Both the position numbers and the translations under genes were made by a program. From a virus, in the IMG/VR virus record IMGVR_UViG_3300045988_074170: a stretch of DNA of 64,000 bases; one strand, written 5' to 3'. This document shows positions 1-64,000 of the stretch, piece after piece (the first letter of the stretch is position 1; each line of letters opens with the position of its first letter). The notes under the pieces were generated by a model, which worked only from the letters and a program-made list of their open reading frames with translations, did not search any database and was not told the DNA's origin.

Positions 1-85
1 TGATTAAGACAGGCTCGTTCAGGAATTTATGTTTCAACTCCTTGAACGATAAGAAATTCTTCAAACGTAAATAGGTCAGTTCCAT
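1..85 (-). CDS. Rad50/SbcC-like ATPase, N-terminal fragment (ORF leaves window)
   Basis: Minus-strand ATG at 85 opens MELTYLRLKNFLSFKELKHKFLNEPVLI. This resembles the N-terminal strand of Rad50/SbcC/gp46-type ATPases just before the P-loop. It lies directly downstream of the SbcD-like and RecA genes. Confidence 0.5.
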   Translation of the reverse strand, partial: MELTYLRLKNFLSFKELKHKFLNEPVLI

Positions 86-86
86 A

Positions 87-1049
87 CTAAATTGTTTGGG
101 TGATTAATTCTTCAAGTTCTTCAGCAAGGTCAGGGTCATTCAAGATAACCTCTCTTGCCTTTTCAGCTCCCTGTGCAAGTGTCTTTCCTTTGTACTTAAA
201 GAACGACCCTGCCTTCTCAATAACGTTTCGTTCGACGCCAACTGATAACAGCTCTGAAGCCTTATCAATTCCCTCACCGAAGCGAATGTCGAACTCGGCT
301 TTCCTGAACGGAGGCGCAACCTTATTCTTCTCAACTTTCACCTTGATGTGGTTAGCGGTTTCTTCACCACGGTCTCCAACTGTACCCGACTTCGCAATGT
401 CCAACACCTGTGAAGAGTAGAAGCCAAGAGCCTTTCCTCCCGGAGTCGTCTTCGGTGAACCGTACACCACGCCAATCTTGTCACGATACTGATTGATGAA
501 GATAACCAACTGTTGGTTCAGTTTAATATCACCAATCAATCCGGGAAGCCACGTAGCCATAAGCCGAGCCAGCACGCCCATCTTAGCATCACCCACATCG
601 GCTTCCAAATAACATTTAGGGAACATTGCCGCCACCGAGTCCATCACGATTGCTCCGATTGCTTTCGACTTAACAGCCTCTCTCATGATTTCGAAACATT
701 CTTCCGCAACTCCTGGCTGGCACAGAATAAACATCTCCGGAGATATGTTCACCCCCAGTGCTTCTACATAATCCATGTCAATTGCGTTTTCACGGTCTAT
801 GTAGAGAACCGCTTTGCCTGTCTGTTCCTGTATGTTCTTACAGGCTGTCAGAGCCAACGTAGTCTTTCCCGAAGACTCGTAGCCACGCAATTCAATGATA
901 CGACCCATCGCATAACCGCCACCAAGTGCCAAGTCGAGCGACAGGCTTCCTGACGATACGAACTCTACTCCTTGAGTATTGTTTCCCGCCACAACTTCTT
1001 TGCCGAACTTCTTTTGTAGGGAGTTCACCAAATCTTCTACTCCTGCCAT
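87..1049 (-). CDS. recA: RecA-family recombinase
   Basis: 320-aa ORF. SGSLSLDLALGGGYAMGRIIELRGYESSGKTTLAL contains Walker A; IVMDSVAA is Walker B-like. Collinear with bacterial RecA over its whole length. Confidence 0.9.
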   Translation of the reverse strand: MAGVEDLVNSLQKKFGKEVVAGNNTQGVEFVSSGSLSLDLALGGGYAMGRIIELRGYESSGKTTLALTACKNIQEQTGKAVLYIDRENAIDMDYVEALGVNISPEMFILCQPGVAEECFEIMREAVKSKAIGAIVMDSVAAMFPKCYLEADVGDAKMGVLARLMATWLPGLIGDIKLNQQLVIFINQYRDKIGVVYGSPKTTPGGKALGFYSSQVLDIAKSGTVGDRGEETANHIKVKVEKNKVAPPFRKAEFDIRFGEGIDKASELLSVGVERNVIEKAGSFFKYKGKTLAQGAEKAREVILNDPDLAEELEELITQTI

Positions 1050-2071
1050 TGCATTACTTCTTTTAATAGTTTATATCCTTCATCATATTCGTAGCCTTTT
1101 TCATCGCAAAATGCTTTGAACTTTTCGGCTATATCTGTTCCGGACAGTTCCTGAACCACTTCGGCTTCCTCAGCCTCCGTGACTTCGACATCCGTGTACT
1201 TTGCTTTCACTGAGATACCGTGTTCGGTGAAGACTTTTTTGTTGACAGCCTTAACAGCCTGTTGGTCTCCCACAAGTGTTATCCGAACGTTGACGCCATC
1301 TGTGTTCGTTTTAGCGAGTTTTAATATCTCTTCCTTTGAGGTCTTAAGGACATCAACTTTTATTTCCTTATACGGAACAAATTGAGCCTTTACGAACTCG
1401 AAGGACGTATCGCTGTACAATACCGTGAATCCCTTCTCCTCATCTTCCCCGAAGTTATTCTGACGGGTACTCGGTAGGTGAAACACGTTGGCTCCTGGTT
1501 GCTGAGCGTCATGATAGTGCCCTAACATCACCTTTCCATATTTCTTGAACAGGTTCAGCGGGATACGGTTGTTCACTACCTTTCCATCGTTATTGATAGA
1601 ACCCTGTACGGCTGTATGACTGAATAAGATTGATTTCTTTGAATGAGGAGTAGGAAGCTCCCCAAACTTCTCAAGCCAAATATCCTGACTGTAAAATGGA
1701 ACAAAATGACATTCCACACCCTGTATCTCAATAGTCGTAGGAACTTCAAACAGGTTGAATCCTGGGTGATATCTGTACTGGGTCAAGAAACTTTCGTCAG
1801 ACTCATAATCCGTCTTGTCATGGTTTCCAGGAATACAATAGATTGTTATGCCGGATGCGCTGTACAGTTCAATCATCTCTGTTAGACAGGTGAGAAGTTC
1901 CTGACGTTGGCTTAGTCTGGAGTCGAATATGTCACCGAGCCAAATTACGACCGAGACCCCCATCCGTTGAGCTAATGCTATTTCCTGTTCCGCTATATCA
2001 AGCAGTTCGACAGCATTCGACTCCTGAAGATGTTTGTCTGTACTAATTATTGCGATTGGTTCTTTATTCAT
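1037..2071 (-). CDS. sbcD: Mre11/SbcD-type nuclease (calcineurin-like phosphoesterase)
   Basis: Metallophosphoesterase motifs DKH, GDIFD, GNHD and GHYH occur in Mre11/SbcD order. Overlaps the recA start by 13 nt. Confidence 0.85.
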   Translation of the reverse strand: MNKEPIAIISTDKHLQESNAVELLDIAEQEIALAQRMGVSVVIWLGDIFDSRLSQRQELLTCLTEMIELYSASGITIYCIPGNHDKTDYESDESFLTQYRYHPGFNLFEVPTTIEIQGVECHFVPFYSQDIWLEKFGELPTPHSKKSILFSHTAVQGSINNDGKVVNNRIPLNLFKKYGKVMLGHYHDAQQPGANVFHLPSTRQNNFGEDEEKGFTVLYSDTSFEFVKAQFVPYKEIKVDVLKTSKEEILKLAKTNTDGVNVRITLVGDQQAVKAVNKKVFTEHGISVKAKYTDVEVTEAEEAEVVQELSGTDIAEKFKAFCDEKGYEYDEGYKLLKEVMQWQE

Positions 2072-2092
2072 TGTCGAAATATTTAAAATGAA

Positions 2093-2117
2093 AGTCCAAG
2101 TGTATAACGCTTGGACT
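2093..2117 (-). terminator. Intrinsic-terminator-like hairpin after 2135-3580
   Basis: 8-bp stem agtccaag/cttggact with a 9-nt loop. On the minus strand it is followed by a U-rich run (UUCAUUUUAAAUAUUU). Confidence 0.45.
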
Positions 2118-2134
2118 CTCTTTCTGTACCTGAA

Positions 2135-3580
2135 TCAAATGTTACTTTTTCTTCGCACGCGCATAGCACGGATACGGTCAATGGCACTTTGACCAGATGC
2201 GCTACCAGCGTCGGCTGGAGCTTTTACTCCGGAAGCCGGAGTTTCATCTTCTGGTTCGGGGTCGGGTTCATCACCACCGTCATTGTCCCCAGCGTACTCT
2301 TCACCACCATCGGAATCACCGTCATCAGAACCATCCCATCCGGGAACGTGTTCAATATCGTATCCGAGGTCTTCGTGTTTCAGAGCCAACTGATAAGCCT
2401 CTTCAAGTTCTTCACCCTCAAGCTCCAACTCTTCGTATCCTTCGCCGTACTGGCGAATGAACTCTTCGTTGACAACTTTCAGTTTCTCTTCCGGAGTAGG
2501 TTCAGCAGGTTTCTTCTTCGCTGCGGCTTTCTTCGGTGCAGGAACCGAAGCCTTGGCTGTCGGTGCTTTCTTAGAAGCAGGAGCTGCAGCAGGTTTCTTT
2601 TCCTCTTCGCTCGGGCCGAAAGGTAAGTCATCAGCACCAGACGGTTTGTCGCCTGTCTTTTCTTCTACCATTTCCTGAAGTTGTTCAATCATGTCAAGGA
2701 AGTCATCCTGTGCGAAAATCTGATACTGGTTAGCATCGTCGAAACGCTTCAGACCGTCAAGAGCATAATCGAAGTCTCTTTTCGTATAGCAGTCCACGTA
2801 CAGTTTCTGAAGGCTGGGGAGACCGTCAAGTTCTTCCAATACCTTGTCAGGAACAGCGTTCTTGTCGAAGTAGTCTTCCCAAGTCTGACCCATTTTCAAC
2901 GGCAACGATTTCAGTGTTTCTACTGTCTTGTTATTGTCGTCTTTTTCACGACTCCATTGAATAGGGAAGCCAGTTGACGGGTCGCTGAACATATCCACAG
3001 CAGCGGTGTCGTTCTGGGCACAAAGGTCAGCAGACTCTTTGTTCAGTGCTTCCATCTGTTTCGGTTTCAGGCTGTCTCGCCAAATCTTTCCTTCGATGAG
3101 CGCATAATACACGTATTCCAATTGAGGACGAATTCCCGGAACCCACGTACCGTTCTTTCCACCCATACGATAACCCGTAATCGGGTTCAGGAAGCGAGCA
3201 CGTTCTTCTTTGTCCTGGAACTGTTCAGCCTGTTCGTAGACACGCTTGATGTACTCTTCGATGATGTCGTACGGATAACCACCGTGAAGCGTCGCCAAGA
3301 AGATTTTCTTGTTTGAGATTTTCTTCCCGATAACTTTTCCTTCCTTGTCCTTTTCGTCGACTTCACACTTGAGCATCGCTGTCAGCATAGGCACGTAGGG
3401 AGAGTCTCCTGGTTCGTGTGCCGGAAGAACACGTTTCACGGTGATACCGTCTCTTTGTTTCCAGAATTGTGCATAATCACCTTTACCACCAAAATAGGTG
3501 TCGAACTGTTTGGTTTGCTGAACCGTCTCACTAACAGTTGAGAGCGGTGCTGCCTTCCATTTACTTCTGTCTAATGGCAT
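2135..3580 (-). CDS. Putative ssDNA-binding protein (gp32-like?) with K/A/P-rich linker and acidic tail
   Basis: 481-aa ORF. Contains the K/A/P-rich stretch KKPAAAPASKKAPTAKASVPAPKKAAAKKKP and a strongly acidic tail DGSDDGDSDGGEEYAGDNDGGDEPDPEPEDE, as in phage SSBs. Sits among recombination genes. The function is inferred. Confidence 0.35.
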   Translation of the reverse strand: MPLDRSKWKAAPLSTVSETVQQTKQFDTYFGGKGDYAQFWKQRDGITVKRVLPAHEPGDSPYVPMLTAMLKCEVDEKDKEGKVIGKKISNKKIFLATLHGGYPYDIIEEYIKRVYEQAEQFQDKEERARFLNPITGYRMGGKNGTWVPGIRPQLEYVYYALIEGKIWRDSLKPKQMEALNKESADLCAQNDTAAVDMFSDPSTGFPIQWSREKDDNNKTVETLKSLPLKMGQTWEDYFDKNAVPDKVLEELDGLPSLQKLYVDCYTKRDFDYALDGLKRFDDANQYQIFAQDDFLDMIEQLQEMVEEKTGDKPSGADDLPFGPSEEEKKPAAAPASKKAPTAKASVPAPKKAAAKKKPAEPTPEEKLKVVNEEFIRQYGEGYEELELEGEELEEAYQLALKHEDLGYDIEHVPGWDGSDDGDSDGGEEYAGDNDGGDEPDPEPEDETPASGVKAPADAGSASGQSAIDRIRAMRVRRKSNI

Positions 3581-3607
3581 AATACTAAATTTTTAAAATG
3601 TTGATAA

Positions 3608-3934
3608 TTATCTGTTTTCCTTCACTATTCGTGTAACGTCTTCGAGGAACTTCTGTTCGTAACTCTTAATAGATTCCATCAGTTCGATGATGTCCTCAGC
3701 CTCTTGTCCGGCACATTTGTTGGCGATTGACTGTAATGCTCTCGGGAGCGTACAACCATAAGCCATGTCATCCATTTTTCCATTAGGATGGCGAGGACTG
3801 TCAGACTTCTTTAATTGGTAAACGTCATAACTTGATGCGTGACTTTCAACTGGTTTCAGGTAGAATCCGTCTGTGACTTTGATGTAACCTTTGAATTCTT
3901 CTACTGCGCTGGATTGAACTGTTTTCTTTGCCAT
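3608..3934 (-). CDS. Hypothetical protein
   Basis: 108-aa ORF, co-oriented with its neighbours, with a TAnnTTTG box upstream. Confidence 0.55.
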   Translation of the reverse strand: MAKKTVQSSAVEEFKGYIKVTDGFYLKPVESHASSYDVYQLKKSDSPRHPNGKMDDMAYGCTLPRALQSIANKCAGQEAEDIIELMESIKSYEQKFLEDVTRIVKENR

Positions 3935-3974
3935 AATTCTAATTATTTGAATGTTTAACTTAAATTTGATGATA

Positions 3975-3982
3975 CAAAGGTA
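3975..3982 (-). promoter_or_regulatory. Bacteroidota-type -7 promoter box (TACCTTTG)
   Basis: Plus-strand caaaggta reads TACCTTTG on the minus strand, 41 nt upstream of the ATG at 3934. Confidence 0.45.
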
Positions 3983-4033
3983 ATGGAATCATTCGAATTA
4001 TCAAAGAAGTTCCCCGAAAATTCTTCGAAAAAT

Positions 4034-4582
4034 TTATTTGAACCCTGCTTTCTTGATAAAGAAACTGTTTACTTTACCCTCTACCAATTCCCCGAGGAAC
4101 TCCGTTGGGGTGACAGGTTTAAGGAGATTGTTCAGTTTCTTAGACTTGTCCTGAACCGCCCACTGAAGTGCGTCAAGAACACTGAAATTCTTCTGAGCGT
4201 CAATATACGCAATACAGAGATTCTGATAGTCTTCGTCAAGTAGGAGAGCCTCGTCAAGAGCCTTTTCCGACAACTTGATTTCCTCAACTTCCCCGTCTTC
4301 CAAAGCCAACGTGAACTTTCCGCCATTACGGTTCGCCTCGCGACGCCATTCCTTCTTTGTCTGGGCTTCGTAAACCTCTTTCTCGAGTTTACATTCCGCG
4401 ACTTTCTTTTCGGCTTCAGCACGGAGCAACCCTACTTTGTTCAGGAGCGCACTGACTGTAACCGCTTCACCATATAAATTGCTGTACTCAATAGAAGTGA
4501 GTTTATCAATGTCAACCGTGTCCTCAAATCCATTTGTTTGTAATGTCACTGGGACATCATTGAAATGCACAAGAATGTTCAT
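4034..4582 (-). CDS. Hypothetical protein (coiled-coil-rich)
   Basis: 182-aa ORF, co-oriented and tightly packed next to dnaE. Confidence 0.6.
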   Translation of the reverse strand: MNILVHFNDVPVTLQTNGFEDTVDIDKLTSIEYSNLYGEAVTVSALLNKVGLLRAEAEKKVAECKLEKEVYEAQTKKEWRREANRNGGKFTLALEDGEVEEIKLSEKALDEALLLDEDYQNLCIAYIDAQKNFSVLDALQWAVQDKSKKLNNLLKPVTPTEFLGELVEGKVNSFFIKKAGFK

Positions 4583-4609
4583 AATTTTCTTCCTTTTATC
4601 TTAGTAAAT

Positions 4610-7600
4610 TTATAACGTCAAAGTAACGATATTCGACTCGAAACAGGCTCTCAGCGTGTTCACCTCTTTACGGTTGTCGTAGGAAAGGATACCATTGATG
4701 AGTATCAGGTTCGCTCTTCCGCACGATAACAGGGGTTCCAACTGTTCGTATTCCTGCTGGAATATCACAATTTCGATGAACTCGTAGTTCTCCTCTAATA
4801 TCAAACGACACATCGTATCCCCCTTGCGGGTCTTCTTAATCTCCATTTCAGCGATGAACCCAGCCAACACGACGTACCCGTTATTCGGCTTCACTTCCGT
4901 GTCGTGACACTCCTCAAGAGTAGCATATTCGTAGGCATCAGGGAACTCCCCAGCGAACCTGTCATATATTTTCTGGTAATCAAAGAACGCCAGTCCGGAT
5001 ACTTTCTTTTGTAGGAGTGCCCACCACCACGCGTCATTGGCGTGGAAGTCGGCTCCAACTAATACAGGGTCATCTTCCTTGACATTTCCCTTCGTTGTTC
5101 CGAGGAAGTGTACAAACAGGTCTATTCGTTCCTGGGGTTTCTTTACCCCCTCAAGACTGTCGAACGCTCCTGCCAATATCAAGTTTCTGATGATACGACT
5201 GTTCACTGCTGAACCCTTCCATTTATGTCGGGTGATAAAGTCGTCTAATGACCAATATTGACCGTTCTCTGTGCGTTCCTTTATAATCTGGGTTGCAGCC
5301 TTTTCTGCGACCTGTTTGACTCCTGTAATTGACCAATACAAGGCTTTCTCTTTGAAGTTGATAACAACATCGGTATCCGATATATTGATATCCACAGGAC
5401 GTACCGTACAGACTCCCGTTTTATTGATTTCCGCAATATAGCGTGAATAGTCAGACTCCATCGCATATTTAAACGCCACCGACCAATACTCAATAGGATA
5501 GTGAACCTTTATCCACTGAGAGATATAGCCTGTAATTGCATAGGCAGCAGCGTGGCTTCGGTTGAACAGGTACGTCGAAGCCTTATCAATAGCGTCCCAC
5601 ACCTTTTCGGAGTATTCCTGGGTGACGTTATAGTTGTCCCGATAGTAAGGAATAAACCGTTCTTTGTACTGCTGGAGAGCCTCGTATTTCTTCTTCACCA
5701 TCGCTTTACGAACGTCATCGGCTTCCACCAACGACAGCCCACCCAACTCACGACAGAGTTGCATGATTTGTTCCTGATAGGCAAATACTCCATACGTGTT
5801 ATTCAGTATCTTGTCCGTTCCGGTGAAATACTCAACCTCCTTCTGACCCTCTTTACGGGAGACGTACTCGTTATGGAAGTTGTTCTCCATTGCTCCTGGG
5901 CGATACAATGAAATAGCAGCGATAAGGTCTTCAATATTGTCTGGCTTCATCTGACGACAATAACCTGTCAATCCGGAACTACCAAAGTGGAAGTTATCCT
6001 CGTTCCAACCATTCTTGAAATACCTGTACACCTCTGGGTCATCCAACGGCACACTGAAGATGTCTAAATCCACACCCTCGTGCTCCTTCACCAGCCGAAC
6101 CATGTCCTGGAACTTGTCGAACTGTTTCACACCCAGCACGTCCTCTTTTAGGAAGCCAGCAGCATCCATCTCACCACCTTCCCACTCGGTTACATACTCC
6201 TCGCCATTCTTACGAATAGGAACCCAATGAAACATATCGTGTTCCTCTGGGAATACCATCATCGCACAGGCATGAATTGACTGAGCCTTTGGTGCGGGCA
6301 TTATCAGCATCACTTCATTGATGAGGTCGGAATGTTCAACGACAAAGTTCTTCACTCGTGAATGAGCACAGGCTATCTTGAACAGGTCTTCAGGCTTCCT
6401 GTCCTTGACGTCAAACACTTTCATCATTTCGTTCGTTTCCTGGAAGTCCAACCCGTACACACGAGCCATATCCTTGATGGCTGCTCGTAACTGTAATGCG
6501 CTGTAAGTTCCCACGGAACACACCTGTTTCCAGCCGTACCGTTCTTCCATGTATTTCTTCACACGGGGACGGTCTTCACCAGGATAGTCGCAGTCAATAT
6601 CAGGGAGTGATACCTTAACACGTCCTGCGTTCAAGAAACGCTCAAAGAGTAGGTCGTATCGCATTGGGTCTAACTTGGTAATCCCCAACAGGTAGGAGAC
6701 AAGACAACCACCAGCCGAACCACGACTGATACCCGTCATTATACCGTTACGATGGCACCAGTTGATAATGTCCCAAGTAATTAGGAAGTAGTCAATTGCT
6801 TCCCCTAACTTTATAACACCCACCTCTCGGTCTATTCGTTCCATAATGACCTTTTCACCCCAATCCTCAATGAGGTCTGGGTGACGCTCAAGACCGTCGG
6901 CTATAAGAGACCAAAAGAGGTCTTCATTTGTTTCGAACTGTTTTGCCTCTTCCTTTGTCATCTTATAGTGAGGCAAGTGTCTCTTCTTTACGTCGATGAC
7001 AAAGGTTATCGCCTCAGCAATGTTTTCGAGGAATTCCAACCCTTCCATGAAACGGCTGTACACGTCCATGAACCCTTCTTCGGTATCCGGAAACATTTGA
7101 GCCAACTCAACAAACAGTTGGTCGTTCGATTTAAAGTATTGATTATCGCTCTCGTAGGCAGTTGTTCCACCAATACTATGTAGGCGAGGTCTGATACAAC
7201 TGTACTCCTCGTCAAGATACCACGCATCAACCGACGGAACGGGTAACAGGTTCTTGTCCTTGAAGAATTTCTTCAGGTTCGTCAGATACCATTCGTCACG
7301 GTTATCATCTACATATTCGCATGGGTCTAACTGATAAACGGCAGCGTCTATATGCAAGTCTTTCAACTTGTCGTAATCCGTTGTCTTCGGGTCAAGAAAC
7401 ATAATCAAATCATCGTTGTTAGTGGTGATTTTATTGAAATCCTCAAGACCGATGTACTTCGGATTGTCACAGTTGATGAACTTGTTTATAGTAAGGAGGT
7501 CTCGCCAACCCTTGTCGTTCCTTGCGTACACCTTAACAGTGAAGCGGAAATCCCGAGGCTGGTCATATACCACACACTCCATACCAATCACGCTCTTGAT

Positions 7601-8110
7601 GTCGTTCTTCTGGCATTCCGCTTGGAACTTCAACGCTCCGGCAAGTGAATTCTTTTCACAGATACCCAACGTCTTCACTCCAAGAAACTTTGCCTTCTTA
7701 CACCAGTCGGCATACGTTCCCGTCCCGGACATCATTTCATATTGACCATGAACTCCCAAGAATACAGGGGTTTCAATTTCCTGTTTCGCCTGACCGATAT
7801 ATTTCAGCCGTGTGAGTTTCACGTCATTCTCTTTACCTTTGGCGAGCATATAATACACTCCTCCAAAACTGAATGCGTAGAAGTCACATGATGTTTCGAC
7901 GGATTCCTCTCCCGAGCCTTTACGCTTCGGGTCGGCAGGAATACCAACAAAGTTGAACCCGTCATCAAACAGTGCACCGTCATACGCTGGCTGATACAAT
8001 TCAAAGGTCTTCCCTCCTATCTCGACCACATAGTCAGAAATAGGAGCGAAGTCCATTAAATTCTTCTCAAGATATTCTTTGAATTTATCCATTGATTTTC
8101 TGCTTAACAA
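4610..8110 (-). CDS. dnaE: DNA polymerase III alpha subunit (DnaE-type, N-terminal PHP domain)
   Basis: 1166-aa ORF. PHP-like start FLGVHGQYEMMSGTGTYADWCKKAKFLGVKTLGICEKNSLAG. Contains GISRGSAGGCLVSYLLGITKLDP and PDIDCDY, which match the polymerase palm signatures of DnaE. Length is typical of DnaE. Confidence 0.9.
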   Translation of the reverse strand: MLSRKSMDKFKEYLEKNLMDFAPISDYVVEIGGKTFELYQPAYDGALFDDGFNFVGIPADPKRKGSGEESVETSCDFYAFSFGGVYYMLAKGKENDVKLTRLKYIGQAKQEIETPVFLGVHGQYEMMSGTGTYADWCKKAKFLGVKTLGICEKNSLAGALKFQAECQKNDIKSVIGMECVVYDQPRDFRFTVKVYARNDKGWRDLLTINKFINCDNPKYIGLEDFNKITTNNDDLIMFLDPKTTDYDKLKDLHIDAAVYQLDPCEYVDDNRDEWYLTNLKKFFKDKNLLPVPSVDAWYLDEEYSCIRPRLHSIGGTTAYESDNQYFKSNDQLFVELAQMFPDTEEGFMDVYSRFMEGLEFLENIAEAITFVIDVKKRHLPHYKMTKEEAKQFETNEDLFWSLIADGLERHPDLIEDWGEKVIMERIDREVGVIKLGEAIDYFLITWDIINWCHRNGIMTGISRGSAGGCLVSYLLGITKLDPMRYDLLFERFLNAGRVKVSLPDIDCDYPGEDRPRVKKYMEERYGWKQVCSVGTYSALQLRAAIKDMARVYGLDFQETNEMMKVFDVKDRKPEDLFKIACAHSRVKNFVVEHSDLINEVMLIMPAPKAQSIHACAMMVFPEEHDMFHWVPIRKNGEEYVTEWEGGEMDAAGFLKEDVLGVKQFDKFQDMVRLVKEHEGVDLDIFSVPLDDPEVYRYFKNGWNEDNFHFGSSGLTGYCRQMKPDNIEDLIAAISLYRPGAMENNFHNEYVSRKEGQKEVEYFTGTDKILNNTYGVFAYQEQIMQLCRELGGLSLVEADDVRKAMVKKKYEALQQYKERFIPYYRDNYNVTQEYSEKVWDAIDKASTYLFNRSHAAAYAITGYISQWIKVHYPIEYWSVAFKYAMESDYSRYIAEINKTGVCTVRPVDINISDTDVVINFKEKALYWSITGVKQVAEKAATQIIKERTENGQYWSLDDFITRHKWKGSAVNSRIIRNLILAGAFDSLEGVKKPQERIDLFVHFLGTTKGNVKEDDPVLVGADFHANDAWWWALLQKKVSGLAFFDYQKIYDRFAGEFPDAYEYATLEECHDTEVKPNNGYVVLAGFIAEMEIKKTRKGDTMCRLILEENYEFIEIVIFQQEYEQLEPLLSCGRANLILINGILSYDNRKEVNTLRACFESNIVTLTL

Positions 8111-8732
8111 GTTCCGTTATATCGTCACCATCCTTACAACCCAACGACAGGAAGTATTGAGCAAACTTCTCGCTGACATGGTCATTCAATTCATAGGAGT
8201 CCGAATGATAATCACAGAAGTATATCTGAACTTCTTTACCTGTCGCCTCGGCAACCTTGAAGATAGCCTCAGCCTCACAGTCGAAACGCAATGAGCCAAA
8301 CACGATATCGCACATAAGAGCGTCTTCTTCAGACATCTTTGCCCAACTGTTCGTAACAGCGTTTGCCGTCCAACGTGCCCATACGTCTTCTCCAGCCAAT
8401 GACTTGAGATATTCGCCTGTACGCCGTAACAGTTCACGACCCTCAACCCGTACCGAGTCAAGAATATTAGGAGACTCTTCTTGAGGCTTGAACGGTAACA
8501 AGATGTCGCTGCTCAACTGTTTCCACTTCGCATACGCTTCACCCGTACAGTCAATCTTCTTTGATTCCCCTGTAAAGATGTTCATCAACGTCTGGCGAAT
8601 TCCTTCACTGAAATCTCCCATAATCATGGGTCGTTCTTCACACGCAGCACCAACCATAAGTGCTTCTGCTTGGTACGATTTACCGGAGCCAATAACCCCT
8701 ACCAAGCCATATATCTTTCCTTTAAGGCTCAT
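8085..8732 (-). CDS. P-loop NTPase, deoxynucleoside-monophosphate-kinase-like
   Basis: 215-aa ORF with Walker A GVIGSGKS near the N-terminus. Lies in the nucleotide-metabolism cluster. Substrate unknown. Confidence 0.45.
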   Translation of the reverse strand: MSLKGKIYGLVGVIGSGKSYQAEALMVGAACEERPMIMGDFSEGIRQTLMNIFTGESKKIDCTGEAYAKWKQLSSDILLPFKPQEESPNILDSVRVEGRELLRRTGEYLKSLAGEDVWARWTANAVTNSWAKMSEEDALMCDIVFGSLRFDCEAEAIFKVAEATGKEVQIYFCDYHSDSYELNDHVSEKFAQYFLSLGCKDGDDITELVKQKING

Positions 8733-9261
8733 ATTGATTCATGAATTTTTGAATGCTCTTGAAGAGTTTCCAGCCGTCCGTGTACTTCTCCAACAGTTGT
8801 TCGCAGTTTGTGATACAAGTCAATAACTTCTTGGACGTGTTTCCCAGAGCCTGTTCGCTCTTACAGAATATCCATAAGTCCAAATAATCACAGGTCTTGA
8901 AAAGACGGTACTGGAGGTCAGTCATTGTCTTCTTAATTTCTTCATCGGAATACGGCAACAGGTTCACGTCGCCATAACAGATTTCGTATTCAATGATATC
9001 CCATGCCGCAGCCGTGTTCTCATTGAATTTCTTTACGCACGCATTGAGGTCGCCTGTAACACTTTCCACGTAGTCGTGGAGTAACACCTTGTCAAACACG
9101 TTGATGTCGTAAGCAACGTCCTCTTCTGAGGCAAACCAACGAAATAACATGCCTACCACCAACCCATGCTCCAAGAGGTTGTACCCCCTGTGATGGGGGG
9201 TATTAGGCAACCTCTGGATGTCTTTCATCCCTAACAGGATGTCAATCTTCTTGAAATTCAT
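8722..9261 (-). CDS. HD-domain phosphohydrolase (nucleotidase/dNTPase-like)
   Basis: 179-aa ORF with H...HD...D metal-binding motifs (LLEHGLVVG, VLLHDYVESVTGD). Confidence 0.6.
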   Translation of the reverse strand: MNFKKIDILLGMKDIQRLPNTPHHRGYNLLEHGLVVGMLFRWFASEEDVAYDINVFDKVLLHDYVESVTGDLNACVKKFNENTAAAWDIIEYEICYGDVNLLPYSDEEIKKTMTDLQYRLFKTCDYLDLWIFCKSEQALGNTSKKLLTCITNCEQLLEKYTDGWKLFKSIQKFMNQYEP

Positions 9262-9293
9262 AACTAAATTGTCTTTATTTTAGTGGATAATTC

Positions 9294-10412
9294 TTATCCG
9301 ATGAACAGTTCGTTCAGTAACGGGTTCCGGAACTCTACCAACTGTTTTGTCCAATAACGGAAGATAACCTTTGCCCAGTCAGAGAACATCTCATCTTCAA
9401 ACTTTTCAATATCCGCACGCAATAACTCGAAGTCCTGTTCTGTACGGTTTTCACTGTTACGACAGTTTTCTTCGAACTGGCTCAACTGAGCGATAAGCGC
9501 ATCGAACTCCTCTAAAGTTTTAAACGTCGTCTTATAGGAAAAGTTTACTCCGGAAGGATACGAATTTGGGTCTCTTTTAGCGATTTCTTCAGCCAACGGA
9601 ATGAAGTCCTTATAGACATGAAGATTGTCTGCCTTGTGGTAATATTTCCCGACAGGCACGCCCACTATCGCTGCGACGTACTCCTGCATCAATGTAAAGT
9701 TGAACACGTTCACCGCACTGAACCCCCAGATAAGGTCATTCGAACGGATATCCACGTAACAGTTCATCTTTCCATTCACTATCATGAAGTGGATTGAACG
9801 GGTACACGGTGTATCCTTTGTGAGGAGCAATGGAGCCTTTTCCCCGTCCTCTTCATTCTGATTGAAGTTGTCAGAGATAGGGTCGTGAATTGTGATAACC
9901 GCTTCACGGGTATCGATGTCCTGCTTGAACTTTTCAATGACGAACCGTAATTGGTCAGTCACGTTCTGGTACAGTCCGGGAGCCTTCAATTTTGAATAAC
10001 GACCGTTTTCGTCTGCTTTACCGTTCTTATACTGTCGCGGAAGTAACTTTCCGGACAATGTTACCATCGAATCAAAATTGTCCCCGTAACGACGTATTCT
10101 GGGTCCATATCCCGCTCTCATGAACTTCCCATCATCTGAAAAGTTTACAAGGTTCTTCACGTAGGAAGCAGGCATCTCAAGACTGTTATCCCCACGAGCC
10201 AACCACAGGGACTCAATCCACCCCAATGTTTTGTTCCATTTACGCTCCGGAACACGAACATAGCGGTCGGTCGGATTAGTTATCTCAATGAGGACGGCTC
10301 CAGGGAACTCACGACATTCGAACCCTCTTCGGGTAACGTCAATCCCTTTATCCATCAATTCCTTACAAAGTAGCACCAGCGCACTACTCAAATTTTCTGC
10401 TTGAAAATACAT
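9294..10412 (-). CDS. Thymidylate-synthase-fold enzyme, candidate dUMP/dCMP hydroxymethylase
   Basis: 372 aa. TPCTRSIHF resembles the catalytic PCH..QF motif. RSNDLIWGFSAVNVFNF resembles RS.D..LG.PFNIASY. It is roughly 100 aa longer than canonical ThyA. Confidence 0.7.
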   Translation of the reverse strand: MYFQAENLSSALVLLCKELMDKGIDVTRRGFECREFPGAVLIEITNPTDRYVRVPERKWNKTLGWIESLWLARGDNSLEMPASYVKNLVNFSDDGKFMRAGYGPRIRRYGDNFDSMVTLSGKLLPRQYKNGKADENGRYSKLKAPGLYQNVTDQLRFVIEKFKQDIDTREAVITIHDPISDNFNQNEEDGEKAPLLLTKDTPCTRSIHFMIVNGKMNCYVDIRSNDLIWGFSAVNVFNFTLMQEYVAAIVGVPVGKYYHKADNLHVYKDFIPLAEEIAKRDPNSYPSGVNFSYKTTFKTLEEFDALIAQLSQFEENCRNSENRTEQDFELLRADIEKFEDEMFSDWAKVIFRYWTKQLVEFRNPLLNELFIG

Positions 10413-10426
10413 AAGTCTTTCTTGAT

Positions 10427-11461
10427 TTAATCGATTAATAATTCTCCTGGCTTGGGCAACTTAGCATTCCACTTCGGGGGGAATACGAACTCAATCTTCT
10501 TCGGACTCTTTTCGTAGGTGTGCTTGATACGTTCATTTCTACCTTTGTTGAAAGACGCTCCTAATCCCTTTGCAAACTTCGATGTTTCACAGAAACAGTT
10601 CTGAAGATTTGTAAGAGTAGGAACAGGCTCCCACGGTAACGGGTTCCACTTCATACCTGTCTTTTCGCAGAAGTCACCCATCAGCCTTTCAAAGTTGTCG
10701 TGAACCCACTTGATAGTGCCCACATAGTCATAACGCTTTCCGGACGCTCCGTCAAATGTCCAACCGATACCTTTCAGCGACCCTGGACCAGTGATGACAA
10801 AATCGTTTTCCGAAAAGTTAAACAGGGGTGAATAATTCAGGTCAATGCAATATTGCTGAGCCGTGAAGTCCCCGTAGATTTTCATATTCCTGAAAACCCA
10901 ATACAAGTCCTCAAAGGTCTTCGCCTCTAAGAAGTCATACAAGTGTCCGTTCTGAAAGATTTCATCTTCGAAGATACGAAAGTGGGCACGATGCTTGCTC
11001 ATCCCTGTAATATGTTTATATTCGGGATATTGATAGAAGAAGCAGTTCACGATGTAGGCATTACCATATATCGTGTCTCCGCCATCAACAACCTTGTCAA
11101 GAAACTTCGCTATGTTTTCCAAGCCTGTTTCGTAGGTGATGTCCCCGAACTCCTTTTCCAACAAATCCCACGTTTCGTTCTTATTGAAATGCTTGAAAAG
11201 CAATATGCGAAAGAACATATCCTCTGGTTCATACTGTTTGCCATTGTAAATTACACGGCTCAACAGGTATTGGCTGACCCTATCCAAGCATCTATAAACA
11301 TTGGTGAACTTGAATCCCCGAAGTATTTCATCGTCTGTCCATGGTCCAACCTGTCCATTGTACTTTTTCCAGAAAATGTTTTGTCTTTCGCATATCCAAT
11401 ACAAAAACCAATTAAATGTTTCTAATGGAACTGGCTTAAACGATTTTATATCTTTTCCCAT
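10427..11461 (-). CDS. aGPT-Pplase-like protein (alpha-glutamyl/putrescinyl-thymine pyrophosphorylase family, DNA base hypermodification)
   Basis: 344 aa. The N-terminal signature WTDDEILRGFKFTNVYRCLDRVSQYL matches my recollection of the family motif (W.DP.L..YRF.N.YR..DRVSQYLI). Not verified by HMM. Confidence 0.5.
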   Translation of the reverse strand: MGKDIKSFKPVPLETFNWFLYWICERQNIFWKKYNGQVGPWTDDEILRGFKFTNVYRCLDRVSQYLLSRVIYNGKQYEPEDMFFRILLFKHFNKNETWDLLEKEFGDITYETGLENIAKFLDKVVDGGDTIYGNAYIVNCFFYQYPEYKHITGMSKHRAHFRIFEDEIFQNGHLYDFLEAKTFEDLYWVFRNMKIYGDFTAQQYCIDLNYSPLFNFSENDFVITGPGSLKGIGWTFDGASGKRYDYVGTIKWVHDNFERLMGDFCEKTGMKWNPLPWEPVPTLTNLQNCFCETSKFAKGLGASFNKGRNERIKHTYEKSPKKIEFVFPPKWNAKLPKPGELLID

Positions 11462-12230
11462 TCGTTAATTCTCTTGATTTTATAAATTTACATAAAGATT
11501 TCCGGCACACCCCTAAAGATTCTTTAGCAATTCCAATTGAATCAAAAGTCCTCAAAATTTCCCCTGAGTCAGAAATTTCAATCACTCTTTTAGAACGTTC
11601 CCGTTTAAAATCTTCAGAATGATGCTTACCATAAAAAGGATTCTTTTCTCCTAATTTTGATTTAGAAAGATTTAACTTGTGAGTTTCAGAAAATTTCCTT
11701 CCCTTCCTTGCTAAAGACATTTTCAAACGAACCTCTACAGAGGCTTTCTTTCCTAAATGTGCTTTAGAAATACGCTTTCGACCCTCTTCGGTTAAATAAC
11801 ACTTTCCTCTTCTACTTTCCGCAGATTTTCTTATTGATTCTTTTGATGGATGATAACCCTTTCGAGCTAAAGACATATTTCTACGACCTTCTTCTGAAAC
11901 TTTCCAAGACGCACCCAATGTGCCTTCACCACCATCCGTCGTATTGTACCCGTTGCGTCGGGTGTCGTACTTCTGAATGAAGTGTCTCTCAAGGAAGTCA
12001 AGCTTCGCTTTAAGAGCCTGTAAAGAGGAAGCCTCAACCGATATGACTTCCTCTATTGTGAAGTTCTTGGAACCGTACTTTCGAATCGCTCTATGAAACT
12101 TGAGAGCGGAACCGTTGTTAGCGGAAACAACATGCTGGCGCCACCGTGCCTCAATCGACCTAACAGTTTGCCCAAAATACGGCTTTCCATTCTTTAGGCA
12201 AGTGACGCAATATATTATCCCGCGCTCCAT
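11436..12230 (-). CDS. GIY-YIG homing endonuclease (free-standing, Seg/I-TevI-like, NUMOD3-type repeats)
   Basis: GIIYCVTC...GKPYFGQT is the GIY-YIG motif; FHRAIRKYG and YNTTDGG follow. Repeated S.E.R.K.S.A..GK modules are present. Overlaps both neighbouring genes. Confidence 0.9.
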   Translation of the reverse strand: MERGIIYCVTCLKNGKPYFGQTVRSIEARWRQHVVSANNGSALKFHRAIRKYGSKNFTIEEVISVEASSLQALKAKLDFLERHFIQKYDTRRNGYNTTDGGEGTLGASWKVSEEGRRNMSLARKGYHPSKESIRKSAESRRGKCYLTEEGRKRISKAHLGKKASVEVRLKMSLARKGRKFSETHKLNLSKSKLGEKNPFYGKHHSEDFKRERSKRVIEISDSGEILRTFDSIGIAKESLGVCRKSLCKFIKSRELTNGKRYKIV

Positions 12231-12967
12231 TATTTACCTTTCTCAAACGTTTCAAAAGAGTTTCTTTCAATGTAGTCCGACGCTTCACAGAAAGCCACGA
12301 ACTCTTCACATAGTTCTGACAGCCCAAAGAAATTGAAAATATGAACACCCAAGTCCCAGACCGGAGCGTCATACGGTTGGTCGTGAAGAACCACACAACC
12401 GCCAGCCTCATTCACCTCTTCTCCCTCTCTTTGAGCCTTTTCGAAGTCGTGCATAAAGGTTCTGTGCTTTCGCCACATGCAATCTCCCTTAGGAGACTCG
12501 CCAGACCTGTATGCTATCCGAGCACAATACTCATCCCATTGGTCGTCACGGTAATCATACCTGACATGGAGAATGTTCGTAAACTCACTCTCTCCGCATA
12601 AATCCAAGGGACGCAATCGCCATGATACAGTTGTTCCTGCACCATCAATCAAAACTCCATGCCCTGCCTTAGACGTTTCCTTCAAGAAGTAGGATAGACC
12701 CTCAGCCTTGCACAGTCGCGACGTCATACTGTCGTAACCTTGCCAGCGTCGGATACCGCCATTCTCATAGAATTTCCCAACGAAAACCATATTGAAGTCC
12801 TCGGAGTAAACCCCGACTTCCTTTTCCTTTCCGTCAAGTGTCTTAAACTTGTATGGGCGGAGTTTCATACCTAATGATTCGAAGAACTCGAGGAAGAGGT
12901 AAACCCTTGTAGATTTACCGCTCCCCGAGATGCCTTTAACCAATACTATGGATTCCCCGTCAACCAT
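12230..12967 (-). CDS. P-loop kinase, candidate 5-hmdU DNA kinase
   Basis: 245 aa with Walker A GISGSGKST at residues 12-20. It is the neighbour of the aGPT-Pplase-like gene, separated only by the homing endonuclease. The assignment rests on context. Confidence 0.4.
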   Translation of the reverse strand: MVDGESIVLVKGISGSGKSTRVYLFLEFFESLGMKLRPYKFKTLDGKEKEVGVYSEDFNMVFVGKFYENGGIRRWQGYDSMTSRLCKAEGLSYFLKETSKAGHGVLIDGAGTTVSWRLRPLDLCGESEFTNILHVRYDYRDDQWDEYCARIAYRSGESPKGDCMWRKHRTFMHDFEKAQREGEEVNEAGGCVVLHDQPYDAPVWDLGVHIFNFFGLSELCEEFVAFCEASDYIERNSFETFEKGK

Positions 12968-13687
12968 TTACTTCTTCTTTGGAGTTTTCTTTGCGGGTGC
13001 AGGTTTGGCGTCCTCAGCCAGTTCCAACGCTGTTACACGTTTCTTGATAGGCTTGTCGTCACCGAACTTGACCATACACTTTTCTTTTCCGTCTCCGGAC
13101 TTGTACAGGCGAGTGATTTCACCAACAGCGTCCTCGCCTTTCAGGATAACTTTCGAACCTACTTTCAGTCCCGGAATTTCTTCCGATTCTTCGAGGTTCT
13201 GACGTTTTGTTTCACGAGGAGTCTTGTCGGCTTTCGCTGACTTCTTTTCCTTCATAGACTTGTCTGATTTAGACGGAGTCTTGCGGTTTTTCTGACGTTC
13301 CTCGTACTCTGCCTCAGCCTTTGCCAAGCGTTCTTCCTCTTCCGGAGTCAGTTGTTCTTCTGACTGATAGGTAGAGTTGCGTTTGTTCTGACGTTTCATT
13401 GCTGCTTCGGGTGAACCGTCTTCAGGGTCGGGGTCTTCAGCAGCCTCTTCTTTCGCAGCTTTCTTAGGAGCAGCCTTTTTGTCAGCTTTCTTTTCAGCGA
13501 CTTTCTTGGCTGGAGCTTTCTTAGGAGCTTCCTCTTCTTGAGCGGTTTCGCCACCTAATTTGTCAAGGAACTCTTGAGCTACCTTAACTTCCAATTCACT
13601 TGAATTTTCATCATTGATGATTTCTTCGAGCTTTTCAGCATCGAACTTTCTGTACTTCATCCGAAGTGCTAATGCATTACTTGCCAT
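12968..13687 (-). CDS. Lys/Ala/Pro-rich (histone-H1-like low complexity) protein with small C-terminal beta domain
   Basis: 239 aa. Contains KKAPAKKVAEKKADKKAAPKKAAKEE and ends with PAPAKKTPKKK. C-terminal region is LKVGSKVILKGEDAVGEITRLYKSGDGKEKCMVKFGD. Confidence 0.5.
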   Translation of the reverse strand: MASNALALRMKYRKFDAEKLEEIINDENSSELEVKVAQEFLDKLGGETAQEEEAPKKAPAKKVAEKKADKKAAPKKAAKEEAAEDPDPEDGSPEAAMKRQNKRNSTYQSEEQLTPEEEERLAKAEAEYEERQKNRKTPSKSDKSMKEKKSAKADKTPRETKRQNLEESEEIPGLKVGSKVILKGEDAVGEITRLYKSGDGKEKCMVKFGDDKPIKKRVTALELAEDAKPAPAKKTPKKK

Positions 13688-13750
13688 AATCGTTTTTACT
13701 TTTAATTATTAAAATTGTTTTTCTGTGATGTTTTATCACTTATCTCGCTA

Positions 13751-13758
13751 CAAATATA
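13751..13758 (-). promoter_or_regulatory. -7 promoter box (TATATTTG)
   Basis: Plus-strand caaatata reads TATATTTG on the minus strand, 64 nt upstream of the ATG at 13687. Confidence 0.4.
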
Positions 13759-13805
13759 ACTGGAAATTTTCGAAAAGGTTTAATTTTCTCCCCGAAAAAT
13801 CGAAA

Positions 13806-14003
13806 TTATTTTTTGCCGGAATGACCAAATCCACCCGCACCTCTCTCAGTGTCAGTGAGTTCTTCGACTGAAGAAACTTCGACAACTTCCTCGACTTTTG
13901 CATACGGAGCAAAGACGATTTGGGCAATTCTGTCACCATTCTCGATTGTTTGTGGTTCTGTCGACAGGTTAATCAACGGAACACCTACTTCCCCACGATA
14001 ATC
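13806..14003 (-). CDS. dut: dUTPase exon 2
   Basis: Encodes [12 protein letters not shown]...GDRIAQIVF...[12 protein letters not shown], covering the second half of dUTPase motif III plus motifs IV and V. It is in the same frame as exon 1. Confidence 0.85.
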
Positions 14004-14873
14004 CATTTAATTTTGGAGATTGTTAATCTAACAGGCTCTTTATCCTGCTATTTCTTTGCTTTATTTTGTTATATGCAAAGTTCAGACTATATCTTCACTT
14101 TCTTTTGAAAGGCAGGACACTCGTGTCAGCATTACTGTCCTCAACCTTACTTGTTTGGACTCGGCTGTTAGTCGTTGAACCTTCAAGAACATTACTGTTC
14201 ATGCTTGGCTGCTGATTGCCCACTTCTGGGTTTTCCAGCAATTCACCCTGTTTTAAGACGCCAATTATTCTGCCTGTTTTATTGTCTCTAATAATTGTCT
14301 TTTCAAAATTATGAATTGTCGTATGCTCTCCGCGAGTTAAAACTTCAAGATTTTCTAATCGATTGTCAGTCTTATCTTCATTTATATGATGAACATCGTA
14401 ACAATCTTTCAAAACTATCCAGCCACATATATTTTCAAACAGTTCTTTAGAAAACTTGTCATAGTTTCTTTCAATGATTAATCTGTGTTTCAATATATAA
14501 GTTGCCTTCCCTCTATCTCGAATTTTACCACCTTTAGGATGTCCAGGAACATTTTCCATTATATAACCTGCTGAATTTATCTTTTCATCATGCTTATAGG
14601 AACTATTCAACTCCCCTGTCAATCCAAACTGATGGTTCCCCTCACCCGTCATATATCTTGAACGTAAAATCTTTCCACATTCTTTTGAGCATGAAACTCC
14701 ATGAATTTGACGTTTAAGTCTTGACGGCTTTACCCACATTTTAACTCCACAAATTGAACATTGACAATTTGGTTCTCTATCAAATTTTCCCATACCATTT
14801 ATATTTATCGGCACAAAGTTAGTCAACTTTAATAAAGAACCATAGACTCTTATCAAGCAGTCATTAAAAGTCC
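14004..14873 (-). mobile_element. Group I intron (870 nt) interrupting dUTPase motif III, carrying an HNH ORF
   Basis: The 5' exon ends in U (GAC GCU|) and the intron ends in G (AAAUUAAAUG|GAU). An R-like element GUUCAACGACUAACA lies at 14166-14180 and an S-like element AAGAUAUAGUCU at 14084-14095. Compare Tetrahymena GUUCACAGACUAAA and AAGAUAUAGUCG. P7 pairing GACUA/UAGUC is possible. Confidence 0.8.
14095..14793 (-). CDS. HNH homing endonuclease encoded inside the dut intron
   Basis: The HNH motif DVHHINEDKTDNRLENLEVLTRGEHTTIH and N-terminal Cys clusters (CQCSICG, CSKECG) are present. ATG at 14793 (MGKFDRE); the ORF track extends to a TTG at 14856. The 3' end overlaps the intron R and S core elements. 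Confidence 0.8.
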   Translation of the reverse strand: MGKFDREPNCQCSICGVKMWVKPSRLKRQIHGVSCSKECGKILRSRYMTGEGNHQFGLTGELNSSYKHDEKINSAGYIMENVPGHPKGGKIRDRGKATYILKHRLIIERNYDKFSKELFENICGWIVLKDCYDVHHINEDKTDNRLENLEVLTRGEHTTIHNFEKTIIRDNKTGRIIGVLKQGELLENPEVGNQQPSMNSNVLEGSTTNSRVQTSKVEDSNADTSVLPFKRK

Positions 14874-15125
14874 AGCGTCTATCGTTCCGGGAGCATTGAT
14901 TACGGTCAGACCCTGTTTAACAGCGCAACCGCTGCGAGGTCTAACCTGACCCTCGTACCCCTGTTCGATTTCCATGTACAAACCAGTAGGAATGATTTTA
15001 CGCTCCATAGGAGCCAACGTGATTGAACCCTCGGGAAGATAAGCACGCAAGTCCATACCCGAACTGTCTGGAGTTTTGTACTCCGGCAGAGCATTTGTGC
15101 TCTTGTTTACGATTTTTAATTTCAT
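14874..15125 (-). CDS. dut: dUTPase exon 1
   Basis: Carries SSGMDLRA (motif I), RPRSGCAVK (motif II) and GTIDA (first half of motif III). The unspliced frame stops 6 codons into the intron. Confidence 0.85.
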
Positions 15126-15149
15126 ACTGTAAATGATTAAAATGAAATG

Positions 15150-15641
15150 TTACAACCAATCAAAATTGTTTATAATTGTGATGTCATTATATTTAACGAG
15201 AAAATCACCTTTCGAGCCTCGAATTTTGACTTCCTCCTTAGCAGGATTGTTGCTTACGACCTCCATTATCGTCCCTTTGTACAGGACTTTGGTATCCCTG
15301 TAAAGGATGTACCAACGGTCATAATTTCCCTGAACTCTTCTCTGTTCTTCGTCTTTGTACTGAAACGCTGGAAGACCTTTCTTTCCCCAGAAATTCTTTT
15401 CGACGAACTCCGCCACATTATATCCAGGAGTGAAAATACTGTCGACGTTGAATTTCACACTCAACTCAATAATCTTCAACCGCTTCTTCTTAGCAATATC
15501 CGCTGCGACTGACGCATACGTTCCATTACGGTATATAGAGGAACGTAATTTGTGAGTCAGATACTCCAATTGAAGCCGTGTCAAAAACTGTCTGTGGCGC
15601 AGTCCTTTGTCCTCACAGGTTTCTTCTCTTACTTTGTCCAT
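15150..15641 (-). CDS. Hypothetical protein
   Basis: 163-aa co-oriented ORF. Confidence 0.6.
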   Translation of the reverse strand: MDKVREETCEDKGLRHRQFLTRLQLEYLTHKLRSSIYRNGTYASVAADIAKKKRLKIIELSVKFNVDSIFTPGYNVAEFVEKNFWGKKGLPAFQYKDEEQRRVQGNYDRWYILYRDTKVLYKGTIMEVVSNNPAKEEVKIRGSKGDFLVKYNDITIINNFDWL

Positions 15642-15655
15642 AATTACTCAAATTT

Positions 15656-16366
15656 TTATTTCCATAAATATCCTCGATAAGGCAAACCATCCTCAAGTCT
15701 TTTCCTTAAAGTATGCCCATTCAATTTCAGTTCTCGTTTGATATCAATTATAGTATTCCATTCTTTAATAAATATTCCACCCTTCGAATATTGAAATACT
15801 TTTCTACAATTATTTTGATACCCAGGTTTTCCCGAATTCGCTTCTGATATTTTTCTTTTTGTTTCTTCTGAATGATGTTTTCCATATAATGGATGATTCT
15901 TTCCAGAAAGTTTATGATTTCCGAAATTCGAATTTAATTCCCCAATTCGTAATTTAGCAGCATCGCTCATTCTTTTCAAAGTCTCATCCGAAAATTTTCT
16001 ACCTTTCAAGGCTTTGCTGATTTTAGCAAGTGATTCTTCAGAAAGATTTACTAAACCATCCCCACCATCTGTCGAATTATACCCGTCAATCTTAGTGTTG
16101 AACCGCTTTATAAGCCTCATTTCAGCGTAGTCAAGTTTCCTCTTGAGAGCATCCTTCGTAGGAGCCTCCACGAACATCACCTCTTCGACCAGGAAGTTCT
16201 CCTCACCATACTTTCGTATGGCTCGGTGGAACTTGTGGTCGGAGCCTCGCTGAGAAGAACGAACATGCCGTCTCCAACGACTCCTTATAGAGAGCATCGT
16301 TTGCCCGAAGTACAGTTTCCCAGTGGGCAGACAGGTGACGCAATATATGAAGCCTTTCTGAATCAT
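15656..16366 (-). CDS. GIY-YIG homing endonuclease (free-standing)
   Basis: Contains GFIYCVTCLPTGKLYFGQT, FHRAIRKYG and YNSTDGG, plus NUMOD3-like repeats. Overlaps the primase stop by 4 nt. Confidence 0.9.
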   Translation of the reverse strand: MIQKGFIYCVTCLPTGKLYFGQTMLSIRSRWRRHVRSSQRGSDHKFHRAIRKYGEENFLVEEVMFVEAPTKDALKRKLDYAEMRLIKRFNTKIDGYNSTDGGDGLVNLSEESLAKISKALKGRKFSDETLKRMSDAAKLRIGELNSNFGNHKLSGKNHPLYGKHHSEETKRKISEANSGKPGYQNNCRKVFQYSKGGIFIKEWNTIIDIKRELKLNGHTLRKRLEDGLPYRGYLWK

Positions 16367-17397
16367 AACTTTCCCAAATAAAAATTTAACGGGTCTTCAA
16401 CATTTTTCAAAACATCTTCAAGTTCTTCAATTGAAATATTTCCGGGGTCTACTCCTGGAGTTCTAATTGCTGCAACCCAAACTGAATCAAACAAATCCCT
16501 CATTCTCAAGGCTGCTTCTTTACTTTCTTTTATTGTTCCATAGTCGTACAAAAGAATTATATTCTTCACTTTCTTTTTCAAAAGCATATCAATTTGTCCC
16601 CGACCAATAGAATTCCCAAAAGTAAAGCAACATTTCAGCCAATCCTTTTCTGTTAAGTTCAAAAGATTTGAAATTCCTACATAATCAAAAATCCCTTCAA
16701 CCAAAATAACCGTTTCAGTCCTTCCCTCTATCAACTCATCGCAACCCCCTAACAGGTCTTGAAAGTTATTCTCGGAGTTCCTGTAACGTAACACCAAGTC
16801 AGCCTCGTGACGCTTGTATGCCTCAAGATTTTCTTTGTGCCATTCCTTTGAATACCTACTGCGTGCCCACCACGCCACACACACACCATTGACTTTCATC
16901 TTAAAGATGATGAAGTTCTTCAACTTCGCTTCCAACGGTGTATTGGTATAGGAAGGCTCGAACTCCGCATAGTGTTCAGGTCGGAACCCACGATTATTCA
17001 GGTACTCATCATCCACAAGTGGTTTCAGCCGTAACGGAAGAGTAACAGGCTTTAATTCCTCTTCCTGTACCTGTTCCGCATCACCCTCCATCCACTTCGA
17101 TGTCTCCCCCTGAATATCACCTATCTTCGGACAGTTCTCAAGTTCATTCGGCTTGACTGTATAGGAGCGTTTCGCGAGGTCTGTTCTACCAAGTTTCTTG
17201 AGGAACTCATAGACGGACACTTTACGAGGACACTTCCAACAGTGGAACGTTGCCACGCCATTCATGTTGAAGATGATACCCCACTTCCCTGCTTTTCCGC
17301 AGAAAGGACAGTCCATATCCTTATTCGTGAGCCACCCCTGTGAACCAAATGGCGTGAGATTAAAATCAGCGATTATCTGTTCCTTATCGTACCGCAT
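16363..17397 (-). CDS. DNA primase (zinc ribbon + Toprim)
   Basis: Zinc ribbon CPFCGK...HCWKCPRK and Toprim-like ILVEGIFDYVG / LLYDYG. ATG at 17397 is preferred over the upstream track start, which would overlap the helicase. Confidence 0.75.
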   Translation of the reverse strand: MRYDKEQIIADFNLTPFGSQGWLTNKDMDCPFCGKAGKWGIIFNMNGVATFHCWKCPRKVSVYEFLKKLGRTDLAKRSYTVKPNELENCPKIGDIQGETSKWMEGDAEQVQEEELKPVTLPLRLKPLVDDEYLNNRGFRPEHYAEFEPSYTNTPLEAKLKNFIIFKMKVNGVCVAWWARSRYSKEWHKENLEAYKRHEADLVLRYRNSENNFQDLLGGCDELIEGRTETVILVEGIFDYVGISNLLNLTEKDWLKCCFTFGNSIGRGQIDMLLKKKVKNIILLYDYGTIKESKEAALRMRDLFDSVWVAAIRTPGVDPGNISIEELEDVLKNVEDPLNFYLGKL

Positions 17398-17404
17398 AAC
17401 GAAA

Positions 17405-19048
17405 TTATTTCTTGCGAGGTACAGGCTTCCTCGTTGTCTTCGGAGTTTCCTGCACACCCTTGTTTGCTAAATATTCCTTGAGCGACTGTTTAGTCTGTCG
17501 CTTATTCAACGTCTCTTGTGGCTCCTGCGCAGCCGTTTCACCCTCGCCAACTACCTTTGTTCCGTACACTCCTGGTGCTATCTCTACTCGCTCCTTCTTC
17601 TCCCCAACGGCTGCTTCTCCGTTACCTTTACGGCTGCGACGGCTCTCAAGCCTGTCAAGAGCCGACATATCCAACACCTGCTCAACGATTGTTGAACGTG
17701 ATATATCGTAGAAGAAGCCGTTCTCGTAATTAGTAGGGATTCGAATGATGATACCATTGTTTCGGTAGTTTCGTAACTTATCACAATAGATACGAGCCAT
17801 GTTCTGTTTGCCCTCTTCAATTGTAATGTTACCTGTAAACACGAACGAGAATGGCTTGATAAGTGTGCGGTCACCCTCTGTATTCTGGCGAGTGATTACC
17901 CGTGTCGGGTCGTTCCATACTTCAATAGGAACGTCTCCCGTCTGGGTCGCTGTAATTACGGCACAGTCGTATTTCTTCGCGATATCCTTTAATCGCTGGG
18001 CACACTTCTGTAACCTGTATTTGATGAAGTTCGGGTCGAAGTCAATCTTCTTATTTTCTCCTGTCAATAACAGGTCAATAGAGTCGACTGTGACCAAGTC
18101 AGGATAATACCCATACTCTTTTTTATAGTCCTCTATCGCAGCCACCAAGTCGGCTATCGTCATGTCCATCATCTCTTCAGAAGCGTACACGTCAATATCA
18201 CTGTTCACCGTTTGCGCCCTCTTGATGAGTGCGGAGATACGTTGTCGGGTCTCATCGCTGACATCACCCCTCATGATTTTCGCATAGGTAGTGTTCGCCA
18301 ACATTTGGTCAAACTTAACAACCGCCTCATCACGACCACCCTCTAACTGAAAGTGAAGACAATGATTGTGGGCGATTGATGTATTGTACCAAGAGAAGTA
18401 TTTAAGAGCCGTGGATTTACCAACACCGGAACGCATGATGAGTAAGACGGTATCCTGGCGAGGAATTCCCCCATCAGTAATTTCGTCAATCGTTGATATT
18501 CCTGTCGGTATCTTTGCCCGACGTGTTTCATCCTCGGCTTTCATTTGTGCCGTTCCTATGTTCCGATAGAAATCCCTGTACACCCGTACAAACTTCCCTC
18601 GGAACTTGTCTAAGGAAAAAGCGTTTATTTCCGCCATTCTTTTCTCAAGAAGAAGCATCGCTTCCTCTGGCTTCCCTTCATTATACATATCCGACACTTC
18701 GTGCTGAGTAGCAACAAACGTCTGGCGTCTAATAAAGGTTTCCAATTGCCGTGTCATGGGTTCTACCTCTGGAAGTTTAATTCCCTTGACCTCAGCAATC
18801 TTCTTTGAAACTTCCTCGTTGTTAGGGAAGGTCATTTCCACCATACCGAATGTCGCCAGATTACCCGTTTTCTTCATCGTATCTGCCAACACTTTCAGCA
18901 TCGCTTTACACCCTCCCAATTCTCGGGGGAAGTTACTTAAATCAAGATTATCTACCACCAACTCCGCAAACTGTTTATTCGCAAAAGCCAACCTCAACAT
19001 TTCCTCTACAAAGTTAGGTGATAGAATAGCATCAACTTTTTTGCCCAT
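17405..19048 (-). CDS. DnaB-like replicative helicase
   Basis: 547 aa with Walker A RSGVGKST, Walker B DLVTVDSIDLL and a RecA-fold C-terminal half. Adjacent to primase. Confidence 0.8.
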   Translation of the reverse strand: MGKKVDAILSPNFVEEMLRLAFANKQFAELVVDNLDLSNFPRELGGCKAMLKVLADTMKKTGNLATFGMVEMTFPNNEEVSKKIAEVKGIKLPEVEPMTRQLETFIRRQTFVATQHEVSDMYNEGKPEEAMLLLEKRMAEINAFSLDKFRGKFVRVYRDFYRNIGTAQMKAEDETRRAKIPTGISTIDEITDGGIPRQDTVLLIMRSGVGKSTALKYFSWYNTSIAHNHCLHFQLEGGRDEAVVKFDQMLANTTYAKIMRGDVSDETRQRISALIKRAQTVNSDIDVYASEEMMDMTIADLVAAIEDYKKEYGYYPDLVTVDSIDLLLTGENKKIDFDPNFIKYRLQKCAQRLKDIAKKYDCAVITATQTGDVPIEVWNDPTRVITRQNTEGDRTLIKPFSFVFTGNITIEEGKQNMARIYCDKLRNYRNNGIIIRIPTNYENGFFYDISRSTIVEQVLDMSALDRLESRRSRKGNGEAAVGEKKERVEIAPGVYGTKVVGEGETAAQEPQETLNKRQTKQSLKEYLANKGVQETPKTTRKPVPRKK

Positions 19049-19058
19049 ACTAAATTAT

Positions 19059-21158
19059 TTAAACTGCGTCAATTTTTATCATTACAGTGCTCTCTCGTAA
19101 CTTGTTAATCGCCATGAAAGAGGAAGACACGGTATCATCGTGCCCACTGATACTCTCAAGAGTTCCCTTATCGCTGCGGAACGCAACCGAGTTGAACTCC
19201 CCAAACATCTGGTCAATCTTAGCAGCCGTGTCAGGATGATACGGGCACTTGATTACACCTCTCTCAAATAACGCTGCAAGTGATGCCCACCCTGTTCTCA
19301 GGTCTTTCTTATTCCCGGAAGTCGTCGTGAACGGTGTAATATTCTTGATACCCATCTGAACGCACATATCCGCCAATATACTTTGGAAGCCGTTGTTTTC
19401 CACGACTATCTCGTTTGGCTTGAACACCCTGTTCAGTAGGTCAATCTTCTGTATCTGTTCATTATGAGATAATCCCTTTTCCCGGAATATGTATAGGAGA
19501 TAATAATTCCCCTGGACATCCTTCCCCCAAACTGTATAACAAGTATAGTCGGCTCCCACATTTCCTGAGACAGCGAAGTCACAACCCATGACCACCCTCT
19601 GTAACTTGATAGGAAACGACTCTATGTTATCAACGAGCCTGACGTTTTCCATCCCGATTGTACTCCTCTTTAATATCTCCCAAGGGAAGATTGTACTGTC
19701 GTCGGAAATAGGTACGACCAAATACTCACGAGAGAATACGAGCGTCCCCAGAGACGCTTTTTCCTCCATAAGTTTTGCCCACGTAAAACGGTCAGGAGCC
19801 AACAGGCGACCGTCCGGGAATATGGCTGGGTACTCAAAGACACGGAACTTTGGGTCTTTCTTTAATTCGGCATACAAGTCCTCTTGCTGATACGGTGTAC
19901 CATCAACGATGTTATATCCATACGGCTCAACGATAGGCGTGATAGCACCTTTAAACAGGTCTCTCAACTTCTCACGCTGTTCCAATGAATAGATACTACT
20001 CTCATCTGGTAAGTCATCGCTGACCGCTGCCCCCACGTGAAGACCACGAATAAACCCGTCCTTTCCACGGAGGTGAAGTTTCGTTCCGTTCTCACATTCA
20101 ATACTTGTCGCTGCCAGTGAAGCCTTTCCAGTAGGGTTCAGTTTTGCTGCCAAAGCCTCATTCACACGGATTTCCTCAACCACCTTGTCAATGTGCTGTT
20201 TACCCAGTTTTTCCGTGTTCGTAATAATACAGGTTTCCTGGCGATTTTTATTGTCAGGAATATCAGGTCGCATAAACGTCGGACGTCGGTAACTGTATAA
20301 TCTCCACAGCGGGAACGCCATACAGAACTCGTAGGAATTGTGAACGACTGTACCATCCTCTAACTGAAACAGATGGTCACCATCGCACATAAACCCGTAA
20401 TAAGACTCTTCCCCAATAGGTTCAACCGTTATATTCCCACGCTCGAATACAGGCTTATCGTAAGAGAACACCCTGTACCCCTGGAACCGTCTTTGCTTCT
20501 TGACAGGATATTTCAGGAATTGTCCCATTTCTATTTCGACATACTTCTTCCGCTTCGTGTCAAAGAGGCACATCGTGTGCGCTCGGTTCACGGCATACGG
20601 CATACCATTCTCCTGCTCAACCCTGAACATCTGGGCACGACCGATATGTCGTGTCAGAACCTTTCGGGGAGTGAAGTCTAATCCCATCACTTCCATTCCA
20701 GGATAGATGTCCTCTATATTCTTCACGGAAAAGTCAGCCATCAGCACCCGTGTACCTCTCGCAAAGCATTTACCGTGAGAACGAGCAGCAAGATATGCGC
20801 TGTTCGGATAAAGTTGCACCATGTTTCCCCATTCAAGATTTCTCCAACCCTGACGGAAATTAGGAAGCATAGTTGTCTTGAAATAGTTGTACGACTGAAC
20901 TTTCAGCGTCTCATCCATTGACTCTTCCAATTGGTCAATGTAGTTGAGCCGTTCAGTTTCAAGCGTGGTATTTAGGGAAAGAACATTATTCGTCTGAATG
21001 AAGATTTCCGATAACAGTGCATCGACGTCACCACCATAGCCACCAACCAATTGATTGATAGCCACAGGTGGTAACGACTCAAGCACGTTGAACGCAGTAG
21101 AGAACACCGTGTCCAACTGTTTGTACGACAACTTTAAATCTTCATTAAAATGTATCAT
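19059..21158 (-). CDS. terL: Terminase large subunit (precursor containing a mini-intein)
   Basis: 699-aa ORF. Joining the exteins restores the P-loop AARSHGK|S. C-terminal RNaseH-like nuclease region (MGCDFAVSG..., GHDDTVSS). Confidence 0.8.
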   Translation of the reverse strand: MIHFNEDLKLSYKQLDTVFSTAFNVLESLPPVAINQLVGGYGGDVDALLSEIFIQTNNVLSLNTTLETERLNYIDQLEESMDETLKVQSYNYFKTTMLPNFRQGWRNLEWGNMVQLYPNSAYLAARSHGKCFARGTRVLMADFSVKNIEDIYPGMEVMGLDFTPRKVLTRHIGRAQMFRVEQENGMPYAVNRAHTMCLFDTKRKKYVEIEMGQFLKYPVKKQRRFQGYRVFSYDKPVFERGNITVEPIGEESYYGFMCDGDHLFQLEDGTVVHNSYEFCMAFPLWRLYSYRRPTFMRPDIPDNKNRQETCIITNTEKLGKQHIDKVVEEIRVNEALAAKLNPTGKASLAATSIECENGTKLHLRGKDGFIRGLHVGAAVSDDLPDESSIYSLEQREKLRDLFKGAITPIVEPYGYNIVDGTPYQQEDLYAELKKDPKFRVFEYPAIFPDGRLLAPDRFTWAKLMEEKASLGTLVFSREYLVVPISDDSTIFPWEILKRSTIGMENVRLVDNIESFPIKLQRVVMGCDFAVSGNVGADYTCYTVWGKDVQGNYYLLYIFREKGLSHNEQIQKIDLLNRVFKPNEIVVENNGFQSILADMCVQMGIKNITPFTTTSGNKKDLRTGWASLAALFERGVIKCPYHPDTAAKIDQMFGEFNSVAFRSDKGTLESISGHDDTVSSSFMAINKLRESTVMIKIDAV
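20337..20768 (-). mobile_element. Mini-intein (144 aa, no endonuclease domain) in the TerL Walker A motif
   Basis: Starts CFARGTRVLMADF (block A, Cys1) and ends DGTVVHN followed by the +1 Ser. Boundaries checked at codon level: TGC at 20768-20766, AAT at 20339-20337. Confidence 0.8.
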
Positions 21159-21838
21159 ACCAATTGGAACCTTTCTCTAAATCTTGACTCTTTTCTTGTA
21201 GATGAAACTGCTGCCACAGGTGAAGAACCCCCTGTGCCTCTCATGTGCTCAATGTACTTCAACATGAGTTGAGCGTTTGCTCGGGTATCTACCAGCGCAC
21301 GGTGGGCATCTACCAACTCAACACCCTCCAGTCGGCAGCACGTACCGAGTTTATAATTTTCTTGCTCTACTGCCCGATACCACCCCAATTTCATTGTATC
21401 TTCAACAAATTTAACATATTCCCATAAATTATCTTGCTGAAACTCAAAGAGTCCTTCGAAAAACGGAATATCGAATAATTGAAAATTGTGTCCACACAAA
21501 ATTGTGCCCACACGGGGATTTTTATACTTCGTCAAAAATGATTTCACGGACTGATAAACATTTTTGACACTTTCCCCATTTTCAGTAAGATGCTTCAATG
21601 ATAAACCATGAACTCTTTCGGCTTCTGGGCTGTATTCTAACCCATCTTTATAAGGTGAAATTATTTCGCTATATTCATCAACTATTTTCAAGTTGACTAA
21701 ATCAATAGCAACCAGCGCAACCTCACACAATGGAACATCGAAAAAAGCCTTCTTTTCTGGCTTCCCTTTAGAAGCCTTACAAGGCAACCCTCCTGTTTCG
21801 GTATCCGCAACTACCATAAAATTTGCAGTCGTTTTCAT
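21155..21838 (-). CDS. DEDDh 3'-5' exonuclease (DnaQ-like)
   Basis: ExoI VADTETGGL, ExoII GHNFQLFDIPFF, ExoIII HRALVDTRANA. Confidence 0.8.
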   Translation of the reverse strand: MKTTANFMVVADTETGGLPCKASKGKPEKKAFFDVPLCEVALVAIDLVNLKIVDEYSEIISPYKDGLEYSPEAERVHGLSLKHLTENGESVKNVYQSVKSFLTKYKNPRVGTILCGHNFQLFDIPFFEGLFEFQQDNLWEYVKFVEDTMKLGWYRAVEQENYKLGTCCRLEGVELVDAHRALVDTRANAQLMLKYIEHMRGTGGSSPVAAVSSTRKESRFRERFQLV

Positions 21839-21846
21839 ATCAAAAT

Positions 21847-22551
21847 CTATTTTAATTTGTAACTAAATTCAAATCCATCAACACTTATAATCTTCCCCAA
21901 ACAACAGCGATTTATTCTACCAATTCCAATAGAAGTTTCTAAAGCAGCCTGAGTTAAACTATCAAAAGTTTTCAGCAACTTTCCATCTAAATATTGGTAA
22001 ACTGCTTTCCTTCCAACTCCAGTCCTACCTTTGAGAGAATCAGAAATATGTTTCCTCTGTTCAAGAGTTCTCTTCTTTCCCCGAAGTTTTTCTGCTCTAT
22101 TTTCTATTTCTATTGTGGACTGTTTTCTTCCTCTTAATGGGGAAATACGCTTTTCTATTTCTTCCTCAGATTGTTTCTTGCCTCTATTTCCTGAGCCCAT
22201 TTTATACAGAATTTCTTCAGTAAACTCATACCCACTTCGACCACCCGAAGTTGAATTATAACCATTCTTATAGGAATCGTAAAAAGAAATCCAATATTTT
22301 TCTCTTTCATCCAACCATTTCACGCATTCAACTAAATTTTGAAATGGTTTCTTTTCAAGGCATTCAACAGAAAAAGAATCTTTACCGTATTTTCGAATTG
22401 CTCGATAAAACTTACAGTCCTTTATTCGTTTCTTTGTTTTAAATGCCGTCCGGATATGCCGATTAAATCTTCGATGATATTCATGAGTAACCTGACCAAT
22501 ATAAACTTTATTAGTCTCAGAGCAAGTCACCATATAAATATATCCAGTCAT
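21847..22551 (-). CDS. GIY-YIG homing endonuclease (free-standing)
   Basis: Contains GYIYMVTCSETNKVYIGQV, FYRAIRKYG and YNSTSGG, plus NUMOD3-like repeats. Confidence 0.9.
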   Translation of the reverse strand: MTGYIYMVTCSETNKVYIGQVTHEYHRRFNRHIRTAFKTKKRIKDCKFYRAIRKYGKDSFSVECLEKKPFQNLVECVKWLDEREKYWISFYDSYKNGYNSTSGGRSGYEFTEEILYKMGSGNRGKKQSEEEIEKRISPLRGRKQSTIEIENRAEKLRGKKRTLEQRKHISDSLKGRTGVGRKAVYQYLDGKLLKTFDSLTQAALETSIGIGRINRCCLGKIISVDGFEFSYKLK

Positions 22552-22564
22552 AATCGTCTTTATT

Positions 22565-22954
22565 TTAAGAAATCATAAACTTTAAGTCTTCTAAATCTCG
22601 GTCTCTTGTTTCGATGTCATCGTACACCAGCGTCAAATTGACGACAGGGTTCTTCTCACCCTTTAACCCCAACGGGAAATCGTTCAGCACGATTGTAGGC
22701 TCGCCCTCAACCGTCATATCGCCTCGGCATTGAATGACATAGAACTTGATAAGAACTTGGTTGGTTCTATCGTGAAACTGAAAGACTTTCGAGTTGAACT
22801 TCTTTTCAAGTTTCTCAATGAACCTCGTGAAAGCCTCAAGAAACTTTTCCTCGGTCTCTGAATTCTCTTCTGATACTGTTAGGAGGTCAGCCAACCGCTT
22901 CGCACCAAACAGCAAGCAAAGCCTCACGAGAACACCTACTATTCTTTCATCCAT
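22565..22954 (-). CDS. Hypothetical protein
   Basis: 129-aa co-oriented ORF. Confidence 0.55.
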   Translation of the reverse strand: MDERIVGVLVRLCLLFGAKRLADLLTVSEENSETEEKFLEAFTRFIEKLEKKFNSKVFQFHDRTNQVLIKFYVIQCRGDMTVEGEPTIVLNDFPLGLKGEKNPVVNLTLVYDDIETRDRDLEDLKFMIS

Positions 22955-22976
22955 TTCGGTTACAATTTAATAATTA

Positions 22977-23387
22977 TTACTCGTCTTTACAAACTGAACT
23001 TCTCGCTCCAAATTCGTACTTCGTGTGGCAATCTTCGCAAGTCAGTTCGATGTTACTTTTTACCAGCCTTAACTCGGGATAAGCACCCTTCGATTTGATG
23101 TGGCTAAAATAAATCGGTTTAAGCGGTTCTAAGAGACGCTTTCCACAATGCGTACAAATGTGAGGACGCTCCGCCCATATTTCCTTAAAGAGAGCCAATT
23201 CACCCGTTGCTGGTCGGAGTTTAGGTTTCTTTGCCTTACTCCTTTCCGCACGTACCTCAAATCGTGACTTCCCGTTGTGAAGCCTTTTATAATTACAGTC
23301 ATCACACAGGCACTTGGTTCGGTTCGTGATATACCGATGTTTCCCGCACCCGTTGCATATCTGATATTTTTCAGTCGTCTTCGCCAT
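22977..23387 (-). CDS. Zinc-ribbon / HNH-like (NinG-like?) nuclease
   Basis: CNGCGK...CDDC near the N-terminus, then HICTHCGK...FSHIKSKGAYPELRLVKSNIELTCEDCH, which resembles a beta-beta-alpha-Me finger. Confidence 0.4.
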   Translation of the reverse strand: MAKTTEKYQICNGCGKHRYITNRTKCLCDDCNYKRLHNGKSRFEVRAERSKAKKPKLRPATGELALFKEIWAERPHICTHCGKRLLEPLKPIYFSHIKSKGAYPELRLVKSNIELTCEDCHTKYEFGARSSVCKDE

Positions 23388-24045
23388 AGTCTGTCATACG
23401 TGATACTTCCCTTATTGTAACGTGAGAACCCTGTAATTGCTGTGTCTCCGTAGCACTCTTCTTTTCAGCACTTTCCGAGATTTGTTCGTACAGGCTTTTC
23501 CCGCTGGCGTCCTTTGTTCCAAACAACATCTTACAGTCCTTTTCGAACGGACAAGTATAACAGATTTCATCCTTCGGATTGTAGGGACTACTCCCGAACT
23601 TCGCTTCACAGAAATTCGGACCCGATATTCTTGACATTCTCAACCGTTCCCTGCGAAACACGTCATCCGATACCGCTTCATAAGTGTTTGTCTTGACAGG
23701 GTTCACCAACTTCTTCTCACGTGCCCAATCCCTTGCATGCCACTTTGCTTCATCAGAATATTCATTCCAACGTCTCCATGCTTCTTTCCCCATGAACCAA
23801 CTCGGCATCGGTTTGCGTTCATGGTCTTGACCCACAAAGACATAGAATTGAAATAGGAGGAAGTTCCAAATGAAGTCCGCTCCCGCAGTCGGGGGAAGCG
23901 TTTCCATGAAAGAAACAACCGCAGAACGATGTAAAGGCTTATTCATCTTGAGCGTTCTGGGCTGTTCCTTCATCCTCATTTGCAGATACTCGTATATCCG
24001 CAAAATTATCTTCAAAGTTTCATTATAAGAATATAGCATAATCAT
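23371..24045 (-). CDS. Hypothetical protein
   Basis: 224-aa co-oriented ORF, first gene after the virion block. Confidence 0.55.
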   Translation of the reverse strand: MIMLYSYNETLKIILRIYEYLQMRMKEQPRTLKMNKPLHRSAVVSFMETLPPTAGADFIWNFLLFQFYVFVGQDHERKPMPSWFMGKEAWRRWNEYSDEAKWHARDWAREKKLVNPVKTNTYEAVSDDVFRRERLRMSRISGPNFCEAKFGSSPYNPKDEICYTCPFEKDCKMLFGTKDASGKSLYEQISESAEKKSATETQQLQGSHVTIREVSRMTDYGEDD

Positions 24046-24056
24046 CTTTAATTTAG

Positions 24057-24079
24057 GGAGAGGGATTTTCTCCCTCTCC
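24057..24079 (-). terminator. Hairpin between virion block and replication block
   Basis: 9-bp perfect stem ggagaggga/tccctctcc with a 5-nt loop in the 38-nt gap. No clear U-tract. Confidence 0.3.
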
Positions 24080-24083
24080 GTTG

Positions 24084-24653
24084 TTACACCCAGTCGACAA
24101 TCATATCAATTGACTCCTGTTGGGGGTGCGTTACAGGTTTATAACGTCTTCCCGTCGGGTCGGCTGGGTCTGGCTCGCATACATCATCGTACTGTTTCTT
24201 GGCAATCTCGGTATCAACGTGACGGCAAAGCCACAACCCTATTTCCGCACCAGCCTCTAAATCACCTACTTCCAAAACAGCGTCTTCGGTCATGTCAATA
24301 AACTGTGCCCTGAACGGCTTATTCGTAGGAGCCATGACATTCTCCATAGACTTCTGGTTGTATTTGTTCACTACATTCATCGCACCGACAGCCATCTTGT
24401 AGGAACAAATCGCTCCTTCTTGACGGCTTATCTTCACTGTAATATTCGTACACGGTGTATCGAACTCATTCTTCAGCACGATGGCACGATATTCATCCCT
24501 TCCAGACTTCATTGTCATCAATGATATTTCATCAAAGATGTTGCTGAAGTCATCATTTGCAACAGGGGTGGAGGATTTGAATCCTCCAAGTGAACGCTCG
24601 GGATTGGGCTGTTCACCATTGTACCCTGTGGTCGTAGTGTAGTAAAGTTGCAT
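24084..24653 (-). CDS. Hypothetical virion-module protein
   Basis: 189-aa ORF, last gene of the structural block. Confidence 0.55.
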   Translation of the reverse strand: MQLYYTTTTGYNGEQPNPERSLGGFKSSTPVANDDFSNIFDEISLMTMKSGRDEYRAIVLKNEFDTPCTNITVKISRQEGAICSYKMAVGAMNVVNKYNQKSMENVMAPTNKPFRAQFIDMTEDAVLEVGDLEAGAEIGLWLCRHVDTEIAKKQYDDVCEPDPADPTGRRYKPVTHPQQESIDMIVDWV

Positions 24654-24657
24654 ATCT

Positions 24658-26043
24658 TTATGAATTTTCGTTTACTTTTACCATTACACCCTCGTATTCA
24701 CCAGTTCCGGCTTGAGTCGGTACGGTAAACAGTTCGTATCCTCCATCAGCAGTCTTAGTTTCGAAGTCCCAGAAGTCTTCCTCGGTATCCTCAACGAATG
24801 TTGCTGTGTACACCGTATCAGCCTGAGCAGCAATATCCTGAATGGCTGTCTGATTGTGAGCATTACCATTACGCAACCATCCAGCAAACTTGTAACCAGC
24901 AGCAGCCTGAGCGCATATCTGTACAGTCGTACCCATAGGCACGGATATTGACTCTTCTGCCTTGTCGATTGTTGCTGAATTGTTGATTGAAACGGCTCCT
25001 TGAGTTGTACCACCGCTGGCTGTCTTGACGGTTATCTTGACATCCTGTACAGGGTCGGGGTCGACTTCCAACACGATGTTTAAGGTCTCGTTCTTTCCCG
25101 ATACGGTATAGTTGCCAGTTTGGGTTAGGTATCCTGGCTTTGATACCGACCAAATCAATGTACGACCGTTTATTGCCTCAACGCTGTTTGTGATAACACC
25201 ATCGATGATTACCTGTGCATCGGCTGGCGTTGGGTTGATTGTGATTGTATAAGTCTGACCCGAACCTCCTGAACCGCCCAGCGTCCAATACTGTGTACGC
25301 TCGTCAAGAATTGTAACCGAACCACCATTATTACGGACACGAGCGATATAATACTCATTCGCATTCTTAGGAGGCATTGTACTTGCCGATGGCTCCTCTA
25401 CAAAGGTTAATTTATACGTGTCAAAGGTATATAATCCTTCCAACTGTTCATCGGTGAACCTACGACCCATAGGAACGCTTCCCAGAACGATTACCCGTAA
25501 CTGGGTCTCAGCCTGAAACGCAACACCGCTTGAGAGAACGATGTTGTTATTATTGATGATATCAACGATTTGATACACCTGATTGTTCAATGGCTGTGAG
25601 CCGTCTTCCTTTACGAAACGAATACAGGTAGGAACGCCAGAACTCTGACCTCGTACGATTCCATTGAAATTGACAGTTCCTGACACGTTTCCTGACGTAT
25701 CAACCTGAACAGTTCCATTCTCGTAATTGTGTGAGTCGGGACCGACTTTCAGCCAATAATACTTCTGGTCGTTAGGAACAGGGAGGTCGAGTTGATTGTC
25801 GACCCTGTACCCTTTCAGGTCAGAGCCAATCACATATCCTCCCACCATGTTAATCGCTCCCAGAGTTGTGGAAGCCGTCACTTTGAACGCTGAACCAGCC
25901 TTTCCTCCAGGAGATACCAACCCGAAGGAAAGGGAGGCAGCGAAGATTGCGGAAACTTCAGGCTTCTCGTTCAAGAAGCCTATCATCCGTGTGAGTTCTT
26001 CTTTCTCTAAGAACGTACCTCTGTGAATGTTTATCTTACTCAT
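24658..26043 (-). CDS. Tail-fiber-like protein with Ig-like / Listeria-Bacteroides-repeat-like C-terminal domains
   Basis: 461 aa. C-terminal beta-rich repeats include a GYKFAGWL-type motif. Lies downstream of the baseplate genes. Confidence 0.5.
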   Translation of the reverse strand: MSKINIHRGTFLEKEELTRMIGFLNEKPEVSAIFAASLSFGLVSPGGKAGSAFKVTASTTLGAINMVGGYVIGSDLKGYRVDNQLDLPVPNDQKYYWLKVGPDSHNYENGTVQVDTSGNVSGTVNFNGIVRGQSSGVPTCIRFVKEDGSQPLNNQVYQIVDIINNNNIVLSSGVAFQAETQLRVIVLGSVPMGRRFTDEQLEGLYTFDTYKLTFVEEPSASTMPPKNANEYYIARVRNNGGSVTILDERTQYWTLGGSGGSGQTYTITINPTPADAQVIIDGVITNSVEAINGRTLIWSVSKPGYLTQTGNYTVSGKNETLNIVLEVDPDPVQDVKITVKTASGGTTQGAVSINNSATIDKAEESISVPMGTTVQICAQAAAGYKFAGWLRNGNAHNQTAIQDIAAQADTVYTATFVEDTEEDFWDFETKTADGGYELFTVPTQAGTGEYEGVMVKVNENS

Positions 26044-26059
26044 ATTTTCAAATATTTAT

Positions 26060-28399
26060 TTATCCCTGTTGGTCAATTTCAATTCTTATCGGAGTTTCAC
26101 CCTCATCACCTGACATCGGTGTAACCTTTGCCCAATTTTCAGGTAATGGGTCGAGTGCCCATTTCTTAGAGGCAGAAACAACGATTGTCTGAATACCACC
26201 TGTTGCTGGTATCTCAACCGCAGACGGAGTGAATGTCAATTCGCTGTTGCGCTCGAATATAGCCTGAATGTCGAGGTCATGGTCACCAACCCAATATTGA
26301 GTCGGGTTCCGAACGTCTTCCGTAGCATCTGTGATAATGTTCCATTTCTTAAACGTATATCCATCACTCGGAGTAGCAGTAAGCGTGATTTCCGTTCTCG
26401 GCAAACGGCTTCCCTCAACTGTGGCGGTTCCCCATCCTGGTTCAACGATTTCAATGTTTACGTCAAGAGGCAAGTTCATCGTGATGTCAAGCGTCTTGTC
26501 TTTATCCATTGTTACTTCCCCAGTCTGGGTTATTCCCTTGGCGGTGATAGTATAACGGATAACCTCATTCATCGACACTTCGAAACGAACATACCCATTG
26601 GCGTCCGTCGATGAAATAAACCCGTTACTCAACTCTACTTGCGCACCCTGTACAGGTTGCCCGTCAAGTTCTCGTTTGACATTGAACGTCAAGAAGTAGG
26701 AAGTCCGTACCACCCAATCCAACCACGTGTACGACACGACATTCTTGTACGATACAAGGTATCGTCTCACGAACTCTTCGATATCGTTCTTCGTTCTTGC
26801 TGACTTGATTTGGGCATACATTGCTATCACGTTCTTCTGCCCCAGATACCCCTGTGAGAACGGGAGGTCAAGCGGTTTAAGAACTATTCCGGCAATAAGA
26901 ATGTCCGCTGAAATTGAATCCCTGTCCTGAACGATATAAGGAGCCATATACTTCACATCACCAATGAAGCGAAGCGGTCTTCCGTTCTCAAAATTCAAAT
27001 ACAGGCTTTCGTCTTTCTGTTCAAGCACATTATAGATGATACCCCTCAATCGGTAGTATATTCCTGGAACCTTACAGGGACTCTGATAACGGGAACCCGT
27101 GAAGAAACTGTTTGTCTCCCGCCAATCGGTGATACGCACCTGATTGATAAGGTTGAAATTCGCATCGTAACAGTTTACCCCAAACTCAATATTCTGGTTC
27201 CCTAAACTCAATGCCTTCACCCATACAGTCACTTCGTAGTCCATTCCGGGATAAACCTCCATCGCCTTACTTTTATCGGCTTCGGTTGATATACCTACTC
27301 TTCCCCCACCTGTCGGCTGGAAAACGTACATATTATCGATGAATTTTCGTTTCACCGCACCGAGTATAGGGTAATCCTTCAATGGTCCAACTCCGATAGT
27401 GTACGACTCCGAAAACTCAGCCGGAACGTCCTCTCCTGTATAGATTTGCCACGGATAAACCGTATAAATCTCATTCATCTCGGGAGCACCTGTACGCTTC
27501 ATCTGAAGTTCATCTTGGTCAAACTGTATCAGGTCGCTGAATGTATCTCCGGCATAATCGGGTCCATAGTCCCAACCCTTTGACACGGCATTCACGGTTT
27601 CTGTGCCATACCAAGTAGGAGAACTCCACCCTAAACACCAACCCACGTTCTGTGGGGATAACACTCCGAAGATGAACTCATTCGGCTTTTCGTAGCCTAC
27701 CAACCTCCTCAACTCACCCTCTATCGTTCCACCCGTTTCTACGACTTGATATGTTCCTCTCTTGTAGAATTCTTGAATCCAATTATTGAACAGGTAACGA
27801 CGCTGGTCAAGTGTATCAATATTCTCATACACCAACCCCCATCCTTCGATGAATTCCTTCATGAGCAAATCGCTGTTCTCCAACTGACGATAGTTTCGTG
27901 CATAGATTACAACAAATGCAAAATAGTGGGTCATCGTGAGGAAGAATGTATTATAGTCGTCTTGGTTGTTACGACTCACATACATTGGGACTATTCCAGG
28001 CTCAAATAGCTTCTCTAAGACATTTACCGCCCACGTCAGAACCTGTGGGTCGTTGCTGTCAAAGAACGTCTTAAAAATCGTCTTATCGTAAATGGTAGTT
28101 GATAGTGGGTCAGCGTATGGGTCAATAAAGGCTCGCGTCTTAACATACGGTTTCGTCACGTAGTCAAGAACCAAATCACAACTGTCAGTGAGCCGACCCA
28201 GTTCACTGAAAGTTTCTTTCGTCAAAGTTATCCACTCGGTGTACGTTTCACCCCCATCCCTTGAATAGCGGAACAGGCTCTGCTGGTCAGAACGTGCTGC
28301 CCTCAGAACCGTTACCAATCCCGCAGGTGGAATCATTTGGGTGTGAACCGTAAACCCCTGTCCAACTCGAGGAAATTCTTTAAACTTTATTGTCGCCAT
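26060..28399 (-). CDS. Large tail fiber / baseplate-distal protein with C-terminal Ig-like and BACON-like domains
   Basis: 779 aa. The C-terminus LTFTPSAVEIPATGGIQTIVVSASKKWALDPLPENWAKVTPMSGDEGE fits the BACON pattern. Upstream GYTFKKWN repeat-like modules are present. Confidence 0.55.
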   Translation of the reverse strand: MATIKFKEFPRVGQGFTVHTQMIPPAGLVTVLRAARSDQQSLFRYSRDGGETYTEWITLTKETFSELGRLTDSCDLVLDYVTKPYVKTRAFIDPYADPLSTTIYDKTIFKTFFDSNDPQVLTWAVNVLEKLFEPGIVPMYVSRNNQDDYNTFFLTMTHYFAFVVIYARNYRQLENSDLLMKEFIEGWGLVYENIDTLDQRRYLFNNWIQEFYKRGTYQVVETGGTIEGELRRLVGYEKPNEFIFGVLSPQNVGWCLGWSSPTWYGTETVNAVSKGWDYGPDYAGDTFSDLIQFDQDELQMKRTGAPEMNEIYTVYPWQIYTGEDVPAEFSESYTIGVGPLKDYPILGAVKRKFIDNMYVFQPTGGGRVGISTEADKSKAMEVYPGMDYEVTVWVKALSLGNQNIEFGVNCYDANFNLINQVRITDWRETNSFFTGSRYQSPCKVPGIYYRLRGIIYNVLEQKDESLYLNFENGRPLRFIGDVKYMAPYIVQDRDSISADILIAGIVLKPLDLPFSQGYLGQKNVIAMYAQIKSARTKNDIEEFVRRYLVSYKNVVSYTWLDWVVRTSYFLTFNVKRELDGQPVQGAQVELSNGFISSTDANGYVRFEVSMNEVIRYTITAKGITQTGEVTMDKDKTLDITMNLPLDVNIEIVEPGWGTATVEGSRLPRTEITLTATPSDGYTFKKWNIITDATEDVRNPTQYWVGDHDLDIQAIFERNSELTFTPSAVEIPATGGIQTIVVSASKKWALDPLPENWAKVTPMSGDEGETPIRIEIDQQG

Positions 28400-28401
28400 C
28401 G

Positions 28402-28872
28402 TTACTTCTTAAATTTTCTTATCAGCCAAAAGATTCCTCCACCAACAGTGGCTATCCCTGCGTAGAAGAATATCTTTTCCCACCACCGTAACGGCATACG
28501 TTTCGGAACCTCAACTTTCTTCTCGACCTCGACAGGATACGGAGCGGGAACTTCCTTGATAACTTCCCTATCCTTATACACTACTTTGACCGGAATACTG
28601 TCTTGCTTGTTTTCAATATCATGCTCGAGCAAACCCGATTCCCCATGATATGTTGCGGTTGAACGAGCGTATTTCGTTTCAACCGTGCTTGTCGTATCAG
28701 GTGTGATTACTTTCACATACTCCTTCTCGAGTTGTACCTGTACGACTGTGTCCCGTACTGTTTCCGTTACTGTAACAGTCTTCTCCACGGGAATATAAAT
28801 CTTTCGGCTGCACGCAGCAACCAAAAGAACTATTCCCACCAGCATAAAAGCCACTTTCGAAATCTTTTTCAT
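28402..28872 (-). CDS. Unimolecular-spanin-like protein (N-terminal lipoprotein signal + C-terminal TM helix)
   Basis: The lipobox in MKKISKVAFMLVGIVLLVAAC is followed by a beta-rich middle region. The C-terminal hydrophobic helix is IFFYAGIATVGGGIFWLI followed by RKFKK. Confidence 0.5.
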   Translation of the reverse strand: MKKISKVAFMLVGIVLLVAACSRKIYIPVEKTVTVTETVRDTVVQVQLEKEYVKVITPDTTSTVETKYARSTATYHGESGLLEHDIENKQDSIPVKVVYKDREVIKEVPAPYPVEVEKKVEVPKRMPLRWWEKIFFYAGIATVGGGIFWLIRKFKK

Positions 28873-28879
28873 ATCTTAA

Positions 28880-29338
28880 TTATTCAATGGTTATCCAAAC
28901 ATTCCTCCCAGCCTTAATCGCTTCACGGACAAGTTTCTTGACCCTGTCAGTGACGTTGAACTGGTTCCTCAGTTGTTCCCTTCCAGGAACCCTGTCGCCT
29001 GTCAAAATGCATCCTTCGGTATGTCCTGGATTGGCTCCTGCGTGAATAAGTATCCCCAAGAAGTGAGGCACGTCTTCAAGAGCAGGATATTCTTTTCCGA
29101 ATTTCGGAGAATACCGATAGATAACTTTATAACGTCCTGGAGGAATACAGGTTTCTCCGTACACCTTTTCAGGACATTTGCAAGCAACTCCCCTTGGAGT
29201 ATTAGGACAGGTCTCCGGAAGTTTACGTTGGGTGTCTTCCAAAGTATCAGCTATCCTCAACCCATCACAATACAAAACTCCCATCGTGGCGGTTGAGGAA
29301 AATTCCTGACGAATAAGTTTCAATTCTAAATTATCCAT
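28880..29338 (-). CDS. Putative cell-wall hydrolase with YkuD-like H...GC motif (DUF5675-like)
   Basis: 152 aa. ILIHAGANPGHTEGCILTG resembles the L,D-transpeptidase-fold catalytic H/C signature. Adjacent to the spanin-like gene. Confidence 0.35.
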   Translation of the reverse strand: MDNLELKLIRQEFSSTATMGVLYCDGLRIADTLEDTQRKLPETCPNTPRGVACKCPEKVYGETCIPPGRYKVIYRYSPKFGKEYPALEDVPHFLGILIHAGANPGHTEGCILTGDRVPGREQLRNQFNVTDRVKKLVREAIKAGRNVWITIE

Positions 29339-29398
29339 ATCACTTTATCTTTATATTCAACAGCGTAAAAATACAGCAAATTTTCTCTTGAAACAAGT

Positions 29399-30571
29399 CT
29401 AATTTGCGGGATAAAACACGGGTGAGAACTCGTTTGACTCATCAAACATCACGTTCCCTTCCAAGTCTCTCATTATAAATTTCTTAATTCTCGGAAGCAT
29501 GAAATCTGATACAGGCTCATCAACTGACGGCTTGAACCATTCAGAAGCAACATAACGAACCCCCTCTGTATTCTTCACTATCTCTAACAGGTTATCCCAC
29601 TCAACTCGTTGGCCAGCTTCCCAGAAGCGGAAGTCAAGATACTTCGTCATTCCAACCTGTATGTTCTTTCTCACAACAGCCGTATCATAGCCAGCCTCCA
29701 GTTCACAACGGAAATCAACACCGTCTTCCCCTCCAACTTCGTACCACGTAGCGTTCTCCAACTTGATACCCATCAACTTCCCGGAAACTATCATATCTCC
29801 GATACCGAAATAGGGAGTCGCTTTTTCAAGCAATGTCTTCAACTCTGCGGAGGAAAGTTCTTGACCGTTCTGTGTCGCCAACTGTATGTGAATGAACGAG
29901 TCTTCCATGATTCCTACAAACATAATCTTGAGGATTCTGTTATCGAAATTTTGAAAGATTTGAGTCAGTTTTTCAATCGTCGCTGTGGCATACACGTTCT
30001 GGTGGTTCAGGATACGTCTCCGAAACATTTCATCGCTCTCCTTGTCACGACCGCCAATGGCATAGTATTCATTCGTACATTCGTAGTGCCCTTGCGGAAT
30101 AGGGTTCACGGTCGTAATACTGTTCGCATCAACGTTCGTAAAGCTCCCTAAAGCCTCGCTTCTCACCTTTACATAACCATACCCCGACTCGCCAACTGTA
30201 AGAGAGTTTTCGATGGCGAAACGAACGCCATTTGTGCTCACAAAGGTATTCACTCCAGCCGTGTACGTTGTTCCTGGCTCAGCATATACTCTGATGTACG
30301 TAGAAGAACCCAACGCTCCGTAACGAGCCGTCACTCCAAACAGTGAGGCTGCTCTATCCAAGTAATCACCAGCAGCCGTTTCTGGAAAGATTTGAGCCTC
30401 TACGATAGCCACGTCCTTGATTGCCTTTTGCGCAACCTTTGCCGTCGCATATGCGGCAGCGTTCAAAACGGAGTTGTCGGTGATATCTGACACTTTATCC
30501 GTTTTGTTCAAAAATGTCTCGACCCAAAGATTTTTCAGGAATGAGATTGTGTTATTTACTTTCGTTATCAT
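29399..30571 (-). CDS. Baseplate J-like protein
   Basis: 390 aa. The FPETAAGDYLDRAASLFGVTARYGALGSSTYIRV region matches the gpJ/gp6-family pattern. Lies in the baseplate neighbourhood. Confidence 0.65.
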   Translation of the reverse strand: MITKVNNTISFLKNLWVETFLNKTDKVSDITDNSVLNAAAYATAKVAQKAIKDVAIVEAQIFPETAAGDYLDRAASLFGVTARYGALGSSTYIRVYAEPGTTYTAGVNTFVSTNGVRFAIENSLTVGESGYGYVKVRSEALGSFTNVDANSITTVNPIPQGHYECTNEYYAIGGRDKESDEMFRRRILNHQNVYATATIEKLTQIFQNFDNRILKIMFVGIMEDSFIHIQLATQNGQELSSAELKTLLEKATPYFGIGDMIVSGKLMGIKLENATWYEVGGEDGVDFRCELEAGYDTAVVRKNIQVGMTKYLDFRFWEAGQRVEWDNLLEIVKNTEGVRYVASEWFKPSVDEPVSDFMLPRIKKFIMRDLEGNVMFDESNEFSPVFYPAN

Positions 30572-31488
30572 ATCTGAATATTTGTTACAAGGAAATTATT
30601 CGTGACTGTCTTCGCCTGTATCTTCATGAAGATTGCGTCCTCTTTACGGTACAGGTCAAGAAGATTTACCTCAACCCAACGAGCGTCCCTTTGGAACATA
30701 TTGACAAGATGCTTAAACAGGGACGGATACTGTATAGCGTTCACCGAACTACCGATTGCCTCGTTAGGAAGCCCATAATCCGGGAACTCCGGAATTGAAC
30801 CTTTCAACGAATTGATGATAGTGTCAAGTGCCTGTCCTATCGCTGCCTCGTATTCAAGTGTCGCCAAGTCATCATTTTCAAACCGAAAGTTCTTATCAAT
30901 GTCCTTTCCGAGTATCTTCTCAGAATCAAGATTATCAACGATGTTAGGAATGTTGAAATTTCCCGTAGTACGAATGTTGATTTTGAACATCCCTCCACCC
31001 TTGTTAGCATCGTAGTCCTCTTCCTCTACCAAGTTGTTTCTTGCGATATCGACCCAATCATCCTGAGGATTGTTCGAACCTAACTGTGACGATACATTCT
31101 CAAACGTCTCACGAGTCTTGAGAACCCTCTGAAGTGCAACGTTCATACCGTACCGCCCAATGATAGCCGAGCGCAACCATCGTGATGAATTGTCTATCGT
31201 CCACAACTTCGTTTGACACTCCGTGAACATATCAAGCAATTCCCATGAATCTATTCTCGCCAAGCCTGTTGCCTTGAGCGTGAACAGGGGTTCAATCTCT
31301 CGTGACTGTTTTAACAGCGTATCAAGCCGTCCGAATGAATCCCCGATATCAATATCGTCCTGACCTGTATAATATGCAACTATCAGAGGATAGTAGGAAT
31401 TCGCGAACAGCGCAAACGACTCAAAGAACGACTGAATGTCGTACCCTGTTTGCTTCTTAAAGGTCTCTAATGCGTCTCTCATAACCAC
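30568..31488 (-). CDS. Baseplate-module protein (unassigned)
   Basis: 306-aa ORF, translationally coupled to both neighbours by 4-nt and 10-nt overlaps. Confidence 0.5.
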   Translation of the reverse strand: MVMRDALETFKKQTGYDIQSFFESFALFANSYYPLIVAYYTGQDDIDIGDSFGRLDTLLKQSREIEPLFTLKATGLARIDSWELLDMFTECQTKLWTIDNSSRWLRSAIIGRYGMNVALQRVLKTRETFENVSSQLGSNNPQDDWVDIARNNLVEEEDYDANKGGGMFKINIRTTGNFNIPNIVDNLDSEKILGKDIDKNFRFENDDLATLEYEAAIGQALDTIINSLKGSIPEFPDYGLPNEAIGSSVNAIQYPSLFKHLVNMFQRDARWVEVNLLDLYRKEDAIFMKIQAKTVTNNFLVTNIQI

Positions 31489-32273
31489 CCCTCCAATACT
31501 GTTTCAGTTACAGGTTGCAAAGCGTCTGTGACCACTGAAGCGACCTCACTCACTCCCGTCTGTATCATCGAAGGAAGTAACTTATCAAGCAACGATTTGT
31601 TATTCTTGTTAGATACTGCCTCCAGCGGAGCCAACGCTATCAACGTCAAATTATAATTCCAAATCATGTTTTTCGACAAGTCCTGAGAGAACTGTACCCC
31701 ACTCGGTGGAATAGCCACAAGATAACTTTCCCCGAGTGCCATGTTATAGAAGTACAAACGCAACGGTTTACCCTTATCGTCAAGACCCACACTCTTACTT
31801 GCCATAGCCTGTAATATCTTCATCACACCATAACCCGTCTTGACGTTCAGGTTAAAGTTCGAAAAGGCGAGTCCCGATATTGAACCGCTTTTCTTTGTAA
31901 TGTCGAACAGGTGGTATTTCCCAGCACTCACACTCTTACTTGAAGAGTTGATGCTCACATCTGGCTTTGGATTTATCAGGATTTTGAATTGACGACCGAA
32001 ACTTCCCTTAATGTTAATTTCCTGAGGCGAATAAGAAGGAGTCGACAATACTGTTACTCCAGCCATTGACTTCTTGATATTCGTTCGAGTAGGTTCGGTC
32101 TTTGAGATAGAATCCGGCATAATAGGGAATGTCAGATAATCTATCGTATTGTCATCACTATCCGCAAGTTCCAAAGCAACCATGTACCATTCGAAGTCGT
32201 TGGGATACAGGCTCGCAAGAGCCTGTCCCCCGATTGACTTCGCCATGTTCATAACTGTATCTAATGCAGACAT
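31479..32273 (-). CDS. Baseplate-module protein (unassigned)
   Basis: 264-aa co-oriented ORF. Confidence 0.5.
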   Translation of the reverse strand: MSALDTVMNMAKSIGGQALASLYPNDFEWYMVALELADSDDNTIDYLTFPIMPDSISKTEPTRTNIKKSMAGVTVLSTPSYSPQEINIKGSFGRQFKILINPKPDVSINSSSKSVSAGKYHLFDITKKSGSISGLAFSNFNLNVKTGYGVMKILQAMASKSVGLDDKGKPLRLYFYNMALGESYLVAIPPSGVQFSQDLSKNMIWNYNLTLIALAPLEAVSNKNNKSLLDKLLPSMIQTGVSEVASVVTDALQPVTETVLEGWL

Positions 32274-32306
32274 ATCTTTAAATTTTTCTACAAATATAGT
32301 AAATCG

Positions 32307-32528
32307 TTACAATATTTTTCCTGGACCAGTCGTAGCACCTGTCTGAGCAGTAGCAGAACCAGCGGTCGAAACAGGGATTCCAGCCTGAACCTCACCCGTC
32401 TTGACAAAAGCGTCAATTGCGTCTGCCAACCCGTTCGCGAACTTACTATCATCAATCTCGGTTTCCTTTCTCGCGTCTGTCATCAATTTCAATATTGATT
32501 GTGCGAGTGCTGTTTTATTTAATGGCAT
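32307..32528 (-). CDS. Small baseplate-module protein
   Basis: 73-aa ORF in a tight gap. Confidence 0.45.
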   Translation of the reverse strand: MPLNKTALAQSILKLMTDARKETEIDDSKFANGLADAIDAFVKTGEVQAGIPVSTAGSATAQTGATTGPGKIL

Positions 32529-32534
32529 AATCTC

Positions 32535-33575
32535 TTATTTATTAAAGAATTGTTTCAATAAACTGTTCAATTCAGTCGTCTTCTGGATTGTAGGCGGTAA
32601 CGGTGTACCACTCGGACCAACAGCCGTTGAAACGGTCAATGTTGCTATCGCATCCACAATCTTCGTCAACAACTCGTTCAAACCTGTGCCACCATTAATA
32701 ATCGCCATTTTCCCATTGCTGATTTCAATCATCGCTTCTCCTTGAGAAAGAGTTACTTTCTTGTCCTCAAAACGTAGGGTGCAATCGAATATCGTGGTTT
32801 CGGCTTTGCTTCCATTTACCGTGTGTTTGTAATCGGTGTCACCCACCTTTGTTTCGGTCACGAACCCTTGCTCCGTTATAGTCGTTTTTGAGAAGTCTTT
32901 GTCCTCGTCCTCACCATACGTAGCAAACACACTCATTTCTTCCTTATTGACGCTTATTCCCGACTCATTTTCGGTGACAGGGTCAATCATCTTTGCAGTG
33001 AGTTCCTCAAAAGCCTCTATTTCGGCTTTCTTGCTCGCAGTCACTTTCACTGTACCCGTTGAACCAACCTCAAGAAGAGCGTTCTCATCGCCAAGTGCAT
33101 TTATCTTGAGCGTTCCGAACTGTTGCCCCCGAACATTGATAAACAGGGTTCCTCGCTTCGCACTACCTGTAATGCTCAAAGAACCCTTGTCCCATTCCCG
33201 AAGGATTGAAAACTCTTCATCACTTCTCATAGGGATTCTTCCATTCGTTGCAACAAACGTACCAACTATCATTGGTTGGTTCATGTACGACTGTGAAATC
33301 CACATTACTGGAGTTCCCTTCTCACCAACTTTTCGAGGAAACTGTATGTTCTGAAGAGCCTCGTTTGAAATAAAGCACTCGTGAATAATATTCCCCTCGC
33401 TATCATCAATGATAGATATCTTGTTGGTTCTGAAACAGGTGTCAACGAACTTATCTCGGTCAACCCCCTCCGGAATCAATACATATCCGAACCCAGTTGT
33501 TTGCTGAACTGTCCCCTGTTTGCGTACAGGGGAAACTCCTTGCTTTCCTACTTTCTTAACTCTAATCTGTGCCAT
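32535..33575 (-). CDS. Baseplate hub/spike-region protein (unassigned)
   Basis: 346-aa ORF between the large hub-like protein and the baseplate genes. Confidence 0.45.
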   Translation of the reverse strand: MAQIRVKKVGKQGVSPVRKQGTVQQTTGFGYVLIPEGVDRDKFVDTCFRTNKISIIDDSEGNIIHECFISNEALQNIQFPRKVGEKGTPVMWISQSYMNQPMIVGTFVATNGRIPMRSDEEFSILREWDKGSLSITGSAKRGTLFINVRGQQFGTLKINALGDENALLEVGSTGTVKVTASKKAEIEAFEELTAKMIDPVTENESGISVNKEEMSVFATYGEDEDKDFSKTTITEQGFVTETKVGDTDYKHTVNGSKAETTIFDCTLRFEDKKVTLSQGEAMIEISNGKMAIINGGTGLNELLTKIVDAIATLTVSTAVGPSGTPLPPTIQKTTELNSLLKQFFNK

Positions 33576-35730
33576 CTTTAAACATTTCTCTTTTTAAGAA
33601 GAAGTTGAACACACTTGAATTGACTCCAAACTTCGTAGAAGAAGGAGCAATCGTTTCATCCTTATGCTTTGGGTCACGTTTCTGAATGTCGGCTCGTATT
33701 CCGTCTATATCCACGATGTTGAAATAGTTGTTAGAAGCATTCGTGATATACTCAACCAACATTCCTCTTTCAACTGTCAACACCGTAACACGGTCAATTG
33801 CATCGTTCGTGAACGATATTGTATTGTTTACGGCTGTAACATAGAACAACTCCTGGGTGGATTCTAAGATAATGAACGTCCCCACTTTGATACGTCTATC
33901 CCCATTCAGCGTTATCGTTCCCTTACGAGTAAACGGAAGATAACAGGTCGTCTCCACAACGTATAACAGGTCATTCAACAAGGCTTGCGACATTGTGTTG
34001 ATATTCTTCTCATCGTCCTTTCCTTTCAGGCTCTTTTCTGATAGGTAGATGTCATTCGTGATGCACCGCTTATTTCCGAAACGCTCCACGTATTCATTCA
34101 GGAAGATAATAGGAACCAACGCCAATGACGAAAACTGTGAACTACCTGTCAAAGCATTCTGAGGCATTATCCTGTACCAAGCATAAACACGGTTATCGTA
34201 CTCAAGAGAATACGACAGTAAATCCTTCGGCTCTACTCCAACATACTGTTTCGAATTAACGACACTTTGTATCGCTGTCTTCGTGAACGGTGGCTGGCGA
34301 GCCATAAGGTCGTATTCATTCCCCCACGTATCCCCCCAAAATTCAACGAAAGGTTGCTGGCAAATCTTATTGAAGAAGTCCATCAGGGTTCCTTCGGGGT
34401 TCGTCAGTGAACGGTCAACGATACGTCTGTCTGACAGTTGTGAATCTACCCATAACTTTATCATCTGCCATACCCCTCGTGCTTCCGGACGTTGAGCGCA
34501 ATGAGCAAAGATACTGTCAGGCACGATACCTATGTTAGACAACTGGTCAATAATGAACGATGATACCGTATCAATTTTCTGGAATTCATACGCAAAATAA
34601 TAGTCGTAAGAACCTGTCACCATATTACGCTTGAACCACGATGAAGACGGGTCTCCACCATAGAACCAACGGTCGGGACTTCCCTCAACAAATTTCAACG
34701 GAATAAAGTAGGAGCCATCCTCAACTAACAACTTCGACAGGTCTCGTCCATTTACGTTCACCGCATAATCAGTGCTATTGGCATCTACATTCGTTGAAAC
34801 GGTATCAACCAACCCCATCATATCCCATATCAACTTGTTATTCAATTCTGACGGTTCTACGACGTGTGTGCTCGACTGTCGCTTCCCTTGGTCTTCGTAC
34901 TTCTCTTTCTTCAGTTTCTCGAACCGTATAAAGACCATGTCATTATGCTGTATAAACTTCGAGAACCAATCACGATTGATACTCCCTCGCTTATCAGTGA
35001 TGTTGAAATGGTTAGCGAAATCATCCCCAAATGTCTGTATTGTCAGCGTATCAGTAGGAACCAACTCGAAAGAAAATGTCCCCATCTGAAAGTCCTTTTG
35101 AGTCGAACAGGTTCTTATCCATGAACTGATGTCGTATATCTTACCGAAAGCGTGAGAATATACCCACACTTTGATATTCAATGCTTTCATCTGAACGTGA
35201 TACTCTTTATTCTCATCGCCTGAACCCAACGCTGCCGCACGCTTCCGTGCCGCATACGAGTCGTTGATAGGCTTCGAACTACTTGATTCCCCATTGTTCG
35301 TAGGCGAGTCCCAAGGAACATATTCGGGGTCGGACAAGAGTTCTGCCTGTTTATCTGACCAGAAAGCCGAAAAACTGCTGTACTGGCGCATAAACAGGTC
35401 GGACGCAAGTATCTCTTGCAGTTCGGCTGTTATCTGTTTGTTCGGTATAGCGTACCAAGTACCGATAGGAATCAACGGTGGCTTATTCTGCTCTATTTCG
35501 CTCTTGTATTTCTCTTTCATGAGCGGAGAATAATTGTTGATGATTACCTCCGCATTTGTCAAATGACCGTCTGAAAACTTTAAGAAGTCGTCGACAGTCA
35601 AGTCTTCTTGATACCCCTGTTTCTTCAGGTCGTCAAGGAAATCTTGGATAGTCGCTGCCTCGCGACTATCTCCAATCCCCTGGAACCAACTTGTTGAATA
35701 CGGTGGTATTTTCTTTTCCTCTTCTGCCAT
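33562..35730 (-). CDS. Large baseplate hub / distal tail protein (unassigned)
   Basis: 722-aa ORF immediately downstream of the tape measure gene. Confidence 0.5.
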   Translation of the reverse strand: MAEEEKKIPPYSTSWFQGIGDSREAATIQDFLDDLKKQGYQEDLTVDDFLKFSDGHLTNAEVIINNYSPLMKEKYKSEIEQNKPPLIPIGTWYAIPNKQITAELQEILASDLFMRQYSSFSAFWSDKQAELLSDPEYVPWDSPTNNGESSSSKPINDSYAARKRAAALGSGDENKEYHVQMKALNIKVWVYSHAFGKIYDISSWIRTCSTQKDFQMGTFSFELVPTDTLTIQTFGDDFANHFNITDKRGSINRDWFSKFIQHNDMVFIRFEKLKKEKYEDQGKRQSSTHVVEPSELNNKLIWDMMGLVDTVSTNVDANSTDYAVNVNGRDLSKLLVEDGSYFIPLKFVEGSPDRWFYGGDPSSSWFKRNMVTGSYDYYFAYEFQKIDTVSSFIIDQLSNIGIVPDSIFAHCAQRPEARGVWQMIKLWVDSQLSDRRIVDRSLTNPEGTLMDFFNKICQQPFVEFWGDTWGNEYDLMARQPPFTKTAIQSVVNSKQYVGVEPKDLLSYSLEYDNRVYAWYRIMPQNALTGSSQFSSLALVPIIFLNEYVERFGNKRCITNDIYLSEKSLKGKDDEKNINTMSQALLNDLLYVVETTCYLPFTRKGTITLNGDRRIKVGTFIILESTQELFYVTAVNNTISFTNDAIDRVTVLTVERGMLVEYITNASNNYFNIVDIDGIRADIQKRDPKHKDETIAPSSTKFGVNSSVFNFFLKREMFKDGTD

Positions 35731-35735
35731 AACCC

Positions 35736-37922
35736 TTATTCTTGAGTAATTGTTAAGTTATTCAATTTCTTCTCAATTGATTCTCCAACTGCCTTTCCGG
35801 TTGTTCTACCTATTTTCTCCAACTGCTCGTCAGAAAGTTGTAACGGTGGGAACCCACCCTGTTGACCTGTGCCAGCACCCGCACTTCCGGGAGCGGGAGC
35901 CACGATTGTAACAGGTATCGGACCCTCGTCTTTTATAGCCTTAACAACCGCAGCGATAGAACCTTTACCACCAAGGATTTCTTCATATCCGTCCCTGATT
36001 TTTCTGTTCTGCGTTGCGGCAGTAGAAGCAGCGATATCCCCAACCATGCTTCGAGCCTCCGCTTCAGAATACTCAGCACCCGTTGAACGACCACGTCTGA
36101 ATATCTTCTGGGCATCGTTTCCGGTTGCCTTCTCCAAATCAATAATGTCAGTCATTGACAAGTTAGGGAAGATTGACTTCATCACCTGTCGACCCATTTC
36201 ACCACCACCCGTCATCTTCTGTATTCTTTCAAAGAACTTTTGCTGAAGTTCAGGTTTCTCCGGCATCTGTTCAATCATCGCTTGTAAATCCGATAATTGA
36301 GCATCGGGACCAGCAACCTCTCTTGCGGTTCTCAAAAGCAACGCTTGGCTGACGTCATCTTGACTTATATTGTTTCCCATTAAAGAGTTCTGTACACGCT
36401 CTAATTGGCGACCCTCCATCCCAGTAGCGTTCTGTATGCTTGTCATCGAACGTACAATTCCAGCCGTATTGATTCCACCTGTCCTATTAAGAACATTTTC
36501 CGCCATACGGTTGAACGATTGTAGGTACTCGCCAAGTGTCGACGCAATGTATTGGTCACTCTTTCCGAGACCCTGTAAGTTAGTGTCGAAAGCCTGTACG
36601 ACGTTGGCTCCTGTACGACCTGAACGGTCAAAACGGGTTGTCGCCAACACCGAAGCAGCGTCATCTTCCGATAAGCCTCTAATCTTACCAGCCATTAACA
36701 GTTGGTTCACATCATGAAGCGAAGTGTTCCGTTCATAGACTCCTGCCTTCTGTAAAGTTGTAACCTGCGACAGATAATCTGTCATATTCAACCCCAGCGT
36801 CCGGGAAGCCCATGTAGGAAGTTCATCCCTGTCCGTTACCAGCCCAGCCTTATCAGCATTCCTCAACTGCTGTACCTTCTGACCATGTTCCCATTCTTTC
36901 CAACCTTTTGCGTCTTGCTCAGTTCTTGGGAAAGCAAGCATTGAGAAATCAAGTTTTGTTGGGTCTTTCGGTTCAGATTGTTTCTGCCTGTATGACCAGT
37001 CAGTCGCCATCTTATAATCATGGTACGTTGTGTTTCCACCCGTAACATAATCAACATTATCCCCGAATGAATCAAGGAATTGGCTTCCCAACGCTTGTCG
37101 ATAGGACATACGATGTAGAGCGGAATAATCACCCAATGCTCTATCGTTCTGGGTTGCCGCATTACGACCAACTTCCTTCTTTTCGGCTTCGGCTCCGGAT
37201 ATACCGAATGTCAGCATATTCAGCAACCAATGATTCCCCCTGTTATTCCGACGCTGGAATTCATTTTCAGCACCGTACTGAGCAGACTCATATTTCGCTT
37301 GCTGACCTAATATCGTACCAATCCCCATGATAAGCGCACCGAAAGGAAGCATTCCCATCAATCCGCTCATACTCGTAGGCATCTTAAACCCTTTACCAAA
37401 CAGTCCAGCACCGCCTCCCTGCCCAAGAGTAGGCACATCAGGAGTTTCGGGTGCAGGAGGCTGTGGGGGTTCCCCACCGCTGCCTGTTGGCAAGACTCCA
37501 TTAGTGTCATCCCTCTGGGTCTTTTCCATCAAGTCTGCTATCCGTACAACTTCTGACAGTATTTTATCGAGAGTCGTTTGCTGGCGTTCGGTCAATTGAG
37601 TATTTAAAGCACGACCAGAGGTTCCCGGAGTAACCGCACCCCCTCCACCGCTTAAAGGTCGCCCAGTATAAGGGTCTATAAGCGTCGGTCTTCTTTCAGT
37701 CGGGGTATCATTAGGAAGCCCACCTTGCATTCCCCCTGCGAGAGCGTTTCGCTCCTTTAACAGGTCGATTTGCTTTTGGATGACTCCAACCGTTTGTTCA
37801 GCGATGTTTTTGAACTCGCTTTCCATTTTGTTGAAGTCGTTCCACAAGGCTTGGGCGTTCTGTCGGAGTTCCTGAAGCGGTGACGCATCAGCCGATACCC
37901 GTATTCTCTTGTCTTCCGCCAT
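35736..37922 (-). CDS. Tape measure protein
   Basis: 728 aa with an N-terminal coiled coil, Gly-rich hydrophobic segments (GLMGMLPFGALIMGIGTILG) and a long helical remainder. Canonical position after the tube and chaperone genes. Confidence 0.7.
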   Translation of the reverse strand: MAEDKRIRVSADASPLQELRQNAQALWNDFNKMESEFKNIAEQTVGVIQKQIDLLKERNALAGGMQGGLPNDTPTERRPTLIDPYTGRPLSGGGGAVTPGTSGRALNTQLTERQQTTLDKILSEVVRIADLMEKTQRDDTNGVLPTGSGGEPPQPPAPETPDVPTLGQGGGAGLFGKGFKMPTSMSGLMGMLPFGALIMGIGTILGQQAKYESAQYGAENEFQRRNNRGNHWLLNMLTFGISGAEAEKKEVGRNAATQNDRALGDYSALHRMSYRQALGSQFLDSFGDNVDYVTGGNTTYHDYKMATDWSYRQKQSEPKDPTKLDFSMLAFPRTEQDAKGWKEWEHGQKVQQLRNADKAGLVTDRDELPTWASRTLGLNMTDYLSQVTTLQKAGVYERNTSLHDVNQLLMAGKIRGLSEDDAASVLATTRFDRSGRTGANVVQAFDTNLQGLGKSDQYIASTLGEYLQSFNRMAENVLNRTGGINTAGIVRSMTSIQNATGMEGRQLERVQNSLMGNNISQDDVSQALLLRTAREVAGPDAQLSDLQAMIEQMPEKPELQQKFFERIQKMTGGGEMGRQVMKSIFPNLSMTDIIDLEKATGNDAQKIFRRGRSTGAEYSEAEARSMVGDIAASTAATQNRKIRDGYEEILGGKGSIAAVVKAIKDEGPIPVTIVAPAPGSAGAGTGQQGGFPPLQLSDEQLEKIGRTTGKAVGESIEKKLNNLTITQE

Positions 37923-38229
37923 TTTGTTCTAATTTAAGCATTTCTTCAATTTCTCTTTCAGCCTCAGTAGAGAAGTCCTCAATCGTAGTCGGAGCTTTAA
38001 AGATATCCCCAATTCCGGGAATATACTTATCTTCATCTTTCTCACGTTCAGTCTGAAACTCTTTCAAATACAGCTTGTCTTCTTCAAATTCTATTAGCTG
38101 ATATAAAAAAGAAGATTCCCGATGAGCAGGGGACATAAATGAAACATTATGCTTTATTCGCCACCACCTGTCCAACGGGAATCTGTTGTTCCAGCTGACC
38201 ATACCCTGTATCAGCTCGGAATGTTTCAT
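37888..38229 (-). CDS. Tail assembly chaperone-position protein 2
   Basis: 113-aa ORF whose own ATG follows the upstream stop after a 1-nt gap. It overlaps the tape measure start by 35 nt. Confidence 0.45.
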   Translation of the reverse strand: MKHSELIQGMVSWNNRFPLDRWWRIKHNVSFMSPAHRESSFLYQLIEFEEDKLYLKEFQTEREKDEDKYIPGIGDIFKAPTTIEDFSTEAEREIEEMLKLEQNGGRQENTGIG

Positions 38230-38230
38230 A

Positions 38231-38599
38231 TTACTCCTCCTTCTTTACGTCATCACTTTCACCACCTTTCAGGAGGTCAGTAATTTCTTTAAAGAACGGA
38301 GCAACCGTCTTGAAGTATTCATCACGGATAAGTTTATAGTCCCTGACATCAAGTTCTGAAAAATTCTTCACTTTCAAATCCTCAATCAATTTCGGGCACA
38401 AAACAGCAATCGCAGCCTCGATATCAATCATGTCAAGAGCGTGCTGAGCCATTGCTGAAGGACTCATTACCATTGAGTTATAGAATCCTCTGGACAGGCT
38501 TTGCTTCATCGCCTCAATTTGGTAGAACTGACCCACATTAGGGAACTTCACAGGGTAACTATGCCCCTTGATTTCAATTGTTACTTCATCTTTTATCAT
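38231..38599 (-). CDS. Tail assembly chaperone-position protein 1
   Basis: 122-aa acidic-tailed ORF between the tube and tape measure genes. Confidence 0.45.
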   Translation of the reverse strand: MIKDEVTIEIKGHSYPVKFPNVGQFYQIEAMKQSLSRGFYNSMVMSPSAMAQHALDMIDIEAAIAVLCPKLIEDLKVKNFSELDVRDYKLIRDEYFKTVAPFFKEITDLLKGGESDDVKKEE

Positions 38600-38628
38600 A
38601 ATCTTCTTTTATTTAAAGCAAGGCAGGA

Positions 38629-39117
38629 TTATCCTGCCATGCTGATTGGTTCAAGATAAATACCACTGATGTCGGTTCCTGCAAGCCCAGCTTCCTGGAT
38701 GCTGAATGACTGAGTATTCAGTAAACAGCCTTGCAAGCGAGCAATGGTTTCACCCGTGTTATCAACTTCGGTAACAAGTTTCGTCGCTGCGTCTTCGCTT
38801 GATACCGTTTTCGCATACACCGTAATGTCAAAAGCAATGTCCCCCAATACGAGGCTATTCTTTATCTCCGCTATGCTTCCAAACTTCTTGAGCATCTTCT
38901 TCATAATCGGAGTATTGAATGAAATGAAGTATTGTGATACACTCCATTGACAAGTGTACGCCACAGGGGGTGCTTCCTGATAAGTCAGGTTTCCCAACCC
39001 CTGAACGTTGGCACGCTGTACGTTTTCCGAGAATGTCAGATTGCGGACGTATCCTGCAACCTCGTTATCTATTTTGATAAACGCTTTCGGTGCTGTAAAA
39101 ACTCTTCCTCTTGCCAT
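38629..39117 (-). CDS. Tail tube protein
   Basis: 162-aa ORF directly downstream of the sheath gene. Confidence 0.6.
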   Translation of the reverse strand: MARGRVFTAPKAFIKIDNEVAGYVRNLTFSENVQRANVQGLGNLTYQEAPPVAYTCQWSVSQYFISFNTPIMKKMLKKFGSIAEIKNSLVLGDIAFDITVYAKTVSSEDAATKLVTEVDNTGETIARLQGCLLNTQSFSIQEAGLAGTDISGIYLEPISMAG

Positions 39118-39122
39118 ATCTT

Positions 39123-40781
39123 TTAATTTTTAAGTAAGAATCCAGTGAAGAAAATCTTAGTGATTTCGCTGTTCACCACCACCTCATAGGTGACATCGTA
39201 GTAGTCCTCAATTCGGGTTGCAACTACATTCTGGAAACGCTGTATCAAGTTGTCTTGATTAGCGGTTGCCACACGTGATTGCAAGAAATTGATTGTCCAA
39301 GTCTCAAGAGCACCTTTTGACAAGGTATTCAAGTTTACACCGTTTTCATCACCCAACAAGTCAATTTCTGCATTCACCACACACTCTTTGTTCAACTGTG
39401 CGATAACACGCATGAACTGGATGCTGAATGAGAGACCTTTTTTGTTGAATAATGTTTTGTTATCTTGCAAAGTTGTAACACCCTGTAAGACAACGAAACG
39501 ACCGAGATACGGATTCGGATAAACCACAACCAAACCAGCCTTAACAGCCTTTTCCATTTCCTTCTCGTCAGGAATGTGTTGAAGTTTATCGCCACCGATT
39601 GTCTTGTTGGTAACGGGGATATAGGGAGGCTTTCCGCTGACACGTCCAATAACCTGACACAGATTGTAGAATACACCCCACCAACGTACCTTTGAAGCAA
39701 CAAAATCGCTCGCAGTACCGATACCACCATGAACACAAACCACGTATGCATTGTTGAACTGTTTCGCCATATCCAGTGAGTCGTTGAACTTCACTTTCGA
39801 GTCGTATGCCCCAACGTACACGAATTTATCGAATTTCGCCTGAGTATTGCGGTGTGCGATAACCTTGTTATTCGTAGCACCAGCACCCGACGCACCGATT
39901 TGGTCAGTGAATACGATGTTATATTCAACATCGGTGATTTGAGCCAACAGGTCATCGAGGTCAGTCGGTTTGTACTGTTCCGTACCACCTGTCGCAACCT
40001 GATATCCTGCGTTATCCGTGATATCTGACGCATCAACCGTTCCGTCACCTGTAATCTTGCTTGAATCATCAAGAATGAATCTTGACCCAAAGTTCTCATC
40101 GGTTTGGCACCACTGAATAACCTGAGCCAAATTAGTACATTCCGGAGTCTGACAAATCAGATACGGGTCAGCCTGTTCAACCGTCAATTCATCATAGGAA
40201 AGTTCAACCCCTGTAATCGGGTCTTTGTAAAGACCTGTAAAGGTTCCTCTCCAGAATTTCAGAATGAACGCATTTGTGTCTTCCGTTCCGGCTTCAATTG
40301 TCCACGCATAACCTGTTTTCAGGAAATCGCCCTCAACCCCACCATTTGCATTCAATCCTTCGTCGATAGTTTTCACTACCAGCGTACCACCTTTCGACCC
40401 ACCACCCGTAGGAGCGAAAGTCATCGTTGCCGGAGTTGTCGTACATGCACGGGCATACAGTAACTTGCTGATACCAACCGCATCCGCATTATACGGGTCG
40501 GGGGTAAACAGAGCCTCTGCACATTTCCAGAACATTCCGCCTTTCACGAAATCCCGGAAATCCGATAATGTTTCGAACTCGTAGACAGCGTCCTTGCCTT
40601 GCTTGTCAGTTCCGTTCACACCAGAACCACCACCGAAGCCAGCACCATAAACACCTGTGTCAATCAAGAGCACGGTTCCATAGTCCAAATTTCGGGAAGC
40701 ACTACTCTCGCCCGACGTGATTGTAGAATACACACCAGGAAGAGTTCTCAATTTTCCATTAAAATAGACACTCGTTGCCAT
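39123..40781 (-). CDS. Contractile tail sheath protein
   Basis: 552 aa. The N-terminal LPGVYSTITSG... pattern is typical of sheath proteins. The sheath-tube gene order also fits. Confidence 0.75.
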   Translation of the reverse strand: MATSVYFNGKLRTLPGVYSTITSGESSASRNLDYGTVLLIDTGVYGAGFGGGSGVNGTDKQGKDAVYEFETLSDFRDFVKGGMFWKCAEALFTPDPYNADAVGISKLLYARACTTTPATMTFAPTGGGSKGGTLVVKTIDEGLNANGGVEGDFLKTGYAWTIEAGTEDTNAFILKFWRGTFTGLYKDPITGVELSYDELTVEQADPYLICQTPECTNLAQVIQWCQTDENFGSRFILDDSSKITGDGTVDASDITDNAGYQVATGGTEQYKPTDLDDLLAQITDVEYNIVFTDQIGASGAGATNNKVIAHRNTQAKFDKFVYVGAYDSKVKFNDSLDMAKQFNNAYVVCVHGGIGTASDFVASKVRWWGVFYNLCQVIGRVSGKPPYIPVTNKTIGGDKLQHIPDEKEMEKAVKAGLVVVYPNPYLGRFVVLQGVTTLQDNKTLFNKKGLSFSIQFMRVIAQLNKECVVNAEIDLLGDENGVNLNTLSKGALETWTINFLQSRVATANQDNLIQRFQNVVATRIEDYYDVTYEVVVNSEITKIFFTGFLLKN

Positions 40782-40872
40782 ATTATCATTATTAAAGAGT
40801 TTACGAATTTATTTCGGAATAAAGGTATAAAATTTTTCCAAAACATCAATAATCACAAATCTTTTTGAGGAA

Positions 40873-40896
40873 GGGCAGGAGCCGAAACTCCTGCTC
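40873..40896 (-). terminator. Hairpin after BACON-like gene
   Basis: 7-bp stem gcaggag/ctcctgc plus 2 further pairs, with loop ccgaaa. No U-tract. Confidence 0.25.
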
Positions 40897-40903
40897 AAAC
40901 TCA

Positions 40904-41971
40904 TTAAGAAATCTTCCAAGTAATGTTGGTCGTAATCTTGAATGTCTGAGAACCACCCGTTGCCCCATAGGACAAACTGGTAGGAGTGACGTCAAGATAC
41001 AGAATCTTCGCTACCAATGTTCTCGCACCTGTTACTGTGAACGTGTACGAAAGACTCGTGCTGACACGGGTACTGCCCTCGTACCATCCGTCAAATACAT
41101 CTTGACTGTTGGCCTTAGTACATTTCACCGTTGCTGAAGCACCATAAGCATAAGAGCCACCGCCAGATACAGAACCACGTCCCGCAGCAGAACTGTCAAG
41201 ACTGACTGAAATTGTATATGACTTGGTAGTTCTCGTACCACGAGCCTCAAAGGTTCTGTTTGCTGTTATATTTTCCACGCTCAATGACAACGACGAAGAA
41301 ATCTTCGTGTCGCCCTCATACCATCCTAAGAATGAATAAGAGTATTGAGCCGTATTCGCGAGCAGTGTTGCAACCGCAGTTGCGGTATTTCCCCAATTAA
41401 TCTTCTCAGAAGTCTTATTAATCGTATTGATATAATCTCCTTTCGAATAGGTAACAGTCCAAGTCGAAGTCGCTTGAGTAACCGTTACCGTCCCCACGAC
41501 AGAAGCAATTGAACCCGTAACAGTTATCTTCCCTGTACGCTGCCCAACTGTGTTCTTAGGAATGGAGATTTGGACACTGAATATAAACTCATCAACGGCT
41601 CCTGGGTCATCAGGAATTGATGTCCCATTCACCGTCAATAAGCCATTCGCAGTATAATTAGCAGGCAAAACAATAGGGATATCATTCCCCGAACCAAGAG
41701 CGAAAGTAATCTTCGGTGAGTTACTCTTTCCAGAAACAGTTATCGTCGAAGCTCCTTCGCCTACCTCAAATGAAGTCTTGTCCAAAGTAATGTATTCAGC
41801 AGTTGGCTCTTGCTTAACTTGGTAAGATTTTGCCGCTTCAATTCCTTTGACCACAGCCGTAACAACTGTCTGACGTTCAAGGCGACCTTTATGTATCGTG
41901 CCTGAATTGGTCAGAGTAGCGTCACCCTCTCCGGTCATTGGATTAACGGTCAACCAAGAATCTTTCGCCAT
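40904..41971 (-). CDS. BACON/Ig-like repeat virion protein (starts and ends with half BACON-like motifs)
   Basis: N-terminus MAKDSWLTVNPMTGEGDATL...RLERQTVVTAV. Internal FLGWYEG and FDGWYEG repeat modules. C-terminus LDVTPTSLSYGATGGSQTFKITTNITWKIS followed by stop. Confidence 0.65.
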   Translation of the reverse strand: MAKDSWLTVNPMTGEGDATLTNSGTIHKGRLERQTVVTAVVKGIEAAKSYQVKQEPTAEYITLDKTSFEVGEGASTITVSGKSNSPKITFALGSGNDIPIVLPANYTANGLLTVNGTSIPDDPGAVDEFIFSVQISIPKNTVGQRTGKITVTGSIASVVGTVTVTQATSTWTVTYSKGDYINTINKTSEKINWGNTATAVATLLANTAQYSYSFLGWYEGDTKISSSLSLSVENITANRTFEARGTRTTKSYTISVSLDSSAAGRGSVSGGGSYAYGASATVKCTKANSQDVFDGWYEGSTRVSTSLSYTFTVTGARTLVAKILYLDVTPTSLSYGATGGSQTFKITTNITWKIS

Positions 41972-41996
41972 ACCTTAAATTCTTTTTAAATAGTTA

Positions 41997-42533
41997 CTAA
42001 CTAACAGTCCAAGGCACATTCGTGCTGACTTGGAATGTCTTACTTCCACCAGCAGCGTCGTAATCCAACGAGGTCGGTGTAACATCAAGATAATTAATCT
42101 TAGCAACCAGACTCACTGCTTCCTGAGCCGTAAATGTATGGGTCGCATTCGAACTCACCTTAGATGAACCACTGTACCATCCGTCAAATACGTCACCACT
42201 CTTCAACAAGTTACATTTCACAGTAACTTGGTCTCCAACGTTCACTTCCGCTGTTGCTGTCGCTCCCGCAGTACCATTATTGATTTGAACCGTTCCTCGG
42301 CTTGTGACATCGGAATTAACTGAAAGAGTAACTTGGAACACACCCTTCGCAATGTCTTTCAACATCACATAGTCATTATTTCCGTAGGAAGCCAAAGAAT
42401 CAGCGTCAAATTTATTGGTCGCGATAAGTTCCTTCTTGCGGACGTAATCGTTAGCAGCCACGCCAATATCGCCAGGAGTTATCCCAACGCTGTCGGCAGC
42501 CTGTTTCGATGTCGCATACGGATTATTTGCCAT
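41997..42533 (-). CDS. Paralogous Ig-like repeat protein ending in a half BACON-like motif
   Basis: ATG at 42533 (MANNPYATS). The C-terminus GDVFDGWYSGSS...LDVTPTSLDYDAAGGSKTFQVSTNVPWTVS is followed by a TAG TAA double stop. The C-terminal 65 aa are paralogous to 40904-41971. Confidence 0.6.
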   Translation of the reverse strand: MANNPYATSKQAADSVGITPGDIGVAANDYVRKKELIATNKFDADSLASYGNNDYVMLKDIAKGVFQVTLSVNSDVTSRGTVQINNGTAGATATAEVNVGDQVTVKCNLLKSGDVFDGWYSGSSKVSSNATHTFTAQEAVSLVAKINYLDVTPTSLDYDAAGGSKTFQVSTNVPWTVS

Positions 42534-42535
42534 GA

Positions 42536-42760
42536 TTAAGAAGTTTTTCCAGCACCTGACTGGCAATCTACATATTTCTTGAAAACGATATTTCCTGATA
42601 CGGAATTAATCTTGTCGATAATTCCTTGCCCAGTGAGTTTATCAAGAATGTTCTTTTCCGTCAGACCGTTCAAAATGCTTGACGGATTGTCTTGCTGAGT
42701 CTGAACCGCTGTCAGCAGTTCGTCGACCTTTGCTCCTGTAAATTTCGATTTGTACGCCAT
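42536..42760 (-). CDS. Hypothetical small protein
   Basis: 74-aa co-oriented ORF. Confidence 0.45.
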   Translation of the reverse strand: MAYKSKFTGAKVDELLTAVQTQQDNPSSILNGLTEKNILDKLTGQGIIDKINSVSGNIVFKKYVDCQSGAGKTS

Positions 42761-42779
42761 ATCTTTCTTATTTTAATGG

Positions 42780-43040
42780 TTATTCTTTCAATACACCAAA
42801 GTCCTCCCCAGTACTATCCTGGAACGGCTCGTCACTATCAAAAGGAATGAACGGTTCCCGAAGACCCAGTTGAGTAATCGTAAAGGAAGATGTCAAGGGG
42901 ATAGTCCCTTCGGTGATTTTACCTGTTACAGTCATTCTCCTGTCGAACCCCTCATTCGTTTCAACTGAAAGAGGGACAGCAGCCGTCATGACTGACGGCT
43001 GTGCCTCTACTTTGCTTTTCTTTAACCGTTTCTTTCCCAT
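42780..43040 (-). CDS. Hypothetical small protein
   Basis: ATG at 43040 (MGKKRLKK). The track start at 43070 is a TTG that overlaps the upstream gene. Confidence 0.4.
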   Translation of the reverse strand: MGKKRLKKSKVEAQPSVMTAAVPLSVETNEGFDRRMTVTGKITEGTIPLTSSFTITQLGLREPFIPFDSDEPFQDSTGEDFGVLKE

Positions 43041-43054
43041 TATTTCTAAACGTG

Positions 43055-43708
43055 TTAGGACAATTCCCAAGAAGTATTAGAAACGATAGTCTGAGATACG
43101 GCAGCACCACTGGCTTCAAGAGTGATTGTCTCCTGACCGAATGAGAATACAGGGTCGCCAGCAGATTGCTTGATTTGAATCTGAGCCGACTGACCTCCAG
43201 CGGTCGTTACTTTCATTGCTGCAGTCAATTCGTCAATTGTCGTATTTGCTGCAATTCCAGTGAAAGTGATACTGAACTCAAACTCCTGCTGTGCTCCAGG
43301 GTCGCCAGTGATAGCCACATTATTGGTGGTTTCTACTCCACCAGCGGTGTACTTCGAAGGAAGAGTCAATTTCAAACCTCCCTCAACGACCACACGAGTC
43401 TCAAGGTCAACCAATTCGAAGTTCAACTTCGAAGAGTTGGTTTTACCTGTAATCGTCAGAGTTCCACCTGCTTTTCCAACAGTTGTTTCTGCTCCATTCG
43501 TAAATGAAACGAACTCAGGTTTTCCTTTCTGGATAACCTTGTAAGTTTTATTCGGCGAAACTCCAACCGCCACACCTGTTACAGTCGTCTCACGTTGTTC
43601 ACGACCTGTGTGAACTGTACCAATGTTCTGAACTGTACCAATGTTCTGAACTGTCGCATTACCGTTTCCCGAAGCGGGATTGACGGTCAACCATGCTGCT
43701 TTTGCCAT
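43055..43708 (-). CDS. BACON-like virion protein (half motifs at both termini)
   Basis: N-terminus MAKAAWLTVNPASGNGNATV...REQRETTVTG. C-terminus FSFGQETITLEASGAAVSQTIVSNTSWELS followed by stop. Confidence 0.65.
   Translation of the reverse strand: MAKAAWLTVNPASGNGNATVQNIGTVQNIGTVHTGREQRETTVTGVAVGVSPNKTYKVIQKGKPEFVSFTNGAETTVGKAGGTLTITGKTNSSKLNFELVDLETRVVVEGGLKLTLPSKYTAGGVETTNNVAITGDPGAQQEFEFSITFTGIAANTTIDELTAAMKVTTAGGQSAQIQIKQSAGDPVFSFGQETITLEASGAAVSQTIVSNTSWELS
43612..43654. repeat. Perfect 18-bp in-frame tandem duplication (2.4 copies)
   Basis: gaactgtaccaatgttct occurs twice, followed by gaactgt. It encodes the TVQNIG TVQNIG duplication in the 43055-43708 protein. Confidence 0.9.
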
Positions 43709-43752
43709 AAATTCACTATTTTAAACGTTAAACAAAATTTTTTTTCCACCAA

Positions 43753-43760
43753 CAAAGATA
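43753..43760 (-). promoter_or_regulatory. -7 promoter box (TATCTTTG)
   Basis: Plus-strand caaagata, 45 nt upstream of the ATG at 43708. Confidence 0.4.
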
Positions 43761-43780
43761 ATAATATTAGAGCGAATTCC

Positions 43781-44662
43781 CTACTCAAGCCTCCAAGCGG
43801 TCTTCGCTTCAATATCCTGTTCACCTTTGTTGTTCATCTCATCAAGCCATACATATCCCGAACCAAACTTGAACAGTTCGTCACCAACTGATAACACCCA
43901 ATCAGTATTCGAATAGATAGTGTTCTCACCTGTTGCTAACAGTGAATCCAGCCATACATACGGATTGGAGAATTCGAAATATTTGTCCAAAGGAGGCGGA
44001 ACCCATCCTGGGTCTGACCCAACAGGTATCGCATCCTCAATGATAAATCTCCTCACAATTTCAGGTCGAATGATAGAAGCATAATCACCAATGTCCTCAA
44101 CCTCTATTGATACGTTCTTTACCAATATCGGCTGCGGGAACAGAGCGTTTTCTGCTATCAATTCATTCGTGCTGAAATCGAAGTAAGCAAACTCCTCTTC
44201 AAATGTATTTCTGGCTCCAATGAGCAACGCATATATAACCTCCCCCATCAGAATTGATTCAAGCATATTCTCACTGAAGCACATCAAATCAATCTTCGAC
44301 AAGGCTGGTTGGCGGAACCCCTCACGTTCATATTCCGTTCCACCAAACGTGTCTAATACGGGTGCGCCATAACCTCCAAGCGGTGCTGGCTTATCCGTAG
44401 AACGTCCTGGCTCCCTTACGATAATACATGGAAGATGACTTTTATCCTTCGGATACTCCATCTTTACCTGTATCTTTCTGGGACTCGTATTAGTTCTCAG
44501 GAACAGTTTCTTTGCTTGCTCATAGAAGTCAAAAGAGCCGTCCCTCGTCCCATAGAACATATGGTAGAGGAAAGTCTCATGCTCCGGAACACTTTCGTAA
44601 TCATACTGAATGTACTGGAGTAACCCATCGACTATCTGTTTTATTCTCGCAATTAAAATCAT
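43781..44662 (-). CDS. Neck/connector-module protein (unassigned)
   Basis: 293-aa ORF. The C-terminus carries two ...SNTDWVLS / ...AKTAWRLE motifs that resemble the first half of a BACON-like domain. Confidence 0.5.
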   Translation of the reverse strand: MILIARIKQIVDGLLQYIQYDYESVPEHETFLYHMFYGTRDGSFDFYEQAKKLFLRTNTSPRKIQVKMEYPKDKSHLPCIIVREPGRSTDKPAPLGGYGAPVLDTFGGTEYEREGFRQPALSKIDLMCFSENMLESILMGEVIYALLIGARNTFEEEFAYFDFSTNELIAENALFPQPILVKNVSIEVEDIGDYASIIRPEIVRRFIIEDAIPVGSDPGWVPPPLDKYFEFSNPYVWLDSLLATGENTIYSNTDWVLSVGDELFKFGSGYVWLDEMNNKGEQDIEAKTAWRLE

Positions 44663-44664
44663 CT

Positions 44665-45435
44665 TTATAATTGATTTAAAAATTCATCAATCGCCATGTC
44701 CGCAACCTCAAACACCTGTGCCTCGTCGAGTGCCCTATCCATGAACTTCCAAGGTTCAAATCCCGGATTTATCCAACTTAACGGGTCGCTCTTATCACTC
44801 ACTCTTCGGAATGTGAAGTATCCTCCACGGTTCTCCTTATCAGTAGAAGCGATATCAATTCGTACGAGTCCTTGATATTGAGGTGCTTTGTGAGTATAAG
44901 CCGGAATAATTCCTTCGGCTGTTTGAATAGGTTTACGCTGCCCGAGTTGTGCGTACTGTATAGGAAGCTGATTCTTCTTTACAGGCTGTCCACCGTTACT
45001 CTTAGCAATATCGTAAATCTCTTTCGGCAGCCGATTTTGAAACACCATTGATTCCGCCACAGCATCAGGAGTAGCGTACCGAAACGGAATTGTCAGATAC
45101 CAACCCCCACTCGCAGATGTCTTCTTCTTTGAGGAGTTGGAAAATCCTGGCTTCATGTCAAAGGGAGCCTTCCCCTCTTCAAGAGCCAAAGCCAACCCGT
45201 CCTGTCCGGGAGCAAGCCCAAACACCACTTCCGTCGGACTCACCCTATCAACGTACATGGCATTCTTATACAGTTTTCGGGTCTTCTTTAACTCTCTATT
45301 GACAAGGTTCTCCCACTTGTTTACATACTCAGTCACCACCCGATTGATAATCTCACCACCGAGTTCCTGAGCCTGCGAACCTGTAAGAGCAAACTCCGCT
45401 ACGATTTCACTCAAATCAACGTATATCGGAATCAT
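44665..45435 (-). CDS. Head-tail connector-module protein (unassigned)
   Basis: 256-aa co-oriented ORF. Confidence 0.5.
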   Translation of the reverse strand: MIPIYVDLSEIVAEFALTGSQAQELGGEIINRVVTEYVNKWENLVNRELKKTRKLYKNAMYVDRVSPTEVVFGLAPGQDGLALALEEGKAPFDMKPGFSNSSKKKTSASGGWYLTIPFRYATPDAVAESMVFQNRLPKEIYDIAKSNGGQPVKKNQLPIQYAQLGQRKPIQTAEGIIPAYTHKAPQYQGLVRIDIASTDKENRGGYFTFRRVSDKSDPLSWINPGFEPWKFMDRALDEAQVFEVADMAIDEFLNQL

Positions 45436-46225
45436 TGTCGTCGTTATATATTATTCCACTTCCATCGTAATTAGGACGCTGCATGTCTATTAGGTGAGTT
45501 CTCCGTCCCACACCCTGTATCGGCATCTTGAGGATTTGAAACTGTCCGCTCTTCTTATCCTTACCTAACGAGGCTCGGATTTCGTGAGGCATATCAATGA
45601 TGTGGTATTCCACCCTGTGTTTGTACAGGACTGAAACACCTGTCTCTGGAGGAACGTTCCCAGGAGCAAATCTCAAGCAATACGGGTTCTCGGGAACTAT
45701 CTCGTAGACTGATGGGTCTAACTTGATTAACGGGGACTCGGAATCCTTAAAGGTGTACACTGCCACGATACCATCCTCTATTGGGGCATAAGAGAGAAAA
45801 ACAGCAACCTCGTCACCTATCATCTCCCTCGCCACCAACATTTCCGTAAACGAAGCATATTCATCCTCTACCGTCACTCTATCAAAGTAGGAAAGGAAGT
45901 CTTTATCTTCATCCCGAACGGTTATCGCAGCCGTACCCATCAATTCCGGAGCCCATTGAACGTACTGTGTATTCTTGTTCAGACCTGTTACAAGTGCTTT
46001 GGTTCTCCTCGGATTTACGAAGAAGTATCCAAAGCCGTGACAGTTCTGACAATCAGGTAACGGACTGCCCGAGTTTCCCTGACACGGACAGCGTATTGCC
46101 TTTTCACAGATTATATCATATCCGTGCGCCCAAATAACTGAATTGAAGTCATTCGGGCGAAAACTCACTTGAGGCTGTCCATATAAGGACTGCTCGGGAG
46201 CCTCTGATATAGGTCTTCCATTCAT
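45416..46225 (-). CDS. Head-tail connector-module protein (unassigned)
   Basis: 269-aa co-oriented ORF with a Cys cluster (CPCQGNSGSPLPDCQNCHGFG). Confidence 0.5.
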   Translation of the reverse strand: MNGRPISEAPEQSLYGQPQVSFRPNDFNSVIWAHGYDIICEKAIRCPCQGNSGSPLPDCQNCHGFGYFFVNPRRTKALVTGLNKNTQYVQWAPELMGTAAITVRDEDKDFLSYFDRVTVEDEYASFTEMLVAREMIGDEVAVFLSYAPIEDGIVAVYTFKDSESPLIKLDPSVYEIVPENPYCLRFAPGNVPPETGVSVLYKHRVEYHIIDMPHEIRASLGKDKKSGQFQILKMPIQGVGRRTHLIDMQRPNYDGSGIIYNDDNDSDIR

Positions 46226-46818
46226 GATGCGTATCTCCTTTCTAATAAAGTTTTAGAATTCCAAGGCTGAGGTTTACCCTTTAACGCTTTAGAAATCCTT
46301 TTCCGAGTTTCTTCTGAATGATGTTTCCCCAACATTGGTTTTCTACCGACCCTTGCTTTCGACATTTTCTTTCGAGTTTCTTCAGAGTGTTTCTTTCCTA
46401 TATGAGTGGCAAGCAACTTCTCTTTCAACCAATCAGGCATCGGAACCCCTTTGTTCCAAGGAGTTTTACCCTTGTGAAGTTCTGATATCTTTTGTCTAAA
46501 TTCGTCAGTCACTTCCTTTCCCGTACCGTCACCGCCTGGAGTTGAATTATACCCACACTTATAGGAATTGAATCTACTTATGCAAGCCTTTTCAAACAAA
46601 GGAAGTCTTTCGATTGGAATACCACTCAATAAGCAATCAACGTGAAAATTCTGCGAACCATATTTTCTGATTGCCTTATGAAACTGAAAATTATCCTTCT
46701 CCGCTTCCGCAGCATAAATATGTTCATGAAATCTTCTATGAACCTTACGAACAGTTATACCAACGTAAACTTTATCGTTGATATCGTTATACACAATATA
46801 CAAACTACCTGTCTTCAT
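46222..46818 (-). CDS. GIY-YIG homing endonuclease (free-standing, in structural module)
   Basis: Contains SLYIVYNDINDKVYVGIT, FHKAIRKYG and YNSTPGG, plus NUMOD3-like repeats. It abuts or overlaps both neighbours. Confidence 0.85.
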   Translation of the reverse strand: MKTGSLYIVYNDINDKVYVGITVRKVHRRFHEHIYAAEAEKDNFQFHKAIRKYGSQNFHVDCLLSGIPIERLPLFEKACISRFNSYKCGYNSTPGGDGTGKEVTDEFRQKISELHKGKTPWNKGVPMPDWLKEKLLATHIGKKHSEETRKKMSKARVGRKPMLGKHHSEETRKRISKALKGKPQPWNSKTLLERRYAS

Positions 46819-47619
46819 TTATACAACTACCATACGAATTTCATCATATACTAATTTCAATTTCTTCACAGAATCCGCAATCTCTTTTTGATATTGCAAA
46901 ATCCTTGCCCCATATCCTGCGTTGGTTGCTGATGATGTTGAACTAATTGATTGACTCAACCCGTCAACACCTATCGACTGGGCAGCGATACCCGCACCCA
47001 ATATCAAGTCACCAGCAATTCCAAGTGGCCCGAACGTAGCCAATTTCCCCGTCAGATTGATTAAGTCCATAGGCATATGGTCGAGGTCAAAGCCTGTAAT
47101 ATACTGGAAGTCCCAATAATCCGGAATCATCCTGAAGTGCTGGCTTCCCAATTGGGTTGTCAGACCACTCAAGATGACCTCAGCATTGGCAGTAGCAACA
47201 GCCGAACCCGTGGGAACGATTGAAACTCTTCGCTTATATAGACCATAACTGTTCTGGTGAGTTGTCAGCCATTGTGTCGGATAGGAAATTTGCTCAAGAT
47301 TGTTGAACCGTCCCGTCAACGATATCGGTTTGTTGACGGGATAGTTCGTGAACAGAATAGGGAAACTCTGCCAATAGTCGGCTCGGTAAAATGTCAACTT
47401 CTCTTGGTCAATGAACTGGCGCATCAGTTTCAGGTTGAAGAAGTTCTCAACCTCTCTTTGAGCAGCCTGTATATAGAACCGCATACTTTCACTGCTGAAA
47501 GAAGTCCCGTCGCCTCCCTGTATGGTTATCCCGTACAGGTACAAAGAAAAAATCTCCGTTGGATTAAATATCATCCCCGTGTTCTTTCTATACTTCATTG
47601 TCAAAACAAGTTGTCCCAT
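46819..47619 (-). CDS. Head-completion-module protein (unassigned)
   Basis: 266-aa co-oriented ORF. Confidence 0.5.
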   Translation of the reverse strand: MGQLVLTMKYRKNTGMIFNPTEIFSLYLYGITIQGGDGTSFSSESMRFYIQAAQREVENFFNLKLMRQFIDQEKLTFYRADYWQSFPILFTNYPVNKPISLTGRFNNLEQISYPTQWLTTHQNSYGLYKRRVSIVPTGSAVATANAEVILSGLTTQLGSQHFRMIPDYWDFQYITGFDLDHMPMDLINLTGKLATFGPLGIAGDLILGAGIAAQSIGVDGLSQSISSTSSATNAGYGARILQYQKEIADSVKKLKLVYDEIRMVVV

Positions 47620-47625
47620 CTCGCA

Positions 47626-48270
47626 TTACTCTTTAGAAGCGTTTACCAAAAATTCGATGATTTCGGCTTTGGTTTTTTCAGCAACAGCGGTCATGTCAAT
47701 ACCACCCTCCTGACCGAAAGCAATCAGTTCATCTTTCTTCATTACACCCAATTCCTTGCGTAGAGTAGCCTCTTCCTCTTCAGGAGTAGGGGTTCCCTCG
47801 TCACCTGTTACTTCGGGGTCAGCGTCTCCCTGAGTTTCCTCGCCTGTACCCTCTGTTGGGTTCTCTACGATAGCTTCAGGTGCAGGGGGTGTAACTGTCT
47901 CGGCTGGGGGAACGGTTCCCGCAGCGAGTTGAATACGAGCCTCGTGTTCACGATTGTATTCGTTCTTCCAGTTTTCAACCTCTTGCTCGAGTTCCTCAAT
48001 CTTCTTTTTGTTCGCTGTATTGACATTTGTCAGGCGAGCAATCTCTTTCTTGTACCACTCTTCACGGTCTTTGAAGTCTGACTTCATCTGAACCTCTTTC
48101 GGGGTTTCGAATACAGGCTGTTTGCCGTGTTCGTACAGGTCGGGAATTCCTAACTTGAGGACTTCCTTACCAAAGTCGTCTTCGACCTCAGCAACACAAT
48201 TCACGAACTTCACGTTCTTACCATTGTAATTGATGGTTTTGTTTCCCGCTTTTCTGTTAAACAGTTTCAT
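47626..48270 (-). CDS. Head-associated protein with C-terminal HeH/Rho-N-like motif
   Basis: 214 aa with a coiled coil, an acidic P/E/T linker and the C-terminal motif LRKELGVMKKDELIAFGQEGGIDMTAVAEKTKAEIIEFL. Confidence 0.5.
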   Translation of the reverse strand: MKLFNRKAGNKTINYNGKNVKFVNCVAEVEDDFGKEVLKLGIPDLYEHGKQPVFETPKEVQMKSDFKDREEWYKKEIARLTNVNTANKKKIEELEQEVENWKNEYNREHEARIQLAAGTVPPAETVTPPAPEAIVENPTEGTGEETQGDADPEVTGDEGTPTPEEEEATLRKELGVMKKDELIAFGQEGGIDMTAVAEKTKAEIIEFLVNASKE

Positions 48271-48303
48271 AATTCTTTGAATTTATTTATGATTATAAAA
48301 TTA

Positions 48304-48333
48304 ATGGGGATGGGACATACACCCCATCCCCAT
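48304..48333 (-). terminator. Intrinsic terminator after the major capsid gene
   Basis: 11-bp stem atggggatggg/cccatccccat. On the minus strand it is followed by UAAUUUUAUAAU. Confidence 0.6.
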
Positions 48334-48358
48334 CATTATAACGTAATTGTCCTCGTTA

Positions 48359-49876
48359 TTAGGTAGTCGGCAGACCAATCTTACCGATGTTGATAATACG
48401 AGCAATCTTTCCAGGCATATACTCAACCGGAGTACCATAGTTCAGGACAGAGAACGAACGTCTCGGACCAACAATAGCGTAATCCAGTTTCATTGTACCA
48501 CCCAGTTCCAAATACTCAATCATTTCACTTCCGTTGAAGTAAACGAGAGCAGACTTGGTTCCGGCAATCCAACGGTTGCGGTCGTGAACCGCTCCCGGAG
48601 CAGCACCGTCCCATCCAGCAGCAAGTTCAGTCTTGCTAACTTCGAAGATAGGATAGAAATCAGCGATGCCTTTGTCGACCGGATTTGCTTCGGTACGATA
48701 GATGACATAACAGGTTTCAGGATAAGCCGAAGAGTTTGCACCAGCAAACTTCAGAGTCACAGACTGAGTTGCGCCAACAGCCTGTTCAGCGTCGTTCAGC
48801 AAAACGGGTTCAGACTCTCCGTAACGGTTCTTCGCTGTAACAGCATAGAAGTAGTTACCAGCGTGAACAGAACCGAACATTCCCTTTGCGTCAACGGCAA
48901 CAGCGACAGGAGTCGTAACATCCTTAATAGGAGCGTTCGGAGCCTTGTCAGAAGTCTTACCACGACCCAACTTAATCGGCTGGTTGAAGTCGAAGTATTT
49001 GTCCGCTTTGATGTTCACCTTACCAAACTGAGTGGTGATGTCGTTTACCGACTGACCCATAGTTGCGCCCACAACGCCACCAGCCATACCAACGATAACA
49101 CGTTTAGACTCGTGGAAGAGTTTCACGTAGTTGTTGAATACGACAGGGGAAGAAACGATACGGTCGATGATACCGTTTCGGTCGTTTACAACTGCCTGAG
49201 CAGCGTCCTCAACCAAAGCGTCATTCAGAACAGAACCGTTTGCGTTCAATACGGCAGGGTCTCCGAAGTAAGCGTCAAGCACCTGTTCAGAAGTTTTACC
49301 CAGCAAGCCACCTGTGATATCGTTGATACCAGCGATGTGCTGTGCAAATACACCGTCGAACTCTTCAGGAACTTTTGCCGAGTCAGCGTCAATCACTTTC
49401 TTGTCAAGGATAGTCTGAAGCAAGATGGTCTTGTTTTCAACTTCCTTGGTGTACAGTGAACCAACGACAGTCTTGACAATCATACCCGGATGAGTAACCT
49501 GTCCAGTCACACCTGTGAACTTGACAACGATTGACTTCCGACGATATACAGAGTCGGTCTCAGTAGGAGTTTCGCCTTCCTGATTGAAGATGCCCACTTC
49601 CTGACCATACTTGTACAACTGATTGTACTGATGAACAGTATTGTCAATCTTCTGACGGTTCAACTCATTCCAGAACACCAACTGGTCCAAACGGTTTTCA
49701 AGGTTCTTCAGCACAGAATCCAAGGATTCAGGTTTCAGACCTCCACCGTTATTCAATTGGTCGTTGTACTGCATACCAGTCAACAGACCTGCTTCCATCG
49801 CCTTCAAGATTTCATCCGAAGACATACTTTCCAACGGATTGGCGTTTTCCGTTCCAGTGTAATTGAATAAATCCAT
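48359..49876 (-). CDS. Major capsid protein
   Basis: 505-aa ORF after the protease and scaffold genes, followed by a strong terminator. Composition and position are typical of a capsid gene. No search was run. Confidence 0.7.
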   Translation of the reverse strand: MDLFNYTGTENANPLESMSSDEILKAMEAGLLTGMQYNDQLNNGGGLKPESLDSVLKNLENRLDQLVFWNELNRQKIDNTVHQYNQLYKYGQEVGIFNQEGETPTETDSVYRRKSIVVKFTGVTGQVTHPGMIVKTVVGSLYTKEVENKTILLQTILDKKVIDADSAKVPEEFDGVFAQHIAGINDITGGLLGKTSEQVLDAYFGDPAVLNANGSVLNDALVEDAAQAVVNDRNGIIDRIVSSPVVFNNYVKLFHESKRVIVGMAGGVVGATMGQSVNDITTQFGKVNIKADKYFDFNQPIKLGRGKTSDKAPNAPIKDVTTPVAVAVDAKGMFGSVHAGNYFYAVTAKNRYGESEPVLLNDAEQAVGATQSVTLKFAGANSSAYPETCYVIYRTEANPVDKGIADFYPIFEVSKTELAAGWDGAAPGAVHDRNRWIAGTKSALVYFNGSEMIEYLELGGTMKLDYAIVGPRRSFSVLNYGTPVEYMPGKIARIINIGKIGLPTT

Positions 49877-49914
49877 TTCCTATTTATTTTTAAAGTTATA
49901 ATTCGATAACGAAA

Positions 49915-50691
49915 TTATTTCACGAGACGAATGTTCTTCTTGTTATACATATACAAGGCTGCGTCTTGACCGATTGCCCCACATACAGGGTCGAGCAAAT
50001 AGGCAGTTGTATTGTCACGCAAAGACTTCTGAATTTCGGGGTCGGTTTCCTCGTCGATTGATTTAGTAATCAATTCACGAACAACCGCACGGTCACGAGA
50101 TACGCTCAGGATGGTTTTGTTATCCTCGTCTTTCGCTCCACCGCCCATTTCGAGACTCTTTTCGATAACAGCCTTATTCAGACCAGCGGTCTTAAATGCA
50201 GGAGCAGTATCACCAAAAGCAATAATCGCTTGACGCATTCCGTCCAAAGATTTTTCAATCTTATCAACGACAGGGGTCAAAGCCTGTTCAATTACTCCGG
50301 GAAGAGATTTCATGAACTCATCCTGAGACTGAGTAACCTTGCCAAGCAAGTTGTCTTCGATACTCTTCATGATATCCGCAGAAATTGACTTGGCGATGTC
50401 GTCTGGGTCTTTACTCTTGTCAGCACCGCAACCCTTTTCAACATCGTCTGGGTCTTTGTCACCATCCTTGTCATCAGGGTCTTTCTTGTCTTTTTCTTTG
50501 TCCTTTTCCTTCTTCTCGTGTTCACCGTCTCCGTCGCCTTCACCATGGTCATCCGGACCACTCTGAACCGACTTCTCCAATTTGATTGAGCCGGAATCAA
50601 TCCAACCAGCAATCACCTCTTCTGAGAACCCACTACCAAGCAGGGACTTAACGAGGTCGTCATTTTTTTGTTCATCTGTTAACTGTACCAT
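49915..50691 (-). CDS. Scaffolding-like protein (highly acidic, D/K/E low complexity)
   Basis: 258 aa, contains HEKKEKDKEKDKKDPDDKDGDKDPDD. Lies between the protease and the capsid gene. Confidence 0.5.
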   Translation of the reverse strand: MVQLTDEQKNDDLVKSLLGSGFSEEVIAGWIDSGSIKLEKSVQSGPDDHGEGDGDGEHEKKEKDKEKDKKDPDDKDGDKDPDDVEKGCGADKSKDPDDIAKSISADIMKSIEDNLLGKVTQSQDEFMKSLPGVIEQALTPVVDKIEKSLDGMRQAIIAFGDTAPAFKTAGLNKAVIEKSLEMGGGAKDEDNKTILSVSRDRAVVRELITKSIDEETDPEIQKSLRDNTTAYLLDPVCGAIGQDAALYMYNKKNIRLVK

Positions 50692-50751
50692 AATCTTTTG
50701 AATTTTTCGGTTTAAAAATATTACAAAATTTCTTTTCCCTAAAATGAGTCG

Positions 50752-51426
50752 TCAAATGTCTTCTTGAACAATGCGGAATTTTGAGTCAATAATTATCCTC
50801 TTGTTTCCAACTACCTGTTCGAACATGATACTCTTTCGTAGGTGACTCTTCAAAATTTCACCCGTAGGAATAAAATCTTGCATTTGAATCCCCTTTACAA
50901 AATCGATATACGAATTGAAATTCACAGGTGTGAACGTCAGAGCAATGTTATTGATAATTGCTTTCGTGATATGCTTTTCATTTTTCGGGTCTCGCTCGAG
51001 TGCTTTGCCCTCAATAGACATTCCAGGCTTTCGGGTTGAACCGCTTTCACGCATTTCAATACACTTGTCCCAAAAGGCTCTCGCCTCTGGAGACTCGCTC
51101 CACAGTTTTCCTTTCACCCAAAATTTATTATCAACTATCTTTCCGTCAAGCGGTTCACCAATCCAAAACCTACTCTTCAGCTCTTTTGCTCGAACTGTTA
51201 GGTGGTCAAGATTGAATAAGCCGTGTTTCAGGAAGTATTGAATCTCGAAGCCGTTTGGCTCCATAGAGTCACCTTGATAATCCTTGCTGTCATCACTTGC
51301 GATACCCTCAAAGACCATGTTCTCGTAGCGACGTTCATCACCACGAGGATACTGCATAGCTTCCTCAGACTTCATAATGTCAAGAGGAAGCCAGAAGTTG
51401 AAATCATTTGGGGTTTGCTTCTTCAT
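50752..51426 (-). CDS. Prohead protease (HK97/S78-like)
   Basis: 224 aa. GIASDDSKDYQGDSMEPNGF, FNLDH...IGEP and MSIEGKA fit the Asp/His/Ser-region pattern. Position precedes the scaffold and capsid genes. Confidence 0.6.
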   Translation of the reverse strand: MKKQTPNDFNFWLPLDIMKSEEAMQYPRGDERRYENMVFEGIASDDSKDYQGDSMEPNGFEIQYFLKHGLFNLDHLTVRAKELKSRFWIGEPLDGKIVDNKFWVKGKLWSESPEARAFWDKCIEMRESGSTRKPGMSIEGKALERDPKNEKHITKAIINNIALTFTPVNFNSYIDFVKGIQMQDFIPTGEILKSHLRKSIMFEQVVGNKRIIIDSKFRIVQEDI

Positions 51427-51451
51427 TGAATCCGTTTTTAAAATTCTGAGA

Positions 51452-51459
51452 CAAAATTA
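51452..51459 (-). promoter_or_regulatory. -7 promoter box (TAATTTTG)
   Basis: Plus-strand caaaatta, 26 nt upstream of the ATG at 51426. Confidence 0.4.
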
Positions 51460-51468
51460 CAAATCATT

Positions 51469-52770
51469 TCAGAAAGTTACAAATATTGGGTCACCAACAT
51501 AATCGGTTCCTCTTTCATTCGCTGCCATAAATTCTTCATGAGGTGTCCGGACTTTCATCGGTCCCACCATCAAGGAATATTTCATTTCCTCGAGAAGACG
51601 TAACATATCCGAGTCGTCGCCTGTAAACACAATTTCGCATTCAGTCAAGCGGTTGGTCGCTGGGTCTTCCTTATACCTTGTATCATGAATGATTAGAGGC
51701 TTCAAGAACTTCAGATGTCCGTTCTCCCCAACTGTCACTTCCTGCATTCCGCTGATACCTTTAAGAATGGTTTCGACACACTTCATCGGGTCACGAACAG
51801 GAACAGCCAATTTTCGCTTGTCCCCGTCCATTGATTCAGGCTCAAGCGGTTTCACGGCTTCAATATCCATAGCCTTTTTCAGGATTGAAGTGAATCCCGG
51901 AACAAAAGCCTCCGGAGTAATGCGTCCTTCCTCAAGAGCTTTCAACAACGGTTGGGCAGCATCCATTTGCTGCGGTTTCATCATCAGGTCAAGAACTATC
52001 TCTCCTTGGTCGAAGATAAACGGCTTCAAAGGAATCTGTCCCAAGTCAATGAATTCAGCGAAACAATGTTCACTCGCATCAACTGTTACAGGCTGCTCAC
52101 TGTCGACATACACCTGATAATATTTAATGTGGGCATCCGCATTCTTATGCTCCCCAAGATACACAATTCCTCTATCCGCAAGAGGGTCAAGATTTGTTTC
52201 CTCTTTTAGTTCACGTAATGCAGCGGTCTCAAAGTCCTCTCCTGGGTCGACATGACCTCCAGGGATACAAACCTTTCCAGTAGGACAGAACTCCTCAACT
52301 CGATGTAATATGAGGACTCTACCAGACTTGTCCAAAGCAACCACATCAGCGTATTTGGTTGGCTCACCTGTAATTGACTTCACGATGTCGAAATACACCT
52401 GTTTAGTCATCTTCCCTTCCCGATACGCCAGCTCGGCATTATCAAGAGCGTCAATGTCTTTACAGGCTTCCCCAACCTCAGGGTCATTACGATAAGCCTC
52501 CAACGACTTCAGAATTTTGTTCCTCTGATTTACGGCTGATGTAACTTCCTTTTGATGTTCTTTTAGGAATCCTCTATATTTCTCGAACACTTCGGATTTC
52601 TTCTGTTCCGGCAAACCATCAACTCCGTCAATTACTGACTTCTGAATTGAAAATTTATCGGACAGTTCCTGCCCAAGCAGGTCAAGTTTCCCGAGCTCCG
52701 ATTTCAGATTCCGGTAATCCTCAATTTTCTCTTGAGCTGTCTGAATACCAAAAAACTTCTTTAAATTCAT
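51469..52770 (-). CDS. Nudix-hydrolase-domain protein embedded in the head module
   Basis: 433 aa. The Nudix box GGHVDPGEDFETAALRELKEETNL fits G-x5-E-x7-REUxEExGU with N in place of the last G. It is flanked by a coiled-coil N-terminal region and a C-terminal domain of unknown function. Confidence 0.7.
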   Translation of the reverse strand: MNLKKFFGIQTAQEKIEDYRNLKSELGKLDLLGQELSDKFSIQKSVIDGVDGLPEQKKSEVFEKYRGFLKEHQKEVTSAVNQRNKILKSLEAYRNDPEVGEACKDIDALDNAELAYREGKMTKQVYFDIVKSITGEPTKYADVVALDKSGRVLILHRVEEFCPTGKVCIPGGHVDPGEDFETAALRELKEETNLDPLADRGIVYLGEHKNADAHIKYYQVYVDSEQPVTVDASEHCFAEFIDLGQIPLKPFIFDQGEIVLDLMMKPQQMDAAQPLLKALEEGRITPEAFVPGFTSILKKAMDIEAVKPLEPESMDGDKRKLAVPVRDPMKCVETILKGISGMQEVTVGENGHLKFLKPLIIHDTRYKEDPATNRLTECEIVFTGDDSDMLRLLEEMKYSLMVGPMKVRTPHEEFMAANERGTDYVGDPIFVTF

Positions 52771-52781
52771 ATCTTTTCGTT

Positions 52782-53729
52782 TTAAACTGAATATTCTTTG
52801 TTTCCAATAGTTATCTTTGCTCGGCTCTTCCGCTCAACTTTTCGTTGATAATCCTTAGGAGGCTCAAACTGTCTCGTATCAGGATTCCAAACATATCCTT
52901 TGGGGAGATACCTTAAATCACACCGACAGAACGGGTGAACAGGGTGTATCGTGGCTTTCCAGTCCTTAGACTTTACACCATAATTCGTACCGTTCGCCAT
53001 AAGTTCTGACAGGTGAAAAACCTTTGGCTCGCTTCCGATACCCCCTTTCAGGTACAGCCGTATGCAATGACGGCACGCTCCAGGAAAGACATCGAAGTAA
53101 ACCAACGGGTCAGGGTCTTCTTCCATGATGATTTCCGCCCGACCAAGATTGTATATGTCTTGACTTTCCGTCTCAACAATACGTCCCCAATCACGGTTCC
53201 AATCATTCATTTGGTTCGCCAAGTTAGATGTTATCTTCTTGACTGAACGTTTCTCGAATGTGCCGTCCAACAGTTCCTTCTTCAGAACGGCATCAGCCTT
53301 TGCAGCCTCTTGAGCCTGTAAATAGCTGAGTTCCTCTGCCGAAATTGAAGCACGAACATCATTCTTGATACGCTCCGAAAATCCCTTGATATGAGTATAA
53401 GTCTTGTTGGCTGCAACCTTATAGAACGCCATTTCCCTCGCTGTGGGCTCAAATAAGCCCATTTTAGAAAGAAACGCAGTAAACTCGGAGTAACTCATCT
53501 GAGCCGTTGCATTCGTCCCAACAGCAGCCGAAACACGACCAAACAGAAAAGCCTGATAATGGGAAGGGAATTTAGGAATCAGTTTAATCAAGTCAACCCC
53601 TTTACGCTTGAGCAAGTCCAGGTCTTCCTTCGTTAGGAAGTCTTTCCCCAACACCTGTGCAACCATCTTGACCACCATGAGGTCGACGTTGTCCAAAATC
53701 TTCTTTATTTCTTCTTCCGAAAATAACAT
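52782..53729 (-). CDS. Mu F / SPP1 gp7-like head morphogenesis protein
   Basis: C-terminal signature HPVHPFCRCDL. Lies directly after the portal gene. Confidence 0.7.
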   Translation of the reverse strand: MLFSEEEIKKILDNVDLMVVKMVAQVLGKDFLTKEDLDLLKRKGVDLIKLIPKFPSHYQAFLFGRVSAAVGTNATAQMSYSEFTAFLSKMGLFEPTAREMAFYKVAANKTYTHIKGFSERIKNDVRASISAEELSYLQAQEAAKADAVLKKELLDGTFEKRSVKKITSNLANQMNDWNRDWGRIVETESQDIYNLGRAEIIMEEDPDPLVYFDVFPGACRHCIRLYLKGGIGSEPKVFHLSELMANGTNYGVKSKDWKATIHPVHPFCRCDLRYLPKGYVWNPDTRQFEPPKDYQRKVERKSRAKITIGNKEYSV

Positions 53730-53893
53730 TATTTCTTTTCCTTTTGAATATCAACCATCGTTTGTACAATATCACCAAACAGCCGTACAGCGTTAAACGC
53801 ATTCTTAGACTGATTTTCATATTGCTTTTGAACCTTTGGATATCTCATCGGGTCGACGTGATGTTGGATTCTTGGTGATACAAGCTGTTTCAT
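53729..53893 (-). CDS. Small coupled ORF (54 aa) missing from the ORF track
   Basis: Encodes MKQLVSPRIQHHVDPMRYPKVQKQYENQSKNAFNAVRLFGDIVQTMVDIQKEKK. ATGA overlap with the portal stop and TAATG overlap with the MuF start. It fills the otherwise empty 160-nt gap. Confidence 0.5.
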   Translation of the reverse strand: MKQLVSPRIQHHVDPMRYPKVQKQYENQSKNAFNAVRLFGDIVQTMVDIQKEKK

Positions 53894-55629
53894 TTTCTTA
53901 TTCCTAATTGCGAGTCTATAAATTCAAGAGCCTTTCCAAGAATAGGGTTGTCCATAGACTTCTCAACCAACATTTGGTCAATAGCCTCTTGAGCCGTCTT
54001 AGGAGAATCTTTACCCTCTTCGTCATCGACGATTTGGTTCATTCCTTCTCCTCCCATCATCTTGTTACTTTGAGCCGACTGATACACCGTGTTAAGGATA
54101 GTATCCTTTTCGGGATTGAACTTCCTTCCGGAATACTTCTCAAACATATCCTCAAGAGATACGAACCCAGCCTCAGATTTCTTCTTGTCAAGTTCAACCT
54201 GAGCAGCCTCGTCCTCTATCTCTATACCTGTAAAGACAAGCTCCAAGCGGTCATCAATCTCGCTGATGATATACTTATTCAGCACATTCTGATAGAACAC
54301 CAACAGCGGAGTCAAACCTTTTTGGCGAGAATGGTCGAGACGTTCCTTCTGTCCTTCTTGACCGAATATACGGGCAGCATCCTGAAACTGAAAGCCGAGT
54401 TCCGATGGGTCCATACGGTACACAGCACAGGCAATCACCAATAGGAACTTAATCCATTCAGTGAACTCCATATCACGGTTCGTTTGCTGTAAATCAATCC
54501 ACTCGAGGTCTATACCTTGTATCACAGGAATCTTGTGAGAGTTGTACACGGTACTCATCGTTTGTTTCCAGTCCTGACGAAATTCGTTCAGAGTTCCTTG
54601 GTCGATGTTTCCATTCTTCACATTGATAAAGCCTTTCGGCTGACTACCTTGTTTGAAGAAGTTACCATTATACTGCATCCCCCACAAAATCCACGTAACA
54701 ATTTCAATCAGCGTTTCCAGCTCTGAACAGCCATAGCCATTACGCAACACGTTGGTCGTCTTGTTTCGTACACCATATCCCAGCTCCCACGGGTAGAAAA
54801 CTACATACTCATTCGTCACAGGGTGTCTGATAATCTGACCGTCCCATACCATAGCGTATCTTGGTAGATAGCCATGCCAACGGAAATTCTCAAACATCTG
54901 TGCATATCGTGGGTCATTCGTGTCAAGCTGTCTAATAAGCGCAGCGTCCACGGCACGATACTTCTTGAGGTTCATGTTCCTCGCACGAACGAGCTCGAAC
55001 GTCATTTGGTCAAGAACGAGGGAATCCCTCAATACTTTACGGGTAAACTCTTGAAAGTTATCCTCACATTCCCATTTGTCATTCTCACCACCCTCTTCGA
55101 GAAACTTGACAATATAGTCGACAATCTTCTTGTCCTTTTCATTCAGTTCCTTATCCTCAGAGCCTGGACTCTTCTTATAGCGTATCTGATATCCTGGCTT
55201 CTGGTCATCAAGACTGTATTTTAAAAAGTTCTGAACCTGTTCAATACGAGTATTGATGATAGCCTTAACGATAAAGATTTCGCCCATACGATTGAGCGTA
55301 CCAAACGAGATACCGTTATTCGGGTCTCGATAGCCTTTTCCGTTAAAGCCAATTTCAGAAGGATTCCAAAGGATTGATTTAATTTCCGGCTGCGGAGCTC
55401 TCCGACCGTTCTTTTGCTGTTCGGCAATGAACGCTTGTGCCTTCATTACTTCCTCAAAAGACTCCGAAGTTAGGGACTTCTGAAGCCTGTTGCGCAAAGC
55501 TATCGGAGCAGCCTGAGCCATCACTTGGAGTTCCTGAAGAGACAGTCCATCAAGACCGTCTATGGGAGCCGCATTATTGGCTCCCACTGAACTCCTGTTT
55601 TTTGATGAACGGTTTCTTCCTTTTCCCAT
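53890..55629 (-). CDS. Portal protein
   Basis: About 579 aa counted from the ATG at 55629, which lies 3 nt after the upstream stop. Size and position (upstream of MuF-like, protease and capsid genes) fit a portal. Confidence 0.65.
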   Translation of the reverse strand: MGKGRNRSSKNRSSVGANNAAPIDGLDGLSLQELQVMAQAAPIALRNRLQKSLTSESFEEVMKAQAFIAEQQKNGRRAPQPEIKSILWNPSEIGFNGKGYRDPNNGISFGTLNRMGEIFIVKAIINTRIEQVQNFLKYSLDDQKPGYQIRYKKSPGSEDKELNEKDKKIVDYIVKFLEEGGENDKWECEDNFQEFTRKVLRDSLVLDQMTFELVRARNMNLKKYRAVDAALIRQLDTNDPRYAQMFENFRWHGYLPRYAMVWDGQIIRHPVTNEYVVFYPWELGYGVRNKTTNVLRNGYGCSELETLIEIVTWILWGMQYNGNFFKQGSQPKGFINVKNGNIDQGTLNEFRQDWKQTMSTVYNSHKIPVIQGIDLEWIDLQQTNRDMEFTEWIKFLLVIACAVYRMDPSELGFQFQDAARIFGQEGQKERLDHSRQKGLTPLLVFYQNVLNKYIISEIDDRLELVFTGIEIEDEAAQVELDKKKSEAGFVSLEDMFEKYSGRKFNPEKDTILNTVYQSAQSNKMMGGEGMNQIVDDEEGKDSPKTAQEAIDQMLVEKSMDNPILGKALEFIDSQLGIRK

Positions 55630-55631
55630 AA

Positions 55632-56327
55632 TTAAATAGTTCCAGGAGTTACGAATGTTTTTGCCTCGTAGGTTCTGCCTCCGTAAATGAAACGGATAGT
55701 GAACCAAGTAACCATTGCCGGACGGGTGATACCCAAATCCTTCACAATTTCAAACATAAGCGAATTGGAAAACTTTGCGGTCAGAGTTTTCTTGTCTGCG
55801 CTCAACGTACCCAAGTCGGCAGAGTTTCCACGGAACTCAAGCTGACGGTCGTCAGCAAATATCTGTACCTGATATTCAGAATCATCCTGAGCATCAGCAT
55901 CGGAAGCAATCTTTTTGAACTTCGCAACCAGCCAAGGCAAAGAACCCTTTGAAGCAGCATAGTCATATTTGTCAGTGTACGACTTCGGAACCACGCTGTA
56001 ATAGGTTGCCTCGTTGTAAGCAACACCCAACTGCAATCCAAAGATTGTACCTACCTCTTCCGGCACACCAGAAGTAAAGTCAGCAGACTCATCGATGATA
56101 AGTTCGTTGCCCTCGTAGCATTCTACTTTACATTCACAGGTCTTAGCAGCATTCAGCATCATTGGAATAGTTACTTCGTCTCCCATTTTGAAATTCAGAC
56201 CAGCCTGTACCAGACCATGATAATTTTTACCAATAAGTCCGGTCACCATGAAGTTGTTGATAGTTGCTAACCCATCGGTCTCAACCGTAACAGCCTCCGC
56301 ACCTTTCGAATAAACATATTTCTTCAT
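55632..56327 (-). CDS. Hypothetical protein upstream of portal
   Basis: 231-aa co-oriented ORF with a promoter box upstream. Confidence 0.55.
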   Translation of the reverse strand: MKKYVYSKGAEAVTVETDGLATINNFMVTGLIGKNYHGLVQAGLNFKMGDEVTIPMMLNAAKTCECKVECYEGNELIIDESADFTSGVPEEVGTIFGLQLGVAYNEATYYSVVPKSYTDKYDYAASKGSLPWLVAKFKKIASDADAQDDSEYQVQIFADDRQLEFRGNSADLGTLSADKKTLTAKFSNSLMFEIVKDLGITRPAMVTWFTIRFIYGGRTYEAKTFVTPGTI

Positions 56328-56364
56328 CTCTTTTATGTTTTAATTCTACATTTATTAAACGATA

Positions 56365-56372
56365 CAAATTTA
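56365..56372 (-). promoter_or_regulatory. -7 promoter box (TAAATTTG)
   Basis: Plus-strand caaattta, 38 nt upstream of the ATG at 56327. Confidence 0.4.
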
Positions 56373-56406
56373 CAAACAAAAACGGCACTAATAAAGCATG
56401 ATATCC

Positions 56407-57678
56407 TTATTCTTTCTTTTGGCTCTCTTTACCACGCTTTTCCAGTTCCCCCTTAACTTTCATTATAGAGTAAAGCAACTCCGCTCTCTGAGACTTCTTG
56501 ATTGCTTCAAAGTTCTTATTTAAATCGTTCACAAGTCCTTTCTCCATCTTCTTAAGATTGTCGGTAGGGATATTCTTAATGTTTGACCACTTTTCATCAA
56601 CCCCCTGTCGAACTTTCTCTGACAGGTATTTCTTCAAGTTCACTTTCCCACTGTTAGGAATGTCATCGAACTTTACACGGGTATAAGTTTCTTTGTCTGT
56701 TTCTTTTTCGGTTTCAGACTTTTCGTTCTTTTCCGGCTCATTTTTAGATTCGGCTCTTTTCTTAATTTCGTTTTCTACAGCTCGAAGCCTGTCATCATAT
56801 TTCGCTGATTTTGGGTTGGCGGTAAAATATCCATGACGCTCAAATGCCCGTCTTTCAAGCTTGTCTTCTTCATTATATTTTTCGCGAAGCTTATCTTTTA
56901 ATTCATTAAGAGACTTATCATCAAGAGACTTCAAATCTTCTTTATTAAAATCAACACTAATATCAATCAGCTTGTCAAGAATAGAAGGAGCCGAAGACAA
57001 AGCTTCTTTTATAAGAGGCTCAAGCATATCTTTCAAATCTTCATTCGGTCCCCAACTTATATAATCTGTAGCAATAATAGATGCTTTAAGGTTTCCCAAG
57101 GATTTTCTATCACCCTTCTTGTATATCTCGATGCCCCCAGTTCTTGTTGCATGAGCAAAATAACCCTTCTTATCTAATAATTTATTCAAATTACGAACAT
57201 ATCCTTCAGAGTTCCCAGGAGTTATATAGATATTGGGTTTCTGATTGGTTTTATCTTCTTTTTTTGCTTCTTCAACATTCATATCACCATATTTCTTCTG
57301 CTTAGAAGCTTCATTGATTTTCTTATTGGTTTCTTTGATTTCCTTTGCGTTTCTCTTCTCTTCGTTTGCCTTGACACCAGCATTAATCTTTTCAGCCTGT
57401 TTCTTAGCAGCCTCGAGTTTGCTCTTCTTTTCAACCAATACCATGATTTGGTCATTAGGAAGAGTCAACTTTCCTTCGTTGATAGCAGCGATGACCTTGT
57501 TTACAGCCTCGAGTTCTTTCGCTGGGTCGTCTTCCTTCTTTTCAGTCTTTTCACCGTCTTCAGGCTGTTTCTCCGCACCGTACTTTTGACCAACACGATG
57601 TTTTCTACGATTTTCAGCAGTGTCCGAGTAAACACCCGAACGAGATTTCATTATTGTTCTTTCTGTCAATGTAACCAT
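56407..57678 (-). CDS. K/E-rich coiled-coil protein with N-terminal GVYxDTxxNRRxxRVGQxY motif
   Basis: 423 aa. Motif SGVYSDTAENRRKHRVGQKY lies near the N-terminus. Confidence 0.55.
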   Translation of the reverse strand: MVTLTERTIMKSRSGVYSDTAENRRKHRVGQKYGAEKQPEDGEKTEKKEDDPAKELEAVNKVIAAINEGKLTLPNDQIMVLVEKKSKLEAAKKQAEKINAGVKANEEKRNAKEIKETNKKINEASKQKKYGDMNVEEAKKEDKTNQKPNIYITPGNSEGYVRNLNKLLDKKGYFAHATRTGGIEIYKKGDRKSLGNLKASIIATDYISWGPNEDLKDMLEPLIKEALSSAPSILDKLIDISVDFNKEDLKSLDDKSLNELKDKLREKYNEEDKLERRAFERHGYFTANPKSAKYDDRLRAVENEIKKRAESKNEPEKNEKSETEKETDKETYTRVKFDDIPNSGKVNLKKYLSEKVRQGVDEKWSNIKNIPTDNLKKMEKGLVNDLNKNFEAIKKSQRAELLYSIMKVKGELEKRGKESQKKE

Positions 57679-57706
57679 ATTCTTTCAACCATTTAATTTG
57701 ATACCG

Positions 57707-57714
57707 CAAATATA
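57707..57714 (-). promoter_or_regulatory. -7 promoter box (TATATTTG)
   Basis: Plus-strand caaatata, 29 nt upstream of the ATG at 57678. Confidence 0.4.
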
Positions 57715-57762
57715 TTACGAAATCTTGAATCATCAAAGAGTTTCCCGAAGAAAACTCCTAAA

Positions 57763-58005
57763 TTATTCCCAGGACTCAGGAAGAAGCGACTCTTTCCCGA
57801 GTTCTTTAGCACGCTTTTTAATCCACCGTCTCGCAGCGGCAGGGTCTTTCGCCCGACCAACACTACGAATGGCGTCTTTCAAATCCTGAGCATTACGAAT
57901 AGGGAAAGAGCCATCTTTCATGGCTTCTCCCTCTTTCGCCAATTCACGTCTTTCCTTTTCCGGAAAATCGTGTTTATTCAATGATTTCTCAAGCAGCGTT
58001 TCCAT
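57763..58005 (-). CDS. Small conserved-looking phage protein (GSFPI...DL.DAI...GRA motif)
   Basis: 80 aa: MKDGSFPIRNAQDLKDAIRSVGRAKDPAAARRWIKKRAKELG. I recall the motif from phage head modules; function unknown. Confidence 0.5.
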   Translation of the reverse strand: METLLEKSLNKHDFPEKERRELAKEGEAMKDGSFPIRNAQDLKDAIRSVGRAKDPAAARRWIKKRAKELGKESLLPESWE

Positions 58006-58508
58006 TATTCAACCGGAATTTGGTTCTTGTACGGCTGACCCACACGTCCCAGACGCTGATTGTCAGGGGTATCAGCATAAACACCTGTTCCCAACGACTT
58101 CATGATGTCACCCTCCGTTTCACCGTTCAACGATTTCAGGAACTCCAATGTAGGAGAATAAGCCTGTCCAACACGGTTCAGGCGACGATTTTCAGGGGTG
58201 TCACGATATACACCTTCCAAACCTTTCATGACAGTTCCGTCAGCAGCCGTTTCCCACTCAACCTGTTTAGGACGATAGAAGCGAATGACGTCTTTACCCT
58301 CTTCATCAGCGCATACGGCTTTCTGAAGATACATTACGTCAGCCACGAAAGCCTCTTTCTCCTCGGCTGTAAGTTCGTTGGCACGACTCTTCATGATTCC
58401 TTCCTTGTAATAGGAAGCCACCTCATCGGGTGTGAATACCTCGTATCCATTGTTACGAGCAGTTTCCTCAAACAACTGGAGGGAAACTTTCTTTCCTTTA
58501 TTTTCCAT
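58005..58508 (-). CDS. Protein with two GVYxDTxxNxRLxRVGQxY repeats
   Basis: 167 aa with GVYRDTPENRRLNRVGQAY and GVYADTPDNQRLGRVGQPY. First gene of the long minus-strand block. Confidence 0.55.
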   Translation of the reverse strand: MENKGKKVSLQLFEETARNNGYEVFTPDEVASYYKEGIMKSRANELTAEEKEAFVADVMYLQKAVCADEEGKDVIRFYRPKQVEWETAADGTVMKGLEGVYRDTPENRRLNRVGQAYSPTLEFLKSLNGETEGDIMKSLGTGVYADTPDNQRLGRVGQPYKNQIPVE

Positions 58509-58539
58509 ACGACTTGTAAAATTAAAAATTCTTTGTGAG

Positions 58540-58547
58540 CAAAGTTA
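58540..58547 (-). promoter_or_regulatory. -7 promoter box (TAACTTTG)
   Basis: Plus-strand caaagtta, 32 nt upstream of the ATG at 58508. Confidence 0.4.
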
Positions 58548-58590
58548 TTCATAAAATTTTAATATGGTAGGAGTGAGTTCAACGGTATGG

Positions 58591-58638
58591 CTCTAAAATA
58601 AAAACGGGCAGTGAGAAGATTCACATCCTCTCATGCCC
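58591..58638 (-). terminator. Intrinsic terminator with no upstream gene
   Basis: Minus-strand RNA GGGCAUGAGA-loop-UCUCA(C)UGCCC forms 10 bp with 1 bulge, followed by GUUUUUAUUUU. Confidence 0.55.
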
Positions 58639-58776
58639 CAGATTTCTGTCAAATACTTAAAACCTAAACTTTTCTTTAATGAACAAAAAGAATCTTCTTC
58701 AAAAACTTTTTAGATGTCAATCAAACAATGTAAATCAAATCAAACTTTAGACGATGTTCGATTAGGCGAACCAGAC
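58591..58776 (-). ncRNA. Candidate ~180-nt ORF-less transcript (promoter box to terminator)
   Basis: Bounded by the TATATTTG box at 58783-58790 and the terminator at 58591-58638. No ORF longer than 13 codons. Contains a GUUCG-CCUAAU-CGAAC hairpin and three UUUGAU repeats. Confidence 0.35.
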
Positions 58777-58782
58777 CGAACA

Positions 58783-58790
58783 CAAATATA
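58783..58790 (-). promoter_or_regulatory. -7 promoter box (TATATTTG) with no downstream ORF
   Basis: Plus-strand caaatata. The context GTTATATTTGTGTT matches the other promoter boxes in the window. Confidence 0.35.
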
Positions 58791-58842
58791 ACGCTGTCAA
58801 TGCACAAAAGTTTTTCTCATTTCCTTATCTCCTAACAACATC

Positions 58843-58958
58843 GGCTGCGACAGCAGCCTCTCAGGGCGAAGTCCATCGGAGATGGCGAAGCCTGTAAACT
58901 CCGAACGCAGTGAGGTGTGTTTTCGACGTGAAAATGACTTCTTAAAATTTCCGTTCGG
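58843..58958. other. GC-rich structured island in the control region (possible RNA or protein-binding element)
   Basis: Three elements: hairpin GGCUGC-GACA-GCAGCC (58843-58858); a helix at 58862-58894 with symmetric CGAAG/CGAAG internal loops around CCAUC-GGA-GAUGG; and a 7-bp long-range pair ccgaacg (58901-58907) with cgttcgg (58952-58958). Confidence 0.3.
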
Positions 58959-59074
58959 GACTCTAACTTGTATTTCCATTGAATACCCATTGTAACCATT
59001 ATATATTGATACACAAATTTTTGAGTCCGTGAGTCTTCCCTATTTTATGGGGAGTCTTCTCCCACAAATTTTGT

Positions 59075-59219
59075 TTTATAAAAAGGCTTTTGAGCGCAAT
59101 AAAAACAGTCATCTGAGCGCACGAAAACAGTCAAATGAGCGCAAATATACAGTCATATAAGCGCAGTCACCTACTTTATAAAAAGGCTTTTGAGCGCAAT
59201 AAAAAGTGGTTTAAGCGCG
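59075..59219. repeat. Iteron array (candidate replication origin)
   Basis: T(G/A)AGCGC(A/G) cores start at 59091, 59114, 59136, 59158, 59191 and 59212, with spacing 23, 22, 22, 33 and 21 bp. A 31-bp direct repeat tttataaaaaggcttttgagcgcaataaaaa occurs at 59075 and 59175, exactly 100 bp apart. Confidence 0.7.
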
Positions 59220-59321
59220 TCTTAATTTTGTCCCATAAATGTTAAAAACAGGCTTGGTTGCATCCCACCCCTTTAAATAAAGGCTTAGACATGAAGTGAG
59301 CCTGTTTTTAAATTTTCCCGT

Positions 59322-59329
59322 TAAATTTG
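59322..59329 (+). promoter_or_regulatory. -7 promoter box (TAAATTTG) for rep
   Basis: Plus-strand taaatttg, 24 nt upstream of the ATG at 59353. Confidence 0.45.
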
Positions 59330-59352
59330 TGTGGAAATAAAATTACAAAGAT

Positions 59353-60165
59353 ATGAAAAAGGAAAAAGGATTAATTCAATCGAACTTGGCGACCTTTGGT
59401 ATGTATAAGTTCTCGTCTTGGCAAATGAACTGTTTGGTTCATCTTGTCGAACAATTGCAACCTGCAATGTCCAGGGATATTGATTGGTTGAGTGCTGACC
59501 TGAAAGTGTTCCAGGAACATTTACCGTTGGATAAGAACGGCAATCTTCTCATTCCTATACAAATGAAAGAGATTGATAAATATCACCACGGTTCCATCGT
59601 TCTGAATGAAATAAAGAAGATGTTCAAACAGACGATTAAATACAACTTTACCAACGAACAGGGTAAATTGGTTCGGAGGGAGTGCTATCTTATCTCTACG
59701 ATGGATATTGACGAGGATGACAACATCGTACTGGGGATGCCTGTTACAAGTTTACGCTGGCTTCTATATTATGGTAAAGGAATAGGAGGCACAATCTACG
59801 ACAAGAAGTCTGTCGTGTCAATGAATGGTGTCTATGCCAAACGTATTTTCATGATGTTAAGCCGTTGGAAGGACAAGCGTGTCTTCTCTATGAAGATTGC
59901 TGTCATCATGAACGAACTCCAAACCCCTGAATATAGCGTACAGGATTTTGAACGAAAGGTTCTCAAGACGGCTTTTGAAGAAATGATTAGGAACCCGAAC
60001 TCGGTTCTTCAGTTCAAATACTCCCTTTCCTATACAGGTACAAAGGTCGGAAAAGGAAAACGAGGATTCGATACTGTCACGTTTAAAGTGTATGATAAAC
60101 TTTCTGAGGCTCAAATGGAAGAGTTCCTAACAGACTCATGGAGCAACAGAATAAATGCTATCTAA
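59353..60165 (+). CDS. rep: Rep_3-type (RepB-like, iteron-binding) replication initiator
   Basis: 270 aa. The N-terminus LIQSNLATFGMYKFSSWQMNCLVHLVEQL fits v.qsN.li.a.y.ls..e..l. YAKRIFMMLSRWKD fits ya.rlYelL..wk. Sits directly downstream of the iterons. Confidence 0.7.
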   Translation: MKKEKGLIQSNLATFGMYKFSSWQMNCLVHLVEQLQPAMSRDIDWLSADLKVFQEHLPLDKNGNLLIPIQMKEIDKYHHGSIVLNEIKKMFKQTIKYNFTNEQGKLVRRECYLISTMDIDEDDNIVLGMPVTSLRWLLYYGKGIGGTIYDKKSVVSMNGVYAKRIFMMLSRWKDKRVFSMKIAVIMNELQTPEYSVQDFERKVLKTAFEEMIRNPNSVLQFKYSLSYTGTKVGKGKRGFDTVTFKVYDKLSEAQMEEFLTDSWSNRINAI

Positions 60166-60706
60166 TATGGGCAAAGAAGAAACTTTAACAGTGCTGAATC
60201 TTCAGGCGGAATGTGACCGTCTGAATAAGAAGATTCTCTTTCTTGAGAAGGAGAACCGTGAACAGCGCAAAGAGTTGTCCGACTATGCCAAGCGAGAAGA
60301 ACAACTGTTAGGAGAGATTGAAACGCTCGAATCGGAACTTCGTGAGATTACCCGTGAACAGCGTCCTAAATATACACCCACGCAACCTGTGGAATCTGTA
60401 GAGGATTTTCTTCATCCCAAAGTAGATACTGGAACTGGGCTGAACCGAGTGGGCAAGAAAGGCTTCGAAGAAAAGTGGAAAGACTTCATGTATGCTTATA
60501 CAGACGAAATCTTCATTGAGGCTGACCAGCCTGATGTGCTTTTCTATCGTGACAGTGCCGATAATTGCTTTGTCACCCCAACGGGGAACACTCGGTTGCC
60601 TTTCCCTATTCTACAAGAAGACCTCGACCGCTATAATATCCTGAAAGTTCGACCATTGACTTGCGAGGAAATGGAGGAAGTGTGCAAAGAGTTCGATTTA
60701 ACTTAA
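60155..60706 (+). CDS. Hypothetical coiled-coil protein
   Basis: 183-aa ORF overlapping the rep stop. Confidence 0.55.
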   Translation: MLSNMGKEETLTVLNLQAECDRLNKKILFLEKENREQRKELSDYAKREEQLLGEIETLESELREITREQRPKYTPTQPVESVEDFLHPKVDTGTGLNRVGKKGFEEKWKDFMYAYTDEIFIEADQPDVLFYRDSADNCFVTPTGNTRLPFPILQEDLDRYNILKVRPLTCEEMEEVCKEFDLT

Positions 60707-60718
60707 ATTTCAATTACA

Positions 60719-60982
60719 ATGGTACAAATGAAGCCTTTTCATTACCTGTACGTCATCATCGGTATGTTGGTGGCTGCGTTCTTTGGAATCTCACTTGGTA
60801 TGGGTATCACGTGTATGATTCCGGTCTCATTCGTTGTCATTGGGTTGTTCGCTTACCAGAACATGAAGAAAAATCTTCCTGTCGGACAGGCTATCCTCAA
60901 CGGAGGTCTTCCACCACTGATAGGCGGTCTTCTCATTTGGCTATGCTTTCTACTTGGTAACTGGTTCAATGTAGGTGGCTGA
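60719..60982 (+). CDS. Small integral membrane protein (about 3 TM helices)
   Basis: 87 aa with hydrophobic segments YVIIGMLVAAFFGISLGMGITCMI, VSFVVIGLFAY and LPPLIGGLLIWLCFLLG. Confidence 0.55.
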   Translation: MVQMKPFHYLYVIIGMLVAAFFGISLGMGITCMIPVSFVVIGLFAYQNMKKNLPVGQAILNGGLPPLIGGLLIWLCFLLGNWFNVGG

Positions 60983-61287
60983 TGAAGAAACTGATATTCC
61001 TTTTCTTGACATTGCTGATTGTAGGCTGTGCGACAACTCGGAAGACTGTGTTCTTCGAAAGAGTGACTCCACAGCCTCTTTCAGTAATTGACAGCCTGAA
61101 CACCGTTCACGGCTTGAGCGTCCCTACGAATTTAGACTCGTGGGGAAAGACGTACTTCATCGGGAGCGACTCCGTGATGACCACTGTGTATGTCCTTACT
61201 GAAAAGAAGGATAAAGTTCTGTATATCTTTTCAGTCACACAAACGGCTGGAAAGGATGATGTTCTATTCAAATTTAGGCAAGAATGA
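60982..61287 (+). CDS. Small lipoprotein
   Basis: MKKLIFLFLTLLIVGC is a signal peptide with a lipobox. ATGA overlap with the preceding membrane-protein gene. Confidence 0.6.
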   Translation: MKKLIFLFLTLLIVGCATTRKTVFFERVTPQPLSVIDSLNTVHGLSVPTNLDSWGKTYFIGSDSVMTTVYVLTEKKDKVLYIFSVTQTAGKDDVLFKFRQE

Positions 61288-61308
61288 TAACAAAAGGACT
61301 TGGATTTG

Positions 61309-61332
61309 GTGCTGATATGTATATCAGTACCT
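61309..61332. repeat. Palindromic element sharing a 17-mer with the 62434-62504 inverted repeat
   Basis: Sequence ggtgctgatatgtatatcagtacc. The 17-mer gatatgtatatcagtac (61314-61330) is identical to 62488-62504, and the following (c)taaaatcaa versus taaatcaaaa is also similar. Confidence 0.7.
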
Positions 61333-61387
61333 AAAATCAATCACAAAACCACTGTGTCCACGTTATACATATATAAATTGAGAAGTC

Positions 61388-61840
61388 ATGAACAAAGAAG
61401 AGAAAAGAAACAAGCAACTTCTCGATATCCTCGAGAAGGACTTCGAGGAACTCTCCCCAGGAGAACTCCAAGTCGTTCGTAACGAAACTCGGAAGATATA
61501 CGGTATCGAGGGAAAGATAGGAACAGGCATAATCCTGAACTCCTACCTGAATATGAAGCGGAAGTTCGTCACCGAACTTGAACAGGTTTTGGTCTGCCCG
61601 AAAATGGCTGTTAAGGACTTCGGACCATTCGCTGGACGGCAGGTTGTTACCAACAAGATACCCGTTCCCACGTTTGACGGTCTTAACGGGGAGTCTGCAG
61701 GCATTTTCTATGTTGAGGGGTACACTTATCTCCCCGTCCTATCTGTATCGTATTTAGACGACCAAACAGAGGTAATTTGTCTATCTCCGGAAGGCTCGTT
61801 TTGTAGGATAACGACAAAGGATTTTGATTTCGAAATATAA
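61388..61840 (+). CDS. Hypothetical protein
   Basis: 150-aa ORF. Confidence 0.55.
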   Translation: MNKEEKRNKQLLDILEKDFEELSPGELQVVRNETRKIYGIEGKIGTGIILNSYLNMKRKFVTELEQVLVCPKMAVKDFGPFAGRQVVTNKIPVPTFDGLNGESAGIFYVEGYTYLPVLSVSYLDDQTEVICLSPEGSFCRITTKDFDFEI

Positions 61841-61857
61841 ACCGCTAAATTTGCGGT
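61841..61857 (+). terminator. Small hairpin plus U-rich run; overlaps a TAAATTTG promoter box (61846-61853)
   Basis: Hairpin accgc-taaattt-gcggt followed by gaaattttattt. Its loop contains TAAATTTG, 40 nt upstream of the ATG at 61893. Confidence 0.35.
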
Positions 61858-61892
61858 GAAATTTTATTTAGTTATAACTAATTTTAAGAATT

Positions 61893-62423
61893 ATGAAGAA
61901 AGATTTTATTACAGTAACTCCCGATAACGGAACAGGGGATAGAACAATAACTGTACAGGCTGATTCTAATGAACTATTAGAATCACGTTCGGCTTCCCTT
62001 ACAATAGGTGCGAGTGGAATTTCTAAAACTATCAGTGTGAATCAACATGGTTCTGTGGAGATATTCGCTTATATTCTTGACGCAAATGGTGATTATTTGT
62101 CAGACAAAGTAATTGTCAACGGAGCTAATATGAGCAATCAGGAACCAGCATATGTCGATAAAAATAAAGAACTGAATTTTGAAATAGAACCAATGGGGTT
62201 GAATCAACGCCTTGCAATCAATTTTATACCCGACCAGAAGTGGCTGTCCGCACAGAGTAGTTCTTCTGATTGGGGAGTGCTTCTAAAAACTCAACATGAT
62301 ATAACTGAAAGTATAATAATCAAGTCTATCGTGTCAGCCCCCAAGAATACGGTTGTTAATGTCGTCGTAAATAATATGGGAAGCATTACCCTAAATGTGA
62401 CACAAAGCTTGAAAAAGAATTAG
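61893..62423 (+). CDS. Protein with N-terminal half-BACON-like motif
   Basis: N-terminus MKKDFITVTPDNGTGDRTITVQADSNELLESRSASLTIGASGISKTISVNQHG. Confidence 0.55.
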   Translation: MKKDFITVTPDNGTGDRTITVQADSNELLESRSASLTIGASGISKTISVNQHGSVEIFAYILDANGDYLSDKVIVNGANMSNQEPAYVDKNKELNFEIEPMGLNQRLAINFIPDQKWLSAQSSSSDWGVLLKTQHDITESIIIKSIVSAPKNTVVNVVVNNMGSITLNVTQSLKKN

Positions 62424-62433
62424 CTTCGTTTTG

Positions 62434-62504
62434 GTACTGATATACATATCTACACTGGAAAGACTGGTTCGGGGATTTTCCAGTGTAGATATGTATATCA
62501 GTAC
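62434..62504. repeat. 28-bp perfect inverted repeat (15-nt spacer) between convergent genes
   Basis: Left arm gtactgatatacatatctacactggaaa (62434-62461) pairs with right arm tttccagtgtagatatgtatatcagtac (62477-62504). No U-tract on either strand. Confidence 0.85.
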
Positions 62505-62537
62505 TAAATCAAAATATGAAAACACGACAAATAGAAT

Positions 62538-62813
62538 TCATTTCCCTCTGATGATAGTAGTATAACGGTCATAGATGGCACCCCAGTTCTTTTCGACAAG
62601 TTTGCATTTCTGTGCGAAAGACTTATCGTTGAAAGTGTTGATGTTTTGAAAGACTCCGGCTTTCAGTTCCGGATGCCACATCTTTAGGAAGATACCCTGT
62701 TCACTGATGAAGCCTATTTCCTCACCCTTGTAAACTAACTGTGCATATTCTGACGTGGGCATTCCGGCTCCACCCTTTACCGTTACTCGATTTATTTCAA
62801 TAGGTGCTATCAT
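62538..62813 (-). CDS. Hypothetical small protein
   Basis: 91-aa ORF with a 4-nt overlap with the upstream gene. Confidence 0.5.
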   Translation of the reverse strand: MIAPIEINRVTVKGGAGMPTSEYAQLVYKGEEIGFISEQGIFLKMWHPELKAGVFQNINTFNDKSFAQKCKLVEKNWGAIYDRYTTIIRGK

Positions 62814-63100
62814 GATTCCTTTTCTTTAAGTTGTGATTTGATTCGAAGATTGTAGTTATCCCATATCCATTGAGCGTGTTCCTTGACCCAGTTTACTGCA
62901 TACCTGTGGTCTTGGGGTTCTTTTAGTCTCAAATAAACAGGTTTGGGGTCGCATATCAGTATTATACGAGTGTTCCCCTCAACCGAGCCTATACGCTCGA
63001 CCTGATAGTAAATTGACGAGGTTTGAACGTCACCACCCGCACGTGCCAACTTTGACGGCTTCGGGTTCTTCTTTGATGTGAATTTTATCTTCTTTGCCAT
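62810..63100 (-). CDS. Hypothetical small basic protein
   Basis: 96-aa ORF. Confidence 0.5.
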   Translation of the reverse strand: MAKKIKFTSKKNPKPSKLARAGGDVQTSSIYYQVERIGSVEGNTRIILICDPKPVYLRLKEPQDHRYAVNWVKEHAQWIWDNYNLRIKSQLKEKES

Positions 63101-63112
63101 AGTCCTAACTTA

Positions 63113-63415
63113 TTAATCGATGTACGATAAATATCTTTTGCAATCAGATTTAAGAACTTTCTTATTCAAACAGTATGTTCCATTGTAACGGTTCAACGGG
63201 AGTAGCCCACCAGATGCTATCTTGAAGTCGAGGTCAGATAGAGGCTCGTTGAATGTTCCGTTGACAACGCAGTAAAGTTCAGGGTTACAACAGTCATCAG
63301 ATGTAGCATTACGAACTTGGTATCTTTTATTACAGATAAACATAACATTTGATTCGTCATTGCATACTGTTAAGTAGTATTCTTTTCCGTCTAATTTTGA
63401 AATAACCTTTTTCAT
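63113..63415 (-). CDS. Hypothetical small Cys-rich protein
   Basis: 100-aa ORF with a promoter box upstream. Confidence 0.5.
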   Translation of the reverse strand: MKKVISKLDGKEYYLTVCNDESNVMFICNKRYQVRNATSDDCCNPELYCVVNGTFNEPLSDLDFKIASGGLLPLNRYNGTYCLNKKVLKSDCKRYLSYID

Positions 63416-63443
63416 ATTTCTTGGTGTTTTAAGTTTGACAGTA

Positions 63444-63451
63444 CAAAGATA
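63444..63451 (-). promoter_or_regulatory. -7 promoter box (TATCTTTG)
   Basis: Plus-strand caaagata, 29 nt upstream of the ATG at 63415. Confidence 0.4.
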
Positions 63452-63470
63452 ATGGGAAGAAATGAGATTA

Positions 63471-63501
63471 CAAAGAAAATCCCGGAATTTCTTCCGGGAT
63501 T
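63471..63501 (-). terminator. Intrinsic terminator after the frameshifted gene
   Basis: 10-bp perfect stem aatcccggaa/ttccgggatt with loop tttc. On the minus strand it is followed by UUUUCUUUG. Confidence 0.65.
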
Positions 63502-63521
63502 CTCAAAGATTTAACAGAATA

Positions 63522-64000
63522 TCATTCTATTTTGAACATTCTAACAGCCAATGTTCCGTTGAAGTATAGTTCAATTTTCATAGTTGATGGTTCATTTGAA
63601 AGTTGGTTTTTCCACTCTTTAAGGAGGTTAGGAATCCAAACAAGACCATCCTTTGAAAAGGTATCATCTCCTAAGGTTTCTCCAATACCAAAATTATCAA
63701 AATACTTTGCCGTGACGCTTGTAATTACGGAGAATGGATTGAATACCTTTAATTCGAAATGAGTGTCCTGCCATTGAAGAGGGATAACAAATATCCCGTT
63801 CTCAACTTTGTAGCCAGAATTGGCGGAGCCTTCAAAATTATACAGGTTGGATAAGATGTGGTAAACGAAAGCAGGGTCTTGGATAGCAGTTACGGCTCTA
63901 CTCAGACCCCCCCCCCTGTGGCGGAGAAATTGATGGTTGTAGAACGTTCTTTTGCAAGAAGATTAGGGTCAGCAACGGCACTTACTGAAGCCGTGCCCCC
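63522..64000 (-). pseudogene. BACON-like-domain gene interrupted by a frameshift at a C10/G10 tract (phase-variable, recoded, or sequencing error); 5' end outside window
   Basis: The upstream frame is open from the window edge (..TASVSAVADPNLLAKERSTTINFSATGGGV) and stops at 63902-63904. A 147-codon frame with no ATG, GTG or TTG start before its last ~20 codons runs 63962-63522. One extra G (G11) fuses the two frames. Confidence 0.6.
63907..63916. repeat. Homopolymer C10 (G10 on coding strand)
   Basis: Counted directly: cag a cccccccccc tgtgg. Confidence 0.95.

Follow-up and report, generated by a model that had tools for sequence, protein, structure and literature searches.

The gene island described here most likely serves to replace thymine by 5-hydroxymethyluracil in phage DNA and then to phosphorylate the replaced base, by means of a compact gene set. 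It lies within a 64,000-nt stretch of DNA, hereafter the window, all 74 ORFs of which were scanned against Pfam. The initial annotation had placed six co-oriented ORFs in the island; their coordinates were right, all six are on the minus strand, and the motifs it quoted are present in the translations. Strong family matches were obtained for these six, the exception being the P-loop ORF at 8085-8732, whose match, described below, was weak. The order kinase, PF18723 protein, hydroxymethylase, HD protein and polymerase is conserved in relatives down to about 40% identity. The source is a gut Bacteroidota-type tailed phage. The myovirus assignment in the initial annotation is tentative: the scan of the window ORFs detected Baseplate_J and tail-tube families and identified no sheath gene.

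Table 1. Location and assignment of the features of the island and of the adjacent polymerase gene.
Feature	Coordinates	Strand	Remarks
DnaE-type replicative DNA polymerase	4610..8110	-	directly downstream of the island
P-loop protein, possible dNMP kinase for hmdUMP	8085..8732	-	Walker A GVIGSGKS; phrog_139
YfbR-like HD 5'-deoxynucleotidase, candidate dTMP/dNMP phosphohydrolase	8722..9261	-	PF12917, 4e-14
Thymidylate-synthase-fold pyrimidine hydroxymethylase	9294..10412	-	predicted dUMP hydroxymethylase
PF18723 protein, all-alpha, invariant Cys291-Glu292	10427..11461	-	HMUDK_hel, formerly aGPT-Pplase clade 1
Free-standing GIY-YIG/NUMOD3 homing endonuclease	11436..12230	-	Pfam GIY-YIG, NUMOD3; phrog_314, 3e-35
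P-loop 5-hmdU DNA kinase homologue, HMUD2 type ('kinase 2')	12230..12967	-	PF18747
K/E/A-rich protein, 239 aa	12968..13687	-	conserved position upstream of the kinase
dUTPase exon 2, starts DYRGEVG, runs to the stop codon	13806..14003	-	Pfam 2e-14; phrog_135, 9e-26
Group I intron, 870 nt	14004..14873	-	Rfam RF00028; carries the HNH ORF
HNH homing-endonuclease ORF inside the intron	14095-14856	-	HNH_3, 3e-8
dUTPase exon 1, ends NAPGTIDA	14874..15125	-	Pfam dUTPase 1e-7; phrog_135, 7e-27

The ThyA homologue had been regarded as a dUMP hydroxymethylase, and the sequence evidence agreed with this. The protein matched Pfam Thymidylat_synt (5e-17) and its best PDB match was the CMP hydroxymethylase MilA (1e-18), which outranked the thymidylate synthases (3e-8 or weaker) by ten orders of magnitude. 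It fell below every NCBIfam thymidylate synthase equivalog cut-off (35-66 bits versus 108-427). Since it keeps the Asn equivalent to the uracil-specifying N177 of E. coli, where MilA has Asp, it is probably a dUMP hydroxymethylase; ThyA is more distant from it than the pyrimidine hydroxymethylases are. Identity reached 30–33% with SPO1-like, M6-like and Maribacter phage homologues and 26% with the ViI-like one; the nearest homologues in cultured phages belong to groups with hmdU-derived DNA in their type members, or adjoin a glucosyltransferase. An NFSDDG motif, common to the SPO1-like, M6-like and ViI-like homologues, replaces W80/W83 of thymidylate synthase, the C-terminus of which is missing, and no second thymidylate synthase (ThyA or ThyX) was found in any scanned ORF. 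We consider it very improbable that the gene encodes an ordinary, divergent thymidylate synthase, in which case the T in the DNA would be canonical, and the kinase and the PF18723 protein would have nucleotides as substrates or some other function. The protein does have every one of the catalytic residues of thymidylate synthase, namely Cys, Arg, Asp, Asn, His and Tyr (conserved residues are C203, R223, S224, D226, N235, H265 and Y267), and database entries for the homologues are labelled 'thymidylate synthase'. However, a proven hydroxymethylase is a closer match than any thymidylate synthase, the equivalog scores and the lost tryptophans and C-terminus speak against this assignment, and in 46 loci the gene shows tight linkage to a homologue of the DNA hmU kinases.

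The P-loop kinase proposed at 12230-12967 was borne out as a homologue of the 5-hmdU DNA kinases of the ViI gp243 type. It matched PF18747 (HMUD2) at 5.5e-24 (85 bits, cut-off 25) and aligned over residues 7-230 with ViI gp243 (YP_004327565; BLASTP 1e-21), for which kinase activity on 5-hmdU DNA in vitro has been published (PMC8989533). Among 55 distinct kinase sequences, 95% or more keep the Walker A sequence GISGSGKST, D79, a DGAG motif and four arginines. The K/E/A-rich protein had no match in Pfam, PHROG or NCBIfam; an ORF is present at the same position in two relatives (L002 and L008), and the one found there in a third (L010) matched Rho_N. This protein may lie outside the pathway. The GIY-YIG gene, a mobile element, has inserted between the genes for the kinase and the PF18723 protein, which are adjacent in the near-identical relatives that lack it (L002, L019 and others).

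The following protein matched PF18723 at 4.6e-75 (253 bits, cut-off 25), ViI gp160 by BLASTP at 4e-21 and LKO4_0014, the orthologue of M6 gp55, by hhalign (probability 98.9%, E 2.5e-17); LKO4_0014 itself matches PF18723 (5e-56). The profile search suggested by the initial annotation thus confirmed the aGPT-Pplase family, specifically clade 1, the family of ViI gp160 and M6 gp55, which Pfam now names HMUDK_hel, '5-hmdU DNA kinase, helical domain'. Experimentally shown amino-acid:DNA transferase activity belongs to clade 2 (PF18724, ADDT), represented by M6 gp51, ViI gp247 and PhiW-14 gp109; we know of no demonstrated activity for clade 1. The family had therefore been identified correctly, under its historical name, but the function attached to it was that of clade 2, and the claim that an aGPT-Pplase-family enzyme substitutes the group lost its support: no significant match was found to two clade 2 proteins (hhalign E 0.18 and 0.36). 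Cys291-Glu292-x-x-Lys295, R26, D60, K156 and D207 are invariant in 57 PF18723 sequences, down to 39% identity. The AF2 model (344 aa, pLDDT 93) is all-alpha, and Foldseek gave no significant match to it in the PDB, the PaMx11 transferase 8z2m reaching TM 0.37/0.43 at E 4.9. By eye, the NCFCETxK segment around the Cys resembles ETVLCKWK, the C-terminal Cys segment of clade 2.

Among the nucleotide-pool genes, the ORF annotated as an HD hydrolase proved to be YfbR-like in Pfam; it also matched YfbR in the PDB (1.5e-5) and the HD protein following the hydroxymethylase in the M6-like phage LKO4 (BLASTP 5e-10). The ORF at 8085-8732, proposed as a P-loop kinase, has the Walker A motif, and its match to a kinase family was weak (phrog_139 dNMP kinase, 4.5e-6). 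It had no Pfam, NCBIfam or PDB match and hhalign to a ViI-like dNMP kinase was weak (E 0.007, probability 6%); the protein is conserved in position (55 ORFs in the window and related loci). The dUTPase described as one ORF at 13806-15125 is present, but in two exons with a group I intron between them. The uninterrupted dUTPase of a relative, L008 (GTIDSDYRG), served as the reference for locating the exon junction. The RF00028 match at 14066-14315 scored 64.4 bits (gathering score 50), the intron starts after U and ends in G, and 14079-14259 shares 83% nucleotide identity with the crAssphage dUTPase intron region. In tblastn the polymerase shared 40% identity with the DNA polymerase III alpha proteins of phages of Tenacibaculum and Cellulophaga, and the polymerases of relatives carry the PHP, DNA_pol3_alpha and related Pfam domains.

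Pfam scans of all 74 ORFs agreed with the earlier statement that the window holds no PLP, radical-SAM or amidotransferase gene. Likewise, neither the window, nor some 33 kb of flanking sequence, nor 75 related loci yielded a clade 2 gene (PF18724); these flanks are those of near-identical close relatives rather than of the window's own genome, and all but about 10 kb of the relatives' ~108-kb genome was covered. As the sole known enzyme attaching the final group is absent, the finished base is not predictable. A census of 75 IMG/VR loci placed HMUD2 near PF18723 in 51, 46 of which also had the hydroxymethylase; other partners were HMUD1 (1 locus), GT1 (7) and TAGT (4, one also with FkbM). A glycosyltransferase takes the place of the kinase in 11 related loci, where no kinase was detected, and PF18723 adjoins a glycosyltransferase or a methyltransferase in kinase-less relatives; PF18723 therefore pairs with different hydroxymethyl-modifying enzymes. 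This pairing, and the fusion to GT1 in L063/L072, argues against a role specifically in phosphate displacement.

The set of Salmonella phage ViI (Ackermannviridae) comprises a dUMP hydroxymethylase, kinases gp67 and gp243, gp160, transferase gp247 and PLP decarboxylase gp226. The island has homologues of the hydroxymethylase, gp243 and gp160, and nucleotide-pool genes adjoin its hydroxymethylase as they do in ViI-type phages; unlike ViI, it has no gp247-type PF18724 transferase, PLP enzyme or HMUD1-type kinase, its genes are clustered whereas those of ViI are scattered, and host phylum and polymerase type (DnaE in the island) differ. The cluster of M6/YuA-like Pseudomonas phages (Pplase2 gp51, PLP gp52, rSAM gp53, kinase gp54, gp55, Nmad5, hydroxymethylase, HD) shows the same local order of kinase, PF18723, hydroxymethylase, YfbR-like HD and DNA polymerase, with homologous PF18723 and HD proteins, but its kinase is HMUD1 rather than HMUD2, and the ADDT, PLP, rSAM and Nmad5 genes have no counterpart in the island. 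Bacillus hmU phages (SPO1, SP8, CampHawk) share a homologous hydroxymethylase (32% identity) and the same pool-rewiring logic of dUTPase, nucleotidase and dNMP kinase. SPO1-like phages go no further than hmdU in their DNA, whereas the island also encodes a DNA kinase and a PF18723 protein. Brevibacterium phage LuckyBarnes and IMG/VR loci L057, L062-L064 and L088 have the same pair of PF18723 and hydroxymethylase, but there a glycosyltransferase, of the GT1 or the TET-associated type, stands in for the kinase as partner.

Our preferred reading, which we hold to be reasonably probable, is that the whole island forms a module for thymidine replacement and DNA-level modification in which PF18723 is a Cys-dependent enzyme processing 5-phosphomethyl-dU (5-PmdU). 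Judging from homology, the spliced dUTPase would supply dUMP and remove dUTP, the ThyA-fold enzyme would convert dUMP to 5-hmdUMP by hydroxymethylation instead of methylation, and the HD nucleotidase would break down dTMP or other dNMPs that compete with it. The P-loop protein and the NDP kinase of the host may bring 5-hmdUMP to the triphosphate, which the adjacent DnaE polymerase would accept, putting 5-hmdU into DNA for T. The HMUD2 kinase would then phosphorylate the hydroxymethyl group in DNA, as ViI gp243 does in vitro, giving 5-PmdU, and the PF18723 protein would work on the same flipped-out base, its candidate Cys attacking C6, so that the phosphate would be swapped for a small cellular nucleophile or the base reduced to thymine. 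PF18723 is taken as Cys-dependent because of the high-confidence all-alpha model, the invariant Cys-Glu pair and the clade 2-like Cys motif. The initial proposal that T is replaced by 5-hmdU and derivatised after replication thus stands for the hydroxymethylase and kinase homologues, but not for the aGPT-Pplase substitution step. Several points count against the preferred reading: no activity is known for clade 1, the model and profile comparisons gave no significant match to the PDB or to the two clade 2 proteins, the glycosyltransferase pairing in 11 loci fits poorly with phosphate as leaving group, and a dCMP deaminase was not found. Published work adds to these: M6 gp55 was not needed to reconstitute Nalpha-GlyT, and the kinase domain of SP10 is active without the PF18723 domain fused to it; in the same study purified ViI gp247 was sufficient to transfer serine onto kinase-treated DNA, and no function was assigned to gp160 (PMC8989533).

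The same observations bear on other roles for PF18723. It is possible, though rather unlikely, that the protein is a non-catalytic partner, a DNA-binding or base-flipping helical module presenting 5-hmU to hydroxyl-modifying enzymes, and the final mark would then be 5-PmdU or partly phosphorylated hmdU DNA. The new Pfam name, the fusions to a kinase (SP10 gp186, PMC5889632) and to GT1, neighbours that vary between loci while the hydroxymethylase stays constant, the omissible gp55 and the lack of any transferase or tailoring gene all fit such a module. On the other hand, the invariant Cys291-Glu292-x-x-Lys295 and charged residues look like an active site, one adaptor would need to work with four folds that are unrelated to each other, and the kinase domain of SP10 is active alone. 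To our knowledge, moreover, 5-PmdU has so far been seen solely as an intermediate. An adduct made as by the clade 2 transferases, possibly a new untailored hypermodified thymidine formed on 5-PmdU, is the reading of the initial annotation and seems to us fairly doubtful. The two clades were first predicted as pyrophosphorylases/transferases (Iyer et al. 2013, as cited in PMC8989533), SP10 makes alpha-glutamylthymidine with a PF18723 domain and no second aGPT-Pplase paralogue (PMC5889632 Table 3, 2018), the Cys motifs look alike and the kinase gene is adjacent; that no clade 1 activity is known, that neither sequence nor fold gave a significant match to clade 2, and that relatives pair the protein with glycosyltransferases weigh against it.

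Unlikely in our view is the long-sought enzyme making thymine in DNA after replication, from 5-PmdU or hmdU by a reductive C6-thiol/exocyclic-methylene route, which would leave T where the kinase acts and hmdU at the other sites. It would explain why the island needs no transferase, and it fits the invariant Cys-Glu pair; the hmdU-retaining SPO1-like phages may point the same way, only six Bacillus phage records, from Bacillus phages of any kind, being among the 390 tblastn hits. PhiW-14, SP10, ViI and M6, which all encode a PF18723 member, turn part of their hmdU into T after replication (PMC5889632 Table 3; PMC8989533), and the clade 2 enzyme, given borohydride, yields T (PMC8989533), which makes such chemistry feasible. 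However, neither a domain for binding a reductant nor a cofactor motif can be discerned in the 344-aa all-alpha protein, making hmdU and reverting it to T would be wasteful unless conversion is partial, and the glycosyltransferase-paired loci have no detected kinase to provide the leaving group.

Taken together, the pathway is a known one, and what is new here is a transferase-less version of it in a new phage group. As neither an amino-acid:DNA transferase nor a tailoring enzyme of a known kind is encoded, the mature base of this phage would be 5-PmdU, hmdU together with T, or a simple untailored adduct.

All ORFs of the putative thymidine-hypermodification island that the initial annotation had delimited at 8085-15125 were found in place, with the quoted motifs present, on a tailed-phage segment in which nearly all genes lie on the minus strand and the GC skew is strongly negative. 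The family matches of the island ORFs are far above chance level.

Features of the window, with their coordinates, strand where reported, and defining matches
Feature	Coordinates	Strand	Match or content
DnaE-type polymerase	4610-8110
P-loop protein	8085-8732		weak phrog_139 (T4 gp1-like dNMP kinase) match, 4.5e-6
YfbR-like HD protein	8722-9261		Pfam 4e-14
Probable hydroxymethylase	9294-10412		Pfam PF00303 (Thymidylat_synt), 5e-17
PF18723 protein	10427-11461		Pfam 4.6e-75
Homing endonuclease	11436-12230	-	GIY-YIG, NUMOD3
HMUD2 kinase	12230-12967		PF18747, 5.5e-24
Lys/Glu/Ala-rich protein (239 aa)	12968-13687	-	no family match
dUTPase gene, two fragments	13806-15125	-	Pfam dUTPase, 1e-7 and 2e-14
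dUTPase exon 1	15125-14874	-	PF00692 model positions 4-69
dUTPase group I intron (870 nt)	14873-14004	-
Rfam intron match	14066-14315		RF00028, 64.4 bits (gathering score 50), E 5e-14
Intron core	~14079-14259		83% nucleotide identity to crAssphage dUTPase intron region (BK010471.1)
Intron-borne ORF	14095-14856		HNH endonuclease
dUTPase exon 2	14003-13806	-	PF00692 model positions 71-129
Homing endonuclease	15656-16366	-	GIY-YIG, NUMOD3
Terminase large subunit	19059-21158	-	Hint (intein) insert
Homing endonuclease	21847-22551	-	GIY-YIG, weak NUMOD1 match
Additional ORF	within 28880-47619		GIY-YIG, NUMOD3
433-aa protein	51469-52770	-	NUDIX box
C-rich run	63910-63925		about 9 C residues

The putative hydroxymethylase gene encodes a thymidylate synthase (TS) fold. 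In an alignment with phage homologues and with E. coli ThyA, residues C203, R169, R223, S224, D226, H265 and Y267 are invariant. Its best solved relative by sequence is the CMP 5-hydroxymethylase MilA (1.3e-18), whereas the best TS in the PDB reaches 2.6e-8, and the protein remains below all seven NCBIfam TS equivalog cut-offs (35-66 bits versus 108-427). N235 aligns with N177 of E. coli TS, the established uracil-specifying residue; MilA has an Asp at the aligned position, as dCMP and CMP hydroxymethylases do. The ranking of MilA over TS, N235 and the failed TS equivalogs all argue for a probable dUMP hydroxymethylase, in agreement with the initial annotation of this ThyA homologue. An NFSDDG motif, common to all aligned phage homologues, replaces W80/W83 of TS, and a long helical extension, found also in the SPO1-like, M6-like and ViI-like homologues, takes the place of the TS C-terminus; this extension and a clade-specific insert of about 35 residues account for the approximately 100 extra amino acids. 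The closest cultured-phage homologues come from a Maribacter phage and from SPO1-like Bacillus, M6-like Pseudomonas and ViI-like Ackermannviridae phages, and the type members of the last three groups carry DNA derived from 5-hydroxymethyl-dU (hmdU). A second ThyA or a ThyX was absent from every ORF scanned. The Maribacter phage is Colly_1 (L013, 6300-11059), the closest of these cultured phages, whose homologue also has the uracil-type Asn. Its gene abuts a beta-glucosyltransferase, with a UDP-glucose dehydrogenase and an epimerase close by, an arrangement suggestive of hmU carrying sugars in this marine Bacteroidota phage.

Profile searches of the kinase likewise upheld the proposed assignment: it belongs to the HMUD2 family (85.3 bits versus a cut-off of 25) and its P-loop motifs are intact. 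The motif G12-x-S-x-S-G-K18-S19, D79, DGAG, R117, R119, R150 and R154 are kept in at least 95% of 55 distinct sequences, and phmmer of the kinase against PDB sequences returned nothing meaningful. BLASTP aligned it near full length with ViI gp243 (YP_004327565, 1e-21), which phosphorylates 5-hmdU within DNA to give 5-phosphomethyl-dU, 5-PmdU (PMC8989533). From this characterised homologue, the protein is predicted to be of the 5-hmdU DNA kinase class. In one related locus (L067:153-1835, + strand), a DNA methyltransferase-like N-terminal region with an SPPY motif is fused to an HMUD2-type kinase upstream of PF18723. Directly upstream of the kinase gene in the window lies the Lys/Glu/Ala-rich protein; the ORF at the equivalent position in the related locus L010 carries a Rho_N domain, and the product may be a DNA- or RNA-binding protein.

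The initial annotation listed 13806-15125 simply as dUTPase. The dUTPase domain is indeed present, but the gene is split by a group I intron, whose borders were placed by comparison with the intact dUTPase of a relative (L008, GTIDSDYRG). Predicted splicing restores a complete trimeric dUTPase domain, with GTIDA before and DYRGE after the junction, matching the intact homologue. As for the two remaining genes, the HD protein scores 53 bits against PF12917 (cut-off 25.9), 32 bits against the NCBIfam YfbR equivalog (cut-off 122) and 1.5e-5 against YfbR in the PDB. The P-loop protein gave its phrog_139 match only: Pfam, NCBIfam and PDB searches returned zero matches, phmmer against PDB sequences likewise found nothing meaningful, and hhalign against a ViI-like dNMP kinase gave E 0.007 with a probability of 6%. 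Elsewhere in the window, among portal, capsid and other structural genes, lies a gene for a 433-aa protein whose NUDIX box (GHVDPGEDFETAALRELKEE) is canonical.

The initial annotation had recognised in the PF18723 protein an alpha-glutamyl/putrescinyl-thymine pyrophosphorylase (aGPT-Pplase). The family stands, since the protein scores 253 bits against PF18723 (cut-off 25) and matches ViI gp160 at 4e-21, and a profile of 57 PF18723 sequences aligns with LKO4_0014, the orthologue of M6 gp55 in the M6-like phage LKO4, with an hhalign probability of 98.9%. LKO4_0014 itself matches PF18723 at 5e-56, while the M6 gp51 orthologue matches PF18724, 'ADDT, amino acid:DNA transferase'. ViI gp160 and the C-terminal half of SP10 gp186 are listed as 'aG/PT-PPlase1' (Lee et al. 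2018, PMC5889632 Table 3), and the gene equivalent to LKO4_0014 is annotated aGPT-Pplase1 in the M6-like phage SN1 (PMC9476957). From these listings and from the matches of the LKO4 proteins, PF18723 'HMUDK_hel' is clade 1 renamed and PF18724 is clade 2 renamed. The transferase function attached to the family name was not supported, as all demonstrated transferase activity belongs to clade 2, namely M6 gp51, ViI gp247, PhiW-14 gp109, PaMx11 gp46 and the SH-Ab 15599 enzyme (PMC8989533, PMC13458397). In PMC8989533, M6 gp55 was dispensable in the reconstitution of Nalpha-GlyT, ViI gp160 is assigned no function, and the SP10 kinase domain is active without its PF18723 domain. The PF18723 profile showed no significant similarity to clade 2 (hhalign E 0.18 with LKO4_0010, of the M6 gp51 type, and E 0.36 with ViI gp247).

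The AlphaFold model of the PF18723 protein is confident (pLDDT 93). Foldseek found zero significant matches to it in the PDB, and phmmer against PDB sequences gave nothing meaningful. Among the weak Foldseek matches are HhH glycosylases and, with the top TM-score of the list but without significance, the PaMx11 transferase gp46, PDB 8z2m (E 4.9, TM 0.37/0.43 over 320 columns). Residues R26, D60, K156, Q203, D207 and C291-E292-x-x-K295 are invariant in the 57 sequences, and the Cys-Glu motif recurs in ViI gp160 (FCELSK) and LKO4_0014 (LCEFDK). By eye, NCFCETxK (LCEFDK in M6 gp55) resembles the ETVLCKWK stretch in which the M6 gp51 orthologue has its C-terminal Cys, both segments lying about 85% along their proteins; this visual likeness hints at a thiol chemistry that may be common to the two clades.

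Pfam scans of all 74 window ORFs detected no PF18724 (ADDT) match at E ≤ 0.01 and no PLP, radical-SAM, FAD, amidoligase or GATase domain, so that the reported absence of PLP-dependent, radical-SAM and amidotransferase tailoring genes is confirmed for the window. The flanks were traced by exact-match DNA patterns through IMG/VR contigs of near-identical relatives, rather than in the window's own genome, over about 18.5 kb past the window start and 10-13 kb past its end, which together with the window covers all but about 10 kb of a relative of about 108 kb. A missing transferase or tailoring gene was not found in these flanks. Past the start lie SNF2 and UvrD helicases, RNase H, NAD ligase, an intein-bearing class II ribonucleotide reductase, HD_4 and homing endonucleases; past the end lie PNK3P/HAD, HU, glucosaminidase, BACON proteins and DUF2400. 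One 107.8-kb IMG/VR contig encodes a PF18723 protein 100% identical to that of the window, yet it has a DnaE intein that is absent from the window and thus represents a different genome.

The DUF2400/TIGR02757 protein (Pfam 1e-61; L102:7922-8683 on the minus strand, L098:10-774, L101:9211-9972) lies about 6 kb past the right end of the window in close relatives and is widespread in chromosomes of Bacteroidales too. AF2 predicts for it (pLDDT 94) an HhH-GPD DNA-glycosylase-like fold, best matched by the queuine-salvage protein DUF2419 (E 5e-3), OGG1 and EndoIII, and the transferase 8z2m is absent among the best 50 structural matches. We rejected it as an evident hidden transferase, hhalign and BLASTP against PF18723 and ADDT being not significant. 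Modified bases are a possible substrate.

In relatives down to about 40% identity, the gene order is HMUD2, PF18723, hydroxymethylase, HD, P-loop gene and DnaE, the HD and P-loop genes each being absent from some of them. The surroundings of PF18723 were surveyed in 75 IMG/VR loci with locally built HMMs, the counts being inflated by close relatives. An HMUD2 kinase was found near PF18723 in 51 loci (46 of these 51 also with the hydroxymethylase) and an HMUD1 kinase in one. A GT1 glycosyltransferase was present in 7 loci, fused to PF18723 in 2, and a TET-associated glycosyltransferase (TAGT) in 4, one of which also had an FkbM methyltransferase. The GT1, TAGT and FkbM assignments were borne out by Pfam. 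Homologues of ADDT, PLP, rSAM and Nmad5 proteins were found in none of the 75 loci, by searches of limited sensitivity that each started from a single seed sequence. The Brevibacterium phage LuckyBarnes has the order hydroxymethylase, GT, GT, PF18723, without an annotated kinase. Despite the inflated counts, one pattern stands out clearly: the hydroxyl-modifying partner varies beside a constant pair of PF18723 and hydroxymethylase. Where relatives lack an HMUD2 kinase, the gene that directly precedes PF18723 upstream encodes a GT1, a TAGT or an FkbM-type methyltransferase (L063:8462-10975 and L072, both GT1 fusions; L057:7947-9347, L062:9136-9993, L064:2555-3502, L088:9114-9974, L074:4457-5146, and gp39/gp40 of LuckyBarnes, L016), so that the hmU DNA of the phages concerned may be glycosylated or methylated.

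On balance, we favour the island pathway as a whole, with some reserve. Homology to characterised enzymes supports three of the predictions, namely the class of the hydroxymethylase, that of the DNA kinase, and the dUTPase formed on splicing. Under the proposed scheme, hmdU would replace T at replication, and the HD enzyme and P-loop protein would serve to rewire the nucleotide pool, a role suggested by gene order beside the hydroxymethylase in M6-like and ViI-like phages. The HMUD2 kinase would then make 5-PmdU in DNA, on whose base PF18723 would act.

For this final step, PF18723 may be a transferase, an accessory protein or a thymine-forming reductase. Its conserved putative active site argues for catalysis, either a substitution or a reduction to T. 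The swapping of partners and the fusions of PF18723 are instead what one would expect of a role common to all hmU-modifying systems, such as presentation of the base or an independent reaction on hmU DNA. We tentatively propose, at rather less than even probability, that the dUMP hydroxymethylase has PF18723 as its constant core partner, beside swapped enzymes (HMUD2 or HMUD1 kinase, GT1 or TAGT glycosyltransferase, FkbM methyltransferase), and that here kinase and PF18723 suffice without a known transferase, giving an unseen final base (for example stable 5-phosphomethyl-dU), a new untailored adduct, or thymine formed in DNA after replication.

The Bacteroidota-type host assigned to this phage is well supported by polymerase, structural-protein and repeat-domain matches. 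With its DnaE-type polymerase, the enzymes of Tenacibaculum and Cellulophaga phages share about 40% identity and those of Chryseobacterium and Bacteroides phages 31-36%. Homologues of a 552-aa structural protein are confined to Bacteroides phages, one Chryseobacterium phage and a phage contig from human faeces, and BACON and Listeria-Bacteroides repeat domains are found in the window. Relatives are contigs of 92-113 kb, and at least two metagenome samples with an exact copy of the PF18723 protein bear the label YEOH20, which we take to denote a human gut study. A crAss-like identity, raised by the first megablast match, was rejected, the match being confined to the dUTPase intron region; judged by polymerase and structural genes, the relatives are instead Flavobacteriia and Bacteroides phages. 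With a crAssphage-like intron core in a phage otherwise unrelated to crAssphage, the intron, which carries an endonuclease ORF, seems to have moved between unrelated gut phages.

The homing endonuclease between the kinase and PF18723 genes is a mobile insertion outside the pathway, since it is absent from near-identical relatives where the flanking genes abut; its presence varies among near-identical genomes. Other free-standing GIY-YIG endonucleases and a terminase intein occur in the window, and close relatives carry inteins in DnaE (L003/L004/L017, 1489 aa versus 1166 aa here) and in class II ribonucleotide reductase (L095/L097). Selfish elements have colonised this clade heavily. Near the right end of the window, beyond the C-rich run, the last 40 bases have no exact IMG/VR match, while sequence 200 bases upstream matches five contigs; this end could be an assembly or variant boundary.

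Thymidine hypermodification protects phage DNA from restriction enzymes. To our knowledge, a few phages of Proteobacteria and Bacillus are the only ones in which the pathway has been elucidated, each time with a clade 2 transferase. The type of pathway is already known; new, as far as the searchable literature goes, are its occurrence in a large gut Bacteroidota-type phage clade, the minimal HMUD2-kinase cluster without clade 2 transferase or tailoring genes, and the alternation of kinase and glycosyltransferase beside PF18723. In earlier metavirome mining the queries were all kinases of the HMUD1 type (M6 gp54, ViI gp67 and PhiW-14 gp37; PMC8989533), which may be why the clade has so far gone undescribed. 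The island would carry the pathway into a large clade of phages of about 100 kb, mainly from human gut metagenomes, whose proteins for structure and replication match those of Bacteroides, Chryseobacterium and Flavobacteriia phages. If gut phages as abundant as these carry modified T, virome methods that rely on restriction or nanopores, and some that rely on amplification, would be biased. Being stripped of any known group-transfer enzyme, the cluster offers a clean natural system for the function of PF18723, a widespread family (3348 sequence clusters in a word-indexed search), and could reveal how hypermodifying phages regenerate thymine in DNA. If kinase and PF18723 do form thymine in DNA, the enzyme behind the conversion of hmdU to T in these phages, long unknown, would be identified.

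Follow-up and report, generated by a model that had tools for sequence, protein, structure and literature searches.

The dUTPase gene of an uncultured gut phage is split by a probable mobile group IA intron whose P1 loop contains an HNH gene

The dUTPase gene (dut) of the virus in IMG/VR record IMGVR_UViG_3300045988_074170 is carried in two pieces on the minus strand of the 64,000-nucleotide stretch of DNA analyzed here (the window), and the break lies within catalytic motif III of the enzyme. This raises the questions of what the intervening DNA is, how a complete dUTPase could be made across it, and whether the arrangement is peculiar to this phage. Our analyses indicate that the insertion is very probably a mobile, splicing-competent group IA intron with an HNH gene in the loop of its P1 helix. 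An initial annotation, made from the letters of this sequence, had proposed that dut is split in motif III by a group I intron encoding an HNH homing endonuclease; that proposal is supported here by a covariance-model match, a comparative structure, intron-less alleles of the same gene and presence/absence polymorphism among relatives, and several of its details are revised.

The split dut gene and its exact junction

The upstream reading frame, from 15125 to 14853 on the minus strand, specifies a dUTPase from its N-terminus to ...NAPGTIDA and then continues for six further codons, after which come stops (Table 1). As first proposed, the two dut reading frames lie in one frame, separated by a gap of 870 nt (14873..14004), and their ends restore motif III: exon 1 finishes with ...GGA ACG ATA GAC GCT (GTIDA) and exon 2, from 14003, opens with GAT TAT CGT GGG GAA (DYRGE), the intron lying between the fifth and sixth codons of the motif (GTIDA/DYRGE). 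The sequences at the 14874/14003 junction are ...AUAGACGCU and GAUUAUCGU, respectively. Excision of the 870 nt (joining 15125..14874 to 14003..13806) yields a 149-aa protein that matches the Pfam dUTPase profile (PF00692) at 3e-28, with residues 12–147 aligned to profile positions 4–129 of 129 in one stretch that spans the junction and includes motif III.

The boundaries were fixed by comparison with intron-less alleles. The uninterrupted dut genes found in an IMG/VR scan (L015–L022) share 95–97% protein identity and ~92% nucleotide identity with the spliced product; the uninterrupted gene of L015–L023 is colinear with exon 1 over its first 252 nt, and the flanks on both sides are colinear with the intron-less relatives. 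Over the site the intron-less allele sequence is GGAACCATTGACGCTGACTATCGTGGGG (in L015, GGAACCATTGACGCT/GACTATCGTGGGG), and L015–L022 share the junction pattern ...GACGCT/GAY TAT CGT..., such that ...GACGCT/GACTATCGT... in the intron-less alleles corresponds to ...GACGCT-(870 nt)-GATTATCGT... in the window. The comparison leaves a one-base ambiguity from a shared G and fixes all else at the boundaries; the 14874/14004 boundary was chosen because the U/G rule and P1 settle that base. As proposed, the 5' exon ends in U (14874) and the intron in G (14004), and a terminal G closes each of the 47 unique introns collected from the dut site.

Table 1. Coordinates of the dut exons, the intron and its predicted structural elements in the window.
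Feature	Position	Strand	Details
dut exon 1	14874..15125	minus	84 codons, ends ...GTIDA; last base U at 14874
dut exon 2	13806..14003	minus	DYRGE... to stop codon
Predicted group I (IA-type) intron	14004..14873	minus	870 nt; terminal G (omega-G) at 14004; basis: Rfam RF00028, exact insertion relative to intron-less alleles, comparative structure
Tandem stops UGA UAA in the exon-1 frame	14850..14855	minus	six codons into the intron
Putative HNH homing-endonuclease ORF	14095..14793	minus	232 aa; ATG 14793, stop UGA 14097..14095; starts 80 nt into the intron
P1 5' strand, AGACGCU	14874..14880	minus	last 7 exon bases
Guide sequence, P1 3' strand, GGCGUCU	14256..14262	minus	7/7 paired; G14262 opposite splice-site U14874
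Guide sequence, P10 part, AUAAUU	14263..14268	minus	pairs with exon 2 GAUUAU (14003..13998), 6 bp
Intron segment GUCUAUGGUUCU	14836..14847	minus	complementary 11/12 to exon bases 14888..14877
Ribozyme core, whole	14030..14250	minus	P3 to P9.1
P3	14250-14246 with 14117-14113	minus	100% paired, almost invariant
P4	14240-14235 with 14215-14210	minus	100% paired, almost invariant
P5	14230-14227 with 14222-14219	minus	compensatory changes
P6	14209-14207 with 14181-14179	minus	100% paired, almost invariant
P6a	14203-14197 with 14190-14184	minus	compensatory changes
P7	14173-14169 with 14089-14085	minus	100% paired, almost invariant; pseudoknot with P3
Bipartite hairpin P7.1 CAGC/GCUG and P7.1a GUCC/GGAC	14127..14167	minus	between P7 5' and P3 3'; 41 nt, insert relative to the Rfam consensus
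P8	14111-14107 with 14102-14098	minus	compensatory changes
P9	14080-14075 with 14059-14054	minus	compensatory changes
P9.1	14049-14044 with 14035-14030	minus	compensatory changes

Comparative structure of the ribozyme and its distant guide sequence

The covariance-model scan that the initial annotation had suggested as a check gave a score above the gathering level. RF00028 was the sole Rfam family to match the 64-kb window: at 14315..14066 it scored 64.4 bits, where 50 is the gathering score, with an E-value over the entire window of 4.9e-14 and coverage of model positions 1–253 of 253, a match far beyond chance. The R-like and S-like core elements noticed earlier lie where they had been placed (GUUCAACGACUAACA at 14180..14166 and AAGAUAUAGUCU at 14095..14084). 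A motif scan of the 64-kb window revealed no further cores of the dut-intron ribozyme family.

The structure was set on an alignment of 14 non-redundant lineages, in which the variable P1 loop was replaced by a fixed linker, and comprises P1, P3, P4, P5, P6, P6a, P7 (as a pseudoknot), P7.1/P7.1a, P8, P9, P9.1 and P10. Standard base pairs occupy 93.2% of its 949 cells, compared with 81.1% following column shuffles and 32–45% when the partners are slid by 1–3 columns. Both sides change in 29 of the 68 pairs, and the observed covariation score was reached by none of 500 shuffles. P3, P4, P6 and P7 are near-invariant, as expected for a catalytic core, and the compensatory changes are located in P1, P10, P5, P6a, P7.1, P8, P9 and P9.1. 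Every helix of the structure is intact in the window copy; its P3 has a G.U in place of the G-C of near-identical relatives (U at 14117), which still pairs. The two parts of the hairpin between P7 and P3, P7.1 and P7.1a, are paired in 100% and 96% of cells, respectively, with compensatory changes, and because a hairpin at this position is an insertion typical of IA introns, the intron is assigned to subgroup IA. P2 is absent, with P1 and P3 separated only by UAAAA (5 nt), which is unusual but not disqualifying for a group I intron. The "P2" that Rfam placed at 14315..14285 was rejected as spurious, in view of this short gap and of the true guide sequence falling in Rfam's insertion.

No canonical P1 with a U-G pair had been found by eye, and there is indeed none near the 5' end of the intron. 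P1 nevertheless exists: its guide sequence is located ~610 nt downstream, inside the HNH ORF and directly 5' of P3 (Table 1). The whole guide reads AUAAUU-G-GCGUCU (14268..14256), with GCGUCU opposite AGACGC of the exon. The splice-site U.G is present without exception (14/14 lineages), and covariation with the exon is seen at three positions of P1; for P10, 92.9% of cells are paired across the 14 lineages, including one covarying pair (C-G in seven, U-A in seven). The guide arrangement is common to every relative, and P1 pairs 7/7 in almost all distinct combinations of exon end and guide, which include AGACUAU with GUAGUCU (crAssphage), AGACUCU with GGAGUCU, AGACUGU with GCAGUCU, UGACGCU with GGCGUCA, and CGACGCU with GGCGUCG.

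A guide sequence close to the 5' splice site was considered and rejected. The only complementarity there sets the splice-site U against A, in a 12-bp helix that ends 3 nt before the splice site. Pairing of the type formed by GUCUAUGGUUCU is complete in the L011 lineage (12/12, with one compensatory change; z = −4.2), reaches z = −1.5 (p ~0.07) in the window lineage and is absent in the other lineages; it might conceivably be a lineage-specific alternative that competes with P1.

Together, these elements suggest a splicing pathway. In the folded pre-mRNA, the last seven exon bases, AGACGCU, would pair with the guide GGCGUCU ~610 nt downstream to form P1, with the U.G wobble at the cleavage site; P10 would arise from pairing of AUAAUU, directly 5' of the guide, with the first bases of exon 2. 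The P3–P9.1 core, with P7 as the guanosine-binding helix and the terminal G, would then support two transesterifications, giving joined exons and an mRNA for the 149-aa dUTPase.

The last three bases of the intron are AUG, in frame with exon 2, and create a 66-aa ORF (14006..13806). The dut halves could, in principle, be made without splicing as separate polypeptides, the second initiated at the ATG at 14006, with the active enzyme assembled from the two. We regard this as scarcely credible: the AUG is not conserved (other members end ...AAAG, ...UUUG or ...GUUG), the break falls inside catalytic motif III, and a complete ribozyme, with covarying P1 and P10 positioned exactly on the junction, would be purposeless.

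The HNH reading frame and its overlap with the ribozyme

The ORF within the intron scores 33.5 bits on Pfam HNH_3, for which the cut-off is 24.8 (3.2e-8), and also matches eleven PHROG HNH families, with every match ending by residue ~170; its HNH motif, DVHHINEDKTDNRLENLEVLTRGEH, starts at residue 133 and follows the pattern DVHH...N...N...H. Homologous ORFs in relatives begin at intron positions +70 to +113. A PDB sequence search for a relative of solved structure returned no meaningful match to the HNH protein, I-HmuI included. I-HmuI is the HNH homing endonuclease of the group I intron in the DNA polymerase gene of phage SPO1; the window ORF is like it in that an HNH catalytic motif is encoded in a phage group I intron, and the window protein is unlike it in having no sequence match to it, an N-terminal Cys-rich region, and a C-terminal tail specified by ribozyme sequence. 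In the T4 introns, the ORFs sit in the P6/P6a or P9.1 loops and not in the P1 loop. The T4 td, nrdB and nrdD (sunY) introns, with I-TevI, I-TevII and I-TevIII, share with the window intron the group IA class, a location in conserved catalytic regions of nucleotide-metabolism genes, homing-endonuclease ORFs, and in-frame stop codons a short way downstream of the 5' splice site (described in part in PMC3984707 and PMC2988022). The window intron differs from them in its much larger overlap between ORF and core, ~165 nt from the guide through P8, and in having no P2.

The P1 loop supplies the codons for residues 1 to ~177 of the HNH protein, and the ribozyme from the guide to P8 those for residues ~178–232; the guide itself is encoded from about residue 176. 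The initial annotation described the ORF as running through the R element and stopping inside the S element; the overlap with the core is real, but the UGA stop ends on the first base of S. The last ~55 residues (...IIGVLKQGELLENPEVGNQQPS...GSTTNSRVQT...SNADTSVLPFKRK) are specified by P1-3', P3, P4–P6, P7-5', P7.1, P3-3' and P8. The core frame is identical in every intact full-length ORF of the dut-site intron family. The stops vary in position: UAA in the P7.1 internal loop, UAG or UGA around P8 and J8/7, and UGA just after P7-3' in crAssphage, with some lineages continuing to P9.1. In the variable loops of the aligned cores, 5/6 of the indel differences counted by eye were multiples of three, which hints at selection for an open frame. 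On account of the shared core frame and these indels, the ~55-codon tail could be truly dual-coding, with ~165 nt serving both the ribozyme and a selected protein tail (perhaps functional, for example in nucleic-acid binding), and with translation and folding acting as an either/or switch; we hold this idea tentatively and consider it rather doubtful.

Because the HNH frame continues through the guide and core to P8, a ribosome on the ORF would be expected to unfold the ribozyme, such that a single RNA molecule should be either translated or spliced, but not both. Overlap of this kind is already on record, although the one seen here is large: ORFs that reach into core sequences, with expression tightly controlled in a way that spares folding and splicing, are described in a 2014 review (PMC3984707).

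The intron family at the dut site and its distribution among phages

To place the window intron among its relatives, the family was retrieved with a conserved 18-mer from P7.1/P3', giving 37 viral and 97 metagenomic loci, 101 of which contain the dut-type guide sequence. Related cores with other guides sit in other genes; one occurs with a GIY-YIG ORF and one with a different HNH-like ORF in another core frame (L005, L006). At the same dut codon position, 47 distinct complete introns of 251–1116 nt were found. The smallest (251, 278 and 282 nt) are without an ORF, and their splice site lies only 11–44 nt from the guide G; they demonstrate directly that P1 is a hairpin with the ORF as an insert in its loop. 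Spliced in silico, they give continuous dUTPases. In introns of 389–759 nt the ORFs are truncated or broken, and presence/absence polymorphism of the intron is observed among genomes with 92–99% identical flanks. In one lineage (L186) the exon sequence around the intron is the same as in intron-less alleles and leaves one P1 mismatch, consistent with recent invasion. The ORF-bearing, decaying, ORF-less and intron-less alleles form the full series of gain, decay and loss expected of a homing element. The HNH endonuclease would presumably cut or nick intron-less dut alleles during co-infection, whereupon repair would copy the intron into them.

Decay of the ORF in some family members, together with the change to G.U in P3 of the window copy, could be read as the mark of a dead relic, that is, an insertion that no longer splices and leaves dut a pseudogene in the window phage. 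Such a reading is highly improbable, as every helix of the comparative structure is retained in the window copy, both exons have open frames, and the spliced protein keeps its close identity to the intron-less alleles. The exon frames are also intact in five of five family members translated in silico, which is unexpected for an inactivated gene. The intact frames and the 95–97% identity to intron-less alleles imply that the gene still has to be expressed.

The intron might, alternatively, splice in vivo but non-autonomously, depending on a cofactor that would be a host protein or else its own HNH protein in the role of a maturase. The ~610 nt between the exon end and the guide (a P1 loop of ~600 nt), the lack of P2 and an ORF tail that in most lineages stays in frame as it crosses the core would all suit such a dependence. 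We nonetheless judge it unlikely: the ORF-less members of 251–282 nt are evidently maintained in the absence of the protein while keeping this core, the Rfam score of the core resembles those of ordinary self-splicing phage introns, and Pfam and PHROG searches of the HNH ORF found no maturase-type domain.

The initial annotation regarded the dut insertion site as possibly new. However, crAssphage (BK010471, Carjivirus communis) is already annotated with an intron and an HNH gene, the split following the same codon: gp34 is a "putative Dut dUTPase, contains intron insertion" and gp35 a "putative intron-encoded HNH endonuclease." The same split is annotated in the crAss-like phages cr50_1 (MT774375) and cr1_1 (MT774380). 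Rossi et al. 2020 mention the crAssphage insertion, describing it as recent and present in nine contigs from one family's samples (PMC7551546). Our literature search found neither a description of the ribozyme of the dut intron nor a dut group I intron outside crAss-like phages; the Bacillus phage papers that it returned concern introns in nrdE, terminase and polymerase genes.

In crAssphage, exon 1 ends ...GGT ACT TTA GAC TAT and exon 2 starts GGC TAT CGT GGA GAA, so that host gene and insertion point (after the fifth codon of G-x-x-D-x and before G/D-Y-R/K-G-E) are those of the window. The crAssphage core shares 79% nucleotide identity with the window core and scores 64.6 bits on RF00028, and its HNH ORF is homologous (46% amino acid identity), located in the P1 loop and in the same frame through the core. 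The window intron thereby bears all three marks of a crAssphage-type dut motif-III intron family, namely the insertion codon, the homologous core and the homologous P1-loop HNH ORF. The two copies differ in length (870 nt in the window and 1016 nt in crAssphage), in two pairs of P1, by compensatory changes, and in the ORF stop, which precedes the P7 3' strand in the window and follows it in crAssphage; the dut exons share only ~29% amino acid identity. Rfam scans of crAss loci over several kb (6 kb for the crAssphage copy; gathering threshold and E <= 1) gave no match, a filter artefact in light of the score of the crAssphage core alone. The lack of a group I model above threshold, which the initial annotation would have taken as grounds to reject an intron, is thus unsafe as a test, as it would have wrongly rejected the crAssphage copy.

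The genes of the window include those for DNA polymerase, primase, a DnaB-like helicase, the large terminase, a portal protein and a PHROG tail-sheath homologue (Pfam gave no tail-sheath match in the window). The terminase is closest to those of Bacteroides thetaiotaomicron phages of the DAC19 type (37% identity), and within positions 1–25000 of the window the intron core is the only megablast match to any catalogued phage. Judged by its tail-sheath homologue and the DAC19-type kinship of its terminase, the window phage does not belong to the Crassvirales and is classified as not crAss-like. The intron cores are, in contrast, 76–80% identical between the window and Crassvirales whose dut exons share 27–36% amino acid identity with it. 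This suggests horizontal spread between phage families that share hosts as the simplest reading; purifying selection on the ribozyme could partly contribute to the similarity of cores from such distant hosts.

Our understanding of group I introns in general is unchanged by the window intron. Its significance is more specific. Gene callers break the split dut into individual "dUTPase" fragments (MT774375 and MT774380 are examples), and the exact junction and guide sequence defined here allow correct annotation across many gut-phage genomes. The family is far wider than the published remark on nine contigs would indicate, and because it occurs in at least two Crassvirales families and in the non-crAss phage of the window, it could mark genetic exchange between co-infecting Bacteroidota phages. 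The large overlap between ORF and ribozyme offers a tractable system for the predicted conflict between translation and splicing, and the ORF-bearing, ORF-decaying, ORF-less and intron-less alleles found at one site trace the life cycle of a homing endonuclease in a clean natural series.

A mobile endonuclease gene near dut

A gene encoding a GIY-YIG and NUMOD3 homing endonuclease was identified in the window (see Table), with dut lying two genes downstream of it on the minus strand. Comparison with colinear IMG/VR relatives assigns the gene to an indel of ~740 nt (about 15665-16406) that is missing from L015, L017, L018 and L022, which are otherwise colinear, and present in L020. Because of this distribution, the GIY-YIG gene near dut is considered a free-standing mobile endonuclease gene, separate from the dut intron. 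Sequence identity around dut is mosaic. The stretch separating the intron from the GIY-YIG insertion (14873-15664, comprising dut exon 1 and the upstream ORF) shares 98-99% identity with L015 and L017, whereas the outer flanks (12240-14003 and 16407-18000) match the same two relatives at only about 92%. Such a mosaic would be consistent with a tract of recombination or co-conversion around one of the two sites associated with an endonuclease. Elsewhere in the window, the thymidylate synthase homologue is long for its family, as the Pfam match spans only residues 66-292.

Features located in the window and in loci with related ribozyme cores
Feature	Sequence	Coordinates	Strand	Match or associated ORF
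GIY-YIG + NUMOD3 homing-endonuclease gene	window	15656-16366	minus	PHROG 'homing endonuclease', 4.6e-36
Thymidylate synthase homologue, 372 aa	window	9294-10412	minus	Pfam Thymidylat_synt, 5e-17
Related ribozyme core in non-dut gene	L005	964-1845		GIY-YIG ORF
Related ribozyme core in non-dut gene	L006	6647-7342		HNH-like ORF

Detection of the intron family by Rfam

When the 6-kb crAss loci L001 (crAssphage BK010471), L002 and L003 were scanned with Rfam cmscan, the group I intron was missed at the gathering threshold as well as at E <= 1, whereas the 331-nt crAssphage core scanned alone scored 64.6 bits. For the dut intron family, a negative default Rfam scan does not count as evidence that the intron is absent. 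All three loci are AT-rich. The crAssphage locus also carries a ~124-nt near-perfect hairpin or palindrome (L001 315-439, intergenic between gp41 and gp42), which gave spurious sub-threshold matches to microRNA families on both strands in the Rfam scan.

Variation in the ribozyme core and its associated ORFs

The window intron has U at position 14117, in the 3' strand of P3, where its 99.8%-identical relatives L007-L010 and every other family member have C; the substitution converts a P3 G-C pair to G.U and an alanine in the HNH ORF tail to valine. Related cores were also located in two non-dut genes. The ORF adjoining the L005 core looks, by eye, like ribonucleotide reductase, and the L006 core may adjoin a structural gene. 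The L005 GIY-YIG ORF (...ELLENP...QQPS...GSTTNSRV) enters the core in the frame used by the dut HNH ORFs; the HNH-like ORF of L006 (...KVQRLTAES...) reads its core in another frame. Endonuclease genes from different families have colonised one and the same site in this type of ribozyme.

Follow-up and report, generated by a model that had tools for sequence, protein, structure and literature searches.

A candidate Rep_3/iteron replication origin in a Bacteroides-type gut phage

How does a gut phage that encodes its own replisome begin to copy its DNA? Replication origins are unknown for almost all uncultured gut phages, and the locus described here narrows one candidate to about 150 bp, where it is directly testable. 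It lies in a phage genome of about 105 kb from the human gut, of Bacteroides type, whose assembly is circular with a 55-nt terminal overlap; the window analysed is a stretch of 64,000 nucleotides of this genome. An earlier reading made from the letters alone (the sequence-only reading) saw here a plasmid-style iteron origin with a Rep_3 initiator, in a phage with its own DnaE, DnaB-like helicase and primase. These three genes were located in the window, with DnaE at 4610-8110, the helicase at 17405-19048 and the primase at 16363-17457 (phrog_47, E 8e-18). Beside this full replisome, no initiator other than Rep was recognisable in the phage, which argues for an origin at this locus. With RecA, SbcCD, RNase H, UvrD and SNF2 proteins also encoded, much of the phage's replication could be initiated through recombination or R-loops, a point against the origin reading. 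Further genes serve nucleotide metabolism and DNA hypermodification, and there are many homing endonucleases. On balance, we consider it probable that 58.96-60.17 kb is a Rep_3/iteron replication origin belonging to the phage.

Rep family, predicted fold and iteron anatomy

The locus contains the following features, in window coordinates.

58838-58930, + strand: three-hairpin element of about 90 nt, single-copy, about 150 bp left of the iterons
58965-59078, no strand assigned: moderately A+T-rich spacer, on the far side of the iterons from rep, with CACAAATTTT twice and GAGTC three times
59079-59221, + strand: iteron array, six direct repeats of 21-23 bp
59080-59100, 59102-59123, 59124-59145, 59146-59167, 59180-59200 and 59201-59221, + strand: the iteron units
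59244-59254 (AAAAACAGGCT) and 59299-59309 (AGCCTGTTTTT), no strand assigned: inverted repeat of iteron left halves, just upstream of the rep promoter
59323-59330, + strand: putative rep promoter box TAAATTTG, 23 nt before the rep ATG
59353-60165, + strand: rep, 270 aa, predicted Rep_3-family initiator with WH1 and WH2 domains
60167-60706, + strand: o183, 179 aa from M5, overlapping the rep stop codon

The 270-aa open reading frame had been taken for a Rep_3 initiator, with an HMM search named as the check. This search placed Pfam PF01051 (Rep3_N) above its gathering cut-off (27.8 bits vs 22.4; residues 9-170, profile positions 4-141 of 141) and PF21205 (Rep3_C) below it (15.9 bits vs 21.1), the latter a point against the origin reading. 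A profile of the Rep clade aligned at its positions 139-222 with RepE residues 139-226 (1rep, E 2.4e-8) and also matched pi (2nra, E 6e-5); the profile was needed for these matches, as a single-sequence phmmer search of Rep against the PDB returned nothing relevant. In the AF2 model (pLDDT 80.5, pTM 0.79), all 44 of the 44 Foldseek matches in the PDB at E<=0.001 were RepE, with probability 1.00. Compared with monomeric RepE, the model reached a target-normalised TM of 0.62-0.68 over 255-265 alignment columns, and the next matches were the WH1 domains of MSBI1.176 and pPS10 RepA. The profile and model matches combined indicate a WH2 domain, even though Pfam by itself falls short of one. By sequence, profile and predicted fold, Rep is a Rep_3 (WH1-WH2) initiator, as the sequence-only reading had it.

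By sequence, Rep is strongly divergent. A deep search returned 4848 relatives, of which just 28 reached E<=1e-30. The Rep region had neither a DNA nor a protein match in GenBank phages, while PHROGs gave only a weak match to a family of unknown function and NCBIfam only a sub-threshold match to RepM. Across 185,579 species-representative bacterial genomes, the clade was absent, bar one weak partial match in a MAG.

Upstream of rep, the TRAGCGC cores start at 59091, 59114, 59136, 59158, 59191 and 59212, all on the + strand. The core-to-core steps are 23, 22, 22, 33 and 21 bp, near multiples of the helical turn, and the 33-bp step results from an 11-bp filler between iterons. Each iteron joins a variable A-rich left half (AAAAAGGCTTT or AAAACAGTCA) to a constant right half, T(G/A)AGCGC. 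Both repeat patterns that had been noted from the letters, six such cores about 22 bp apart and a 31-bp direct repeat at a distance of 100 bp, hold exactly, the latter with 59075-59105 identical to 59175-59205. The array contains 6 of the 13 TRAGCGC matches in the 64-kb window; shuffles give about 5.9 cores per window, so six in 128 bp are far beyond chance. Likewise, the 21-mer AAAAAGGCTTTTGAGCGCAAT occurs twice (0.01 expected), and the full iteron pattern, an A-rich left half with its core, was found only in the array in about 102 kb of reconstructed genome. A search of the genome for a second iteron cluster, of the kind used for copy control, found none. The six repeats are in helical phase and lie 130-270 bp upstream of rep, an arrangement like that of iteron-type theta origins, which have at least three direct repeats of 17-24 bp beside the initiator gene.

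Between the array and rep, the 11-bp inverted repeat described by the sequence-only reading is present at 59244-59309, and AAAAACAGGCT/AGCCTGTTTTT can be extended to 18 nt at 89% complementarity. In two other allele types of the locus (B and C, below), the same stretch has inverted copies of the iteron left half, largely of the allele's own type, and locus L001 has a full inverted iteron at 121-141. The window, its close alleles and L001 all have inverted partial iterons, but none are apparent in certain distant lineages, L229 among them. Judged by RepE and pPS10 RepA, the inverted repeat is a probable Rep operator. The box TAAATTTG matches TAnnTTTG, which we take to be the Bacteroidota -7 promoter box, and TATATTTG stands at the equivalent place in L003 and L001.

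Rep and iterons co-vary and are exchanged as a cassette

In at least ten related phage lineages, the rep site is occupied by a divergent Rep that has 21-23-bp iterons of its own. Reps with 52, 41, 36 and 33% identity, and several weaker ones, are each accompanied by their own iterons at the same position upstream of rep. As the repeats change whenever Rep changes, in at least ten lineages, they are iterons in the strict comparative sense. Among strain variants, spacing and core are kept and the left half is altered as a set; copy number ranges from 3 to 6, with 3 in L019.

Whole-unit replacement is seen in loci L031-L033. Here the portal gene and its neighbour are 95-98% identical and further flanking genes 78-95% identical, with a Rep of 33% identity and unrelated iterons. 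Phages that are nearly the same (portal 98%) yet have different iterons and just 33% identity in Rep indicate that a unit of about 1.2 kb is exchanged as a cassette. A finer case is L020, whose flanks are 100% identical, with identity falling to 46-72% over the iterons and 79-90% in two parts of rep.

The left iteron half varies among three close alleles, A, B and C, as do residues 187-202 of their Reps; these matched changes count as three independent events, not nineteen. Between B and C, just five Rep residues differ (187, 195, 197, 201 and 202), and the iterons differ in the left half alone (AAAAAGGGGTT vs AAAAGGTGGTT). Residues 187-202 cover part of the predicted WH2 recognition helix and the positions immediately ahead of it: the RepE WH2 segment PDFRRRFL is aligned with residues 195-202, which open a helix (196-213) that precedes the beta wing in the AF2 model. 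Thus, natural alleles tie five amino-acid changes to a repeat change of 2-3 bases.

The cassette is not universal. In a sister group whose portal is 78% identical (L214 and others), o183 is present and rep is missing, and L214 also lacks the iterons. The phage family can therefore do without Rep, which counts against the origin reading. In more distant relatives, Rep was not found within 7 kb of the portal gene. The sequence-only reading had suggested, as an alternative, that the plus-strand block at 59.3-62.4 kb is a captured plasmid module. This finds partial support, in that plasmid Reps from Bacteroides are the nearest cellular kin (26-29% identity), the unit is exchangeable and one sister group is without it. 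The mobile unit is, however, just the iteron-rep segment of about 1.2 kb (about 58950-60150), not the whole block, and the cassette is old and widespread in this phage group, not a recent capture.

Could such a unit be something other than an essential origin? Rep might bind the iterons mainly within a swappable specificity unit used in competition between phages, for incompatibility, exclusion or evasion of parasites or nucleases that target origins. In favour of this are swapping between near-identical phages, iterons and the DNA-reading part of Rep as the most divergent spot among otherwise identical strains, Rep present in some sister lineages and missing from others, and two tandem Rep paralogues in L001 and L002. 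Rapidly exchanged Rep-origin modules under attack are also described for Vibrio PLE and ICP1 (PMC8263062, PMC7145576). Yet the unit occupies one fixed site beside the conserved o183 and the structured element, unlike a selfish insertion at varying places, and it comes without an attached nuclease or mobility gene. Moreover, a genuine origin would be equally expected to diversify its specificity, as lambdoid O/ori modules do. We regard this accessory role as unlikely.

The adjoining o183 lies downstream of rep at almost all Rep-positive loci and persists where Rep has been exchanged or is missing. Its predicted shape is a long coiled coil with a small alpha/beta domain (AF2 pLDDT 82), and its homologues are confined to this phage group. 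For this protein, the PDB offered no fold match at E<1, and Pfam, NCBIfam and PHROG gave no family, coiled-coil noise apart. A role as helicase loader or adaptor was rejected, as neither family nor fold matched, and a weak PHROG match to 'integrase' was set aside as coiled-coil noise.

A covarying structured element and the surrounding DNA

The three-hairpin element left of the iterons was recovered by a covariance model in 18 loci, all 18 of them Rep-positive. In its structural alignment, pairing holds for 99.7% of cells (28-50% in slid controls), and compensatory changes are seen in 11 of 24 pairs; a structure-blind alignment led to an identical fold and to compensatory changes in 10 of 24 pairs. 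The + strand is favoured by the G-U pairs. Four further Rep-positive lineages have weak matches in the corresponding place, and L214, the sole Rep-less locus searched, has no such element. The element is kept even where Rep and iterons have been replaced. Rfam had no match for it at E<=1, and across 58300-59500 the one Rfam hit was a miRNA match put down to chance (E 0.65). Its folding-energy z-scores are unremarkable. An alternative explanation as a 60-aa minus-strand open reading frame (58797-58979) was rejected because of 1-nt indels among variants and the compensatory pair changes. The element could act as RNA or as single-stranded DNA, and it probably belongs to the origin, for instance as a priming or loading signal on the + strand once this is displaced, or as an origin transcript. 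It is a candidate for an origin-linked motif of a new kind, in structured RNA or single-stranded DNA.

Between this element and the array, the spacer contains CACAAATTTT at 59012 and 59063, in agreement with the flanking repeats noted earlier. At 58965-59020, its A+T content reaches 72-75% (genome about 56%), with no repeated 13-mers. A strongly A+T-rich unwinding element with 13-mer-like repeats is accordingly not evident, which counts against the origin reading. From its position alone, the spacer at 58965-59078 is a candidate unwinding region; it is conserved among close relatives only. The GAGTC repeats of the sequence-only reading are present in three copies (59023, 59031 and 59052), but do not stand out: GANTC occurs 222 times in the window against 236 expected, hence without depletion, an equally tight second cluster exists elsewhere and distant relatives lack the cluster, so it is not above chance. 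With neither enrichment nor conservation in distant relatives, a methylation-controlled element by analogy with P1 oriR was rejected. For the DnaA box TTATCCACA, no match with at most one mismatch was found in 58509-59352, where three matches with two mismatches occur. The lack of such a host box counts against the origin reading, although a phage with its own helicase may not need one.

On a larger scale, the minus strand carries almost every gene outside 59.35-62.4 kb. The region is the genome's only major gene-strand switch point, which counts for the origin reading, and the iteron array falls in an 844-bp gap between a leftward block, portal and capsid genes included, and a rightward block. 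GC skew, which had been named as a check, was discarded as evidence. The minimum near 59 kb in the window vanishes genome-wide, and the sign of the skew follows gene strand across the whole 105-kb genome, so that it is uninformative and gives no independent support for an origin.

Initiation, maintenance and known systems

For the Rep_3/iteron origin, we infer binding, melting, helicase recruitment, autoregulation, a fork direction and use during infection as follows. Rep would be made from the Bacteroidota-type promoter, and its monomers would bind the six phased iterons, WH2 reading the variable A-rich left half and WH1 the constant TGAGCGC half. The Rep-iteron complex would melt DNA next to it, most probably on the far side from rep, where the phage DnaB-like helicase, primase and DnaE polymerase could then take over. 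Rep dimers would probably repress rep through the inverted left-half repeats just upstream of its promoter.

The same anatomy might instead maintain the phage as an episome. Under this scheme, Rep and iterons would keep a low-copy carrier or pseudolysogenic state, as P1 oriR/RepA do, and lytic replication would start elsewhere or by recombination. The closest cellular Reps are indeed Bacteroides plasmid initiators, the assembly is circular with its 55-nt overlap and the sister group dispenses with Rep. In addition, as the sequence-only reading had stated, an integrase was not found, either in Pfam scans of the larger open reading frames or in PHROGs and NCBIfam scans of some of them, so a dormant state would need to be episomal. 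However, the carrier state which that reading had raised finds no support. ParA/ParB, a toxin-antitoxin pair and a repressor were likewise not found in Pfam scans of the larger open reading frames of the circular genome (some also scanned with PHROGs and NCBIfam), nor was a second iteron control cluster seen in about 105 kb, although with many open reading frames lacking annotation the absence of maintenance genes is weak evidence. Furthermore, the clade's near-absence from the representative bacterial genomes speaks against maintenance, and the gene content, with a replisome, nucleotide metabolism, DNA hypermodification and homing endonucleases, is that of a self-sufficient lytic phage. We consider a maintenance origin quite unlikely.

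Very improbable, finally, is that Rep is a transcription factor only, with the repeats as operators at the main divergent promoter region and no role in replication: the array does lie in the gap between the leftward and rightward blocks, and Rep_3 proteins (RepE, pi, RepA) are known autorepressors, but six phased direct repeats with a separate inverted-repeat operator are built like an origin, not like an operator, the model retains the complete two-domain RepE-like fold and replicating Bacteroides plasmids show the same architecture.

Within the reading as a phage origin, we put forward one broader and rather doubtful hypothesis. Widespread lytic-type gut Bacteroidales phages may have a three-part origin, in which exchangeable iterons and the matching DNA-reading surface of Rep diversify under conflict between co-infecting phages or with origin-targeting parasites. 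As the third part, the undescribed structured element would give the phage primase/helicase a single-stranded signal for initiation or loading, or would act as an origin transcript, and together the parts would replace the DnaA-box and unwinding-element logic of plasmid Rep_3 origins. If so, the natural A, B and C alleles would be a readable recognition code for the WH2 domain of Rep_3. The alleles and the whole-cassette swaps are a ready experiment on DNA reading by Rep_3 proteins and on what drives origin diversification, whether incompatibility or an arms race. The Rep-iteron unit of about 1.2 kb could also serve as a new replicon for Bacteroidales genetic tools.

How does this locus compare with known systems? 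In lambdoid phages, origin and initiator are swapped together as replication modules. Lambda O with ori-lambda and P1 RepA with oriR share with the present locus, as predicted from its sequence, a phage-encoded initiator for repeated sites. Unlike the phage Rep, lambda O belongs to another family, has its iterons inside the O gene and relies on the P protein to obtain the host DnaB. In P1, RepA/oriR maintains the prophage as a plasmid, with a partition system and Dam-methylated sites, neither of which was found in this phage. The RepA of PLE is from an initiator family different from Rep_3. PLE is a satellite that exploits the replisome of another phage, whereas here the module lies in the phage itself. 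As described in PMC7145576 and PMC8263062, PLE satellites of ICP1 have an iteron-binding RepA that uses the phage replisome, and alternative RepA-origin modules occur among relatives. For O proteins, iteron binding is described in PMC7466680.

In gene content, the phage fits the 'Gratiaviridae', a family proposed for Bacteroides phages of the gut (Benler et al. 2021, PMC8008677), a likeness by description, not phylogeny. The section of that paper on this group lists a DnaG-type primase, DnaE, SF1/SF2 helicases, SbcCD, RecA, a contractile tail and Bacteroides/Parabacteroides hosts; a replication initiator or iterons are not mentioned in that section or among the hits of a term search of the text.

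Among the closest parallels are the iteron plasmids with Rep_3 initiators. The phage setting differs from them in its size of about 105 kb with its own DnaE, DnaB and primase, in the lack of a DnaA box, of a clear A+T-rich 13-mer unwinding element and of a second copy-control cluster, in the conserved structured element that accompanies the origin, and in a very divergent Rep (28 relatives at E<=1e-30, Rep3_C below cut-off). As in mini-F RepE/ori2, pPS10 RepA and R6K pi/gamma ori, the predicted initiator has two winged helices. Helically phased repeats of about 22 bp stand immediately upstream of rep in both, an inverted repeat made from part of the iteron adjoins the rep promoter, and iteron and Rep specificity change jointly.

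Among cellular proteins, the closest homologues are plasmid initiators from Bacteroides, Phocaeicola and Parabacteroides, the likely host group (p5482, NC_004703; pBFO42_1, NZ_CP036551), which align with the phage Rep over 89-96% of the protein (E 1e-16 to 5e-20). These plasmid Reps are longer (334-346 aa), the phage clade itself does not occur in these plasmids, and their iterons are 32-34 bp apart, vs 21-23 bp in the phage. The layout is nevertheless shared: the Bacteroides plasmids have three iterons 90-180 bp upstream of rep, as the phage has its array upstream of its own.

Iterons and Rep protein

The rep gene lies at the right edge of an 844-bp non-coding stretch (58509-59352) that houses an iteron array, with a long minus-strand gene block on its left and a short plus-strand block (59353-62423) on its right.

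Features of the rep-iteron region
58838-58930, + strand: structured element of about 90 nt, three hairpins, ~150 bp to the left of the iterons, with strong covariation
59091, 59114, 59136, 59158, 59191 and 59212, one strand: starts of six T(G/A)AGCGC cores, spaced 23, 22, 22, 33 and 21 bp
Two copies 100 bp apart: exact 31-bp direct repeat
Near the iterons: CACAAATTTT pair
AAAAACAGGCT/AGCCTGTTTTT: inverted repeat
23 nt upstream of the rep ATG (59353): TAAATTTG, candidate rep promoter box
59353-60165, + strand: rep, 270 aa

The phased cores, the 31-bp repeat, the CACAAATTTT pair and the inverted repeat are as the sequence-only reading had described them. Its GAGTC repeats exist as three sites, but their count is not above chance. 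The array holds 6 of the 13 T(G/A)AGCGC occurrences in the 64-kb window. Each iteron unit (21-23 bp) has the core as its right half and an A-rich left half (AAAAAGGCTTT, AAAACAGTCA or AAAAAGTGGTT); some 102 kb of reconstructed genome sequence contain no further copy of the full pattern. The array is also a frequent break point of short-read contigs. The TAAATTTG box matches the Bacteroidota -7 promoter consensus. Neither a DnaA box nor a clear unwinding element was found in the candidate origin region.

The proposed Rep_3 initiator pattern held, with Pfam Rep3_N above its threshold (27.8 versus 22.4 bits), Rep3_C below (15.9 versus 21.1 bits) and a predicted RepE-like fold. The AlphaFold2 model, built on an input alignment of seven sequences (pLDDT 80.5, pTM 0.79), contains two winged-helix units. 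All 44 Foldseek matches in the PDB at E<=0.001 were mini-F RepE (target-normalised TM 0.62-0.68 against monomeric RepE), Rep complexes with unwound origin DNA among them, followed by the WH1 (winged-helix) domains of MSBI1.176 and pPS10 RepA. Over WH2, the other winged-helix domain, a profile of the Rep clade matched RepE at E 2.4e-8 and R6K pi at 6e-5. Judged by sequence, this clade is a small, divergent branch; of the 4848 relatives with E<=1e-3, only 28 reach E<=1e-30, and no GenBank phage matched the clade. Two loci of related phages (L001:253-1949 and L002:253-1945) carry a tandem pair of Rep_3 paralogues (276 aa and 256-257 aa, about 23% mutual identity), of which the second is more typical and passes Rep3_C. 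Both contigs terminate within an exact copy of the window's iteron AAAAAGGCTTTTGAGCGCAAT.

Rep-iteron matching and cassette exchange

In this phage species, represented by nineteen copies, Rep occurs as allele A or as B and C, each about 93% identical to A. The iteron arrays sort into three corresponding types, which share their spacing and the TGAGCGC half and differ in the left half. Alleles B and C differ at five residues only (187, 195, 197, 201 and 202), and the sole difference between their iterons is AAAAAGGGGTT versus AAAAGGTGGTT. In the AlphaFold2 model, residues 195-202 lie where helix 196-213 begins, ahead of the beta wing, and the clade profile matches them to PDFRRRFL in WH2 of RepE. 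Between the iterons and the promoter there are inverted iteron left halves, largely from the same allele.

In a strain whose flanks are 100% identical to the window, identity is 46-72% over the iterons alone and 79-90% in two parts of rep. In phages with a 98% identical portal, Rep is 33% identical, the iterons are unrelated (AAAAGGGGGTTTATACGCTC) and the replaced segment runs from ~58950 to ~60150. The suggestion of a captured plasmid module is supported in part; the exchanged unit covers only this segment and not the suggested 59.3-62.4 kb. Across a portal-anchored survey of 80 loci, Rep_3 was found at one syntenic site only, where many lineages each have their own 21-23-bp repeats. The Rep-iteron correlations reflect only a few independent events rather than dozens, and all agree. 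We are highly confident that Rep and the iterons form a genuine binding pair.

The structured element

This element is conserved even at loci with a swapped Rep cassette. A covariance-model search found it as a single copy per genome, each time upstream of the Rep gene; in the resulting alignment 99.7% of cells are paired and compensatory changes occur at 11 of 24 pairs, against 28-50% in slid controls. A structure-blind alignment reproduces the three hairpins, and four more Rep lineages have weak matches at the equal relative position. Rfam gave no matching family, and the folding energy by itself is unremarkable. G-U pairs favour the + strand, and the conserved stretches are GGCGAAG...GGCGAAGCC and CCGAACG-CAGTGAGG. 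Candidate roles are those of an RNA (origin transcript, regulator or leader) or of single-stranded DNA (priming or loading signal).

Role in the phage and relation to known systems

The window encodes RecA, SbcD and, as previously noted, the phage's own DnaE, primase and DnaB-like helicase, as well as baseplate and portal proteins. We recovered the remainder by walking along IMG/VR contig 3300045988_070094, whose 55-nt terminal overlap indicates a circular assembly. It adds SbcC, NAD-dependent ligase, SNF2 and UvrD helicases, RNase H, ribonucleotide reductase and a lysin. Two further products encoded beyond the window (L108:18969-20588; L163:1798-2433) are a GroEL-type chaperonin (PF00118, E 6e-66) and a sigma-70-family factor. 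The reconstructed genome has no recognised integrase, as the sequence-only reading had noted for the window, and no recognised partition or repressor gene. Its gene set agrees with the published account of 'Gratiaviridae', phages of Bacteroides/Parabacteroides (PMC8008677); neither the 'Gratiaviridae' section of that paper nor a term search through the text gave any mention of an initiator or iterons. Nearly all genes are on the minus strand except at 59.35-62.4 kb, and GC skew tracks gene strand, so the proposed skew check has no bearing on the origin.

A thymidine-hypermodification set (9294-12967, minus strand) comprises a thymidylate-synthase-like protein, a 5-hmdU DNA kinase (PF18723, E 5e-75) and HMUD2 (PF18747), close to dNMP-kinase-like and YfbR-like 5'-deoxynucleotidase genes; the phage DNA probably contains modified thymine. 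Hint-domain inteins lie within the large terminase (19059-21158, minus strand), a UvrD-like helicase and a class II ribonucleotide reductase (L108:12601-15105, 15548-18889), and at least five free-standing GIY-YIG/NUMOD3 or HNH homing endonucleases are present (e.g. 11436-12230, 14095-14856, 15656-16366, 21847-22551). Two patches are variable. At 56650-57250, the centre of a 423-aa lysine/glutamate-rich protein (ORF 56407-57678, minus strand) has 25-60% DNA identity between otherwise 100%-identical strains; a repeated '...DTPENRRLxRVGQ...' motif is common to its N-terminus and the adjoining 167-aa protein. At 61300-62500, a BACON-domain protein (61893-62423) and its neighbour o150 are inverted, replaced or deleted in relatives.

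Most likely, the Rep/iteron unit would start replication of the phage genome and leave elongation to the phage replisome; we consider this role probable. A sister group (L214, L215, L220-L223, L241, L259; portal 78% identical) keeps o183, the gene downstream of rep, and lacks rep. In L214 neither iterons nor the structured element were found, and o183 adjoins a different intergenic region with a TTGATTATCA tandem and an A+T-rich stretch (L214:1043-2546). In more distant relatives, the sequence up to 7 kb from the portal gene showed no Rep. Thus, the phage family can replicate without the module; with its RecA, SbcCD and RNase H, the phage could initiate by recombination or from R-loops. That the exchanged unit is an accessory competition cassette is unlikely in our judgment. 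A plasmid-type maintenance role appears slightly less likely still, and that Rep is purely a transcription factor we regard as very improbable.

Replication initiation by Rep and its iterons would belong to a kind of system that is already well known. The closest plasmid relatives of Rep are the Rep proteins of Bacteroides, Phocaeicola and Parabacteroides plasmids (26-29% identity), which have three iterons upstream of rep at 32-34-bp spacing, in contrast to the 21-23 bp of the phage. What is new is the setting in a large lytic-type Bacteroidales phage and the lack of host DnaA boxes, together with a cassette exchange in which Rep-iteron co-variation can be read and the associated structured element.
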